Assembly (NCBI GenBank): GCA_047967505.1
Contig: CM106538.1
Strand: one strand, 5' to 3'
Length of the DNA: 64,000 bases
Origin: Dipteris shenzhenensis
Taxonomy: Eukaryota
Shown here: piece after piece, positions 1 to 64,000 of the stretch
Layout of the letters: every line of letters begins with the position of its first letter
Numbering within the stretch: the first letter of the stretch is position 1
Made by a program: the position numbers and the translations under genes
The notes under the pieces: generated by a model
Databases searched by the model: none
Seen by the model: only the letters and a program-made list of their open reading frames with translations
What the model was told of the DNA's origin: nothing

Positions 1-1141
1 ATGACCACTATCAGATTTGTTATTGCTATGGCTGCACATTTTGATTGGAATGTTCATCAATTGGACATAAAAACAGCTTTTCTTAATGGAGACTTATTGG
101 AAGAGATTTATGTCCAAAAACCTCCTGGCTTTGAAATTTCGGGTAATGTACATCAAGTTTGCAAGCTGAATAAAGCTTTGTATGGGCTGAAACAAGCCCC
201 ACGTGCATGGTACTCCAAGATTGATGCCTTTCTGACCAGCAAGGGGCTTTGTAATAGTCCAACTGAAAGTACCCTCTACATCAAGAAGGATGGGGGGGAT
301 ATTTTGGTTATTATTCTTTATGTAGATGACATGCTGCTCACAGGGTCACATGAAGAAAAAATTGTAGATTTCAAAGCTGATTGAAAGCTACATTTGACAT
401 GCCAGGTTTGGACATGTTACATTTTTATTTGGGGATCCAATTCATACAAGATAGACGTGGCATTATTATGTCTCAATCCAAGTATGTGCAATACATTTTT
501 ATTTGGGGATCCAATTTATACAAGATAGACGTGGCATTATTATGTCTCAATCCAAGTATGTGCAAAAACTCTTGGATCGGTTCAACATGCAAGATTGCAA
601 GCCTACAGCCACTCCCATGGAGCCATGGCTGAAGCTTACTCTATATGATGCAGGTAGATGCCACACTCTACAGCTAGGCTGTTGGATGCCTCATTTATTT
701 TTGCAATACTCTGCCCGATATTCAGTTTGCAGTATCACAGGTGAGCAGGTATATGCACGGCCCAAAGATATCACATCGGCAAGCTGTAAAACGCATCTTC
801 CGTTACTTGCAAGGCACAAAGTCTTATGGCTTGATGTGTCCTAGGAGGGGTGACTTGCAGATGAATGCTTACAGTGACTCAGATTGGGCTGGAGATTATG
901 ACACTAGGCAGTCCACAAGTGGTAGTTTTTTCTTTTTGGGACATGCTTGCATTTCTTGGCTAAGTAAGAAGCAATCTATTGTGGCTACTTCCTCATGTGA
1001 ACCTGAGTATAGGGCAGCTTTCACAGCAACAGTTGAGTGAGTGTGGCTACGCCGTTTATTTGCTGATCTTCACCTATCATTGGAGGGTCCTTCTAAAATT
1101 CTCATTGATAATTAGAGTGCTATAGCAGTTGCAAAGAATCC
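1..1141 (+). mobile_element. Degenerate Ty1/Copia pol fragment (reverse transcriptase + RNase H)
   Basis: Motifs HQLDIKTAFLNG, LYGLKQAPRAW, LYVDDML, YSDSDWAGD, SWLSKKQSIVATSS. Frameshifted by a 74-bp tandem duplication (418-491/492-565). Confidence 0.95.
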
Positions 1142-1176
1142 ATGTCGTACATCATCACATTGGCATTGCAGGGGGA

Positions 1177-1410
1177 TGTTGGAATTATCGCCATAATTCA
1201 TGGCAGTGACCAATGTATAGTAATAAGTGAGTTAGGGGCACTTTTCCCTCATTAGAGGTTTTTTCCCCTAACCACAGTCAGGATTCCTAACAACGGTTAG
1301 TGGATAGATTTAGGTTTTGTCACTTAGACAAAGCCTTCACCTCTTGTATGTTTTTCTTTATCTTATCTATTCTACGTTTGCACTCTTCTTGCTCTCTCTT
1401 GCATCCTTCA
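1177..1410 (+). repeat. 3' LTR of Copia element
   Basis: TG...CA ends, preceded by polypurine tract GCAGGGGGA. Homologous to the LTR at 10088-10326. Confidence 0.8.
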
Positions 1411-2299
1411 GGTCCACAGTGGATGCTTGCAGTTCAAGTTAATGTTCTCGAGGTTGCAGGCAAACTAGCTATTGCTTGGGTATTTCAGTGAATCAGTTGA
1501 CACCTGTGATAGTCTGGGGAGTTGTGTAATCTATTTGGGCTGCTAGCAACAACTCCAAGTTTTATGCAGGTGTTTGAACTGAAATGGATGCCTATTGCCA
1601 TTGGGGTGTTAGAGGAGGGCCAAGTAAGGTTAATGCTTGGGACACTGATGCCTGCTGAGTGTGGGAAATGCCGTAAATGAAAATGAGATTGAACTCATTG
1701 TGTATCTATTTGCAAATCTCCCCATTTAGTAAAGAAATACTGAAAGGGGCGCGCCAAGGTTTGGGGCCAATCTATGTCTTTATCTTGGTGTAGGGGCACT
1801 CTAGCTCCCAATCTACAAGTTGTATATTTGCTGAATTGTTCATGTAATAGTGTTGGCTGACCCTTAAATTTATTGAAGGCCGGTTTCACTTCCCACATCT
1901 TGGTTTTAGAACATGGCAGTTCAGCTTCCCAACGGCCCAATTAGAAGGGCTTGTAACCAAATGATGATATTGATGAAGCCTTTGTAAAGAACAAAATCGA
2001 AGAGTTGCAGTTTTTGAAGAAAAATCCTCGATTTCAGCATCTTTTCAAAGGCCCACACATGTCTAAGCAGGTGACTGTTCATAGGGAAGTAAGCCGGCGT
2101 TGTTCCCCCAGTCCAATGACTTTCCGATATTGTCCTAGTTCTACAAAAAGAGGGAGAAGTCCACATCCAAGAGAAAAGTGAAGGAGATCTTCTACTTCTC
2201 AAAGTCAGCAGCGCACAAGAAAGTCATCTACTACGAGTTTTTGCACAAGTTCCTCTACTTCACGTCGAAAGCATTTAGAAAAGCCTTCAACACCCAAGG

Positions 2300-4640
2300 C
2301 AACGAAGTTAGGCGAGTCAGTTCGTTTTGTCACTTATGATGGAGTCTATGGACATTTGGAAAAAGCTATGAAGTTTATACACCAATCCGATTTGGTGTTG
2401 ACAACTACGAAGAATCTTCTAAGCTTCACATAGTAAGTCTGCATCTCTCCGATATGGCCAGTGCATAATGGAGTGTACAATTTGCTGGCTGCAAAGCCCA
2501 AAACTTGGGTAGATTTCAAGAAAGTGTTCTATCGCCAATTCCTCTCAAAACAGCTCGTGGAGGAAGTGCACATGAAATGGGACGGTTTTCACATGCATGA
2601 AGAACAGCTTATCGAAGTTTATGACACAAAATTTTGGGATACCTATATGCAGGCTTCTTGTTTTTCAGAAATCTTTGACGAAGTATAGATGGAAAGTACA
2701 AGGCAGGGCTACCACTTAAGGTATGATCTTACGTGAACACCTTGTCTCATATAGAGATTCAAAATGTTATGTATTCGGCTTCCCTTGGAGTTCTTTTGTT
2801 CATCAAAGATCATCCTTCCTTCGAGAAATCAAAGAAGGGAGGATCAGAAAAGCAGAATTCGGTACCAGGAGGACGTGGTTCCTACACTATGGATGCTTCC
2901 TTATGGCCATAACTTTTAAAAACTGCTTAGCCATGCGGTTAGGGATAAAGAAGGAAGAGCTATGGCTGTCCCTTGATGCCCATTAGATTTTCTAAGGAGA
3001 GTCAGCACCTGTGCACTACTCATTGGAAAGCTTTGGATTCATATTCAGAACCATGTGGATCACGAGGACTTCATGGTTTCACCTTTGCAACAATTTGATG
3101 TAACTTTGGGGATGCCTTGGTTCTATTGGAAAAATGTGCATTTCATGATGCTTGAAAAGATACTTGTTTTTAATCATAGAGGCAAAGAACATCGCATTGT
3201 TGCTAAAGGGAAAGAAGAGACAATTCTTGTTGTTTTTTGCGGTTTAGTTGGAAAATTAATAAAGTCTTCAATTTCCGCTTATATGGTTTATGTCAAGGAA
3301 AAAGAACATCACATGGATCCTCCAGATCAATAAAAATTTCAGTTCTTAGATGCTCTTAAAGATTGTGTTTCAGATTCATTGCTAGGAGAGCTACCACTAG
3401 AGCGGCTAGAGGATCATGTTATGGAGCTCATTCCAAGAAGCTAGGTTCCAAATTGTCCACCATATCGCGGTGAGTGCAGCCCAAACCGAAGTTATCATTG
3501 CATAGGTGTAGGACCTGCTGTCCAACGGGGTCATTCGACCTAGTTCTTCTCCTTTTTGCTCGCTTGTGGTATTGCTTCAAAAGAAAGAAGGGTCTTATCG
3601 GATTTATGTGGACTACAGAGCCCTCAATAAAATGACCGTCAAGAATAGATTCCCATCCCATGCATCGATGATGTTTTGGACCGATTGAAGGGAGCCACTG
3701 TTTTCTGCCGTCTTGATTTAAAGAGTGGTTAGCATCAAATCAGGATTCATCCTCATGACATGTATAAGACGACTTTTCGGACAACTTTTGGGTTATACGA
3801 GTTCTTGGTTATGTCTTTGACAAATGCTCCATCTACTTTCAACAAGATGATGGACCCGATTTTCTGACCTTGGGCACACTTTGTAGGTACTTTCTTTGAT
3901 GACATTCTTGTCTTTTCAAAGTCAGAAGAGGAGCATAAAAGACATCTAGCCATGTGTTTCAAGAACTCAGAGACGAATAGCTTTCAATCAATAGGAAGCA
4001 TTCTTCGTAGATGAAATCCATAGACTTCGACACATCATCTCCAAAGATGGAATAAGGATGGATCCCACAAGGATCAAAGCCATCCAAGAATGGCCCGAGC
4101 TGAAAACAATGCATGAACTATGCATTTTTTAAGGTCTTTGCTCCTACTATAGGAGGTTTATTAGACATTTTGCTGATATTGCATGAGCTGACAAAAAAGT
4201 TTGCAGCGTTCAGATGGGGAGAGCGACAAAAGACAGCTTTTAACACTCTCAAGGAGAAGCTAACCAAGGAGCCGATTCTTATTGTTTGTGATTTATATCA
4301 GCCCTTTGATGTGGACTGCGATGCTTGTGGAGAGTGTGTTTGAGCTGCTCTTCATAAGAACGGGCATGTGGTCGCCTACGGAAGTGGGAGATTACGTGAT
4401 GCCGAGAGACATATGGGGATATATGATATGTTGGCTGTAAACTTACTATCTGGAAATATACTCTGTTAGGGGGTGATTTAACAGTCAAGACGGATCATCA
4501 AAGTCTCATGTATTTGCTAACCCAAACTAAGCTTTCGAAAAATCATATGAAATGGGCAAACTTTCTGTCCATATTCCATTTTCAGATGCTTCATATCCCA
4601 AGAGCACAAAATAGAGTGGCGGATGCTCAAAAGAGTCGGC
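2300..4640 (+). mobile_element. Degenerate Ty3/Gypsy gag-pol (gag, protease, RT, RNase H)
   Basis: TWVDFKKVFYRQF (gag); FDVTLGMPW (protease); [52 protein letters not shown] (RT); PFDVDCDACG, TDHQSL (RNase H). Many stops and frameshifts. Confidence 0.9.
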
Positions 4641-4943
4641 CTTTTAAAAGCTATTGATAATGGAATCTCAAAGTTTGCTTTTCGAATAGAAGAAAGTGTA
4701 GGAGTTCAAAATATCTTATCGGAATGGAAAGGGAAGATTTTCAAGAAAGTTGTTTGAAACTAGAAGAAATATCTTCAGTTAATTGAAACAATTATATTTC
4801 TATAAAAGATGAGACTCTTCTTCAAAAAGTCCATGTCATATCGTATATGGACAAATGTTTCAATTTTTATTTGCAATGTCTTTTGAGAGAGGTGAACTCA
4901 TATGCCATAACTTTTGCCCCGGTCTTAGTTTCTCAAAAGGATG

Positions 4944-6980
4944 TGTTAGGAATATGGTTTCAAGGGGGAAAGCAAGAGAGCACACAAATGAAATCCATGT
5001 ATTGCATAGTAAGAAAATGACTCAATACAATGACTTATATAGGTTAGGGTTTTTAAACCCTAACCTTAACAAATTAGGGTTTGAGACAAACCCTAAAATG
5101 ACCAAAACACTCATAAACTCACATAAACTCCTAGACTGACACCTAAAACTCCGTATATCCAACATTCCCCCTATGGAGTGGGGGTGGAAGGTATGTGAGA
5201 CACCTTCAATAGCCATGGTGACATAGGCTATAAGGACCCAACTAGTACATGGTCCCGAAACAATCTTAGAGGCAAGTAAGCATAGCTCACAGGCTAGTGA
5301 GCATGGTACAAAAGACTCATAGGCTTATCAATCATGGATGTACAAAGACTCAGTGGTCTAGTGATAACACGCCTGACCACTCATGGCAATATACATTAGT
5401 GGACTCATCATGGACCTCCCCCTCCCCCCTCCTTCCTTGCTGTAAGCAAGGGCATGGTGAACTGATGGAGCCTTTTATAAAGCAAGGTTTTTGGGGGGCA
5501 ACCCTGGCAGAGAACCATTTATTGACTCAAACACATGCATAAAAACTCTTCCATTCAAATCCAAGCCAAATACTCCTTACAGAAAGCTTCACCAGCGATC
5601 TAAACACGCAGCAATCCAGTTCCGTGGATGCTCTATGGTGAGCACAAATACAGCTCCTACTTCTGTCCTCAGGTTGTGTGCTTCTCATAAGCTTCAATGA
5701 CCATCTGTTGTGTGAGTTCCTTAGACAGCACACTCCAGCAAACCTGTGTTCTCCTACGCTGTAGGTATGCACCATGTATTGCTCTTGAATGTGTGAGGGA
5801 TGCTTCTATTCTGAACTTCATGTTAGCCTCCACAATGAGGCCTTTTATAAAGGATTCCAGACTAGCTGACCCTGTCTGTAAAGCCAGCTGACCATCCACA
5901 GACTGGGCCGACCCAGTTGTGCTGATCTGACTAGGCCAGGCCTATACGAGACCCTCTTTTTTGCTGACCTATTAGTCCAGACTGCTGACCTGCTGGTAGT
6001 CCTTCCTGACCCTTGTCTGTGTGTCCTTTCTTGCTTGGTGCTCTTGCCCTTCTGCAGCTACCAGTGTGTCCATCTCCAGCCACACCTATTTGTGACAGAT
6101 CCATGACCTGCTCCAAGTGGACCTGCAACAATTGCCATTACAGCATGTACCTACTGTTGCACCCTACATAATGTTAGGTTCTCTACATGCTGCTGTACCA
6201 TCCATACCTCTTCCTTACAAGTTCTGGCCTCTGCACCTGCTAGTGCACTTTCCATACTTTTTACTGCAGCATCGGTACAGGTTTGTCCTCTTTCATAGCT
6301 TTGTTGCTAGCCCAAAGTCCTGGACTGTGTGGAAACCTACAGTGCTGCCCATGTGGCTGACCTGTGAATGTTTCCCTCCATCTAGATCATTCCATTGGCA
6401 TCCTAACTTGATGCACACAAATCAGACCCTGAAACCCCCCATCCCTACATTGGTACCATATCCCTGTGCTCTCCTCATAGGGGGGATTTATAGGTGGGAC
6501 AATGGACCCTATTTTCCAACACATCCCACGTGGCTAGGCCTCTCTTGCTCAAGCTGTAGCCCTGCTGATATGACATCCATCTCTGCTGCCGAGATGGAAA
6601 CCCATCTTTCTTCTTACACCTAGTTTTGCCCATGTGGCAGTCCTCTCTCTTGCACTCATGGCATCTCTCCCAGGCCTATGGGCCCCAAAAACCTATACCA
6701 AGAAGCTGCTTGCTACTTTACAGCATTACAAGTGCAACCACTAGGGGTTTACTGACATGGACGTGCCTTTATGTGCTCTGTGTGTTCCTCGGGCTGCTTG
6801 TCCGATCTAGAAGGTTGAGCTAACTACCTGACCAGTCTCGCCAATTGCTAGCCAATCAATCAAATTGTCAATCATTAGGCTTGGACCATGCTCAAACATA
6901 GTGCATAATGCATCCATGAATGGAGCCTGCATGCTTGTAGCATCTGCTGATCTGGGCCCTCCTCATGGTGGGATGGTGTC
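4944..6980 (-). mobile_element. Degenerate LTR retrotransposon remnant, with LTR at ~4944-5164
   Basis: TG...CA segment followed by TTCCCCC (minus-strand polypurine tract). Internal region too decayed for confident domain calls; the right boundary is approximate. Confidence 0.5.
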
Positions 6981-7765
6981 TTACTAAATGCCGAACTGAG
7001 GCAAGAGTACCTGTAGGACTACTTTCCAACTGACAGATGCACCTGCTTCACAAATGCAACCAAATTCTAGAAGAAACCATGACATATATATAGATGAGTC
7101 AAATTCTAGAAGGAAGCATGATGTAGACAAAAAGAAATGAATCAAGCACAAGAATCTATCTACACTACATCCACGGTACTCAACACCAAAACATGTGTTG
7201 GGCTGAGGAAGCATGAGAGATATTTGGCTCGATGTCAAGTATGATGAACAGCTAGTTGGCTGTGAGCTTATACAGGGGAAAAAGTAAAGCGGAGTGCCTG
7301 CGGCTGCCTTTTATGCTGCTTTTTTTTTGTTTTTTTGTCGGGAACGGTTAACCCAATGCCAGACGTTATTACCAGTGGGTTGGAGATTGCAACGTTAAGC
7401 TCAGCTGGGGACGGATGGCACAAGGGTGGTGGCACCCTTCTTTCTTGAGCAGGGGTGGTTTTGTGCCTCTATGGGTGTAAATGGTGGTCTCTTCTAAAAT
7501 CTAATTTCATTAGTGTTGGATATTTCTCAGAACATATATCTATGTCATTTCAGTGGATTTGGACTTTGTTACATTTGTGTAGTTTGTTTTAAAACAAAAA
7601 AAGTGATTCATTTTGATATTGAAGATGTACTGAGTGATTTTTGCTTTTTTCCTGACTTTCTCGTTTTGCGAAGTTGAAAGAAGCAATTAAGAATGGGAGG
7701 CAGGGAAGATGAAGTTGTATAGGTAGGACCGTCAGTGTGCTTATTTGTGTGATAATATGCACTAG

Positions 7766-7876
7766 ATCAATCCTGAGCAAGCAAGGGCAGAGTTTCGTGC
7801 AGCTACTTCAAAAGATGGTGGTAGTGGTGTGAAGGACTTTATGGACAGTATGGGACTTGGTGGATGGGTAGAACAG
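7766..7876 (+). CDS. GET3B: GET3b/c-type ArsA/ASNA1-family ATPase, internal exon (first in window)
   Basis: AG/GT-bounded, 111 nt: INPEQARAEFRAATSKDGGSGVKDFMDSMGLGGWVEQ, matching plant organellar GET3b/c. Confidence 0.92.
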
Positions 7877-8059
7877 GTAAATGAATTTTGTTCTATTTCT
7901 GATAGGTAAATGATTTTGTTCTATTTTGGAAAATAGTGCTATACTAAATGGTTAACTACTATTTTGATTCTTTTCTGGGTTGGATGGACATGATCCTGTT
8001 AGATCTGCCAAGATTGAGCCTTCCTAATGTCTCTGTTATCTGCACCATCCTTTGTTAAG

Positions 8060-8134
8060 CTAGGTGAATTGAAGCTTGGGGAACTGCTAGATACTCCACC
8101 TCCTGGGCTTGATGAAGCTATAGCCATTGCAAAG
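8060..8134 (+). CDS. GET3B: GET3b/c ATPase exon
   Basis: AG/GT-bounded, 75 nt: LGELKLGELLDTPPPGLDEAIAIAK. Confidence 0.93.
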
Positions 8135-8244
8135 GTCTCAAATAAGACAACTTATGCAGTTGCAGTCACAAATATACTGGTTCTTGTTTGAAAATAGAGG
8201 ATCATACAAATGGTGTCTGGCTTAGTTCTGTAATGGTTTTGCAG

Positions 8245-8313
8245 GTTGTCCAATTCATGCAGGCGCCTGAATATAGCAAGTTCACTCGCATAGTGTTTGA
8301 CACAGCACCAACG
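8245..8313 (+). CDS. GET3B: GET3b/c ATPase exon (switch II DTAPT)
   Basis: AG/GT-bounded, 69 nt: VVQFMQAPEYSKFTRIVFDTAPT. Confidence 0.95.
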
Positions 8314-8430
8314 GTCAGAAGCAGAATTTTGATTTAGTTAACTCGTCATCCGTTTAATAGGTGGAGTTTCTCAGGAAGATGGTGAACACTTTCTCTCGCC
8401 CTCACAATTGTTTGTATTATGATTTGCCAG

Positions 8431-8496
8431 GGTCATACATTACGCCTGCTTTCCCTTCCAGACTTTTTAGATGCTTCCATTGGGAAGATTTTGAAG
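8431..8496 (+). CDS. GET3B: GET3b/c ATPase exon
   Basis: AG/GT-bounded, 66 nt: GHTLRLLSLPDFLDASIGKILK, completing the DTAPTGH signature. Confidence 0.95.
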
Positions 8497-8603
8497 GTAG
8501 ATCCATAACCTTTATTGTAGTTTCTGATACATGTACGTTTGAAAAGCCTTGGATGTTGTGCATACAAGGTCCGAAGCTCAATTATTGGTTTATCTTTTGA
8601 CAG

Positions 8604-8681
8604 TTAAAACAGAAATTATCATCAGCAACTGCAGCAATCAAGTCTGTGTTTGGACAATCTAGTGATGGAGGTGATACTGCG
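8604..8681 (+). CDS. GET3B: GET3b/c ATPase exon
   Basis: AG/GT-bounded, 78 nt: LKQKLSSATAAIKSVFGQSSDGGDTA. Confidence 0.92.
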
Positions 8682-9259
8682 GTATATTGCCACCCTTTAC
8701 TGCCCACATAAGACTTTACGTTTTAAGATCTGTAGGGATAAAGCATTGTATGTATGGACATCTGCTGATAGTTGTAAGAGTTCATTGATGCCCTCTATAA
8801 AATAACCAAATGACATATTTAGGAGAAAGTTATTGAGTACATAGAAACACCATTTTTACGGTTTAAATATAATAAGTAGGACAAAACTTTTGAGGATATT
8901 CAAACCTTGAAGGTTAAAGGTTTGCTGGAGTCATTGGTGGACTTCTCGGTCAAACTTACCTTAGTAGCATATGCCGACCAGCTAAGCTGCCAGGAGGGCA
9001 AGGATACTCTGATATCAACACATGTATGCTTGGGACGGTAGACTGGCTGTGGATATCATGGTGGCGGAGGATCTCACATTAGTAAGCATGCTATCATGAC
9101 CAAACAGCCACAGTTTTTATACATCAGAGGCTAAGTTGGGCTGGGTGTATCCTTCTGAGGTGTTTCTTCCCTTGAAAGTGAAGAGATAAGTGTTTATTGG
9201 AAAAGAGGTGAGGCAGAGTTAACACATGTAGAAAAAAAGTTCTCTCCATATAACACAGT

Positions 9260-9510
9260 TGACAAGAATACCTTTTGTTAGAGAGGTCATCTGAAGTGTC
9301 AGTAGGCCAAACATATGGGGCCACCATGACATAGTCTGATTTGAATAGGGCAAGATAGCGTATTGCAGCATGGAGACCTTGCCCTGACAAGCATACCTTC
9401 TGTTAGAGAGGTCCCCTGGAGTGTCAGCAGGTCAAACATATGGGGCCACCATGACATAGTCTGATTCAAATACAGCAAAATAGCATTACTGCAACATGAA
9501 GACCTTGCCC
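9260..9510. repeat. Two-copy ~125-bp tandem duplication in a GET3 intron
   Basis: 9260-9384 and 9385-9510 share TGACAAG.ATACCTT.TGTTAGAGAGGTC...AAACATATGGGGCCACCATGACATAGTCTGATT...GACCTTGCCC. Confidence 0.85.
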
Positions 9511-9871
9511 CATTGAGAAAGTTTCCTTTGTCTAGTTTCACCACCCACTTATGCAATGTATGTACCCACCGATAGCCTTTGTTTGGTATGTACGTGAAAC
9601 TGGCAATTATGTTTATCACCACCCTTCTTGTACTTTACTCTGTCAAGCCCCACTTGACGAACGTCACAGCTGCAACCTGAGAAGAAGTATCATTTTTTAC
9701 TCCAATTATTATAATTGGAGTTGTACTTCCTGTGTTATACATCCCTTCTTATCAAGATATTTCAAAGGGAAGAGAAGTCTGGTTTTGTAATTTGTGAAGC
9801 TTAGTTGGAGTTTGTCTTTAGAACAAGTTTCTGGAGTTACTAGTCTAATTGGTTTTCGTTATGTTTTCCAG

Positions 9872-9970
9872 ACGGATAAACTTGAGTTGCTGAAGCAACG
9901 CATGGTGATGGTGCGGGAAATATTCAGAAACAAAGAGTCCACTGAGTTTGTTATAGTGACAATACCAACG
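9872..9970 (+). CDS. GET3B: GET3b/c ATPase exon
   Basis: AG/GT-bounded, 99 nt: TDKLELLKQRMVMVREIFRNKESTEFVIVTIPT. Confidence 0.93.
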
Positions 9971-10087
9971 GTATCTTATTTATTCCTTGCTGGTTAATTT
10001 TCAAGAAAAGTCACTTGCTTCTACAGTTCTATTTATGCTCTTATTGAAACTTCCCATGTTTGCTTGTAAGTTAGTCTATCCTGTATG

Positions 10088-10893
10088 TGTTAGAATTATT
10101 ATTATATTCTAGCAGTGACCAATGTAATGTAATAAGTAGGTTAGGGGCACTTTTCCCTCTTTAGAGGTTTTTCCCCCTAACCACAGTTAGTTCACTAACT
10201 ACGGTTAGTGTGAAGGATAAGGTTTTGTCACTGAGACAAAACCTTTCCCTCTTCTTGTATTCCTCACTTCATCTATTGCAAACTTACGTTCAGCTCTCTG
10301 CGCTCTCATTCTCTCTTTATCTAACATTTGGTATCAGAGCAGCAAGAGCCTGCTCCTAGCTTTCTGCCTAGCTCCCTGCTCAACAGCTCCCTACTCCTTG
10401 TCCACAAGCTCTTCCTGCTCCTTGCTCGCAGCTCCCATCCGTACAATCTGTACGGACTGATTCCGTACAGCCATACAGCCCACGCTTCCGAAGCTCACGC
10501 TCCCGCTCCCGCTCTGTACAGTACCTGCGCCAGCACGTCACCGTACATTCGCCGTACAGCTGCACATTTCGTCCGTGACATTGCAGACATTGGTAAATTT
10601 TGCAGTGTTTTTTTGGCAGTTTTGGAGAGCATTTGCAGGATAGTTGAAGTGCACTCTGAGCCTTTGACAAGCTGTGACAGTATTTGTCACTGTGGGCAGA
10701 TTTTACTTGTGCATTTTATATCCCAGGAACGGATTTCACTTGGTCAGTTTGCTGTATTTTTTGAGATTATCTGGTGAAAATGGCTTAGAATAACTCCAAT
10801 GAAGTGTTCGGGGTTCTCACATAGGAGGATAAGTTGGATGGCAGCAACTATTCCTTGTGGAGTTTCATGGTTCGCAATATCTTGGTTGGTAGA
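10088..10893 (+). mobile_element. Copia 5' LTR (10088-10326), primer-binding site (PBS) and truncated gag
   Basis: TG...CA LTR; tRNA-Met PBS TGGTATCAGAGC at 10329; gag N-terminus KLDGSNYSLWSFMVRNILVGR, cut off by a LINE. Confidence 0.85.
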
Positions 10894-11855
10894 AAGAAAG
10901 AAAGAAAGGAAATTTTATTAGAGTCTTCGGAAGACTGATGGGTCTATGAGACTGAAAGAAAACCTGATACAAATCACAGTAAGGGTGGAGCTACTGAAAT
11001 GAGCATCATCACCCATGCTGAATCCTAAGTGTGATCATACATAATCAAATACATCTGGATGTAACAATGAAAAGAAAAGGACTGGAGCGGAGCGAAATCC
11101 TCCGTATGTCATGTCGCCCTAGCCAGTGTATAGCCGGTGATGGGACGCTGGCGCCCATCAAGGGGTGCTGTGCGTCTCGATCTCTTGGACGAGGCTCGAT
11201 GCAAGACCAGAGCCACCGTGACTCCCGTGGGACGTATCTCGGGTCTAAACAATGACGGGAGGTCCCCCAGAGTGATCTGTGTGTCCCCTCAATGTCTCGT
11301 GTGTCGTGCTACGATAGTTGGGTCGGGGTCTGTCATGTTTGCGGCTAGAGACTGGACAATCAATGTCACTCGATGGGAAGAACTCTGTGATCCTGCTGTG
11401 AGAGGTGTCTGATGATGTGGCCAAGCCCCGTCGCCTGAGTAAGTGCTCTCTGTGTTGGACCTCCTTGTGAATGAAGGCCGCGAAGCATCTCTAATCTGGG
11501 TAGGCGAGGAATCTAGAAAGGAGCTCGGAGCTGTCTCTGAAGAGGCAGTGGTAGCGACCGCAGATCTCGTAGTACACTGGGCACCTGAAAATAAAATGCT
11601 CCTCCGACTCGACCTCCTGACAATCACACAATATGCATAAGCGATGCTCCCTAGGGATCCCCTCTGCTCTGCCGCTCTCTATGCAGAGGTGGTGTGATGA
11701 TACCCGAAATTGTTCGATGGAGATCCGTAGTGAGTGAGGCATATGAAGCTCAGTGTACCCCGGTGGTGTGATGAATCCCTCCTCCGAAATACGAAGACAG
11801 TAATCTCTGTAGAAACTCAGCTTCACTGGAAGCTCCCTCGGCTCCAACCAGGTCC
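10894..11855 (-). mobile_element. 5'-truncated non-LTR retrotransposon (LINE) 3' end with C-terminal zinc-binding domain
   Basis: FRVSSHHLCIESGR...RLCILC...ESEEHFIFRCPVY. Ends in AATAAA plus a (CTTT)n tail on the minus strand. Confidence 0.8.
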
Positions 11856-11884
11856 TAAAGGTGTGTAGCTGCAGGAGTTGCGTA

Positions 11885-12185
11885 GCGGAATGAAATGAGC
11901 TTGCTTGCTGAATCTATCAATGATAGTCCAAATCCCATCATTCCTTGATTTTCATCTTGGTAAATAAAAAATAAAGTCCATTGCAATACTTGCCCATGGT
12001 GCCTGGGCATGGGAAGAGGCATAAGTAGGCTAGGTGCTTTCCGTCTGTCATATTTGACCTTCTGACAGGTTAGGCATTCTGTAACAAACTGATGTATATC
12101 TTTTTGCATCTCTAGACAAAAGAAATACCTCTCTAATGCTTGAGTTGTCGCTGTAATTCCTCTATGCCCAGCATGAAACCGGCCT
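11885..12185 (-). mobile_element. Gypsy integrase zinc-finger fragment
   Basis: HAGHRGITATTQALERYFF...CLTCQKVKYDRRKAP. Paralogous to 14960-15526. Confidence 0.85.
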
Positions 12186-14159
12186 CTAATCACTCAGAGG
12201 GCAGTGGAACTAAACCTTTAATCACTTTAGCACTTATTTACAACTCACAAAGCATATATCACAACCATTAACCATTGCATGATCACCATTTGGCATTTAC
12301 CCATTTGTTCACAAACAAAACCGTTGAAAAAGGGATGGAGGCTAGAATGCCCCTGCTCAACAAGCATAGACAAGTGCACCCGATTGGCCCCAAACACCGT
12401 GGCGCCCCTTTCGGTATTTCTTTATATTTCACAGTGAAATGATTACAAGTTGCATCGGGGAGACCTTCCCTGCAACTGAGCACACAGTCCCAATTCACTG
12501 AGCCTTCGTAAGGCTTTTAAGCATAGAACACCATCACATAAGTGCACTTAACCCATAGGCTCAATCCAAAGGCATTCTCTTTTTCTGAGTGCAATTCCAT
12601 TGGCTGTCCAGATGCAATCACACTGCACCCAGCTGCACTCTCTTTGAGTGGTTTCCTGATGGCATTCACAAAGCTCTTCAAAGCTCCAAAATAAATCAGC
12701 AAAGTACCCAACCAAAGAATGACTCATGTAGCACTGCCTGGGCACCTGTGAACCTAGAAAGAGGCGGCACACGAGGCCAACCAATAACTTATGGCAAAAA
12801 GAAATTGCAGCAGCAAAATCACAACTCACCAAGCCCTGAAAACTCGAACCAAGTCCTCAATCGCCAAGAGGACATAGTAGCCAATGCCCAATTGCATTCC
12901 CAGCCAAAGAGGAGTGCAAAGGCATGAAGAAAGAGCATTCACAAGAGCCGACTAGCAAGAATTCCACTGAAAAATGCGAAAAGAAGCACTTCTGTCGCGA
13001 AGAAGTAGGAGTTCTTGGGCTCAAAAGAAGCGTGCTTCAGAGAGGAATGCATTGAGAAGGTTTTGGAGAAGTTTCATCGCCGAAAAGTCCTCCAAAACTG
13101 AGAAAAACCAGTCAACCAGCACGTGGGACAACTCAAAATTCAACAGAAAGTTATCGCTTTGCAAGAAGAGAGGCCCAAGAGGCTGTAGAAACAAAAAGGT
13201 TTAGAAAAAGCCACTTTTGCAAATTCGACCAGCAAAAGAAGTGCTCAACTCTGCCCGTTCTACCAAACGCATGGAGGGAAAAGCATATCATTGCGAAGGG
13301 GAGGCAGAGGGGAAGCCATTAGGCGAAACGGAAGTCGAGGAATCCAAACGGGTAAGGAGTTATGAATAAAAACGGAATTCAGCTGATGGAGGCTGAAAAA
13401 CCAGTCCAAAATCTCAACAAAGGGAGAAGATGAGAGAGAAAACCACACATGTGAAGTTTAGAAGGCCCAGGAAGGTCCAAGAATGGCAAAGGAGCATGTA
13501 GAAGGCACTAGAGTCACCTGGAACTCTAGGGGGGCCACTGAAGGTACATGGCCCTCTAGGGGGCCCATTAAAAATGCCACGTCATCATTTTTCAACAACC
13601 ACTCTTTTAATTCCTTGGAATGCCTTTGGGCCTAGGGATTAATTACGCTTATGTGCTAGGCACCATGCTGCGTTTAATTACACATTATTAAGCCCACGCT
13701 TGGACTTTTAAAACCAAAGTTGTCATAGTCTTGTAGTACATTAAAGTACTTAGAATTTCACGTCCCCGTGACATACCCCTCTCTTGAATTAGCAAACCAC
13801 AGTTTGTTGTCCTAAAACACAAGAGCGAGCATGAAATATACCATGAAAGAGTATACAAGAAAGCCGCAGCTATAGTATACAAAGACAGTGAAAATATGGC
13901 TAGGAGAGGCATGCATCCATCCATATACATTGCTTAAAATCTATGTGATTCTTGGCGATCAATAGTGAAGATGCATCAATATCATGAAGTCTCACAGTAG
14001 AAATACTGTCAGCTTAGTATCTCGGATGAAACATACTGTGTCATCAAGCGACCTCATGAAATCACGGTGAGCCCGTCTGTACTGAGGGAGTGGAGGTGCT
14101 GCCCCCCTCTCGAATACCAGGTGATGCTCCATACACTCGCTCTGCTGAACTACTTGTAG

Positions 14160-16110
14160 GAGCCTAGACCGCAGTCGGCTCTAACTGGAAAGCATCAAGG
14201 TAAAGCTGCAATATCCCAGGTGAATCTGCCAGTTCACCTTCCTCCATCCATTTCGCATCAAGTGATGGGTAATTTTGAAATTTTACCAAGTAGTGATGGA
14301 TAACTTTACCCTTGCGCTTTCTATCTCTGTGTGCCAAAATCTGCTCTGAGACTAGAAGTTTATCCTATTCTTCCACTTCAGGCTGTACCTCATCAGGTAA
14401 ATCCTCAGGAACATCTCCATGATATTGCTTTAACAAGCTCACATGAAAGGCATTATGTATCTTCCAATGCGGAGGCAACTTCAGCCTGTAAGCTACCTCG
14501 TTTATCTTTTCAGAAACCTAGAAAGGACCATAGTAACGCATGTTTAGGTTTGTGTACAACCTTTCCTTGCCTTTCTTATTTTTCAGCCTTGCCTTCTGAA
14601 AACGCAGCAAAACCCGATCACCTTTTGTGAATACCAATTCCGTGCGGTGCTTATCTGCTGCTCTTTTCTGCTTGTCCTGACTTCTTTGCAAGGCATATTT
14701 GATCTTCTTATAAGCCTCTTCAAGGTTTTCCACAAAACAATCTGCTTCGAAGATTTTCTCTTTTGTATGCAAAATGGGAGGTGTCTTCCTAGCACCTTCC
14801 ACTATTTCAAAAGGTGCTTTACCTGTGGATGTGTGCACCATATTATTGTAAGCATATTCCAGCAAAGGCAAATAATACTCCCATTTGCTTTTGTGGTCTG
14901 AGACTTAGCATTTAAACATATCCAGGATGGTAGAGTTTTCCTGCTCCGATTCCATCAGACTAAGGGTGAAAAGATGACGAAAAATTCAGCATAGTGCCCA
15001 TATTTTCAAACAGCCCTCTCCAAAAGAGTCTGGTCATCCTCGGATCTCTATCACTAATTACGGATTTAGGCATCCCATGATACTTGAAGACATGCTGCAG
15101 AAACAATTTGGCCATTTGATCTGCTGTAATTTTCTTTCTTACTGGCACAAAGTGGGCTTGTTTGCTAAACCTACAAATTATTGTCCACAATCCATCATGT
15201 CCAGTAGGAGTACGTGGAAGATCAAACACAAGATCCATAGCTATGCTTTGCCATGGTCTATCTGGAATTGGTAAAGGGTGTAACAACCCAGGTGCCTTCT
15301 TCTTGTCAAACTTTACGTTCTGACAAACCATGCATGTTCTCACATATTCTTCCACATCTTTCCTCAAAGATGGCCAATCAAAGTATTGCTCCATTGCTGT
15401 AATTGTTGCTGTAATTCCCCGATGTCCTACATATGGAGGAGCATGACTTTCCATTATGACTTTCTGGCGCATCTGATCAGTGACACAAAGTTGTCCATGC
15501 ATCAAAATGAAACCCTCTTTCAACATATAGTGATCATGCCTTGACCATCAGAAAGTTGATCATAAATAGTTGAAAAATCAGCATCATTAACATACTGATC
15601 TTTCATCACATCTAACACATTGTTGTAAGCAATGCTCACCTGCTGAAACGCTGGGTTTCTTGGAGATTGCTTCAGGCTGTGGTTTCCTGGAAAGTGCATC
15701 AGTTACGACATTTTTGTTACCCAACACATGTACAATTTGAAAATGAAACATGGAGAGGAAGTTAGCCCATCTCATGTGCTTTTCAGATAATTTTCTTTGC
15801 GTGAGAAAATATCTAAGTGACTGATGATCTGTCTGCACATAAAAATCAGCTACAAGAAGGTAATGTTTCCATGTGGTCAAAGCATGTATCACTGCTAACA
15901 TTTCCTTCTCGTATGTTTGCAAGTACAATTCAGCATCTTTGAGAACTCTACTCTCATATGCAACCACTCTGCCATCGTGCATCAAAGTGCCTCCTATGCT
16001 GTTCCCACATGCATCACAAGTTATAGCAAAGAGTTTTGCAAGATCTGGCAAGATAATAATGAGTTCAGAACACAACTTTTGCTTCAGCTCTTCAAAAGCT
16101 GCATTTTCCT
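14160..16110 (-). mobile_element. Chromovirus-type Gypsy pol fragment (RNase H, integrase, chromodomain)
   Basis: CDACGNSIGG, YEKEMLAVIHAL, TDHQSL; GHRG/CMVCQ, IAMDLV, ISDRDPR; YYGPF; YLVKFQNYPSLDAKW (chromodomain). Confidence 0.92.
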
Positions 16111-16212
16111 TTGTTCCTCCAGAGCTTGACCATGGCTATGCATTCTACCCGTGACGTGTGGATCTGTAAATATCCTAGTGCCTGAATGGAGTCATCCTTG
16201 GTCAAGTGAAGG

Positions 16213-16855
16213 CATGGTTGTTAAGACACTCGTGTCTTATCGTAAGACACTTAAGACACTTAAGACACATGTCTTACCTTAAGACTTTAGACACTCTTGT
16301 TTTTTTTTTCTTTTTCGGTGGGTGGGGGGTAACAACAACATTGAGTTTGACTTAGCCATGCTATCATCGATGGTGACTTTGGATCTAGCAGTGGCAGTGA
16401 CCTCGTAGATTCGGATTAGGATGAATCTTCAGAGATTTGAGTCTTGAGAGTCGAAAGTTTCCTTTCAATTATATGTATCGAGATGCAGATTTCATTCATA
16501 TCACATGTGACAAGATTCAATTGTCCATTTAAACCTTTAAGTACTCAATACTTGCGAGCTCTTGAGTCGCGAGTCTTAACTTTAAGTTTTAAGTCTTGAG
16601 TAACGAGTCTTGACTCTTAACTACATTGTACAAGTGCCTTCTTGCATTGTTTAAGTGTAGCTTATTGTACTTCTAGAATCTAGCAGCGAGCTATGCTAGC
16701 AAGTTGTACATTTGTATACTTATACATATATTAATTAAATATTTATTATTATAATCACAATGCCGTGTCTTACGTGTCTTAGCTTTGAGACACTTTAGAC
16801 ACTCGTGTCTGAAGCGTGTCTAATGTGTCGTGTCTTAACGTGTCTTACAACCATG
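16213..16855. mobile_element. Non-autonomous hAT-type MITE
   Basis: Perfect 8-bp TSD AGTGAAGG (16205-16212/16856-16863). TIRs CATGGTTGTTAAGACAC / GTGTCTTACAACCATG. Subterminal AGACAC/GTGTCT repeats. Confidence 0.92.
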
Positions 16856-17675
16856 AGTGAAGGTAATGCTTTCTACATGCAGTTGTCTTGGGTTTTCCTG
16901 TCATAGCTGCGTGCCACAATTGTGGCCATCTCTGATGGAGTGCATTCTCCCTTTTTGCACCTCTGAGTCTCTTGGAAAAGGGTAGTGTTGGCAGACTTCC
17001 CACCCGTTGTTTCTCTCGTTGTTACAGTATATGTTTGAAGATGTGTATGGTACGGTGAGGGGAATGCCTCACCACTGACGTGTCAAGCATAATATGGAGG
17101 CATCCAAGAGCTACTCAAAAGGCATGCCATGATGGTCACGTCAGTTTTCGATGCATCCACTTATTGTTGAGATTGGAGTTGTCCTTCATTTTAAGCTTGG
17201 AGTTGTCTGGGACTATAAAATTTGAGAAATCTAGTACTTAGCTTGATGGGTACATCCTCCTCAACCTTTTACTTATATTGACTATTGATACTCCATCACT
17301 TGCAAATAAAAGGCATATCAATTGATCTTTGTATGGACCACCTGGCCTGTGCACTGGGCGATATGATTACTCAATGAATGGTGAGCCATGACCTTCTCTC
17401 TCCCAAACCACTTTATTTGATATGCCAAGTAGAGTTTTCCTCTCGTGCAAGATTGTCATTGGTTGCGTTACACATCCGTTCTCCCTTGGAATACAACCGA
17501 CCAAGTTCCAAAGAACAGTGCCATTTGCACTCCTTACAATGCTTGTAACTACTGAAGTCAGTGGATTTTCTTAAGGAATGAATTAGCTTTCGTAACTAAA
17601 ACCACATAATCAATTGTAGTCATGTCCTCCCAAAGGCTGTCTGTGGAATAATATAATACTCAACCTTTTTTGCAG

Positions 17676-17810
17676 GTAATGGCAATAAGTGAGAGTGGAA
17701 GGTTACGACAGTCACTTCTCAAAGAGGGGGTTCCTGTTAAAAGACTTATTGTCAATCAAATTCTGCCACCTGCTTCCACAGACTGCAAATTTTGCAACAT
17801 GAAACGCAAG
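17676..17810 (+). CDS. GET3B: GET3b/c ATPase exon (CxxC motif)
   Basis: AG/GT-bounded, 135 nt: VMAISESGRLRQSLLKEGVPVKRLIVNQILPPASTDCKFCNMKRK. Confidence 0.93.
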
Positions 17811-17991
17811 GTTCCTCTTTTTCTTCCTTTATACTTGCAGTCTACAAGTCGTTCTTTTTTTAAAAAACACCATTATGACACATAGAGACTTAATATTTTC
17901 TCTTGTATTTGTCACATAAGTTTTGTTCGTTTACAAATGTGGTAATATGGTACGTTGGATATTTACTAATATCAGAATGTCTTGAATCCAG

Positions 17992-18129
17992 GACCAACAA
18001 AGAGCCATAGAAATAATAAGGAGTGATTTGGATCTAAGGGACCTTCAGCTGATTGAGTCACCCCTCTTTGATCTAGAGATCCGTGGCGTACCTGCTTTGA
18101 AGTTTATGGGTGACCTTGTTTGGCGATGA
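17992..18129 (+). CDS. GET3B: GET3b/c ATPase terminal exon
   Basis: AG acceptor; DQQRAIEIIRSDLDLRDLQLIESPLFDLEIRGVPALKFMGDLVWR, then TGA. Confidence 0.93.
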   Translation, partial: DQQRAIEIIRSDLDLRDLQLIESPLFDLEIRGVPALKFMGDLVWR

Positions 18130-20352
18130 CCTCATTTTATCTCAAAGCAACAGTGAGGCAGTTGATTCTAGATATCCCTTTCACATTTTCATAATCAATT
18201 TGAGTAAAAATGTTTAGCAGAAGAAAAATGGGGTGTAACAGGCATGGATTCACTTTCACAAAACTATGCATCAATTGAAGGGTTATCGAGGAGAGCAAAT
18301 TGTTCTTATACGCAAAGACCATGTTTCTCTCTCTGTTAGGCACTGGGGACCAATAAATAACAGAGAGACTTGTAGGGTTGTGCGGAAGTAAGGGAGCAGA
18401 AATGTGAGTGCAAGGGAGCAAGAGCTGAAGCTGTACCAAAGTTTATTGCAGCAGAATTTACAACGGAAGTGAAGAGACAAGCCTATGAAGACTAGCCCTA
18501 ACCCCTAGACTGGTCAACTCATGTTACAACTTATTTTTAAAAGAGCTGACTTGGTTAAAATGAACTAATAGGACTAGAAGTAACTAATTCTAGCCTACAA
18601 GGCCATATGAGTGACTAAACCTCACAAACCCCCCCTCCATGGTATGGGTAAAGTAATTTGGGAACCTCTCAGAGATACCTAGCAACTATGGAAGTATAGG
18701 CAGAAGCATGTAATGATAGTGGTGGGAGATGTCTGTCCAACATCAAGATTTGCAAAATGTTTCCCTAGCCAGATATATTCCACCCTGGCTGTAAAAGCTG
18801 CTCTGTACGTAGATTCACAGAGGGAAGTAGCAACTGTAGGCTACGTTTTGCTGAATCAAGTGATGCATGAAGCTCCAAGCATAAAACAGTTGTCAGTATG
18901 TGACACTCCTGTCATAGCATCCAGCCGAGTCACTGTAAGAGTAATTGAAGAATTGTGGCGTTAGAGAAGACCCAAACCCCTTTTAGGAAATGGAAGAATG
19001 CATCACAGCCTGCCAAGCTGTGTACTAGAAAGCTGCTCAACTGGGAAACAACATAATGAAAATATGGCTATGTGTGATAGATATATCAGGCATCATCCAA
19101 CCTGTTGATAGAGAGTAGAGCATCAAAGGGCTCAATAACATCATCCTTAGAGAAACAGAAACCAGACGCCTCGGTGTAGAAATGGGTTTATTTATCTCAA
19201 AATCCATCCAGTCTTTGCTAAAGGCATCTTCGTGGCATAGTGGCTCTTTGTTGCATGCAATAGCAATCAATGCAACCTCCACCAAGCGTCCTTGCATGTG
19301 ACGAGAGGATGCCCTCACGCAGCCAGACAGGCTAAGCTTGTTTGTTGTCCCTCATTATGTCTAATAGCCACTAGGGACTGTTTTCTGTTTGTCTCATGAC
19401 AGCCCTCTCTTCGATCACTGCTTGATCTGTGGTAGCTTGATCAATGTGAGGCAATTCATGCTAAAAATGAGAGCACTACTTCTGGTTGATGCAGACTTAA
19501 ACAAGGGCAGCAATGTATCACATACATGAGAAGTAACAATAGTTGGCTGGTTTTGACAGTCCAACAGTGGCATGATAGAGGTTTCAACAAAGAAGACATC
19601 TCAGCCAATGATAATCGTGCCAGTACTTAGCTAGTACAGCCTGTAGACTTTGCTTTTTGAGCTGTAACAAATAAAGATGCATTTAGCTGGCTTGTCCTCA
19701 AGCTTATGCTGTAACTGAGTGGAACATGTGCAAGGCATCCAAACACTCTCATGTATTAGATTACTGCGGGCTACATCGTGTCCAATCCTCATAGGGTGTG
19801 TGAGTCTTCATTGCCTTGGTGGGTGACCTGTACAAGACATAATTGGCACACATAATGGCATACAACCAGAATCATAGTTGGTTCCGTACCCGTACGGTTT
19901 TCCATACTGTAGAGATTTCGTATGTCCGCACATGTGTGATACAAAAAAACGTGCGTGTCTTTTTTTTTTTGGGGGGGGGGGGAACGGATGAGAGACCTTA
20001 GGAAATAGAACTATGTGCATTTTTGTACAGCGTCACTTAGAAATCTTGACTGACCTTGGAACTCCTAGTTGTCTTGACTCACCATTTGAGGACAGTCACT
20101 TGCCCTTCCAACAGCTGTGCAACGTACAGCAATACAACCATGCAGCCGTACATCTCTGTACATTCCCCTTTTACAAGTTGTCGTACCATATGTAGACTGG
20201 CGTACCACAGGCTACAACCTTCAATCTTGAGGCTTGGAGTGCTCTCACTTGTGTGACCTTGGTCCTCTTTTCTAAGCGTTGCATTCGAAGGAGGTTGGAC
20301 TCTCCCGTGTCCCTCTCTCTCTTGAATTCTTCTCAGAATTGCTGAATTTTAG

Positions 20353-20354
<2 letters not shown>

Positions 20355-20392
<38 letters not shown>
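20355..20392. repeat. (TC)n microsatellite
   Basis: Direct observation. Confidence 0.95.
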
Positions 20393-20394
<2 letters not shown>

Positions 20395-20396
<2 letters not shown>

Positions 20397-22000
20397 TGTC
20401 ATGGCACTTTACGAGAGGGTCTCAGGTAGAGTTCGGATAGGGTCTGGATGGAAACATGAGATCATGAGAGTACTATTGGAGTCAAACAAGGGTGTCTTTT
20501 ATCACCAACTCTGTTTGCCCTATACATTGATGAGCTTGAGACATCCATGCAAATACTGGGGGAGGGAATGGATGTTCTTTTGCTGGCACTCTGATTCAGG
20601 TCTTGTTATACACAAATGATGTGGCTCTCTTATCTTCCTCAGTAGAGGGTTTGATGCACTACAATTTGTGATTTTCATGATTTGAAGGTCAACCTTAGTA
20701 TCATGATCTTCAACACATCATGAGCTGCCATGCATCGGGAGCAGTTCACTTTCGACGGGTTGTCGGATGAGGTTGTTTTGTCATATACATATCTAGGGGT
20801 TCTCTTCTCTTGACCTATCTTTACTATGACTCTAGCAATGCAGGCCCAGTTACGCCTCCTTAGCCATAATAGAGAGGCAGTGCTTTCACTCACATTTTCA
20901 GGACTCGCAGACCAAGGGCTTGCTTTTTGACTCCTTGGTCCACTTAACGGGTATGCATTGCAGCCCTAGTTGGGGGCCGGATATGTGGAGTGGGCTTGAG
21001 TGGAGTAGCCTATAAGTTCTCATGCTATCACAGATGATTCGTAGTAAGCTGTCAGTTCCTTACCGGATCATTCTGTGGCTGAGTTTGGGTCATCTCCACT
21101 ACAGCTTCATGCAGCATTTTAGGTTATCATCTACCTATATTGGGTTAGGGGGTACGGAGATTGAGTGTTGGACGCAGCAGATTACGGTGGCTAGCATTGT
21201 CCTCCTCTATGGCACTATTGGCCGCAAGTTATTAGAGATGCTGTTTTGAGCGATTGGGACTCTACATGGATAGACTCCTCCCCTTTTAGTATAGCATTGA
21301 CGTGTCTTTTCCCCCGCTCGTCTCATTAGGTCAATCAGGTCATGTGAGGATTTTTTATAGCTACACACATTCAAGACCTGGTTGGGACCGAGCGAGTTTT
21401 CAGTGAAGCTTAGCTTCTATAGGGATGATTGTTTACATATCATAGTAGAGGGTTTTATTGACCCACTAGAATATACGCAGATTCACCTACCCCTCACTGA
21501 GGATCTCTATTGAACAGTTTCGGGTCTCTTTACATAGACTTCGCATTGAGAGTAAGGAGAGGCGCATATGCACATTTTTTGACATCCAGGAGATAGTCGG
21601 AGGAGCATTTCATTTTTTAGATGCGGAGTATACTATGAGATTTGAGGTCAGTTCTATTGCCTTTTTAGAGATAGTTTTGGGATATTGTCACTTTCTGTTC
21701 TTATTTTCATCCTAGAGATTCTTAGCCGTCTTCATTCACGAGATAGTCAGACACCGCGAGCATCTACTCTGATCAGGGAGACAGGAGCAGATCTCCTTGA
21801 TAAACTCTTCTCAGAGCTTGATCATTGAGTTCTTCCAGCCAGACCATACGGACTCCTACACCACGAGGCTCTGCCATGATCGTGACACAGAGCTAGCGAC
21901 ACGACAACTTAGACAACTTAGAGAAAGGGTTGATGCATAATTATGCTTGGGCATATTTCTTCTCTGTTTAAAGTTGAGGCTCCACTGACATGCGTCACTG
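20395..22000 (+). mobile_element. Degenerate LINE ORF2 (RT plus C-terminal domain)
   Basis: STIGVKQGCLLSPTLFALYIDEL, YTYLG. 21376-21700 is homologous to the LINE at 11491-11855. Confidence 0.82.
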
Positions 22001-24157
22001 TAGCCCTTATCAGATGCAGAGCTACGACTAAGAGACGACATAGAACCATGTCCGCGTGCAACCGCTAGTACTCTATCTTTGACTTTATGCCCTCACTACC
22101 TCATCTTGATCGACGCTTTGATTATGAGGATATTAGCGTTGTGTAGGCGATCATTCTGACATGACTATGTAGCACTCAACACTTATCATTCTGACATGAT
22201 TATGTAGCACTCAACACTTATCATTTGCATTCTGCATTAGAGTAGATGCTCATTTAGTAGCTCACCCATGGCTTGTTTGTATTAGGATTTTTCACTGCTT
22301 CATAGATCCATCGGTCTTTCGAAGACTTAACTTTCTTTCTTTCTCGTAGATGGAAAGGAAGAAAGGACCCGAATGGAAATTTGTGGAGGTACTGAAGGCT
22401 TTGGGAAAGGGACAGTTCACTTATAAATGCAAGTATTGCCCTCACAAATGGGATGGACGACCTACCTGCATAAGAAAAGATGCCTATATTACTCTTCGAC
22501 TCTTTTTCTTTGTAGAGGACATTCCTCATTGGAAGACGAGGAATTCATCTTTTAAAAATGGTTTGTGCAATTGGCCAAGTTGGGCCTAGCTTGAAAACCT
22601 TGTGCTGTTTGGAGCTAAATAATGAGGTAGTATGCATAGACTAAGAGTTGCTGCAGTTTCAAGAGAAATGGAAAAAGTATGGATGCAGCATAGTATGTGA
22701 TGGCTAGTTTGACACTCCGTGTAGCCCTATTATCAATATCATGGTCTCATGCATTTTTGGCTCAACCTTCTTGAAGTTTGTGGGTACTAGTGGCCAGTAC
22801 AAATTAGAAAATGCATCTAATTATGTGCGAGCAAGAGAATTGGTAGAGGAGTGGCCCCATATTTTTTATACTAGATGCACATGTCATTGCCTTGACCTCT
22901 TGTTTGAGGACATTGGGCAGCTTGCTTGGGTGAAGCCAATGTTAGTACATGCCAACATGATTGTGATGCTTTTTACTCGGAAGCACAGTGTTAGCATTAT
23001 ATAGAACTTTTAGTAAAAAGGAATTCGTGAAACTTGCACAAGATCGGTTTTGCTTATATGTTTATTGTGTTAGCAAACTTGTTGAATGGCATAGTCTACA
23101 ATGGATTGTGAGTATTATAGGAAGAAAGTATCACACACTGTGAAAGCACAACATGTGTCTTTCATTGATTTGAGTGACTCATTCTGGCAGGAAGCAAGAG
23201 TCAGTGTGTGGTATGTGTATCTATTTTGAAGATCCTTCGTTTGGATGATAGGAAAGGGGCTACCATGGGACTTGTATATGAGCTCATTGATTGAATGGTA
23301 GAGAAGATATAGACTATGGATGGAATAGACTCCTTAAATTTGGTTGATGTCACAACTAGTGCGTTATGATGCACTCTTCTTTGCATGTAGTAGTTTTGAT
23401 TCTCCATCCTATTGGGAGGGAAAAATCCAGATGGTGATAAGGAGGTGCATGATGGGTGGAATGAATTCATAGAGTTGTACACGAAGTATGATGTCGAGAG
23501 GCAAGGCATCTTAATTGATGAGTTAGATATTTACAAGTCCATGCTAGGCACATTTGCTTGGCAATTGCGAAATATAATAAACGAATACACCAAGGGGTGA
23601 AGTGGTGGGAGACATTTAGGGCTCACACTCCAAATTTGTAGCAGTCGGCTATTCGAGTACTCTCGGAGGAACATGTGCTTCTCCTTGTGAGGGGAACTAG
23701 AGCACATTCTCCTCTTATACATAACAAAAGAAGGAATATGCTGCTTCCAAAGAATACAAAAAAATTAGTATCCATTCCTACCAATTTGCAACTCATCTTT
23801 AAAATCAAGGAAAGGGGATTTGAGAAGGTAGAAGTGACCTTGGACATGATGAACAAGGAGAAGGATGATGAGAGGTTACTTGCTTTGCAAGAGACTACAG
23901 AGAGAGGAGGAGATTGCAGCTCCTCTTGTTACAAGAAGGATGGATGTTGTTGTAGCTTCAAGCTGCTCCAGTATTTTAGAGTCCCATGGCGAGGTAGAAG
24001 AGAATGATAGTGATGAGGATGATGATGAGGAGGAGGATGGCATTGATGTTGATGATGATGAGGATGAGGCAGATGGGGATGCAGCTTAAGGCTTGAGCCT
24101 CATCAACTGTGATGAGGAAAATACTATGACTAGATTTGTTTTTTAAATTTTTTGGCA

Positions 24158-24990
24158 AAGAAAGGAACTTTCTATTATTGCTTGAAAAACTTCATACAAA
24201 ACAGTAGCCTCGAAGATGCTGAGTATGGAAAAAACTCAGGATACAGACTGAAAGAAGAAAACCTAGCCTGTTCAAGAGAAACCCAGTTCACTTCCTAGGG
24301 AATCTCTAGTACATGGGCTAACATGCATGTGGGGAGACTATACAACCAACGAATCCCTCGCGGAGTGCATGTGTATAAAACTCCTGCAGGCCAAGCCTTG
24401 CAAAAATGTGTGCACCTCGCGATAGTCACCCTAGAGCTCGGGGCTCCACGCTCCTAGGTGGAGCGCAGGGTGTAGATGATATCCTACTAGATGGCTACCA
24501 AGGTAGCCGAGGGTGGAACCGGATGCTCACCCATCATAGACTATAGCAAGCAACCCAAATGTTCCACGCCGTGATACTACAGTGACCTTATATTGATTTC
24601 CATAGGATTGTCAACAGATATATGAAGTTAGATTCTAATGATAGCATTTCTAGGCCCTTGGGTTGGCTTCTTCGAGGGCCTTCAAGCGAGGGTTCTCACT
24701 TCGAGCGTCTAACTGTGGATTCACATGTAGGGGTTTCTCATTCGCGAGAGCTACTACCTCCCACATGTTATCCTCTGGAGGGGAATGAGGATCTGGAATA
24801 TCAAGAGGGATTGTTTCATGGAGCTCTATCCTATGAATGCTTTGACCCTATATCACGTAAGCTGGAGAGACCTCATTACTATGGAATGCATGACCTCCCT
24901 CAGTCAACCAGGCCACCATCCCCCAGGTGTATTCCCTTTGAAAGCTCTGCATGTGGGTCATAATCCTAAGGGCTCCCATTTAGATCCTTA
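24158..24990 (-). mobile_element. Degenerate LINE 3' fragment
   Basis: Same AAAGAAAGGAA tail signature as 10894, with decayed similarity to the C-terminal region. Confidence 0.5.
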
Positions 24991-27900
24991 GTGCACTACA
25001 ACAACTCCAGAGGCAGTGATGGATTGTCTCCAGAAATCCAGCAGAGTAGCAGTGACACTGCCCCTCCACCCGCATCTGCTCCAACCACGGGGCCTATGGG
25101 CAAGCCTCCATGGGCGGCAAGCTAGAAGAAGTAGGAGATCTTCCTCAGTCACAAACTGGACCATAGGCACATCCCAAACCTAAAACGAACCTCCTTGGGC
25201 ACCCTTTGGGCCACCCAATGCCTCTCCCTCGAAGGGGTCCAAGTTGAAGAGTCCATCTGAAGCCTCTTGCCAATCCGATTGGTAGACCAAAATTTGTTGG
25301 GCAAAGATGTATCCTTCATCTTACACCATATCATCTCTATCAAGATTTTATTGTTGAGTTTTGCATTACCATTTGTTTGGTGTGCATGGCATTGTACATT
25401 GATGTATGGTGCCATGAGATGCTAGGAAATCAGCAAACTCTTTGGACATACACTTGACCCTGTTGTTAGTTTGAAGTGTGAAAAGATTCTATCCGCTTTT
25501 ATTCTCAACCATAGCAAAGAACTACTTGGAACATGAAAAGGCATATGACTTGGATTTCAATGGGTAAATCTAACTAGGTCGGGGAATATCGTCCACACAA
25601 GTTCTAAAGTATGGCTACCCAAAACAGATGATGTCTTCATTGGACCACACCCATGACGGTGTGTACCAACACTCCCATCTTTAGGAAATATATCACAAAT
25701 ATGTTTACAAGCATGCATCTTTGGGAGATCAATGACCATATTCTATGGATGGATCTGACCAGGCTGCCATAATTCAGATGCCCAAAATGCTGATGCCACA
25801 AATGAGTGTCAGTAATTGCAGAACTCTCTACTATAAGTGCTGCAGTTTCGGTCTCCCCATCATAGGCATTGAGTCTATATAGGCTCCTAGTCAATTTTCC
25901 AGTGATAACAATGGTATTGCATCTCTAAAATAATAGGCATCACAATTTTCGGTCTCCCCGTCATAGGCATCTAATCTATAGACTCCTAGTCAATTTTCTA
26001 GTGATAACAATGGTATTGCCATCTCTAAAATAATAGGCATCACAATGGTAATCATGAAAGATAACTCTATACTCGAATATAGCAATGGTTAAAATGGATA
26101 TAAGATTCTTTTTTATTCTTGGAACATACAAACTATCCTAAAAAGAGATAGGTAGCTTGACGCTATAGGTAAACTCAATTTGACCAATGCACTTCACGGC
26201 ATAAGAATTTGCATTATGGCGAGAAGTCACATTGCCTCCTTGAACTTATTATGCAAAGAAAGAAATAACTTCTTGCAAGAAGTATTGTGCTTAGAAGCAC
26301 CATTGTCAAATGCATGAATCATGAATAGAAGGATTGGATTGACATGTAACCATAAAAGCCCAATTATGATGAGCAACATTGGTTGATTCATCGTTTCATG
26401 GGAATATGAAGCATCAATAATTGCAAGGCTAGACTACTGCTACTTCTTCGTTGATTCTGTTTTGGCATTGAAAAATGTCATGACCTGTTTCCTTGTAAGG
26501 GTTGCACCTCTTCTTTTTTTTATATGCGTTCTGGTTGGCATCCAAAAAACTCTCACAATTTTGCTTGGTTTCCCACAAGTCTTTATTGTTTTTGTATTAC
26601 CCTTATGATAGGTAGCAAATGCCTGATCACCTAACATAGAGGCATTTTGATAAGCAGAGTTTTACTCTTCCCTCAAAGGCAATTATCACTGCACCCATCA
26701 CTAAGGGTGGTGATGATGTTGTTGACTCTTCTTAATCTGTCAGCACTACCCCAATGCCTCCAACTCAAGAACAAACCACATGGGATGGTAGAAATGCTTG
26801 GGCATGTGCCTTAACTACATTGTAAGCTAAGAGCATGAGAATCCCTCTCATTTGGTCTTGCAAAACTCTAGAGTTAGCCTCTTTGTATCAGATATGCAAT
26901 GAAGCAAGGGTTGCACTTTTGCGAAAGCCATTAGATGCCTTGAAGATGGATGAGGGCGAAAGCACGGATGCCTATCTAACAAAGGTCAAGGAATTTAAAG
27001 AGTAATTGGCCAACATTGATGAGGTTGTGCTATATAGTCAGATTGTGCCCACAACGCTAAGGGTTTGCAGCCACGTTGAGGCTAACCATTAAAACTTTGA
27101 TTAACTAATTGCTTTATGATTAAAGAATCCAAAACAAATCTGACTCAATCAAAGGATTGCACTAAGGCAAGTGCAAATGTTTCATTTTGATCACACAAGG
27201 TCAATAGCCTACACGAAATTTGAGTGTTGAAATGTGCTACCTACACACTACTGTAACTGAGTGTGTAGAAATAATATATAGGAAACAAGGTTGGGTATTG
27301 TCAAACCGTAATATCTATATATTTTTTGATCTTCAAAAGTGAGCTCCAAGTGAGTCAATTTCTCCATAGTTGGATGCACTAGTGTAGTCTAGGTTGGGCA
27401 ACTCAAAACTCAGTTACAGTAACATAGAACAAAAATAAGTCTCGAAGATGACAACAGGCTCCATGCCCAAGAAAATAGTGCTAATTGCACCCACCTAATT
27501 CAAATAGAAAAATAGAGTGAAAATCAATCTAAAAAATGAGGCAAAAGCTTAAAAACTGATAGAATGAGTAACCAAACGACTTGAAATGGTCTTCTATAGG
27601 CAGTTGCTCCTTAAATAAACACAAAACTACCGCGAAATGAGGCTGGACGGCTTCAAAATAATGTAGGAGGGCTTCAAAATGCAACATGACAATAGTGACT
27701 TGCAAAGAGTCTTTAGAAGCGTGAAGTACTGGCAGTTAGGGATTTCATACAACAAAAACTCAGCTAAAGACATCTGCAAAGGAGGTGCACAGTAGAGAAG
27801 TGCTCTAGGGATGCTTTCTCAATAGTCACACAGCAAGACAAGGCTCATAAATGCTTTAGGACATGTCACAAAATAGGCGTAGATGATACTACTATAGGGT

Positions 27901-30775
27901 TGTGTGGAAGCAATGAGCATAAATGTGAGTGCAAGGGTGTAGGAGCTGAAGTTGAACTGATGTTAATTGCAGCAAAATGTTACAACTGAAGTGAAGAGAC
28001 AACCCTATGAAGGCTAGACCTAAATAACTCATGTTACAATTTGTTTTCAAAGAGCTGATTAAAACGATGCAATAAGACTAGAACTAACTACAAGGCCATG
28101 CTAGTGGGCTAAACCTAACAATATTGGTGTGAATGTATTAGAGGATTAAAGCAACGGAAGAAGATTAATTTATGAACTTTGAGGAAGCTAGGTGGATAGA
28201 AGTCATTGATACATCCAAGAAACAATGAACTTGCACATTACTTAAAGTCATGTTGACAAAATCACTTACTCAAAGAAGACACTTAGGGAGAAATGAACTT
28301 CCACATCATAGAGATGTTAGTGAAAATTAGATGAGAAAAATTCCATATGAAGATAACCATTGCACTTATAAGAAAAATCAACAATTGCAAACACTCTTAT
28401 CGGTTCCATCAAAATTTGCCAAACGAGTACACTCCTACCAAGACATTATACAATTGGAGCCATGCAATCACAAGATATTCTACAATAAAGGGAAAACATA
28501 GTATGTCAAGGTATATTAATTTGATATGAAAGAACAAGCACACACATTGCTCAAAAGTGTGAAGTAAGATGGCAGCCTTGAACCATCACAAACAAATGGG
28601 GTGTCTACCTTTGTTTGAGTTGGTTAAGTTTTGCATGTTTCCTTGTGAGCTTATATAAGGGGGTTCCTATTCCTTATATAAGGAGCTTATATAAGGTGGT
28701 CCTATTCTGATCCATCAATGTGTTGATAAGCGCAGCAGAACTAGGATGGGTTAGGTGGGAACATAGCATCGTTTCATGTGTCTAAGAAGTGGTGACAAAG
28801 ACACATGTAATTATTCCATCCTTTTCAATCCCTAAGAAAGGTTTCGATTTCAAGGTCTTGAGGCCATGGTTCAAAATGGGAGAAAAATTGCCTATTCCCA
28901 TTCTAAACTCATGCAAGACCACCATGCTCTAGATGGAAATAATGATGACAAATAGATCCCCATTCTTTTCATACACATCCTTACTCTCATTCTATCTTCA
29001 CACCAAATTATGATCATAAAAAATTTAAGAAATGGTTAATTTATGATTTTACCTCTCTACAAGGTCTTGAATGATAGAAAGCATCCTGTTGATGGTTACC
29101 AATGTGTAGGGTGCAATGTGTGCATTGCTTGTCTACCAGTCTTAACATAAAGATCAAATACCTCATGTAATTTCTCTTCTTTTGGAGTTTAGAGATACTT
29201 TAGATTTTTTATTTGTCCTTAAGGAATGCTAAAATTTATATCTTGGAAAAGGTATCCTCCATTAAAATAATAAGTCCGTTGGAATACTCCAGGCTGTAAC
29301 ATGGATGAAAACGTATGTAGAATGAGCATCAAAGAACATAGACATAAACTTAAGGGAAAAGACAAGCTGTATTCTAGAAGGTAAAAGACGAGCTGTATTA
29401 TAGAAAGAACATAAATAGTAATTTGAAGGAAAGGACGAGTTATATTATAGAAGGGCAACCGATTACAAACAAATCTAAGAGTGTGTGCTTTGTGCTATGA
29501 ATACATTTTGCTCTCTCGTGAAATAGCACATAATACTCAAGGCTGTGCTTTCTCTTAGCCTCGATTCTTACTCTCATTTTAGCCTTTGCTAGTTGTTGTC
29601 ACCCCTTTTAAAGGATGTGAGTATCCTCTTCTTTGGAGCTAGCTGCCATTGCCCGTCGGTAGCTTCTTGATCTTCTTGCAAGAGGATTGTAAGATCATAA
29701 CCGTTGCTATAACTACCATGACGATCTTGGTCTACTTCCATGAGGATCTTGGCTTATCACCTCACCATTGAATTGCAATCTCTACCATGTCCAAGGTGAG
29801 TCCTCGTGTGACTATTGGGGGTTACCATATAAGACTGAGTCCTCGTGGACTAAACCTTGGAGGAGACTCGGGTAAGGGGTTGGCAAGGACAAGTTTTCTT
29901 TCAAAGCTCGGGGATTGGGATGACCACTTGTGGATGGTTTCTTGGGCACCACAATCCCTATTTTTCTTGGCTATTGTAGGGCCTAGCATTGAGGGCATGG
30001 GATGGCCATGGGGGGCGACTTGCGAGGTGCGTATTTGGTGTAAATGAGTTGCTAGGATCTTGGGGGCCACATGGGGCTAAGAGAGGGTGTGGGGGGAAAT
30101 TGGGTTGGGGTCCATGGAAGGCACCTTGGGCAACCAAGGATATATCACATAGACCTCTAAGAAGACCTACACTCTTGCTTCCATTATTCAATGACATGCA
30201 CCACGTTCAGGTGTATGATGCGCTACCCTTTCTTGCTTTTGGTGTCGAAAAAACTCCACCAATGGATCCTCAACATGTGGACAACGTGGAGATATTAATC
30301 TTGTTTCTAAGCCCTTTTATCATGTCGATCTCATTCCATAAGCCGTGGCCATTACGACATTCGATTGAATGAGATCATCATGAAAAGTGGATTACAAATA
30401 ACATTTACATTCCAAAAGTGAGTTGAAAATAACAAAACCTATATGACTTCAACAGTCAACAAATATTATTTTGGGTTTGTGCCTGCTCACCCATCTCCTC
30501 TACTTGACATAACATGAAATTTGCACATATGTACACAATATTAGTTATGAAAAGTTGATGTGATTATTCATTAGGGGAGAATTGGGGTCTCAAAAGGGCC
30601 TCATAAGGAATGGATTAGTCCTAATAAAAGGGCCAAGGTAGATCCCAAAAAGTCCTAACCCCCCCTCACCTAGGTGGGTTAAGCCCAAAAGTGACCCCAC
30701 CTCCTACACCTCTTACACAACTCTTACTCCTAGGTGGGAACCAAAAAATTCAAAATTCAAAATTCAAATTTTGGA

Positions 30776-31270
30776 TTCCCTCCCTCCTTCTCTCTCCTCC
30801 CTCCCTTCCTTCCCCTCCTCCCTCCCCCTCCCTCACTCCCCCTCCTCACTCCCTCCTCCCCCTCCCTCCTCCTTCCCCTCCCTCCCTCCCTCCTGCCCCT
30901 CCCCCCCCTTCCTCCCCCTCCCCCTCTTCACTGCCTCCTCCCCCTTCCTCCTCCTCCCCCTCCCTCCCTCCCTCCTCCACGCTTGCTCCTCCTACCCTCC
31001 CCCTCCCTCCCTCCTCCACGCCTGCTCCTCCTTCCCTCCCCCTCCCTCCTCCTCCATCATTGCTCCTCCTCCCCCCTCCCTTTGGCTCCTCCCTCCTCCC
31101 TCCCTCCTCCACCACGCCTACTCCTCCTCACCCTCCACACCTGCTGGTTTGCCCCCCTTCTCTCCTCTTCAACTACTGGTCCTCCCCCATCCCTCCTCCG
31201 CCTTGCCCTCCCTCTTCCTGCGTGTTGCTTCTTCAAGCCTACATCTCCACACCTTCTCCTTCTCTACACT
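30776..31270. repeat. Polypyrimidine (C/T) low-complexity tract upstream of the transposase
   Basis: Almost pure C/T. Its reverse complement is present at ~55755-56260. Confidence 0.9.
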
Positions 31271-31279
31271 CCTTTAGTC

Positions 31280-33936
31280 ATGGCACTATTCGAGGACATC
31301 TCCAACAAGTACCAGGTTCACTTAGAGTTGGAGGATGAATATGCAAGCACACGTAGTCTGGGATTGAGGGGAGCTTCTAAAATCCACAGTCTTTGTTCGC
31401 AAGGAAAGAAGCATCTCGACCTTTGGGTAGAATTATCCTTGTATCCTTTAGATCCTGCTAACCAAAAGAGCCCTCCTTTCCATACAATGCATGAGCTAGT
31501 TCAGTTTGTTGGAAATGGACATGCGGGGTTGCTTGGTTATTGCAATCGGTTAAACAATGCTCAGTCAATGGCTATGCAAGCAAGTGAGATGCATAGAGCC
31601 TAGGTAGAGATGCTAGCACATTTTGGAAATAGCACCACTGTTGCAATGCATAACTCTATGCAGGATCTTCAAAGGAAGAACTAGGATCTTAATGATAAAG
31701 CCAAAGCATTGGACTTGGAGTGAAATGCATTGGACTTGGAGCGACATAAATTAGAAGAGTCACTCTGTAAGCTAGTTGAGTCCAAAAAAGGCTTGGAAAG
31801 ATCTATATACAATTAAGTTTGATGAGCTGTAGACAAGGAACGAGAGAAGGCAGAAGAACGAGTGCAAAAGATGAAAGAAACACCTTTGGGATTGAAGGAG
31901 AGGAAAAGAAGGTACTTACATAACATGGATGCATTGGCACCCACTAGTGGTGATAGAAAGAGGAGAGTCTGGGCTACAAGGTTGGTTATCAAATGTTCCA
32001 ATGAAATTACACTCTTTTGTGCTGCATTGTTTGTGACTAAGTTTTTCTTGTGTTCTTCTTTAGGAACTCATGGAAGATGTGATGGGAAGAACAGATGGGG
32101 ATGATATTGACTGTTCATATGCTCTAGCTAGTTTATTGAAGTCAAGCGATGTCATTGGGATACTAAGGGACCCAAGACACAAGTGCCTACATGTGCAAGT
32201 TGCTGAAGAGGTGATGAAGGACCTCAAGGATATTTTGGATGCAAAGGAGAGGCTTGCAGCTTGTGATACTGCCGGTGTAAGTCGTGAAGCTTACACATCT
32301 GTTTTCAAAATTTTCAAGTCTGCTATTTTGGGAAAGTATAAGAAGTCTATAGCGCCCCTACCCACACCTTGGTCTGTGAGACATGCATGGCGAGAAACAA
32401 ACCAATGTGCAAGGGAAATGCTTGGAGGGTACCATTTTGTAAGGGGTACAATGACTTGGAAGAGTAAAAATAAATCTGGCTTGCACATTATAGCATTGCA
32501 CTTTACTTAGTTCATTTCCTATATCATGTTTATCCTAACGATTTCTCTCTTTTGTTGTACAGATTGCAGTGGAAAGTCATATTTGTCATCAAAATGGATG
32601 AAGCTCAATTGGTGAAAGAACACAAGTTAGAGAGAGTGAGCATTTGCATTATGAGAATAAAGCCTTAGCCTTTGTTCAAGGGAGCGAAGAAGTAGAGCAA
32701 GATTTCTCAGTGCAATCAGAGAAAGATATATGATGGCTTGCAGCATTTGAGACTCCGAAAGAGTGCCATGAGACATTGAAGTGGGTTCTAGATAGAACAG
32801 GAATCCCATCGGCGATCCGAAGACAAGAGGAAGGGAAAACATTGACAATCGATGGCCATGGAACATTTCGAGTTGAATGGCATCTTGCTGGTGATTTGGA
32901 AACCCTCAGGTGCTTGCATGGTTGTGATATAGGGAAAATGCCATGAACACATGCCTTTATTACATGTGTTCGCAACGTAAGCAAAAGGTTGGCTTACAAT
33001 GGGAGAATGGCATTCTATCTTGTAGCCAAATGCAAGCTCCCAATCGCAACAAGAAGGATCCAAAGTGGGATCCCATCTTGCCCATCCCACTTGCGAGAGT
33101 ACACATATGTACTTTACATGCAGAACTGCGCATACTTGATAAGTTGTTGTATTTGCATCTTGTTTATGCTTGGAATCTAATTCTGCCTATTGAACCACAA
33201 TTTCGACAAAGACAAACATATATTGTCTCAAAGCAGTTTGGGTTGGGAATACTGGAAAGCATTGTGTGAATGCATGACCAATAAGGCTTCTCATCCTCAA
33301 GTAGCTCAACTTTGAGAGCTAAAGTATGGACAAAGGTAGATGCGTTGATAAAATTTCTTCACCAGGTTCAAATCGATGAGATGTATTATGAAAGGTTCAG
33401 GATGGTTGTGAAAGAGTTTATGCAATTAATGTGTGAAAGCATGGGGGGAGTCGCACATTACGCATTACATGGTAATCTTGGCACCATCGTAATATTTAGC
33501 ACTTGCTTTATATAAACAGTTTTTGTTGCTGAAATGATTCTCATCATGTTTGCAGCATACTCTCTATGCACACGGACCATGGTTTGTACAAAATTGGGAC
33601 CCTTTGTCCATTTGGAATACACAAGGCATGGAGAAGTCGCACTATAGAGCCAAGGTAGCCTACTTTAAGAACTCAAGTCATGGTGGTGGTGTCACTCGCA
33701 GCAATGCATTGCATGAGATGTTTGACTGGTTTTTTAGATGTTTACTAGGAAGGACTTTGAAGTCTGAAAAGGCAAAGGCATCAGAACTTGCAAAAGTAGT
33801 TCGAATTGTATCAAAGAATAGAAGGCATAGTGCTTGGAAAGCATTCGTAGGGAGTCGAGGAGTCGCACGTTGGTTGCAAGCTAGAGTGAGAGAAGGGAGC
33901 AGATGGGTCCAACCACCAACAGAAGCTATTATGTAA
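31280..33936 (+). pseudogene. Four-exon DDE transposase with RAG1/Transib/Chapaev-like core (disrupted)
   Basis: Exons 31280-31980, 32064-~32484, 32563-33471, 33556-33936 with GT-AG introns (one donor deleted). Motifs IKMDE, WHLAGDL, CTLHAELR, ITHYM|HTLYAH, PLSIWNTQGMEKSH. Contains stops and deletions. Confidence 0.82.
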
Positions 33937-33951
33937 TTGTATACAAATATG

Positions 33952-34206
33952 CAGAAGACCACTAACAACCTGATCCTACGTGCTCCCTTCCAACGTGTGG
34001 TACGGGAGATAGCATAGGGATACAAGGACAATGTGCGATTCAACACAGGAGCTATGGGGGCGCTCCAGGAGATGGCGAAGCAAGTGACCATCACTCTGTT
34101 CGAGGATGCCAACTTGTGTGCTATCCATGCAAAACACATCATGGTCATGGACAAGGACATGGCTCTAGCAAAGCGGCTATGGAGTGACCCAAGCTTGAAG
34201 CCCTAG
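33952..34206 (+). pseudogene. Histone H3-like histone-fold domain (N-terminus deleted, one in-frame stop)
   Basis: [83 protein letters not shown] aligns without gaps to canonical H3 [22 protein letters not shown]...[28 protein letters not shown]. Confidence 0.93.
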
Positions 34207-34391
34207 ATTCTCTTGCAGCCCACTCTTAGGACTTAGACCACCCCCTACCCTTGAAGGCAGTATCTTGTATCTAAGGCCCAAGGGCCGATCTTTTTTAATA
34301 AAATATATCCACATTCTGTACACTATCACATTGTTGTGTATCCTCCATTTCTATGACTGAAGTAATTCATCATTTTAATGTAAGTTTTGAA

Positions 34392-34574
34392 TTCTATCAA
34401 ATCCTGAAGGAATTTCACCGTCGCGTAGAAGGGAAAAGTGTTCAGGACATCACCAGGACCTCAGAATGCCCAAATTTGCACCGTGGTGGGTTTCGGGCTT
34501 TCTAGGGTCTTGGCAACATCCTGGACACTTTTTCCTTCTGCACGACAGTGAAATTCCTTCAGGATTTGATAGAA
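34392..34574. repeat. ~183-bp imperfect palindrome/hairpin between convergent genes
   Basis: Arms TTCTATCAAATCCTGAAGGAATTTCAC...GTGAAATTCCTTCAGGATTTGATAGAA. Confidence 0.92.
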
Positions 34575-34785
34575 ATGAACTTTCGATACCCAGAATTGGT
34601 GAAAATGATATTAAATTGGCTAGAAATGTATTAAATTAACACAATTAAATGATGGAGAAAATATATCTTCAATGACTTAAACAATATACAATGGAATTCA
34701 TGACGAGCAACGATAACTTAAAATAAATATTAAAGACATGTAGTCATGCATCTAATAAAATTTATGTTTATATATACAAAAGGCT

Positions 34786-36086
34786 TCACAAGCTATCTTT
34801 CTTCTTGGCTAGTTTGAGTACATCAAGAATAGGGGTCTTTGAATCCCCTAGTGGATTCCTAGATATAAATCTAGCCACAATAGCACTAACATCCTCCTCT
34901 CCTACTGCCAAAGACATAGCTGTTGGCGTCAATGCCTTGCCATGAATGTTCAATCCAAAGGCATTGATAACAGCCAGCCGGTGTACCAAAATGACTTTGT
35001 CAGCATTCCGAGTAATGTTGGAGTATCTGATAGCGCGTGACAATGCCTTGCACTTTAGCGGCTCCGCTCGAGGAGAAAATTTGCTGTGAAAGACCACGAT
35101 ATGCTCTGTGACTTTGCCAAGGTAATGGGCCAAAGAATGATCTTGCCCAAATGCGCTGCAAACATTACCCGGTCGAGATGAGAATTCATCAAGCTCAAAC
35201 GCATCCTGCAACAATTCAACAAACATTAGAAGACCAACAAAACAATTTATACTAAAAGAACATCAAAATAAAAAATATTGTTCGAACTCTCCACTACAGC
35301 ATCGTCGGCTTCTATCCCTTCCTCATTTGTAATGTTGATGGAACCAGGTGCTGTGTGATGTTCCATTTGGGAGGTGGATGCTTTCTCCTAAACTGTGTTG
35401 GAGGTGGAAGCTTCTGCATGAGAGGGTTGTGCATCGTATATAGACATGTCTACATCCCTCATTGAAACCAACATCATCAAGAGAAAGTCTTCCATTGTCT
35501 GGTCTTCAGAACCTAAAACCCCAGGATCTTTGACACGTGTTAACATCGAACCCCGATAGGATTCCGAGTGCCTCATTCTATCGTAATCCAAAAAGAACCT
35601 CTATGTCATGGAGGAATAGTACTCTTCTCCATCGATGATGAGGGGGGACAAGGACCATAATTCTGATTTTGGGTCAGTGGTCTCCGATGCAGATTCTTGC
35701 TCTACTAGAGGCTCTCAAAGTAGGCTCAATGCTTGAGCTACTTCCATCTCCTCTATTGCATCATCAAGACTCTCTTTCATGTACATGTCTGAGACTAGTC
35801 TAGGGACGACTAGATCAACTATTCTACTAGAGGGGGTGCTAGATGACGAGGCTTCTTCCTCTAAATTTCCTTCTTGGAGAAGGAAGATGAATGTCATCTC
35901 CCATGAAAGAAATTTGGTGCTGGTATTTCTTATGATGCCCAATGTCTCCTTCCCCTTCTCTTGAGACGTGCTCTCCACGACCACGTCATCGTCTACTATG
36001 TCCTCAAGTAAAGGAGTTTGCCCTATATCAGTGTCAACTAAAATAGGCACAGGTAGGCAGCGTTTGCCCTTCTGACTTCCATTCAA
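34786..36086 (-). pseudogene. Transposon-borne ORF3 of unknown function (acidic N-terminal part, conserved C-terminal domain)
   Basis: Open last exon 34786-~35226 and a stop-interrupted acidic frame 35290-36086. Homologs at 49910-50510 (-) and 52250-52395 (+). Confidence 0.7.
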
Positions 36087-36158
36087 TGGAAGACATCAGC
36101 ACAAAATAGTCGGAACGCCCTCCAATCGGAGAAAGAAGGAGCACATGTGCCCAAGGTG

Positions 36159-36630
36159 AGAGCGAAGGGGAAGTCAACCTTCAGAGGCGAAGTCTAGAAT
36201 ATGGGCTATGAAAGAGAGAAAAATAGCAGACACAGGGGAGAAGATATACGCAGGAATGCTGTACTTCTTGGCTATTCCACCAATCCACCATAGCACACAG
36301 TCCTAGATGATATTAACACACCCTGCATCAGTTTTTGACTTGACCAGAAACTCCTCAAACATGTTCGCCATCTTTTCAATCGCATCTATTATACCTCTAA
36401 TGTGGTCTTCACTATTGCTACTGCTCTCCAAAGGTAATCCATCTAGCAATCCAACTAAGTGAATCGGGACGTCCTCTTGCATTTGAACACGAGAAATGTA
36501 ATGCTCAGTGCATACGAAGGTGATAGAGAGCCTAGCAAAGGCGAGTTTGTGGGACAAATCCAAGGCAGTGTTGATGTGGCCTTGAGCAGGGAATGGACAA
36601 ACGATCGATCATGTGGGCAAACTCACCCAT
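36159..36630 (-). pseudogene. UDP-glycosyltransferase (GT1) N-terminal half, inverted
   Basis: IVCPFPAQGHINTALDLSHKLA...ITFVCTE...DGLP...CVNII*DCVLWWIGGIAKKYSIPAYIF...LPLRS. Frameshift and stops. Confidence 0.9.
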
Positions 36631-38029
36631 GAGATCTGTCGATATCAATGAGCTCAAACACGGATGATAAGCAAATTTGTTGCGTTGAGTGGGGCTTCCC
36701 ATGTCGAGCTACAAATAGGGTGAAGACAAATTTTGTATTAATATTTTGTAAAGTTTAAAACTCTCCATTTTGTAATATTTGTCTCTTTGGAATCCAACTT
36801 TATAATAACATAATATTTATCGGTATTGGAAGTTGGAATCTTAAACGGAGTTCAATATGCATTTGTGTTGGACTTTGGCATCTAATCTATCCATGTGCTC
36901 CCCAACTCATCACTTTTACAATATTTGTTGGTATTGAAAATTCGAATCCAATTTTTTGAATAGAGTTCATATGCTAAAACCTTATATGTAAAAGTGAAAT
37001 TTGCACATGTTAGTGGTATAAGTGAATGTGCATGTGCGATTCTCATGCACCCTCAAATAATTTTTTGAATCGAGTTCACATGCTAAAACCTCATGCGTAC
37101 AAGTGAACATTGCACATGTTACTGGAACAAGTGAATGTGCACATGCAATTCTCACACATGCATTCAAGATCTATTTTTCAAACCTCTTATCTATTAATAT
37201 TGTATGATTAAAAGATACTCTTTTTCTATATAAATCTAAAAAAATTTCCAAAATGTTTTCTATGATCCTCCTTCATAAATATATAGGCACTTTGCTTTTA
37301 TGCGTCACGCTAAGCTACAAGTGAATGTGCATGTGAAACTCTTGAAACTCTCATACATTCTCAAAGAATATTGCAAGTGAAGCCCAACAAAGTGCAAGGT
37401 AGAGGGGCCTATTTTTGTGCATTTAATTTTTGAACTGGGCTAAGATCTAGAGCATGGGGGGGCTTATCAAGATTATTGGAGTGATGAGGGATGGAGGAGG
37501 ATGTAAGAGTTAAATTTATCTTTGGTAGAGCTATCTAAATGCATGAACCCGAGGTGCAACTAAAGATATATTTACCCTTGGTAGAGGGCAAACCTAGAAG
37601 AGGAAATTTGTGGGCATGCGCAAATACTCAACAAGTTTGAGTAGAATATGAAGATGTAGACCTTGTTTTGAGTTTTCTAAATTTACAAGCTTACTAGTTC
37701 TTGAATGAACAAAAAAGTTTGAAGGGAGTAGATCATCTCCTAGTGTAACATTCACATATTAGGGGGGCTTTACCCAATGTGACATCCAACCCTAGCAGAG
37801 GCAAAGAAACACCACATATAGAGGGGCAATCACGTGAAGAAGTGGTGGAGCTATATAGAGATAGAAACCTAGAGAGATACAAAAAGGTGACATTGCATGT
37901 GAATTGTAGTGAGGAAGTGTGCATTCATGCATGCCAAGGCTTTTTTAAGTTCAATAAAAGTCGAATTAATTCTTTAAAATTTATTTTGTAATGGGTCAAA
38001 AGGACCTAAAAACCTGCTAACTTCCACAT

Positions 38030-39365
38030 GGGACTTTATAAATCCCTTGTGAGACATGTATCCAATCCTACAAGGGACCCTAAACTCCAATATGGGACTT
38101 CAAATCCCTTGTCGAACATGGATCAAATCTTGTAAGAGACCCCCACATTCGTATGTGGGACTTCAAATCTCATAGGGGTCCCCAAACATGCAATTTCAAA
38201 TATCCAATTTGAAATTCAAATACTCCATCTGTGTTATTAAGTTCACTCCCATGGCTTGGGCTTCTAACCTCATATGTGGCATATTGAATACCAGGTCTAG
38301 GACTTAGAAGATTGCTTGTGGGATTTTTTCTCCCCAAAATAAAATTGCATGAGGGATATTGATTCCTCCTATATGGGGAGTCCTAAACTTGTATGTGGGA
38401 CTTCAAATTTCATGTTCAGGACGTCAAATTTTCCATGTGGGACATTGCTTTAATCCCTCAAGTGTTGTTGATTTATTTCCATAAGGGATCTAACCCTATA
38501 TTAGGGAATTTGGGAAATTTCAATAGTTTGGGAGCTTCCAATATGGTTAAGATTTGGCCACATGGTCAAATCTTAATCCCATGCTTAAAAGTAGAATTCA
38601 TCCTAACCACTAGAGATGCCCAAATTCTCTCATATAGTATTACGATCATGAGATGACACAAAAAGGATACAATACTAATAGTATGCTAGTTAGTAGTGTG
38701 TTAATAATAATGACCCCTTTGCGAGGCTAGTATTAGCAATATGTTAATAGTATGCTAGTTATAGCAGCTTACTAATAGCATGTGAGTTAGCTTTATGCTA
38801 ACAGTATGTTCACAGTACGCTAATAACATGCCAACCATATGCAACAAGATGCTAATGGTATGCTCTTCGTAGTATGCTAGCAATATGCTAGTTAGTAGTA
38901 TGCTAGTTAGTAGAATGTTAGTATTATGCTAGTTAGCAAATATCTATAGGCATATCACACATTATCTATGCTATTATGTGCATTATAACACATTATTTGA
39001 GTTATTCTCTACTATATATATATGATATTTTGTCCTATATTATGTGTATTATAGCACATTATCTATGCTATTCTTTGATATTTTGTGATATAAAACATCA
39101 TCTATGCTATGATGAGCTATATTATGTTCTATTTTGTAGTCACATTAAGTTTTTAGCATGATACAATATGCTATTCATGTTATATTCTATGTTATTCTAT
39201 GCCATTTGTATCCATAGAGTATCGATATAGAACAATCTCTATAGTATGCATTAATCACATTAACTTTTCAACATGTGCAAATTCACTACTATGACATAGT
39301 ATGCTATTTATGCTATAAACTATGTAATTTTGTGCTATTTTTAACCATATAGCACAATCTCTATG
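38030..39365. repeat. Three blocks of degenerate short tandem repeats (TGGGACTTCAAAT; TAGTATGCTAGT; CACATTATCTATGCTATT)
   Basis: Recurrent motifs at ~38030-38450, ~38670-38940 and ~38950-39365. Confidence 0.6.
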
Positions 39366-39371
39366 AAATGC

Positions 39372-39405
39372 CGTTAGGGGAGAAATGGGGTCTCAAAATG
39401 GCCTC
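39372..39405 (+). repeat. Second terminal repeat of the RAG-like transposon (probably the right TIR, displaced by inversion)
   Basis: CGTTAGGGGAGAAATGGGGTCTCAAAATGGCCTC matches 30569-30602 at 31/34 positions, then diverges, unlike the three left ends, which stay similar further in. Confidence 0.7.
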
Positions 39406-39820
39406 CAATTAGTATTTCCTAATTTCAAGGGATTAGAGAGTGATTTGAGGTGTACTAATGAGAGTGCTAGAAGGTGTCGAGCAATGGTATGTTGAGATGG
39501 AGGGTGGGTGAGCCTTCAGAGAGCCCCCATTGGTTTCTCCTCTTGCACTAGGGACCACCCAAACCATCCCCCCCCTCTTAACCCATGTTTGACCCTCCTA
39601 CCAGGTGCACCTCCCCTACATGAGCCCAAAATTGCCTTCAATGGGATGGTAGGGCCCTTCTGGCAAATTTTCCTTCTCCCCTCCCTCTTTCTAGGGCCTC
39701 TGGCCCCCACTGTTCTAGTCCAGCTTGCCAAACCACTCCATCCAAACCGAATCCCATGCATTTTTCCTCTTCCTCCTCTTTCTCTGCTTCCTCCTGCTCT
39801 AGCCTACTTGCTGCAACTCC

Positions 39821-39823
39821 CCT

Positions 39824-39885
<62 letters not shown>

Positions 39886-40085
39886 GTGCCTCTGTTGGAG
39901 CTGCTCTATCCCTCTCCTTCTCCCTCTCCTGTGCCTCTGTTGCTGCTACTCTGTCCCTCTCCTTCTCCCTCTTTTGTTCCTCTATTGGAGCTGCTCTGTC
40001 CCTCTCCTTCTCCCTCTCCTGTGCCTCTATTGCTGCTGCTCTATCCCTCTCCTTCTCCCTCTTTTGCGCCTCTGTTGGAGCTGCA
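39821..40085. repeat. (CT)n microsatellite followed by a 45-bp minisatellite (~4.5 units)
   Basis: Units begin at 39881, 39926, 39971, 40016 and 40061. Confidence 0.9.
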
Positions 40086-40130
40086 TTGCCCTATGTAGGA
40101 GTCCCATTCTTGCTTGTGGCAACGATTACA

Positions 40131-41936
40131 TTTAAGCTTGTGGCGTGAAGCAATGTTAGAAAACCAACATAGATACCAAACATTTTATCGCATGGGATAT
40201 GATAGTTTTCATTTGTTGAAGTCTCAAATAGAGCCCTATTTACCATCGGTTGATACCGAATGCTTTGTTAGAAGTCCAATCTCTAGTGATCTAGCACTTG
40301 CATGTGTCTTATGGCGCTTTGCCCATGGACACTCTGCAAGGGTGATTGTTGAAATATTTGCCTTAGAATGCAGCACAATAAGAAAATATACGGAATCCAT
40401 AGTGAACATTCTATGTTCCAAACGAATGTTGGTGAAGCATGGCATTACCATTCCATCAGGTATTCACCTATGTAGAATTATATATGAGTTTGAAGCTATA
40501 ACATCTTTGCCCAACATGTGTGGTGCAATAGAGGGATCACACATTCGTTTACATTGGCTTCCTGATGAATATGATACACCCTCACACTACATGAATAGGC
40601 ATGGTTTTTCGAGTATATTGCTACACGGCATAGTTGACTCACGAAAAACCTTCTGGAGTCTTGTCTGCAATGCTCCTGGTGGTGTACATGATTCAACACA
40701 TTTCAAAGGGTCAACTGTGTATGATAAGTTGGTTAGAAAAGAGGTGTTGAAAGAGCCAATGCTCCAAATACAAGGTGAAATTATTCAACCTTACACTGTA
40801 GCAAGTTTCTGCCTATAAGGCAGAAGCATTTGTGCTAAAGGCTTTTAGGGCGAGAGGTGGGTTATACCATGAGGAGAAGGTATTGTTTAGCAAGGGTAGA
40901 GTTGTTATAGAGAATGCATTCGGCATGTTGAAAAATAGGTGGCGTATTCTTAGGGAGGTTAATGCCCACATATGCTTAGCACCTTACATCGCAGTAGCGT
41001 GTTGTGTGTTACATAACTTTGTAACCAAGCGTGGGGAGGTTGATCTAACAGATTGTGTAGACCCATATCCAAACGATAGGGAGGGTGCACGGGAGGTACA
41101 TGGAATGCGTATCGTTGCAGGAACTTGAATGCGAGGAGCTCTATTCAGAGATCTCATGTCTAGGGCTTCAGGGGTGGTAGTAGGCATCGATGTTGCGGTC
41201 GATAGTGAGGGGGAAGAAGAAGAGGATGTGGGTGATGATGTTATGACTGATGATGACTAAAGTTTATCGACTTGAAAATGTATGTATCATCGTCATATAG
41301 GTTCGAGTTGCGATGACGTCTTCGACTAATTGAGGTTAGTATTTGTCTGCTTTACATGTCGATTGCTTGTGTTGTTTGCTTGAGCATACATTGTTTGCAT
41401 TGACTTGAGGTATGTTTTCTTTTATAAAAAAAAGAAATTTGCATGGTCATGTGTGTGGTCCTTTGTTGTGTGTGTGGCCTACCTAAGCAGAGTGTTTGCA
41501 TGTTTGCATGTGGTTTGCATATCTGCTTGTTTGCTTGTTTGTAGCTTAGGTAGGCAAGGCCTCATGGTCGGGGTTCAATTCCCCTAAGGTCATAAGATTT
41601 GTTGTATAAGTGGGGCTATTCAAATTGTAAGTGTGTGTGTAGTATATACTATAAGGTTTTGTTTTCTTTCATGTAAATTATGGTTTTGTAAGATTTTGTA
41701 GATTATGGTCATACCCTATTGGATTTCTTAAGGGACATGTGCCCGTGAAACCGTTAGGATTTCCGGTGGGATCCTACACACATGTGCTTACCTGCCAGCA
41801 TACTATTGGATCATGTGCCCGAAAATCCGATAAGGTCCGGCAAACTTCCAGCAAACATGTGCCCTCAACTCCGATAGCATCAGATAGGCAACAGGTCTAA
41901 CGGAATGCAATCTCCGGCTTACATGTGCCCAACCTA
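40131..41936 (+). mobile_element. PIF/Harbinger-type DDE nuclease (disrupted) with right end and subterminal repeats
   Basis: FYRMGYDSF, CGAIEGSHI (first catalytic D to E), YMNRHGFSSI, PGGVHDS, RVVIENAFGMLKNRWRIL, ACCVLHNF. CATGTGC(C) repeats at 41735-41930. Confidence 0.88.
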
Positions 41937-42830
41937 TCTGCTACTGACGTTTCTGCTACATCTGATCTGTTTAATTTACCGGGCTTTCCGTCCCTTCATG
42001 CCTCGGAGCTTCCCGAGATGGCATGGGACCCAAATCCACTGTGCTCGTTCGAGTTTATGATCCGACTTGGATCGTCTCTCAGTGATGCAACAGGGGCGCT
42101 GATAAACACGATCTATGAGCTGGAGCAGGAAACCATCGAAAGTCTGAGACGCGGTGCAAAGGCGCTGGATATCAGAGCTATCGGGCCACTTCTGCCATTC
42201 GACACCAAAACCGAGTCCGACAACGAGAAAGTGAGCGAATCCGACCAAGAGTGCTTAAAGTGGCTGGACAAGCAACCGGACTCGTGAGTTCTGTACGTAG
42301 CATTCGGAACCGTTGCAAGCATGGGTGCGGAGCAAATGCGGGAGCTGGCGATGGAGCTAGAGGCGAGCCAGCATCGCTTCATGTGGGTGGTGAGGATACC
42401 GACGACGGATGATTTGGAGGGGGATGTGAAGAGGGTGGTACCGGAAGGATTTGAGGAGAGGACGGAGGGGAGGGGGGTGGTGGTGAGGGGGGGGGCGCCG
42501 CAGAGGAGGGTGCTGGTGCACAGGGCGACGGGGGGGTTCATGACGCATTGCGGGTGGATTTCGACGCTAGAGAGTGTGTGCGCGGGGTTGCCGAGACTGT
42601 GTTGGCGGATGTTGGGGGATCAGGGATTGAACAGCAAGCTGTTGGTGGAGGTGATGAGGGTGGGGAAGGCGATGATCGCTCTTGTGAGGAGTGAGGAGAT
42701 GGCCGGATCACCCCCACGGTACCCTCCTTCGGAACAACGCCCTCCACCTTCGAGACGTTGTCACACGAGGCTCCTCCCACTTCCAAAGCTTCCTCAATGA
42801 CATGCTCCTCCCCTCACTCCTAGTATTGTT
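41937..42830 (+). pseudogene. UDP-glycosyltransferase (GT1) C-terminal half with PSPG box
   Basis: NTIYELE, IGPLLP, CLKWLDKQPDS*VLYVAFGT, APQRRVLVHRATGGFMTHCGWISTLESVCAGLP...GDQ. Stop at 42285 and 3' deletions. Confidence 0.93.
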
Positions 42831-45021
42831 CAAGATCTTTGTTACTACATTGTTTTGCTCCTTCAAGCTCTTTGTAACTACTATAAGCATTCCTTTGTAC
42901 TTCCATGGTGTAATGGATGTTCATTTCCCCTTTCAAAGTGAAATCTTGTAATGGAGAAAATTGTTATTTCCGATTGTCAAGAATAATAATAAATGATGTT
43001 CACATGCTCGAGTACATAATATAAGGTTTGATGCCAATGCTCTATCAATGCTCCTATGAGTCTCTATAATCTTGAGGTCCTTCATCCAAACACCAACATC
43101 ACACACCTTTAGATCCTTGTTATCTGAGGTAGTGGAAATCTATCCCTAGATTTGGTATACTATGTTAAGCCTAGACTCAGTGGAAAAGGCATCCTCATCT
43201 TTGTCATCTCCCTCTTCTTATGACGTCGTCTAATAATCAGGCTCCCTCTATCAATTCATCACCTATTCTAGCTTCCTTGATAACTTGCCCCTTGATAATG
43301 TGACATGTCTTTGATCTAAGGACACTCATCTTTGGTTGTCTTAAATTTTAAAGGAGGGTTCTTATTTATGAGAACATAGCCTCTAGATTTTACTTGAAGC
43401 TTCAAGTTTTAGGAAGTGGCTTTTAGATTCAGGGCTACATAGAGAATAGTTGGATCTAGGCTTGATACTCAATCATCACTTAGTATTGAATTTGAGAAGA
43501 TGTGCTCAGATTTGAACCTCGATCATTGTCCGATTTGAGCTCTTTATACCAATTCCCAGTAAATGGCGAATCTATGAAATGTCATCTTACAAGGTTTTGC
43601 ATATTGTTCATAGTCTTGGGTACTAGATCAATAACCACCCCCTCAACTTTAGCAACTTCAAAATAAGACTGAGTTATGATAATTACCTTGGACACATGGT
43701 GAAGCACTACCAATTTCAAGTTATGAATTCGTCCACCTAGTGGGCAAAGCCAATTCTTGATAAGAGACATAAGACATAAAGGAGACATAAAGGCCGAGTA
43801 AGTGATCTTTTTGAACTAGAAATAGCCAAATGTATACCAGAGTAAGACATAGAGTGTAAACCACACCTATAGCACACTCTATGGATGCCTCCACAGTTGC
43901 AGAGTCCTTCTTTCTTATTGATAAATATATATATATCTACTTTTTCAAGCTTCGCATGAAAAGCTTGATGACGTGGGGACCTTGAGGGTTGGACCTTGAG
44001 TGTAATGCTGCTCTAACTTTGTCGCACCTTGTTCACCCTATATGCACAATCATCATTGGACCTTGCTCTAGTGGGTGTTGCCATTGGGATGTGCCCTCTA
44101 ATCCTTGAGCAGTGTAGGTTTTCTAACTTTGTAGTAGGATGTCACATTCAATGTGAATCCCATAGTGTGTGCTCCTAAGTTAGCAGTTAAGAAACTTGGG
44201 TCTGAAGTGGTCAAAATAGTTTGGGCTTCCAACTTTGCAGCAGGATGTTACATTCAATGTGTCATTGGATCCAAGCCTCTGACCATGCACCAAATCTTGA
44301 TTTGAAAAGCGAATGCCAACTCTTGGTCTTGTATGTGACTTTTGAAGTTGGATTGGAAGGATTAACCAATATATTTGGGCTTAGATTGTACCATGGATCT
44401 GCATCTTGAGATGTCCCAGCAGTACCTCTGCATGGCTTCTTGCAACTAGGTTCAAAGGGTCATTTCCCCCTTTATTTTGATGGAGCATTGTGCCCTAGGC
44501 TTCATGTTGGTTGTTCATTCTTTCACTGACTTTTTTGTGGAATTTAATAGGACCTTATAGCCTACTTTAGCCCCTTTTCACTGAGTTTTATTAGGAGGCT
44601 AAATGTTTTTTTATTTGAGCTCCCTTACTTTTCCCTTTCCCCTTTCTTTTTATGTTTCTTGTTTATGATTCTAGATGGCGGTGAGCCTTGGTTTGGCAAG
44701 AGGTGCTCAAATGGTAGCTCCTTCAACTCCCTTAACCATCAAGAGCCTTAATTTCTTTAGACAACAAAGACAAGTGTAGATTGCCATCTAGTCCCTTTAG
44801 GACAAAGCCTTGGTGGGTTGGATAGTTGGGCTTACACCTACTAGGCTTCATTAGGGGAGAATCGGGGTCTCAAAAGGGCCTCGTAAGGAATGGATTAGAG
44901 AATGCTTAACGAGCTAATGCAAGGGGCTTGGAGGGTCCCAAGGAGGCCTAACTAGCCCAACCTAGGTGGGCTAAGCCCACAATTGAGCCCACCTCTCCCC
45001 CCATCAATTAGGGGAGGGGGC

Positions 45022-45580
45022 CACTTTTTAAAGTTGCTTAGACAAGGTCAAATGGATGAGCTTTATTATGAGAGATTCATGAAAACATTGGGAGAATTTA
45101 CATCATTGATGGTAGAAGCATGGGGGGAGTCATATATTACACATTACATGGTAATCCTCCTTAGGTTGAAATTTTGTGCATTAACCTTGGGTCAGTTTAT
45201 GTTTCTAATACGATGTTTTTCTTTATAGCATATCATTTATGCACATGCACCATGGTTTGTGAGCAATGGGGGCCTCTGTCCATTTGGAATACTCAAGGCA
45301 TGGGGAAATTACACTAGAGAGAAAAGGCAACCTACTTCAAGAATACAAGGCATGGGGGTGGTATTGTGTAAAGCAATGCACAAAATGTTCGACTAGTTTT
45401 ATAGATGTCTAGAGGTCAAGACTCTCAAGCGTGACAAAGTAGAGGTCTCAAATCTTGCAAAATAATTAAGGATGTCAAGAAGACAAGGGAATGAGCTACT
45501 TGGAAGTCCTCCATAGGACAATCAAGGGGTTGCACTGTGGTTACAATGTAGAGTCAAACAGGGAAGGTGCTGGGTCCTAA
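45022..45580 (+). pseudogene. C-terminal fragment of the RAG1-like transposase
   Basis: YYERF...AWGESYITHYM|HIIYAHAPWFV...PLSIWNTQGM. Intron 45151-45228 is at the same position as in copies 1 and 3. Confidence 0.85.
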
Positions 45581-45804
45581 GAGAATCCCAAATGTAAAAT
45601 GTTTGATGAATAAAGGTAATACTATTTCAAGTCAATCTCAGATTCCAAAGTTCACAAATTTTTTTGGAAATTGCAGAGTTGCATGTGCATGTATGACATG
45701 GCGAGGTGGAGGGTTGGGTGGGGTGGCTGGGGGTGAAGAGCTAGCATTAGTAAACGGGCGACAAAAAGGGGGGGGAACCTGACAATTCTTAATTTAAACT
45801 GGAC

Positions 45805-45846
45805 TATAAATAAAAACGCTAAAGTGCTTTAAAAAGACTATATAAA
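45805..45846 (+). promoter_or_regulatory. Candidate TATA boxes for the H3-like gene
   Basis: TATAAA at 45805 and TATATAAA at 45839, 39 nt before the ATG of MARVKQTA. Confidence 0.5.
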
Positions 45847-45877
45847 GCATTTCAAAACCCTAAAATGCCACATTTCT

Positions 45878-47120
45878 ATGGCACGAGTTAAACAAACTGC
45901 TAAACCAATTGGATGCTGTTTAGATGCCACCCACTCTTCTCCTCACAAGTCCATTGCTTGCAAACATACTTTGAGCCCCAGTGGCCAAGAAGGTGATGAA
46001 GGCTATTCTCATCGACAAAAGTCCCGGCAATGCGAGTCCCCACCATTTGACTCTCATAGGGGACTCCAGCACCACCTAGGATCTTAGCACGATTAGGGAT
46101 CCCAGCACGATGAGGGGCCCTCTCAATCCTTCCACACAACCAACCGTGGAAGTAGAGAGGTCTCCCAAGAGGTTTAAAATAGTCCAAAAAATCCTGATCG
46201 ACTGCAAACCACTGTCAGTCCCCTCCCTCCTCCGTGGGGTCTTGGCATGGAGCATTTAGACTAACAAGGGGAGCAACAAGGGAGAAGCCACTAGAATATG
46301 GAGAAGCTAAATGGGGCACAACAGAAGGAAGTATTTGGTGGGCTCACATGTATTATGAACTTTGGCCCCAATCCTCCAACCAAGCAGAACGCACAGAAGA
46401 GCGTCCTCAACCCTCTATGCCTTGAGATTGTCACATGTGAGGAGCCCCTGGTCGAGTTGAGCAAGAGCCTCATCTTGACTCATAGCCTTAGCCAAAGTGA
46501 AGGAAGACAATGACAAAGAAGGCCCCAAGGTGTAAGAGGCCACCTAGACACACCCATCAGACACAAGAAGAGGACTCTAAAGACGAGGTTGCAAGGAAGG
46601 AGAGACGGAAGAAGTTTGAAGTAGACAAGCAGCCATGGAGCCATGTCCAAAGGCTGGTGCAGAACCCTCCAAAGATTAAGAGGTGCAAGAAGTCAGGAGT
46701 GAAGGCACTTCAAGAGATCCCCAAGTTCCAGACCATTGTGGACAATTTCATTCCGTGTGTGCCCTTCCAACGTAATATCAACAATACAAGGATGATGTTG
46801 GTTTCACTTTAGGCACTATGGGAGCAATTCAAGAGGAAATGGAGCAGATGACAGCATTGGAACTTAGGGAGAGAGGAGAGCTTCATCATGGAGGTGAGTG
46901 AGAACACATGAAATATTCAAATGGGTGTTCTATTCATTGTGAAGTCCCTCTTTTATAGAAATGGAGAGAGGGTGTCCTAAATCAATGGCACCTCTTCTAC
47001 ATCAATGGAGGTAGCTCCTAAATCATAGGAACTCCACAATCATAGGCAACACCCCATGTGGGGGCCTTTGCATTACATCATCACCTGTGTCATGGTCTAT
47101 GGCACTAAGTGTGCCTCTTC

Positions 47121-47167
<47 letters not shown>

Positions 47168-49341
47168 CCATATGACTACTAGTGGATGCACACATTCACC
47201 TAGCAAGCCCTTGATCACATATATCCCAACATACCTCCCCTCAAGGGTTTTCCTCTTGCTATGTCAAGGATTCATCTAGTCACATAGTTTCTTATGCCAT
47301 CTCATGGTGGTAAACGATAAATCTATGGCTAGGATCTCATGCTAGCAAAGGTGCCCAAGGGTCAAGGTTTACAAAAATGGGATAGACCCCCCCCCAAATG
47401 GTTATCTCTCTTGCATGTACAAGGACTAATCATAAGCCTTTGTGTGGACCTAATTTCTCATGTTTGCAAGAGGTACCATGGGAGCAAACACACATCACAT
47501 GGAAAATATCATATGGTGACCAGAGGTGATTTACAAAATACAAAACACATAACATTCTTTTTGGAGTACTATTCCAGGCAGAGAACCTCAAAAATTGACC
47601 AAGTGATGATAAATACAATTCAAAAGACAAAGTGCTCAAAAGGCAAAGTCTTTACCTTCTACCAGAAAGTTTGATTCCTCATTTGTTGATGGAGTCTTTC
47701 CTTCGGCAATATTTTCTTTGTTGTTGATGCAGCTCTTCTTCACATGAAATGCTTCATTCTCTTGGGATTCATTCCTCTCCTTTTTAGGTAATACTCCATA
47801 GTATGATTGGGTACTCCACAGAAGGCACATATCTTTTTCTTGGTGTTCACCTTGATATATTCACCATTACAAGGCTTTACTCTCATTCTAGGCTTCTTTT
47901 GGAATGCTTTCCTCTGAGATACATAATCAATGTTAGAGGAACAATATGATGAAGGCATATTGGGAAGGTCTAGTCCCTTATAAAGAAGTCTCCTTCTCCA
48001 CAAGTATAATTGTTTGGAGAGATAGTTAGATACCCCAAACTCTTACATAAAGGAAATACAGTGTCTATCGCTTTAAAAAATAGCATTCGAACATATTCAG
48101 ATCATAAATGCATCATGAGCATTTACCAAAACTGTCAAACTATAGGAGTTAAGTGCTCCAAAGGTAAGACTAAAAAATGCCTCAGATCACTTCCAATGGT
48201 CAAACATCCAAAAGACCAAAGATAACTAAGATAATAATGAAACTTTCTAGAACTTAACCATTTTCAATGGTTCACCTTAGAAGCATATATCACTGTTACC
48301 CCCAAATTGAGTAGTTTGAAATTGGAGAGTGCACTTGAAGTTGAAGAGAAAAGATTTGAGAGGGCTTTCAAAGGCAAATGGAAGCTCTTATTGAGGACTA
48401 CTTCCAACAAAGAGGATTGCCAAAACAGCGTGCAACATTGCTCATGACAGTAGCACCTTCTCTGACTAGTATTTTTCTTATTTCTCCTTATTCTAGCAAG
48501 CATTTTAGCTCAAATTTCATGAGCAGCAAGCTCATAGTGTTGCCCATCCATGGCTAAGAGGAATTGGTGAAATATCACATTAGTAGGTGGAATTGATTGA
48601 AAGTTTGGTGAGCAGAGATCATATCGGCACAGGCTGTAGAGAGCATCTCTCTCTAACTGCTTGGTGTCAAAGGTGCACCCAAAGTAGAGGAAACTTCAGC
48701 TCAGAGTGCTCTGGGAATGGTCGCTTAATGGAGGAGAACGGAGCTAAGCAAAATCTGGAGAGAAAGAGGGCAGAAATGAAGAAGAAGATGGAGGGTGGAG
48801 AAGAAGATGATGAGGTGTCATATTGAAGCTACAATGGGCTAGGGACTCAAGGAGGCTCTGATACCAAATGTTGGAACTTGGGTAGAGAGGAGAGCTTCAT
48901 CATGGATGTAGTGAGAACACATGAGATATTCAAATGGATGTTCTATTCATTGTGAGAGGGAAGTCCCTCTTTTATAGAAACGGAGAGAGGGTGTCCTAAA
49001 TCAATGGCACCTCTCCTACATCAATGGAGGTAGCTCCTAAATCATAGGAACTCCACAATCATAAGCACCACCCCATGTGGGGGCCTTTGCATTACATCAT
49101 CACTTGTGTCATGGTCTATGGCACTAAGTGTGCCTCTTCTACACACACACACACAACCATATGACTCCTAGTGGATGCACACATGCACCTAGCAAGCCCT
49201 TGATCACATATATCCCAACAAACAGTAGGTATTTTTGAAGATGAAAACTTATACGCGATCCACACCAAAGGAGTAACAGTGATGGACAAGGATCTTGCAC
49301 TCGCCAAGCGCATCCGCTCTGATCCCTTCCTTAGGGCATAG
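45878..49341 (+). pseudogene. Histone H3-like gene with long N-terminal tail, split by an LTR element
   Basis: MARVKQTAK at 45878; KKSGVKALQEIPKFQTIVDNFIPCVPFQR at ~46690; QQYKDDVGFTLGTMGAIQEEMEQMT | insertion | [39 protein letters not shown] (49222-49341). Confidence 0.9.
46855..49220 (-). mobile_element. Small non-autonomous LTR retrotransposon (LTRs 46855-47231 and 48869-49220)
   Basis: Very similar LTRs; PBS at 48855-48866; polypurine tract at 47232-47244; TSD GACAG/AACAG; only gag-like remnants (CAFCGVPNH). Confidence 0.9.
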
Positions 49342-49503
49342 ATGTTCTGCTTAGGTTCACTTGGTGTAATTTGAATCATTTTGTAAATCTCTACCCTTTG
49401 AGGCCAATTAATGAAAGATATTTTTATGTTCTATTACTATTCCCATTCCATCACTGTATGCAAGTTCAATGTAAATTTGAGTGGTTAGATGAAGTTTTTT
49501 CGA

Positions 49504-49682
49504 TGTGGCGTAGAAGGCAAAAGTGCTTAGCATCGTGCGGAAATCCTAGAAATGCAAAAACTTGCCATGGTGCATATGGATCTTGTTTGAGTTGGTCAAA
49601 CAAGCTCCATACACCCCATGGCAAGTTTTTTCATTTTTGGGCTTCCCGTGCGATGCTGAGCACTTTTGCCTTCTACACCACA
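49504..49682. repeat. ~179-bp hairpin between the H3-like gene and ORF3 (copy 2)
   Basis: Arms TGTGGCGTAGAAGGCAAAAGTGCT...CTTGTTTGA-GTTGG-TCAAACAAG...AGCACTTTTGCCTTCTACACCACA. Confidence 0.92.
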
Positions 49683-49909
49683 GTGAGATTCTTACTAGAT
49701 TGCTAAAAAATGACCATTATAGTGCAAAGAGTTATCTAATAGCATGCTTTTGAATAGAATAATGAATGAAAATATTAATACCAACAAAAATTAAAGCTAC
49801 ACAATACAATGACAACATAAAATAAATGTTGTCAAAGAATGTCAAATGGAACACTATAGAAAAAGTATATCTGTATTCCTATAAAATAAAAGTTATGTAC
49901 AATAAGGCT

Positions 49910-50510
49910 TCACAGCCTGTGTTTCTTCTCTCTTGCATCTAAAACATTGAGAATATTGGGCTTTGAATTCCCAAATAGGTGCCTAGGTCTAAACCTAGTC
50001 GATAGAGCACCAAGGCGCTTGTCTTGCTGCCAGGGGCATGGTCGCTGCCATCAATGCCATAGCTTGAAAATTCATTCCAAAAGCATTGAGGGTAGCAATG
50101 CAATTCACCAAAATGACCTTGTCAGCATTCTGATTGATGTTAGCATGACCAATCACCCATGACAAGGCCTTGCACTTCAAGAGGTCCTCTGTGCCTCGTG
50201 GCAAAATCTTTTTGTGAATAACCACAAAGCGCCCTTCTGCTTGGCCGAGGTAATGTGCAAGTGAGTGATCTCGAGCGAAGATACCGTGAACAAGGCATGT
50301 TGAGATAAGAAGAGGTCGACCTCAAATGCCTTCTGCAATAATCCAACATTATATTAAAAGGCCAATAAAGCAAAATTATACCAAGAGAGAATAATTTCAA
50401 AACTCATAGTTTCTTACTAATATGGAGTCGTCAGGATTGATCCCTTCCTCTTTGTCTTTAGAGCCAAATGTAAACTTCATGGCCATGCCCACATCCTTTG
50501 CAATCTTATC
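49910..50510 (-). pseudogene. ORF3 homolog (copy 2)
   Basis: LLQKAFEVD...DHSLAHYLG...LKCKALS...NADKVILV...NAFGMN. Stop codon in the same AAGGCTTCACA context as copy 1. Confidence 0.8.
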
Positions 50511-50511
50511 C

Positions 50512-52245
50512 TTGTATGATTACAATCTTCTTTTAGAGATCTCAATAACGGAAGACAAATGGAAAAATGGTGAGAGGGGGAAAGCACACAAGAGAGAGTG
50601 GACACTCGTTTGGTGGGTGTAGAACACCCTAATCTTCTATGTTATCCATATATATATGTATTTGAGTATTGTACATAGCCGGGGTTAAGGCACAGTGGCC
50701 TTTAACCCCCACAACCTCCCACTTAAAGGACAATGAGAGGCCTATGTGCCTTTAAAGGAGAACAACCAATGGACATGTACTATCCAATGCCCATCAATTG
50801 ATGCACGACAATACTCAAACCATTGACTAGGTAGACTCTTCGTCATCATATCTACAGGGTTATCGTCTGTATGAACATTGAAAAGCTCTATGTGCTTGTC
50901 CTCAAGTACCTCCCTGATGAAATGGTACCTGACCTCAGTGTGTTTGGTCTTTCCATGAAAGACCGAATTTTGTGCTAGCTGAATTTAGCACTCATGGAAT
51001 CACTATGCAATGTTGGTACACCTGTATAAATCCGCAAATCTCCTAGTAGCCAATCAAGCCATATAGCCTCCTTGGAACCCTCTATAGGTGCAACATACTC
51101 AGCCTCTGTGTGTGGTAGACAAAGCAATGCACGTCTATGCATGAGACATCCACGACACTGCACCACCTGCAAAGGTGAACATGTCATAACCAGAAGTGGA
51201 TCTCTTGCTAACCACATGCCTGCATAGTCTGAATCTTGGTACCAAAGTGCATGCATCTCTCCTCTGCTTGTGCGCTCGTGATCCAAGTTGAGAGCTCCAC
51301 CAGTAGCGTTGCCAATCGTCTTCACCAAGATCCGCAATACCAACTTTACGATGCTATCAATATGTGAGAGAACCTTCTTGATGCTTAGTGACAAGAGCTT
51401 TACGGCTTTTGGATGCAGCCTAATATGACGTTGCTGGAGTAGAAGAGCTTGCAAAAATCAGCTTGAAGAAAGCTATCTGTTTGCTCGAGATATGATGGAA
51501 ATAGTGCGGAAATAAGAGGGGTAGAAGAGGACTAGAGGCTTGATAAGTTGTTGAAGGCTTGATAACTTATCAAATAAGCTCTCCTTCTCTTATCAATGAA
51601 AAGAAATTATCCCTTGATAAGCGTTGTTGAACCTGCTCATCTGCTCCACCATAGCTCAAACAAACCGAAGAATGCATTTGGAGGGTTTGAATACTCTATA
51701 GCCACCTTTGGAGACCAATTCGTTGCCGAATTTTTTTGGGCTAAATCTCCTTCTTATCAAGTGGCCATTTGTGACAGGAAGAGTAACTTGTAGCGAATTT
51801 CTTCCAAGGGCCGTCTTTACTCGTTTGAAGAGGCTTGTAGGGAAGCTTTGAAAGAAAGGCTTATGGACTAGATCAAGGGATAGAGGAGAATGGCGAAGCA
51901 AGAGGAGAGAGGCGGCCCGTCACATGTAGCAATTCGTGACAGAGACGAAGGTCTCTGTTTTTTTTTTCAAGAGAAAGAGAACCTTAGTCAAAGAGATAAG
52001 GCCCTCCAAAAATTTGACTCCCAAATACCACTCTCAAAGTACTATTTGAAGCTCCCTTTTCAAAATCTGAGTCGATGGCTCCTGTAGCTCTCTTCCCAAC
52101 AATTTTATTGAGAAGTACCTCTCAATCTCAAGTTCTTGTGGAGCATAGCAAGAGCTCTGATACCACTAAAATGTGAATAGCAATTCTAACACATACAATA
52201 GCACCAACAATTGAATATACACGGAAGCTCATGAAAAGACAAGAG
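50512..52245 (-). mobile_element. Deleted Copia element (LTR ~50512-50712, RNase H remnant, PBS ~52155)
   Basis: YQDSDYAG, TEAEYVA..EGSKEAIWL, VFHGKTKHTEVRYHFIRE, NPVDMMTK; GCTCTGATACCA. Confidence 0.8.
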
Positions 52246-52249
52246 GATT

Positions 52250-55200
52250 GAGCCTACTTTAAGAGCCCCTAGTAGAGCAAGAATCTGCATCGGAGACCGA
52301 TGACCCAGACTCAGAATTATGGTCCTTGTCCCCCCTCATTATTGATGGAGAAGAGTACGTATTCCTCCATGACATAGAGATTCTTTTTGGACTATGAGAG
52401 CATATTGTGGTCAAAATAAGCAATATATTTATTTCATATTTGTATACAATTACACCATAGCTTCTATTGGTGGTTGGACCCATCTGCTCCCTTCTCTCAC
52501 TCTAGCTTGCAATCAATGTGCGACTCCTCGACTCCCTATGGATGCTTTCCAAGCACTATGCCTTCTATTTTTTGATACCATTTGAACTGCTTTTGCAAGT
52601 TTTGATGCCTTTGCTTTTTCAGACTTTAAAGTCCTTCCTAGTAAACATCTAAAAAACCAGTCAAACATCTCATGCAATGCATTGCTGCAAGTGACACCCC
52701 ACCATGCCTTGAGTTCTTGAAGTAGGCTTCCTTGGCTCTATAATGCGACTTCTCCATGCCTTGTGTATTCCAAATGGACAAAGGACCCCAATTTTGTACA
52801 AACCATGGTATGTGTGCATAGAGAATATGCTGCAAACATGATGAGAATCATTTCAGCAGCAAAAACTGTTTATAAAGCAAGTGCTAAATATTACGATGGT
52901 GCCAATATTACCATGTAATGCATAATGTGTGACTCCCCCCATGCTTTCACCATTAATTGCATAAACTCTTTCACAGCCATCCTGAACCTTTCATAATACA
53001 TCTCATCGATTTGAACCTAGTGAAGCATTCAACATTGTCTATGTTCTTTTTGGTATCGTAGCCGTGGTAAACTTGTGAGGGTGGCTTTCTTTGTTCTCAT
53101 AGATTCTCTGAAGTTTGTGATATTGTACAACCTCCATGACTACATCAGTGGGCAAACAAAACAACCTCCTCTATGATTTGGCTCTTTTTGGCATGCATCC
53201 ATTGTTTTGAAATGAGGCTAGAGAATCCACTCTTAGTTGATAACAATTATAAATGCATTGGTGGCTTAGCATAATGATTCAATGAAAGATATCTTGATGA
53301 ATATAGATTGTGAATTGAGTAATTCAAATAAAAAATGGAGTGTTAGAGACAATTAGAAAAAATGATCCGAGATGTAGAGTCTATGTAGCTTTGTGCACCT
53401 AACTTGAGAGAGTACACATATGTACTTTACACACAGAACTGCGCGTACTTAATAAGAAGTTGTATTTGCATCTTGTTTATGCTTGGAATTTAATTCTGTA
53501 AGAAGTATCCGCATGGTGCATTACAGAAGCTGAGAAGTTGCTGTCAGAGATGGGATTCCATGGAGGACATGTCAAACTTAAGGAGGATAAGAAAATGTCT
53601 GGGGCAACAGAGAATCTTCCTACAAAAGTGTCCATGGGTGGAGGGAAGGCAAGGAGATTCCTATCGAACCACAATCTCGACAAAGATAAACATACATTAT
53701 CTCAAAGTAGTTTGGGTTGGGAATACTGGAAAGCATTGTGTGAATGCACGACCAATAAGGCTTCTCATCCTCAAGTAGCAACTTTGAGAGCTAAAGTTGG
53801 ACAAAGGTAGATGCATTGATAAGTGGGATGGGTAAGATGGGATCCCACTTTGGATCCTTCTTATCGAGATTGGGAGCTTGCATTTGACTACAAGATAAAA
53901 TGCCATTCTCCCATTGTAAGTCACCCTTTTGCTTACACTGCGAATACATGCAATAAAGGCATGTGTTCATTGCATTTGCCCCTGTATCACAAGCATGCAA
54001 GCACTTGAGGGTTTTCAAATCACCAACAAGATGCCATTCAACTTGAAAGGTTCCATGGCCATCGACTGTCAATGTTTGCCCTTCCTCTTGTCTTCGGATC
54101 GTCAATGGGATTCCTGTTCTATCTAGAACCCACTTCAATGTCTCATGGCACTCTTTCAGAGTCTCAAATGCTGCAAGCCACCATATATCTTTCTCTGATT
54201 GCACTGAGAAATCTTGCTCTACTTCTTCATTCCCTTGAACAAAGACTAAGGCTTTATTCATAATGCAAATGCTGACTCTCTCTAACTTGTGTTCTTTCAC
54301 CAATTATGCTTCATCCATTTTGATGACAAATATGAGCTTTCCATTACAATCTGTACAACAAAAGAGAGAAACCGTTAGGATAAACATGATATAGGAAATG
54401 AACTAAGTAAAGTGCAATGCTATAATGGATTTCCTCTTACCATCCTCTCTCATGCCATAGAATTTGACCATTGCTTGTTGCAGTTTCTCAACATCTAAGT
54501 AGACAATCTAAGTAGACATTGTTGAAAGCATTCATCTCAAAGGTTTGCAAGCCAGATTTCTTTTTACTCTTCCAAGTCATTGTGCCCCTTACGCAATGGG
54601 ACCCTCCAAGTATTTCTCTTGCACATTGGTTTGTTTATTACCGTGCACATCTCACAGACTAAGGTATGGATAGGGGCACTATAGGCTTCTTATACTTTCC
54701 TAAAATTGCAGACTTGAAAATGTTGAAAATAGATGTGTAAGCTTCACGACTTGCACTAACAATATCACAAGCTGCAAGCATCTCCTTTGCATCCATGATA
54801 TCCTTAAAGTCCATACCTCTTCAGCAACTTGCACACGTAGGCGCTTATGTCTTGGGTCCCTTAGTATCCTCATGACATCGCTTGACTTCAATAAACTAGC
54901 TAGAGCATATGAACAGTCAATATCATCCCCGTCCGTTCTTCCCATTACATCTTCCATGAAGTTCCTAAAGAAGAACACAATAAAAACTTAGTCACAAACA
55001 ATGTAGCATAAAAGAGGTTTATCTCATTAGAACATTTGATAACCAACCTTGTAGCTCGGACTCTTCTCTTTCTAGCACCACCAGTGGGTGCCAATGCATC
55101 CATGTTATGTAAGTACCTTCTTTTCCTCTCCTTCAATTTCAAAGGTGTTTCTTTGATCTTTTGCACTCGTTCTTCTGCCCTCTCTCGTTCCTTCTCTACG

Positions 55201-56468
55201 ACTCGTCGAACTTGATTGTATATAGATCTTTCCAAGCCTTTTTTGGACTCAGCTAGCTTACAGAGTGACTCTTCTAATTTATGTCGCTCCAAGTCCAATG
55301 CATTTTGCTCCAAGTCCAATGCTTTGGCTTTATCATGAAGATCATGGTTCTTCCTTTGAAGATCCTGCATAGAGTTATGCATTGCAACAATGGTACTATT
55401 TCCTAAATGTTCTAGCATCTCTGCTTGGGCTCTACGCATCTCGCTTGCTTGCATAGCCATTGACTGAGCATTGTTTAACCGATTGCAATAACCAAGCAAC
55501 CCCGCATGTCCATTTGCAATGAACCGAACTAGTTCATGCATTGTATGGAAAGGAGGGCTCTTTTGGTTGGCAGGATATAAAGGATACAAGGATCCTTCTA
55601 CCCAAAGGTCGAGATGCTTCTTTCCTCGCGAACGAAGACTTTGGATTTTGGAAGCTTCCCTCAATCCTAGACTACGTGTGCTTGCATATTCAGCCTCCAA
55701 CTCTAAGTGAACCTGGTACTTGGAGACATCCTCGAATGGTGCCATGACTAAAGGAGTGTAGAGAAGGAGAAGGTGTCGAGATGCAAGCTTGAAGGAGCAG
55801 CACGCAAGAAGAGGGAGAGCGAGAAGGAGGAGGAATGAGGAAGGGAGGACCAATAGTTGAAGAGGAGGAAAGGGGGGCGGACCAGCAGATGTGGAGGGTG
55901 AGGAGGAGTAGGTGTGGAGGAGGAGGAAGGGAGGAGGGAGGAGCAGGAGGGAGGGGGGAGAAGGAGCAGGAGGGAGGGGAGAGGAGGAGGGAGGGGGAGG
56001 GGAGGAGGAGTGGGCGTGGAGGAGGGAGGGAGGGAGGGAGAGGGCAGGAGGAGCAAGCATAGAGAAGAGAGGAAGGGAGGGGAAGAAGCAGGAAGGGGGA
56101 GGAGGGAGTGAGGAGAGGGGACGAGGAGGGGAGGAGAGGGGAGGGGGAGGGGGGAGGGAGGAAGGGGGAGGAGGAGGGAGGGGGAGGAGGGAGTGAGGAG
56201 GAGGAGTGAGGGAGGGGAAGGGAGGAGGGGGAGGGAGGAGAGAGAAGGAGGGAGGGAATTCAAAATCCGAATTTTAAATTTTGAATTTTTTGGTTCCCAC
56301 CTAGAAGTAAGAGTTGTGTAAGAGGTGGGATCACTTTTGGGCTTAACCCACCAAAGTGAGAGGGGGTTAGGACTTTTTAGGACCTACTATGGCCCTTTCA
56401 TTAGGACTAATGCATTTCTTAAGCCATTCCTTATGAGGCCCTTTTAAGACCGCAATTCTTCCCTAATG
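52250..56468 (-). mobile_element. Copy 3 of the RAG-like transposon (close to copy 1, inverted; H3 and most of ORF3 deleted)
   Basis: Left end at 56468 (reverse complement CATTAGGGAAGAATTGCGGTCTTAAAAGGGCCTC). Colinear with 30569-33950. ORF3 fragment at 52250-52395. Confidence 0.88.
52450..55745 (-). pseudogene. RAG1/Transib/Chapaev-like transposase, copy 3 (disrupted, internal inversion)
   Basis: Open exon 1 (MAPFEDVSKY...coiled coil...RKRRVRATR); WHLVGDLKTLKCLHACDTGANAMNTCLYC; ITHYM|HILYAH; GPLSIWNTQGMEKSH. Confidence 0.85.
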
Positions 56469-57574
56469 CCAAACTTACATGTCAAAAGTGGAAGGCTTTT
56501 AAGCACTCTCCCTTATCCAAAAATGTAATGACCCTTGGCCATTTAATATATTACATAGCACTAACACAAAACCATGACATTCATCCTTTATTCCCTTGAG
56601 CTTGTTTACTCCCATTCATCCATGTCATTTCATGTACTCAATAAACCAATCCACTATTAGTCAAATACTTAGCACAATGATATACACCAAATGATTAGCC
56701 AATAATGCTAAGTAATGGTCTTTACAATCAACTATCCATTAATTTGAGTATTTCTAAATGACATCACCCATGATACTTTATTAATGGCACACGTTTAGTT
56801 AGGCGTCTCTGACTAAACCAAAGTATTAAATAGAACCCCTGCCATGTCTAGTGCAAGTCTATGAATACTTTGTCATTTCGAACAAGAGCTTTGAGAAATA
56901 CGTTCTTGTAACATTAGCATATGAGCTCGAGGTCGTATGAGCCGTGTAGTGTGTTGGCCAGGTCGCTCTATGGGAGGTGCTGGTACCATCGGGTATTACT
57001 ACAGCTAGCTTTGGGGAACATTTGTAGGTTAATGGAGGAGTTTCTAAAGCTCTCTGTTGATGGAGTTGAGCTGCACCTGGGTGAGGTTTGGCCACAGCTG
57101 GACATGGTCGTCGCTAAAGGAGATGGAGAGGACAATACAGACAATGGTAGCCATAGCTATAATCCTTCACTTGTTGATGAAACTAGCATTGAAGCTCACA
57201 ATAAGTTCCCAAAGAAAAACTAGACACAGTTGCTTTGCTTGACCTCTCTATCGAAAAAGAAGAAAACGAACCTTACACCTCTCAAAATACCTTACCGAAG
57301 GAAAGGACCTCAATCTTGCAATGTTATTCGTACTCACAGAGACCTAGGAATGAACATTACAAACTCTCACAAAACTAGAGAAAAAAAATAAACTCTCTTA
57401 AGTGGAAAACTAAATAACTCTCTTTAGACAAAAACTCTCTAAGAACTCTCAAAAGCTCTCAAACTTGCAAGACCATGAAGATGGAAGGAACTCTCTCTCT
57501 CTCTCTCTCTCTCTGAAGATCTCTCGTAATCTCTCAAGAAAACCGACATGGAAAATGCCTCAAGGGAAATTAGG

Positions 57575-58027
57575 TAAGGGTGGATGGGATACCCAACTTC
57601 ATCATGTGCTGTGGGCATATCGAACTGCTTACAAGGTCACCACAAATCTTATACCCTTTTGTATGGCCTTCAATTTGGAAGCAGTTGTTCCCTTAGAATT
57701 CATTATTCCAAGCCTTTGTATTGCTACCAAGCTTCACTTCGATGAGTCAAAAGCAATCAAGGGATGATTGCATCAGCTAAGCCACCTAGATGACTTATGC
57801 CTCTGAGCAGCCTGGTCACAACAAGTGATATAATGTAGGAGAAAGGCATGGCATGGTAGGCACATTGTGCCTAAGCATTTGAACAAGGATATGCTCTTCT
57901 TATTCTACAATGCTAAGTTGGGCCCTCTCAAAATAAATTTCAAATTGGGAAGAAATAGTCCCTACCGATTAGGTGAAGTCTATCCTAATGAGACAGTTCA
58001 ACTAGAAGATTTGTAAGGGAATGTATT
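57575..58027 (+). mobile_element. Gypsy (non-chromovirus) integrase C-terminal fragment
   Basis: WDTQLHHVLWAYRTAYKVTTNLIPF...EAVVPLEF...RKAWH. Confidence 0.85.
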
Positions 58028-60006
58028 TGTAAGAAATCGGAAGCCTTGATTCACTCACGAAACTTATGCATGTAAATCAAATTCCACTTTCCCAATGTCT
58101 CCACTCACAAACTCTAATATGACAAAATGCCTGCTACATAAAATAACAAGGCTTTACAAACGATATCAATTTGCAGCAGATTGGATTTTCACAAATCTTC
58201 ATTCAACTAATCATGCTTCAGAAAGAGATAATGACACAATAAATGGATCAAGAGATTTCTTACTGATCTTGATTGAAAAATTCATAACACGAACTAACAC
58301 AAAAATAAATTGCCTCATTGCTACTATGCTTGTTGGCTTACAAGAGGACCTGAATCTCTATGGAGCCTAAAGCACACCAGTTGCATGACTACTAATTCTA
58401 TAGACTTGACAAGGGCTCGCCACCGACTCTCATCAAAGCTCTCACCACGAGTTGATCTCTAGACAAAGTGTGAGAACTAGATGCATTGAGCCCATAGGTA
58501 TAGATGCATCAAACCGCCACAAAGAATTTTGCCATAACTTCGAGAATCCACCATACTTGATTGGGCCACCATGTCTTTCTATCTACGAATTCCTGCCACA
58601 TGTGATTGCATGCTCGATCCCCTTTGAACCTTAGAACTTTAATTACAAACCCCAAGAAGATTATTCAAACATCCTCCTTAATCTGAAAGGGGACTAGAAC
58701 TTTTGTTGAAGAAAAAAAACCATCCGAATAATGTAGAAGAGCAAAAACAACGGCTACGCACACACGGCTGAACGAATCATAAACAAGATGAATGATGAAA
58801 ATCATTCATAAGGCCTGCCCGAGATTAAAAAAGAAGACGAATTGAATGTGCAACATGGAAAAGGGGGCAGAAAGCTGAGAGAGAGAGAGAGAGGGAGAGA
58901 GGGAGAAAGATAGAGAGAGAGGATTTCAAGGGAAGCAAGTGGCACTAATCCGAAGCGTTGGTGTGGCTCCACGTGGCGCGAATCCCAAGCGCCGAATCCC
59001 AAAAAAAATAAGCTTTTGCAATGCCCATCGACTTCACTTAAGCCTCCACATATGGCAAGCCAAAAACATCTCAATAATGTAAAAGAACACCTAACCAGGT
59101 CACCCACACAGGGCAAGACTCACAGAAAAGATCTGATATTCGAAATTGCCAATTGTCTCTTCTTCATCTTCATTCGGACCTAAAGAAAGATTGCTCAAAG
59201 AGAGGCAAATACCATTAGCTGCAAAAGGGCCAAATAGTTTGAAAACTCTAATAAAATCTGTCTGCAACCATCAAAAAATCTAGTCACAATCGGCTCTTTC
59301 AATAAGAGCAACGGATTGCCTTCAGTACTACATTGTAGCACCTCTAAACAAAGAGGGGACGAGCTACAGTCTAAAAACCATAGGCATCCATCACTCTTCT
59401 GCTACGCAAACTAAATTGCCACTGCTTCATTTTGCTGAAACTCAAAATCATGAAGTTCTTGTTTTCATATCATGCAATTTGTAGATTTAATTCACAGGTG
59501 CAATTCTTCTATCACAAATTCTCTAGAATCATATGCTGAAATCCTTACGATGGCGCTCAAACCAACCTCAAAGAACTCGTTAGATCTTTACGACGAGACC
59601 AAAAAACTGCTTCCATGCGGACTGTAGAGAACGCCTTTCAACTGGCAAACTTCTTGTCAGTACAAAAAGCGTAAACACCCTCTAGCGGCTCTATATCAAA
59701 GAGTATAAGCTTGGATATATACTTCAAAGAAGATAACCTTCCAAACCTTGAAGAGCTATCCACAATTTCTAGAGTTTCTTCAGTGAATCCGATGAATGGC
59801 TGTGACAAATTTCTTCAAAATCTTCTACAAAGACCACGATCAGCATCTCAATCTCACAAACTGCTCCCTCAAAAGATCCGTTCTGATACCAATTGTAAGA
59901 AATCTGGAGCCTTGATTCATTCACAAAACTTATGCATGTAAACCAAATTCCACTTTCAAAATCTCTCCACTGACAAACTCTGATATGACAAAATGCCTAC
60001 TGCATT
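58028..60006 (-). mobile_element. Non-coding LTR element remnant (LTR-like direct repeats starting at 58028 and 59894)
   Basis: ~110-bp direct repeat TGTAAGAAATC...GACAAAATGCCT. Minus-strand PBS TCTGATACCA at 59882. Confidence 0.75.
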
Positions 60007-60009
60007 TTT

Positions 60010-60345
60010 TTGGAATGTCATGATATTCTGATTCTAGGTACCCGAGAATTCCAAAGATGTATGTAATTGTGAAAAGGCGGTTCTTTTGGTTTGGAATAAA
60101 CAAGGACATCTACGGGCTCAATCTTATATCCTTTAGAGATCCCATCTGGCAATTAGGAAAGCAACTTCGTGTATTTTATTGTTGCATTGCGTACAACACA
60201 CAGAGGGCATGGATTTTATTGTTGGATTACCTACGACACGGAGAGGGCATGGATTTTATTGTTGGATTACCTACGACACGGAGAGGGCATGACTCTATGT
60301 AGGTTATTGTGCATCAATTGACCAAGATGACATGTTTATAGATTG
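60010..60345 (+). mobile_element. Gypsy integrase fragment with a 40-bp tandem duplication
   Basis: KRRFFWFGINKDI; MDFIVGLPTTRRGHDS; duplicated unit at 60202-60291. Confidence 0.75.
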
Positions 60346-60876
60346 TATGGCCTACCAACCAACATTGTTAGTGATCAACATAGCAAATTTATTAGTTATT
60401 GACCAGCTGGAAATTGGAGTTTCCAGGCCTTCTTGGCCTTCCCCGAGAAAATCCAGATCTTGGCGGATGGCAGAAAAGCTCCTATGGGCCCGAAGGCCCA
60501 CTCGTTGGGATGAGCAGCTAGATCCTCGGCAGTTAATGCAGTTTTGGCAGCCCACTCGAAATAATTTCCCAACGCAAATAGGAACAGAGTCATTTCAACG
60601 ACCCCCCTCCTTAGAGGCTTGTTTTTATGAGGTTTGTAACTACATTGTATATGAGCACTGGGTAGAAGCATGATAAGGTGGTAAAATACCTACCACATTT
60701 TGCAATGGTAGCTACCACTAGTAACCTCTACAAAAAAGCAAAACAGAAGCATCAAGCATTTATGAAAACCCTATGATATGACTATCGATAGAAAGAGTTG
60801 ATGAAGCACCTTCATATGAGCCAATAATCACCAAATTTAGAATAGATATGATAAAATAAGTGACCAAACTGACGAT

Positions 60877-63800
60877 CTAGTAGCAACCTGTCTCCTCCTT
60901 GTTCACCATGTCCTCTGGCTTTGCCTCCACTCCCCTTGTCAATTTCCACAGCTTCTGAGCTACTAAATGACTCTGGATCTTCACCTTCCCGATCGGGTAA
61001 TTTGACCCATCCAGTTTTCCAGACTCTCCAAAGTTAGGGATGGTGAAAGAAAAAAATCTAAGGGAGGAGGAAGGGAGAGCAAGGGCTGAAGAGGATGAAG
61101 AGATCGACATCTCTGTTGCTAAACCACACAACAAAGTCGAACAAACTCAACCTTCAGTAGATCAGAACTCTGAACGCACCTAACTGAACCTGAGTCACCC
61201 TCCTTCTCACAATGCCCTGTCCTCCAGTCGTGGAGGTCGATTCCCAAGAGCCTCTGAATCAGGGTCATCCTTCAGCAAGGTCCCTGCTTTCATGCTCCCA
61301 CACTTGTGAGCCTCCTACTTGGACTTTGATACCATGTTAGAAATCGACCAACAGAGGGTACGCACAGCGGAAGACTAATAGAATAGCCCAAGAGCTCACA
61401 CTATGTGTGTGTGGGAGTGTGGAATCACAAACATCTTAACTTAATGTGCATCAAAAAGATGTGCAAACTCATCAATAGACAATGAACCACCCAGATAGAG
61501 AAACCACCAAAATTTCCGTCCAAAGCTATGGACACAATACAAAAGAGATAGATCCAGAGTCCCACCAATGGTGTGGTCCTCTGATTTTACCACAAGGTCC
61601 TCCTATCTGCCGGTAATCTCTAGACTCGAGCCCGCGTGCTCCACCTCGAGCGTAGGTAGACTCTGTCTCGATCTCAGCACCCTGCTACCCTGGTAGGCAG
61701 CCTAGGGTCCAGCCTTGTGAGCTAAGTCTGCAGCAGCACCTCCAGCTCTCCTTTACCTCCTGGTTGTAGGCCAAGTGATGAGGGTAACCTGCTCCTATCT
61801 GCTCCTCTGATGGCTGACCTGCTGGATGTGAAGAATGAGGCTGGATGCCTCCTTTTATAGGCCCAAAGGGCCCCTTGAAGTGACCCACTGGCCTGCCCTA
61901 ATATGGCCGACCAGTCTGCCATAAAACCGATCCCACAGGCCCCTTTTTATTGGGTTGTGGGCACATCTCTAGGGCTGTGTGCTTCCCTTGAAGTGGGGGC
62001 CAAGCTCCCCTTGCTTTGTGTGCCAGCCTCCTCCCACTCCCCCCTACGCATGGGGCTGTGGGCTGGCCTATGTGGCCCACCAGTTTCCTGGCCCTATATA
62101 AGGGCAGGGTGCTGCCCACTGCAGCCCCTCCCTTCCCTGCAACTCCTGTGCTGCTGCCAGGCCACCTTCAGGACCTTCTTGCAGGTTGTATCCCTGCCCA
62201 TGGATCCGCCATGCTGCCGTACTGCTTGTGTGCCTGCCTGTAGACAGCCGCCATGTTTTGCACCTCTGCCAGGCTCTTGTGCTGCCCCGCCACCTGCTGT
62301 AGGGCACACATCTGCCCAGAGTCCTTGCCTCCTGGGTTCCATGGCTTTCTCTTCTTTGACGTGAGGTGCTGCCCATGTGGCAGCCCCCTCTCTTTCTTTC
62401 TCTTGGGCACATCTTGCCCTAGGTCTCCCTCCCCCACGCTCTCCTCATATTGGGGATTACAGATGGGGAGGTGAGCTTTCCAACACCCCCTCTCACTGAC
62501 ACCGGCCTAATGCCAACACGTCGATGGCACCACCACCTTCAATCACGTTCCCGCCTTCGAACTCGAGCAATCCAGATGCCACGATCTTCCAATTGTCCCC
62601 ATAATGAGTGAACAACCTGGAGTCTTCCAAGCACCATGCTCTGAGGGTCTCTTTCAACCCATCCTTCCTTTGGCAAGGTCTGCAACAAATGAATATCTCT
62701 AGATAACCTGGACCACGAACTCTCACTGAGCTCTCAAGCACGTACTCTTCTGGCTTCAGTAAACCTTGTCCATCACCTTCTAGCAATGTGTGTCCGGGAT
62801 TTGAAGAAGCACCCACACTCCCCCTTTTACCTTCGAAGAAGGCCAATTCCTTCCAATCTCGCATCACCTGAGACAAATGAAGAGCAGAGTCTCTCCACAG
62901 CATCCTATAAAGGCTCAAATTTAAATCATCAAGTACATACCAGTTCGTGGTACTGGCTGTATGCTTGCTCTGAAAGCAAATCATGCACCTCATTGAGGCA
63001 CATACCAATAGCCTGTGTAATCTTGTATTGTCCCCTTCTTAAGTACAACATCCATCTAAGCATGAAACCCCAAGGCACTCCATGGAATCCACCCTCGTGT
63101 CAGTATCAACAGCCATGCACTTGGAAGATACCAAGCACTCCATGCTGTCCTTCACCTTCACAAAGGCTTCTAACTCCTCGTCGATCCACATGTCAATGTC
63201 AGACATCGTCACTATGGTTCCTAGGTCGGCATATCTAAACTCAGTAACACACGGAGATGTCACTAAGAACAACTCTTCGATTACCACATTTGCTTTGGCT
63301 TTTGTGTCACCCTTTGAATTTGAGTCCGACTCCTTTCTCTTGTTTTTCTAATCCGCCTTCTTTCTACAATCCTTCGCAAAATGGCCTGGCTTATCACAAT
63401 AGAAGCATTTCTTCTTCTGCTTCCTCTTGGAAGTGTCCTCATCATCAAAGTCATCCTTCTTGGCAATCCACCGTTAGGTTTGCCCTTTCCTTTGCCAGCA
63501 TAATCCTTCACCAGCAGTGCCTTGTCGTCTTTGTTGTTGTTGTAGAGCTTCTCCCTAGCTTCTTCATGTAGCAGTAAAGCACCCAACTCCTTAAAAGTCA
63601 AAGGTTTGGTCCTCTGTCCTGCTATCACAGTCGTAACAAAGCTTTTAAAACTCTGAGGTAGCCTCCTCACTACCATCAAGGCCAAATGGCATGAGTCCAC
63701 CTTCTGACCAACTGATGCCAGTTGATCCCTCACCACCTTGACCTTCGTCAAGTGGTCATGTACCGAATCTCCCTCATCCATATCAAGGTTGTCAAGCTGA

Positions 63801-64000
63801 TGCTGAAGAAGCAAGATCCAGGATGTGTTGTGTGTCTCATACAAATCCTTCAGAATGACCCATGCCTCTACTGACGTCTCCGCCATTTGGATATGACGAA
63901 GCACAGAGTTCACCATATTCCCTATGATCAATGCTAGGGAATGGGCATCTCTGTATTCCCAAGCTTCGAGCTCCTCTCCATCTATTGGCATGAGTATCTT
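60877..64000 (-). mobile_element. Copia elements in tandem sharing LTR 61335-62485
   Basis: gag AWVILKDLYE...MDEGDSVHDHL...LPQSF, zinc knuckle and protease remnant (63000-64000); polypurine tract at 62486; TG...CA LTR; PBS at 61325-61334; second gag start KLDGSNY. Confidence 0.85.

Follow-up and report, generated by a model that had tools for sequence, protein, structure and literature searches.

ORF3, a candidate accessory gene of a plant transposon, encodes a conserved basic domain of an unannotated protein family

The locus considered here raises the question of what a small gene without recognizable relatives is doing inside a transposon, transcribed towards a large transposase-like gene. 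The DNA analysed (the window) is 64 kb of plant-like nuclear DNA, and its self-comparison reveals three copies (A, B and C) of one element. Copy A runs on the plus strand from 30569 to ~36088. Copy C, also on the plus strand (44849 to ~50390), is 67–75% identical to it, and copy B lies on the minus strand, from 56468 down to 52238, and is 88–94% identical to copy A. The order within copy A is a proline-rich low-complexity stretch, the transposase-like gene, an H3-like pseudogene, a hairpin and finally, on the opposite strand, ORF3. The gene order of copy C is the same, although most of the transposase gene has been lost and the copy carries a 2.4-kb insertion with direct repeats at its flanks. 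These repeats (46857–47234 and 48871–49223) are ~380 nt each, 87% identical and 2 kb apart, contain a CA microsatellite, and resemble the termini of a small repeat element that has inserted there. Copy B lacks the stretch matching 33951–35575 of copy A, corresponding to the H3-like gene and the ORF3 domain; by self-comparison it retains a remnant of the region upstream of that domain (52238–52403, plus strand). All three copies are inactive relics. The first ~600 nt of the element (30700–31280; 55750–56330) are CT-rich and of low complexity, with proline, serine and leucine runs in several frames, and this stretch precedes the transposase-like coding region on its upstream side.

The terminal coding exon of ORF3 comprises 139 codons on the minus strand (34789–35205) with a stop at 34786–34788, and is delineated by its open reading frame, its homologues, tblastn and dN/dS. 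Its product is a conserved basic domain, containing the motifs DHSLAHYLG, LKCKALS, NADKVILV and NAFG, followed by a K-rich tail. Alignment to this exon locates its counterpart in copy C, a pseudogene on the minus strand at 49894–50388, and ORF3 has the same position and orientation in the two copies. The original prediction had described a C-terminal domain of ~145 aa common to both, and such a domain does recur, with ~139 aa, at 34789–35205 and 49894–50388; the minus-strand reading frame 34786–35262 is 67% identical to 49894–50388 at the nucleotide level. The four sequence blocks picked out at that stage are all kept, DHSLAHYLG, LKCKALS and NADKVILV being identical in both copies and NAFGLN being paired with NAFGMN. 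The six nucleotide differences within DHSLAHYLG are, as had been stated, all synonymous. The exon of copy C has suffered -1 and -2 frameshifts and an in-frame insertion of 6 nt, and its stop is in the same place. Matches to the family within the window are confined to the exons of copies A and C.

Constraint at the codon level, for which a dN/dS comparison had been proposed, is found between copies A and C. Differences fall at 56/157, 35/158 and 66/159 of codon positions 1, 2 and 3 respectively (chi-square p = 0.00087), so that position 2 is the least changed. The NG86 dN/dS of the exon is 0.36 (bootstrap 0.20–0.57; 137 codons) with dS = 1.01, and falls to 0.19 in a 63-codon core; in the two off-frames of the same alignment the ratio is 0.61 and 1.39. 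The last exon of the transposase compared between the same copies gives dN/dS = 0.30 and dS = 0.99. The similarity of both values indicates that the two genes diverged together under similar constraint. Copies A and B give a nearly neutral dN/dS of 0.74, as expected of recent dead copies. The non-coding 3′ flank has 54% identity between copies and is too diverged to align as a dN/dS control. Twelve indels are listed in related contigs. All four of those in the ORF3 exon are multiples of 3 (3, 6, 6 and 6 nt, representing ~2–3 independent events), compared with one of the eight outside it. The 16 single-letter exon differences listed (from 40 of 203 rows, and mostly in the poorly conserved tail) are distributed 5/6/5 over codon positions 1/2/3, without bias. 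Judged from its sequence, ORF3 is a real protein-coding gene.

The relatives of the domain are few. With HMMER, 1.84 billion representatives were searched exhaustively, giving 20 matches at E ≤ 0.001, of which 18 are real. The other two (P0008 and P0009) owe their matches to short repeated stretches (9 and 7, respectively), and were rejected as unrelated repeat proteins. The best homologue of the exon has E = 1.1e-31, and the 18 homologues are co-linear, 26–55% identical and share the C-terminus to within a few residues. A profile search brought the family to 30 members in all at E ≤ 0.001, every one of 16 family proteins matches the ORF3 exon by tblastn, and a word-based search for longer homologues found none. 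Three clusters have 10, 13 and 5 members, each on separate short contigs, indicating that the family is multi-copy. Names were found in two of the ten clusters looked up, both being hypothetical proteins of the fern Adiantum nelumboides.

The family alignment comprises the window exon and 39 of 69 proteins, with fragments, chimeras and most near-identical cluster members omitted. Eleven columns are nearly invariant across the 40 sequences (G20, L25, H27, Y28, H40, L55, S56, I72, L73, F83 and L92, in the numbering of the window exon), and the window exon has the consensus residue at all eleven. The domain is basic in 34 of the 39 members, with a median pI of 9.7, and many members end in K/R-rich tails. 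The N-terminal parts are acidic (pI 4.2–4.5) in three long homologues and in the window. As far as the sequences searched extend, the ORF3 family is small, unnamed and unannotated, and so far found mainly in fern-like sequences.

Adiantum nelumboides provides the named comparison. MCO5569081.1 (252 aa), MCO5613072.1 (418 aa) and two more gene models belong to the same domain family. In single-sequence searches against ORF3 the first two give E = 9.8e-07 and 7.3e-08 respectively, and P0013, a protein of the same species, matches the family profile with E = 4e-47. In a charge pattern that matches ORF3, these proteins have an acidic N-terminal part, then the basic domain, then a K/R-rich tail. 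Unlike ORF3 they carry the acidic part and the domain in one continuous reading frame, and their identity to the window exon is 26–29%. Fusion to retrotransposon pieces, or the presence of repeated partial copies, marks two of the four models. One is joined to a copia gag (Pfam Retrotran_gag_2), and in two of them repeated partial copies adjoin what we take to be a retrotransposon-like stretch.

How the domain of ORF3 is joined to its upstream sequence was examined using the contigs of a public run, X1 (its type only guessed to be RNA, with 7% of words matched), compared with 30500–36700. These contigs are 85–99% identical to that stretch; their coverage begins at 30569 and stops with the bin that ends at 36088. 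In one contig 86 nt between 35203 and 35290 are skipped, the exact position being free within three letters. With the joint placed two letters on, 35292 is joined to 35205 and both frames are in register, so that the product reads ...EADDAVV/DAFELDEF... (the slash marking the joint), linking the acidic upstream frame to that of the domain. The skipped segment is a probable intron of 86 nt on the minus strand (35206–35291), T-rich and with AG at 35207–35206; in copy A it begins with GA, not GT. Since X1 is only guessed to be RNA, the skip could instead be a deletion in a DNA copy. Another X1 contig has a skip of 84 nt at 33470–33555 in the transposase-like gene; this one is GT..AG, and fits spliced RNA.

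Upstream of the probable intron the frame listing and the joint define an acidic part of an exon on the minus strand (35292–35366; MEHHTAPGSINITNEEGIEADDAVV), which starts at the first ATG following the 35388–35390 stop. The shortest reading of copy A adds 25 codons, beginning with the ATG at 35366, to the 139-codon exon. In frame with this, 35367–36088 (minus strand) is by its frames and composition an acidic, Ser/Thr-rich and putatively coding region. From 36086 to 35250 the frame contains 3 stops in 279 codons (at 35388–35390, about 35603 and 35715–35717), whereas stops are abundant in both remaining frames. Copy A lacks 1 nt at 35618/35619 that is present in copy B and in an X1 contig. The upstream part had been described as acidic and serine-rich. 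As regards composition this stands (51 D+E and 51 S+T among the 262 residues of 35292–36086, pI 4.19), but the reading is broken by those three in-frame stops and has no ATG near 36086. The splice-like joint links no more than the last ~25 codons to the domain. When the upstream region is compared with the N-termini of the long homologues, 31–100 of 300 shuffles score as well, so the resemblance is not significant.

ORF3 had been called unrecognized, and it has remained so: no known host gene family matches it, and Pfam, PDB profile and Foldseek searches give nothing. None of 19 family members contains a Pfam family, and a PDB profile search with the family alignment produced chance matches only (E about 0.5). 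AlphaFold2 with 19 and 40 sequences gave pLDDT values of 52 and 49, which is no usable fold; the domain is modelled, with low confidence, as mixed alpha/beta. A Foldseek search with the better model, a check proposed earlier, returned 0 matches at E ≤ 0.001, with a best probability of 0.23. A PCI domain (PF01399), a weak lead from a protein atlas (score 0.85, 144 shared features), was discarded, as 0/19 members match it in Pfam at E up to 1. Comparison of the profiles of ORF3 and the transposase family gives a probability of 0.7%.

The gene towards which ORF3 is transcribed is located by tblastn and homologues at 31280–33936 on the plus strand. It has several exons and encodes a transposase-like protein of ~900 aa; residues 2–890 of an 898-aa homologue (P0074) align across 31307–33912 by tblastn. 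Homologues of this protein (P0072–P0082) form clusters of up to 62 sequences, and include a hypothetical protein of the charophyte alga Klebsormidium nitens. From the multi-copy clusters and the algal homologue, the transposase-like family is far more widespread than that of ORF3. None of 11 homologues has a Pfam match, their profile has no PDB match, and pieces of the window's own transposase gave nothing in Pfam or the PDB either. In this family the acidic residues that are conserved, the CxxC pair and the two histidines preceding the last glutamate stand in an order reminiscent of the transposases of RAG1/Transib and CACTA. A literature search found nothing linking Transib with Klebsormidium, and another on Transib in ferns found nothing apparently about such an element. 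PMC9435367 reports 39 Transib-like proteins in plants, and these may already include the ~900-aa family.

ORF3 was originally placed tail-to-tail with the transposase. The two genes are indeed convergent, but an H3-like pseudogene and a hairpin of 190 nt intervene, so that the actual tail-to-tail neighbour of ORF3 is the H3-like gene. This histone-fold pseudogene lies at 33952–34206 on the plus strand (Pfam Histone, E = 2.9e-11 for 34018–34206); in copy A it has an in-frame stop and its N-terminal half is missing. The H3-like gene of copy C (46510–46857) is frameshifted, its basic N-terminal tail is divergent, and an insertion interrupts it at 46857. A search of the literature under four phrases found no report of a transposon-encoded histone. 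Between the H3-like gene and ORF3, at 34387–34579, is the long inverted repeat that can form the hairpin (RNA fold −124.7 kcal/mol, z = −16.6). The hairpin is almost perfect, with arms of ~88 nt. It is also present in copy C (49504–49682), where the arms are homologous to those of copy A and the loop is longer. Possible explanations are a terminator used by both genes, a small-RNA source or a foldback insertion of old date.

The left end of the element is sharp. It begins with CATTAGGGGAGAATTGGGG (30569–30668, plus strand), as defined by the common start of copies A, B (56468, minus strand) and C (44849), and the contig alignments have loose ends at 30566/30569. About 35 nt of this end also heads a Harbinger-type element at 39372. 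That element (39372–40818) consists of the ~35-nt terminus resembling that of the ORF3-bearing element, then a CT-rich stretch, then a Harbinger-type DDE ORF. The DDE ORF (40153–40818) has a weak match to DDE_Tnp_4 (E = 0.0042, below the Pfam cut-off), and is presumably a Harbinger/PIF transposase from its motifs. The large proteins of the two elements that share the terminus are unrelated. No inverted repeat matching the left end occurs in the whole window except the left end of the inverted copy B, CAC-type inverted ends are absent from the element, and no terminal inverted repeat or target-site duplication was found to define its right end. A candidate subterminal motif, CAAAAGGGCC, is not clearly enriched (12 occurrences compared with 4.9 expected, a number reached by 1/100 shuffles), and most of its matches are homologous copies.

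Two pieces of glycosyltransferase lie on opposite strands in the surrounding DNA, at 36150–36620 (minus) and 42018–42800 (plus). Pfam supports the second only, through a UDP-glycosyltransferase fragment at 42321–42797 (UDPGT, E = 3.3e-10); the scan gave no support for reading the piece at 36150–36620 in this way. The latter contains stops and adjoins the right end of copy A, and the sequence just past 36088 resembles what we take, from its motif, to be the N-terminal part of a glycosyltransferase pseudogene.

ORF3 had been said to sit where RAG2L sits in ProtoRAG. As to position this holds in part, the orientation being convergent and the partner putatively RAG1/Transib-like, but the likeness does not extend to the protein. 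The absence of kelch and PHD motifs, noted at the outset, is confirmed by scanning the two pieces of ORF3, and 19 members of the family, against Pfam at E up to 1, and the family alignment has no conserved Cys/His zinc pattern. A RAG2-like assignment was therefore rejected, the protein having neither kelch nor PHD and a conserved domain of only ~135 aa. The resemblance to RAG2L is that of a second gene inside the element, convergent with a large transposase gene and having an acidic stretch beside a small C-terminal domain; the differences are that the ~135-aa domain is basic, and that an H3-like gene lies between ORF3 and the transposase gene. PMC10629977 describes RAGL elements as having convergent RAG1L and RAG2L genes, and Transib elements as encoding nothing that resembles RAG2.

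ORF3 bears comparison in kind with two other proteins. The Myb-like ORF1 of PIF/Harbinger and TnpA of CACTA are element-encoded, non-catalytic and probably nuclear proteins found beside a transposase. ORF3 would similarly be a nuclear non-catalytic second protein, but is unrelated to either in sequence, with no Myb/SANT-like or TnpA match in Pfam.

The reading that we favour, at somewhat better than even chances, is that ORF3 is a genuine gene of the transposon, encoding a nuclear accessory factor that binds nucleic acid and a protein partner. Membership of the element, as originally proposed, is supported by the same place and orientation in two copies (both in this one window) separated by a dS of ~1, with a constraint equal to that on the transposase exon. 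The last exon provides a ~135-aa basic domain of a narrowly distributed, unannotated family, preceded by an acidic and probably disordered N-terminal region and followed by a short tail rich in lysine and arginine. ORF3 is convergent with the large transposase-like gene and the H3-like gene, and purifying selection has acted on it for as long as on the transposase. The basic domain may bind nucleic acid, either DNA or RNA of the element, and the acidic arm may contact a protein partner, which could be the transposase or the histone; the protein would be nuclear and a cofactor of the element. An accessory factor of transposition is favoured by the combination of an acidic arm, a basic domain and a tail resembling a nuclear signal, together with upkeep alongside the transposase-like gene. 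Given that there is no predicted fold, and nothing similar in Pfam, PDB or Foldseek, the mechanism is drawn only from the pattern of charge and from analogy.

The alternative that fares best, though unlikely, is that ORF3 is a dedicated partner of the H3-like histone of the element, either a chaperone or depositor or an anti-silencing factor whose acidic arm holds the histone. In the two copies where the H3-like gene is present, ORF3 is its immediate tail-to-tail neighbour, with the conserved hairpin between them, and the upstream region of ORF3 is strongly acidic. The long acidic, Ser-rich region and the nearby histone-fold gene recall acidic histone chaperones, but none of the defining domains of these proteins is present, and no histone-chaperone domain or solved relative was found using Pfam, PDB profile and Foldseek searches. 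Moreover the conserved part of the protein is the basic domain, a feature no less suggestive of nucleic-acid binding, while the sequence of the acidic region is not significantly conserved. The H3-like genes of the window are broken and no H4 gene was seen in it. Prediction of a complex between the ORF3 domain and a 62-aa piece of the H3-like protein (score 0.00, with the alignment unused and the fold of the partner uncertain) weighs neither for nor against this pairing.

Plant DNA transposons often capture fragments of host genes, and ORF3 might have been acquired in this manner by transduplication and carried passively; the adjoining H3-like gene (Pfam Histone) is clearly host-derived in the long run. 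The original prediction had itself raised passive capture, and the searches point the other way, making this origin a rather poor prospect. No known host gene family matches ORF3, either among the 1.84 billion representatives or in a collection of 5.8 billion sequences; the named homologues belong to gene models that are rich in repeats and carry fused stretches of copia or gypsy; and a constraint equal to that on the transposase over a dS of ~1 would not be expected of a passive passenger.

It is improbable that the element carries a chromatin module of its own. Here the divergent H3-like histone would be placed on the DNA of the element by ORF3 as a dedicated escort with acidic and basic parts, the two being a co-expressed convergent pair with a shared hairpin that would mark or shield the chromatin of the transposon. 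A Transib/CACTA-like element would then have gained a histone–chaperone pair where RAG-like transposons gained RAG2.

That ORF3 is an independent gene or repeat merely beside the element is very improbable. The right end is without a detectable terminal inverted repeat or target-site duplication, and copy B has no ORF3 domain, both of which would be consistent with such an arrangement. However, the order transposase tail, H3-like gene, hairpin and ORF3 is found in copies A and C despite ~30% divergence, a simple deletion in copy B has left the upstream segment of ORF3 adjoining the transposase side, and the related contigs span 30569–36088 and stop there. The last alternative, that the conserved stretch is a non-coding cis-element or RNA, could draw on the defects in both window copies and the lack of a predicted fold, but is close to refuted: the differences are spread unevenly over codon positions, dN/dS is low specifically in the coding frame, the indels keep the frame, and homologues that share the C-terminus are recognizable as proteins down to 26% identity.

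The second genes of DNA transposons are a source of innovations in the conflict of host and parasite, among them RAG2, the Myb-like proteins of Harbinger and anti-silencing factors. ORF3 defines a protein family without annotation, solved relative or predictable fold, which selection has maintained in a plant lineage together with an H3-like gene and a gene for a large transposase-like protein, and which gives the annotators of fern genomes a family that can be named. If the large protein is Transib/RAG1-like, the element would represent an independent gain of a convergent partner gene, bearing on the origin of the RAG1–RAG2 pair. If it is not, ORF3 would still be a clean and testable case of a lineage-restricted accessory protein of a transposon.

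Follow-up and report, generated by a model that had tools for sequence, protein, structure and literature searches.

That transposons borrow host genes is well established, as is the presence of histones in large viruses. Captures of the Pack-MULE type are usually fragments without long-term constraint; the locus described here resembles them as a plant DNA transposon bearing host-derived coding sequence, but differs in that an entire gene, together with a promoter-like region, appears to have persisted across diverged subfamilies. With the large DNA viruses of microbial eukaryotes it has in common a selfish element that brings along an H3-type protein or H3-tail boxes of its own, although here the carrier is a transposon on a chromosome of a plant-like genome, and the protein retains the whole H3 fold. 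A similar capture is described in Dothideomycete fungi (Pseudocercospora fijiensis and Pyrenophora tritici-repentis), where H3 was taken up and amplified by a hAT DNA transposon; these copies are recent captures of housekeeping H3, their parent is recognisable, and RIP has inactivated them (PMC6710886). Our locus is alike in having an H3 coding sequence inside a DNA transposon, multiplied with it and with most copies dead. However, it is deeply diverged (approximately 50–60% identical to any other H3), has a long tail, a promoter-like region of its own, a plant-like host and a different carrier, and, when its two carrier subfamilies are compared, its codons bear the mark of past purifying selection. 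No close parental host H3 was found among the database proteins, the best non-family H3 having 61% identity over 75% of the family protein P0027, and our literature searches (supplements aside) found no plant transposon-encoded H3.

The window, i.e., the whole stretch of 64,000 nucleotides that was analysed, contains at 45805-49341 a pseudogene of a divergent histone H3, which is a dead copy. The earlier note had read an H3-type gene here, and this is borne out by matches to Pfam Histone and to H3 chains of the PDB. All 60 PDB matches listed for the C-terminal piece are H3 chains (E 1.3e-8 to 3.7e-8), while the same piece alone gave E 1e-5 against Pfam Histone (26.2 bits, just under the cut-off of 26.4) and is 62.5% identical both to the database protein P0151 and to a second H3-like fold in the window (copy 1, see below). 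The piece from the end of helix 1 to the start of helix 2 is 56.5% identical to the copy 1 fold in tblastn (E 1e-5), the tail with helix N matches P0151, P0152, P0153 and P0162 (tblastn E 6e-17 to 4e-18), and the helix-N stretch (KKSGVKALQEIPKFQ...PFQR, 46687-46773) has weak matches to H3 and cnp1 PDB chains (E 0.038 to 0.9, with 6kxv_A at E 0.038). The coordinates are displayed in Table 1.

Table 1. Features of the H3 locus, of the repeat that carries it and of the retroelement inserted in it (positions in the window).
Feature	Position	Strand	Remarks
Second H3-like fold, carrier copy 1	33949-34203	+	In-frame TAG 34015-34017; without promoter, tail and half of helix N
Left terminus, carrier copy 3	44849-44996	+	29-nt terminal motif 44854-44882, directly after TTA
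Last part of the carrier's own ORF	45029-45595	+	Conserved TAA at 45593-45595
Promoter-like stretch (putative)	45805-45863	+	TATAAA 45805, TATATA 45839, AAACCCTA 45855; regex scan and sequence
Box W1 ORF	45878-46084	+	Opens MARVKQTAKPIG; 69 codons to stop; H3-start-like motif without ARKS
Spacer	46085-46297	+	W1/W2 frame broken by five stops; unmatched by any relative
Box W2 ORF	46298-46513	+	MEKLNGAQQKEVFGGLTCIMNFGPNPPTKQNAQKSVLNP...; TKQNAQKS 46379-46402; family-homologous N-terminal region
Tail and helix N	46501-46773	+	Other frame than W2 ORF; contains KKAPR, VARK, RRKKFEVDKQPW, KKSGVKALQEIPKFQTIVDNFIPCVPFQR
End of helix 1, loop 1, start of helix 2	46776-46854	+	Third frame, after 11-nt deletion relative to copy 1
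Non-autonomous LTR retroelement, in helix 2	46855-49220	-	Repeat pair and termini
LTRs of the insert	46855-47231 and 48869-49220		TG..CA ends
Primer-binding site of the insert	Complement of 48855-48866		Read from sequence
Purine tract of the insert	Complement of 47232-47250		
Target duplication of the insert	46850-46854 / 49221-49225		GACAG / AACAG, 5 bp
Remaining helix 2, helix 3, C-terminus and stop	49226-49341	+	PDB and Pfam H3 matches
Inverted repeat, 87-nt arms	49504-49682	.	About 160 nt after the H3 stop; also in copy 1 at 34387-34579
Downstream carrier block with minus-strand ORF	49894-50388	-	Collinear with 34771-35259

No intact reading frame was found at the locus. One frameshift near 46505-46512 lies between the W2 ORF and the tail ORF, a DNA alignment with 33956-34088 shows that the 11-nt deletion after 46773 in helix 1 shifts the frame, and helix 2 is split by an LTR retroelement of 2.37 kb. 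Broken as found, this copy cannot make the protein. The insert has the features of an LTR retrotransposon, with two LTRs (92–97% identical; blastn 93.7% / 97.5%) ending in TG..CA, a primer-binding site that we take to be of the tRNA-Met type, a purine tract and a 5-bp duplication, while neither reverse transcriptase nor integrase was found in it and its three minus-strand ORFs (47740-48695) belong to no Pfam family. As read from the sequence, excising the insert together with one copy of the duplication rejoins ...EQMT to VGIFED... in frame. The LTR split, the 11-nt deletion, the second box PPTKQNAQKS (46373-46402) and the second H3-like fold did not figure in the earlier note.

The H3 gene had also been placed in a transposon, and we indeed found it in a repeated mobile unit present in the window in three copies, in both orientations, with a shared terminal motif. 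The pseudogene lies in copy 3, while copy 1 (30569-35733) is a second and diverged example of the unit. The left terminus of copy 3 is 76–77% identical to 30567-30703 and 56468-56321, the flanks outside the left termini are unrelated and the boundary is sharp; the 29-nt motif occurs four times in the window versus 0 expected, and four left-type termini follow TTA. The right end and the target duplication of the carrier were not found within the window, which is packed with nested elements. The carrier exon is 68.6% identical to 33349-33910 and 69.7% identical to 53014-52476, with identities of 0.76/0.78/0.61 at the three codon positions, and in a global alignment ATGTAA stands at the same place in both carrier copies. 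Unexpectedly, the H3 part has a lower third-position identity (39%) than this exon (61%). Copy 3 lacks the ORFs that copies 1 and 2 have further upstream, and is an internally deleted derivative with the terminus joined to the last exon.

Downstream, the block that contains the minus-strand ORF has 66.9% nucleotide identity to its counterpart in copy 1 (tblastn 44%, E 6e-24) with a codon-like periodicity, and the order of carrier ORF stop, H3, inverted repeat and minus-strand ORF is the same in copies 1 and 3. With E values allowed up to 10, no Pfam family matched the carrier ORFs, and neither did any PDB sequence. In the Atlas feature search, the ORF at 53791-54303 (minus strand) lies near RAG1 RNase-H/ZnC2 clusters (0.96–0.97) and a Transposase_21 cluster (0.95), and a DDE_Tnp_4-like ORF (E 0.0049, below the cut-off) is found in a neighbouring element that shares the terminal motif. 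Candidate superfamilies for the carrier are PIF/Harbinger and CACTA/Transib-like DNA transposons.

As for relatives, 15 database proteins from short ENA contigs have 76–96% identity to P0027 in the part that aligns, and approximately 50–60% to the window copies; they are known as proteins only, and their linkage to a transposon is putative. Three of them span the tail to the stop, most are partial ORFs, and P0156 and P0265 share a frameshift, so that this family, too, is largely decayed. The 103-aa tail ORF used as a query gave no match in the near and longer length ranges, so that the family was reached via the copy 1 fold and then P0027, in a family-query search that covered proteins up to 231 aa. 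None of the 14 long-tailed matches inspected from the copy 1 fold search belongs to the family; a metagenome scan with the family alignment gave 87 pattern matches, none related, and a scan with the degenerate FEDANMCAIHAK gave three loci, all of them unrelated intron-bearing H3 genes. The family proteins carry a precomputed PF00125 assignment, and the AF2 model of P0152 is of poor quality, with a mean pLDDT of 59. In a tree of 42 rows, the two window copies and seven family proteins fall on one side of a 93/92 branch, outside the canonical-type H3s, while the nine CENH3-type rows (angiosperm CENH3 and one animal CENP-A) form a 100/100 clade without the family. The gene family is probably real and has apparently not been described before.

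We consider it fairly probable that the locus represents a decayed, divergent H3 variant gene that lived as a resident passenger of a DNA-transposon-like repeat and encoded a long tail with an internal box. Between the K4-like lysine and the glycine of helix N there are 109 residues in P0153 and approximately 105 in the window, versus 38–42 in five ordinary-type H3s, and by this measure the family does have an extended tail, nearly three times the normal length. The greatly extended tail claimed in the earlier note therefore stands as to extension but not as to size, as the proposed length of about 800 nt or 270 codons meets five frame-1 stops between 46085 and 46294 and has no relative upstream, and homology supports the last approximately 105 codons together with about 16 that precede the W2 box. 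The loss of K9/S10 as a trait likewise finds no support: the W2 box of the window keeps K-S with R changed to Q (PPTKQNAQKS), while its counterpart in P0153 is PIKQTARKS and that protein reads KQTARKSV with ARKS intact, so the loss is not fixed in the family. KKAPR (46516-46530) and VARK (46588-46599) are present as reported; however, KKAPR aligns with the family box RTKTTP(N/S)T, so that an echo of GKAPR is not supported and any correspondence with the K14 region is uncertain. Taken from the target locus, neither a 270-residue tail nor the K9 loss is shown to be a property of the family.

Where the protein began is a matter of the upstream region. The TATA-like boxes noted there are present in the promoter-like stretch, and so is the K4-context start, an ATG opening MARVKQTAKPIG and reading MARVKQTAK without ARKS. 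Across all six frames, the window has no H3-start-like box besides W1 and W2, which are both on the plus strand and in the same frame; the chance expectation of MARVKQTAK is about 3e-6 (an arithmetic estimate from base composition), and it is not a chance match. TATA-like boxes and AAACCCTA were absent from 45914-46300 in a regex scan, so that they stand upstream of W1 and not before W2, and the hexamer, octamer and nonamer that we take to be plant histone promoter motifs were likewise absent at the target. One could therefore read one protein from MARVKQTAK, with about 270 residues to the fold and two or three H3-start-like boxes of which the first lacks ARKS, which would be compatible with carriage by a transposon. 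In both P0153 and the window, the ORF extends above the internal box, open and similar, over at least 16 codons, so that the box is not where the protein begins, and the H3 variant P0163 repeats a KQTARK box in its tail.

We hold this start at W1 to be rather doubtful, since besides the five in-frame stops there is no relative match over 45914-46330, and no coding homology was found for the 384 nt (45914-46297) that separate MARVKQTAKPIG from the second ORF. The family-homologous box is W2 and not MARVKQTAK, judged by P0153 as the sole relative covering the N-terminus: tblastn places its residues 2–79 on 46331-46606, and the W2 region reaches a Smith-Waterman score of 63 against its N-terminus (shuffles 24.7 ± 4.9; 0 of 1000 reach the score), while W1 is not significantly similar to W2 (37 of 1000 shuffles) or to P0153 (75 of 1000). 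Furthermore, the ORF of P0153 is not extended upstream although, going by the lengths, its contig is about 570 nt longer. The spacer is tiled equally well by minus-strand ORFs, which belong to no Pfam family, as by plus-strand ones. An intron was considered, but no GT..AG pair joining the frames was seen by eye, and a MITE-type insertion was rejected because no direct, inverted or terminal repeats mark it. A recent tandem duplication of W1 and W2 was also rejected (DNA alignment score 27 versus shuffles 25 ± 3), with no DNA similarity between 45700-46200 and 46201-46700. That MARVKQTAK, which lies 420 nt before the second ORF, belongs to the same protein is a tentative possibility only; it may otherwise be a relic.

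The resident-passenger reading draws further on the second fold in copy 1, which matches Pfam Histone with E 2.2e-20 (73.5 bits versus the cut-off of 26.4) and is collinear with the target fold in the carrier repeat. Over the 77 aligned fold codons of the two copies, identities at positions 1, 2 and 3 are 0.65, 0.78 and 0.39 (chi-square p 3e-6). The excess of position-2 over position-3 identity (78% versus 39%) indicates past purifying selection on the fold, on the basis of 77 codons of two broken copies; by NG86, dN is 0.33 and dS is not computable, with 4 of 65 codons out of frame. These values bear on another explanation, namely that a host H3, a CENH3-type H3 or a retrocopy was captured once and has been drifting without function ever since, like the hAT-captured H3 of fungi. 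All copies in the window are broken and many database relatives are fragmentary or frameshifted, as neutral drift would have it, and in fungi H3 has been shown to be captured by a DNA transposon (PMC6710886). Nevertheless, we regard neutral drift as unlikely, because the codon-position pattern is found between copies that diverged after the capture, the fold residues are still approximately 55% identical to ordinary H3, the tail blocks are conserved from the window to the family at E 1e-17, and no recent parent is in view among the database proteins.

The family shares with CENH3/CENP-A a divergent H3 and a long, fast-evolving N-terminal tail, has the IP.A.F motif after helix N in common with plant CENH3 rows, and shows Trp in loop 1 and Ala for the Thr of FEDT, which are presumably CENH3 marks. 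It differs in that it is multi-copy in a repeat, falls outside the sampled clade, retains a KQTARKS box in P0153 and has no lengthened loop 1, a lengthening that we take to be typical of CENH3: no gap occurs in the 79 residues aligned with the H3-type P0173, whereas a 1-residue gap is needed versus the CENH3-like P0255, which makes loop 1 of ordinary H3 length, and a second alignment agrees. Although the crowding of nested elements and the centromeric-looking Trp (in place of the loop-1 Phe) and Ala would suit an ordinary host H3-variant or CENH3 pseudogene lying merely beside transposons, this is highly improbable given two diverged copies collinear in two copies of one repeat, a loop 1 of ordinary length and a family placed outside the CENH3 clade.

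For the passenger gene in its working form we propose the following arrangement. In the repeat, the H3 gene comes directly after the element's own ORF and has a putative TATA-type promoter region of its own; beyond it lie a long inverted repeat, which is conserved, and then a convergent ORF. An intact family protein would keep helix N and the histone fold of H3, preceded by a tail of roughly 110–130 residues in which the TKQTARKS-type box would be internal and not N-terminal; after the box there would come an Ala/Ser/Pro-rich stretch, the RTKTTP box and a charged segment for which a helix is predicted. In an active element, we infer, the protein may pair with H4 and enter nucleosomes as a variant H3, with a tail that histone-modifying enzymes might read differently. 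To go further, a transposon-encoded H3 variant with a tail of 110 to 270 residues might present its internal boxes (MARVKQTAK, TKQTARKS and RTKTTP) differently to K4/K9 writers and readers and, deposited on its own chromatin or titrating enzymes from it, might counter H3K9me2/CMT silencing, which we consider a long shot. If true, a chromosomal plant transposon that has retained a long-tailed H3 variant of its own under selection would represent a new way in which a mobile element acts on the chromatin silencing it. The family is in any case a testable object, with its full H3 fold, internalised K4/K9 box and conserved tail blocks.

Among the other proteins compared, P0163, P0165 and P0175 come near to the family, sharing with it IPRA(A/P)FQR(V/L)VRE and W-Q-S-x-ALGA and having extended tails, but they are 48–56% identical to P0027 and lie outside the family branch.

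The window carries a dead copy from a family of transposon-associated histone H3 variants that is real and seemingly undescribed. All sequence letters quoted in the earlier note (TATA-like boxes, H3-like start, KKAPR, VARK and H3 pieces) were found in the window, which has a G+C content of 42% and reads like a repeat-rich plant genome. The C-terminal piece matches Pfam Histone (E 1e-5) and, among 60 PDB matches listed, H3 chains exclusively (E about 1e-8). Six-frame reading of the window gives only two H3-start-like boxes, one being MARVKQTAK; according to base-composition arithmetic, chance would not be expected to produce such a box. Overlapping the MARVKQTAK start codon, in another frame, is a short upstream ORF (MPHFYGTS, 45865-45891).

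Features of the H3-like locus and of the repeat that carries it
Feature	Position	Strand	Atlas clusters
TATAAA	45805	+	
TATATA	45839	+	
ATG opening MARVKQTAKPIG	45878	+	
KKAPR	46516-46530	+	
VARK	46588-46599	+	
H3 helix-N stretch, PFQR end	46773	+	
H3 C-terminus and stop	49226-49341	+	
Carrier ORF with G-D-x-K...C-x-x-C stretch	53791-54303; 32609-33092	-; +	RAG1 RNase-H/ZnC2, 0.96-0.97; fungal Transposase_21, 0.95

The histone fold is split by an LTR retroelement of 2,366 nt (46855-49220), with LTRs that are 92-97% identical and, as read from the sequence, TG..CA ends and a purine tract adjoining 47232; it lies on the minus strand, because its primer-binding site is complementary to 48855-48866. 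It is flanked by a 5-bp target duplication (GACAG / AACAG), and when it is removed with one duplication copy, ...EQMT/VGIFED... is back in frame. Helix 1 has an 11-nt deletion compared with copy 1 of the carrier repeat, by which the VVRE codons are gone and the frame is shifted, and another frameshift lies near 46505-46512. The death of this copy is not recent, as the LTRs inserted in it have themselves diverged by 3-6%.

In a self-comparison of the window, two copies of the carrier, copy 1 (30569-35733, +) and copy 2 (56468-52244, -), are 89-94% identical, while the third, which holds the locus, begins at 44849 and is 67-77% identical over alignable blocks. All three have the same first base with unrelated flanks, a common 29-nt terminal motif after TTA (4 matches in the window vs 0 expected, the fourth at 39377) and a conserved TAA ending the carrier ORF; right ends and a target duplication of the carrier were looked for and not found. 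The third copy is an internal-deletion derivative, running from the terminus through the last part of the element ORF, the H3-like gene and an inverted repeat (87-nt arms) to a block with a minus-strand ORF, and the order of parts in copy 1 is identical. Copy 1 has a second H3-like fold (33949-34203; Pfam Histone 2.2e-20, 73.5 bits), whose gene has neither promoter nor tail, retains only half of helix N and is interrupted by a single in-frame TAG; in copy 2 the H3 part is wholly absent. One carrier ORF adjoins RAG1 RNase-H/ZnC2 clusters and a Transposase_21 cluster in the Atlas feature search (0.95-0.97), and sequence searches of the carrier ORFs against Pfam and PDB gave no match.

The carrier's long ORF has tandem proline-rich coding repeats close to its start (30777-31166 and 55859-56257), followed by a coiled-coil-looking part; the ORF at 54945-56273 (-), 442 aa, has no Pfam family. 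The long inverted repeat (49504-49682 and 34387-34579; 87-88-nt arms, 82-85% complementary) is conserved in both carrier copies about 160-190 nt past the H3-like stop, before the convergent ORF. The fourth copy of the terminal motif (2 mismatches) opens a different, neighbouring element, 39377-41587, with a PIF/Harbinger-type ORF (40099-40818; weak DDE_Tnp_4, E 0.0049, below cut-off) and a possible imperfect right end at ~41560-41587.

As a lone query the tail ORF found no protein relatives. The copy-1 fold, used in an exhaustive HMMER search, had 8,429 matches at E up to 1e-3, and among the 150 listed was P0027, a protein whose tail matches the window. With P0027 as the query, 199 of 233 candidate proteins came in at E up to 1e-5, and the 120 listed include a tight H3-like family of 15. 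This family matches the window over tail and helix N (E 6e-17 to 4e-18) and over the C-terminus (E 1e-9 to 1e-12), and its loop 1 has ordinary H3 length. A tree of 42 rows has a 93/92 branch with both window copies and seven of the family proteins on one side; they lie apart from the canonical-type H3s and from the nine CENH3-type rows, which form a 100/100 clade. The window rows have long branches, as expected for pseudogenes. All 15 proteins come from ENA contigs of 0.5-1.25 kb and several begin with M where relatives have V, which suggests a prokaryote-style gene caller, so that the protein starts would be arbitrary. Two members share a frameshift, so the database family is also partly decayed. 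Two other long-tailed variants, P0165 and P0175, have the IPRAAFQRVVRE motif in common with the family, yet are outside it in the tree, and P0163, an H3 variant of 166 aa (JGI source), has a KQTARK-type box three times in its tail.

Among family proteins only P0153 reaches the N-terminal region, where its ...GSTVPIKQTARKSVIGP... aligns with ...GPNPPTKQNAQKSVLNP... of the window ORF 46298-46510, which holds the second box, TKQNAQKS (Smith-Waterman 63; shuffles 24.7 +/- 4.9, with 0/1000 reaching the score). From K4-like lysine to helix-N glycine there are 109 residues in P0153 and about 105 in the window; the family tail is truly extended, by about 65 residues, because five ordinary-type H3s have 38-42. 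A tail of 270 residues, as previously proposed, is not established, the relative-supported length being about 105-109 over that interval. The same applies to the proposed loss of K9, as P0153 keeps ARKS and the second box of the window retains K-S, though with Q in place of R; KKAPR, taken for an echo of H3 GKAPR, is present, but its alignment partner is the family box RTKTTP(N/S)T. Upstream of the second box the frame is open and similar in P0153 and the window for at least 16 codons, which places the box inside the protein and not at its N-terminus. The AF2 model of the family protein P0152 is of low quality as a whole (mean pLDDT 59), with one predicted helix in the charged tail segment (residues 40-71, pLDDT about 77-81).

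That MARVKQTAK and the second box belonged to one protein seems to us rather doubtful. The two share strand and frame, and TATA-like boxes and a AAACCCTA box occur upstream of MARVKQTAK only, which favours one transcript, perhaps one protein with two boxes. However, five in-frame stops lie between them, the 384-nt spacer is matched by no relative, and the region has no trace of recent duplication or an inserted element. The similarity of MARVKQTAK to the second-box region and to P0153 was not significant (37 and 75 of 1000 shuffles).

Identity at codon positions 1/2/3 between the two window copies is 65%/78%/39% (p 3e-6), a signal from 77 aligned fold codons only and from copies that are both now broken; the pattern is, on this alignment, that of a protein kept by selection during the divergence of two carrier subfamilies. 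Third-position identity is lower in the H3 part (39%) than in the neighbouring carrier exon (61%), which is unexplained.

Full-text searches of the literature outside subscription journals found no plant transposon-encoded H3. The nearest precedent is in Dothideomycete fungi, where a hAT transposon captured and amplified the housekeeping H3 (PMC6710886). Those copies are described there as recent, with a recognisable parent, and killed by RIP, whereas the window gene is deeply diverged and long-tailed, with its own promoter-like region and past constraint.

Elsewhere in the window, ORFs at 14960-16135 (-) and 50742-51457 (-) resemble by eye retrotransposon integrase/RNase H pieces, and ORF 50975-51457 gave no Pfam family at E 0.01. 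A UDP-glycosyltransferase gene fragment lies at 42288-42800 (+) (Pfam UDPGT, E 1.6e-12).
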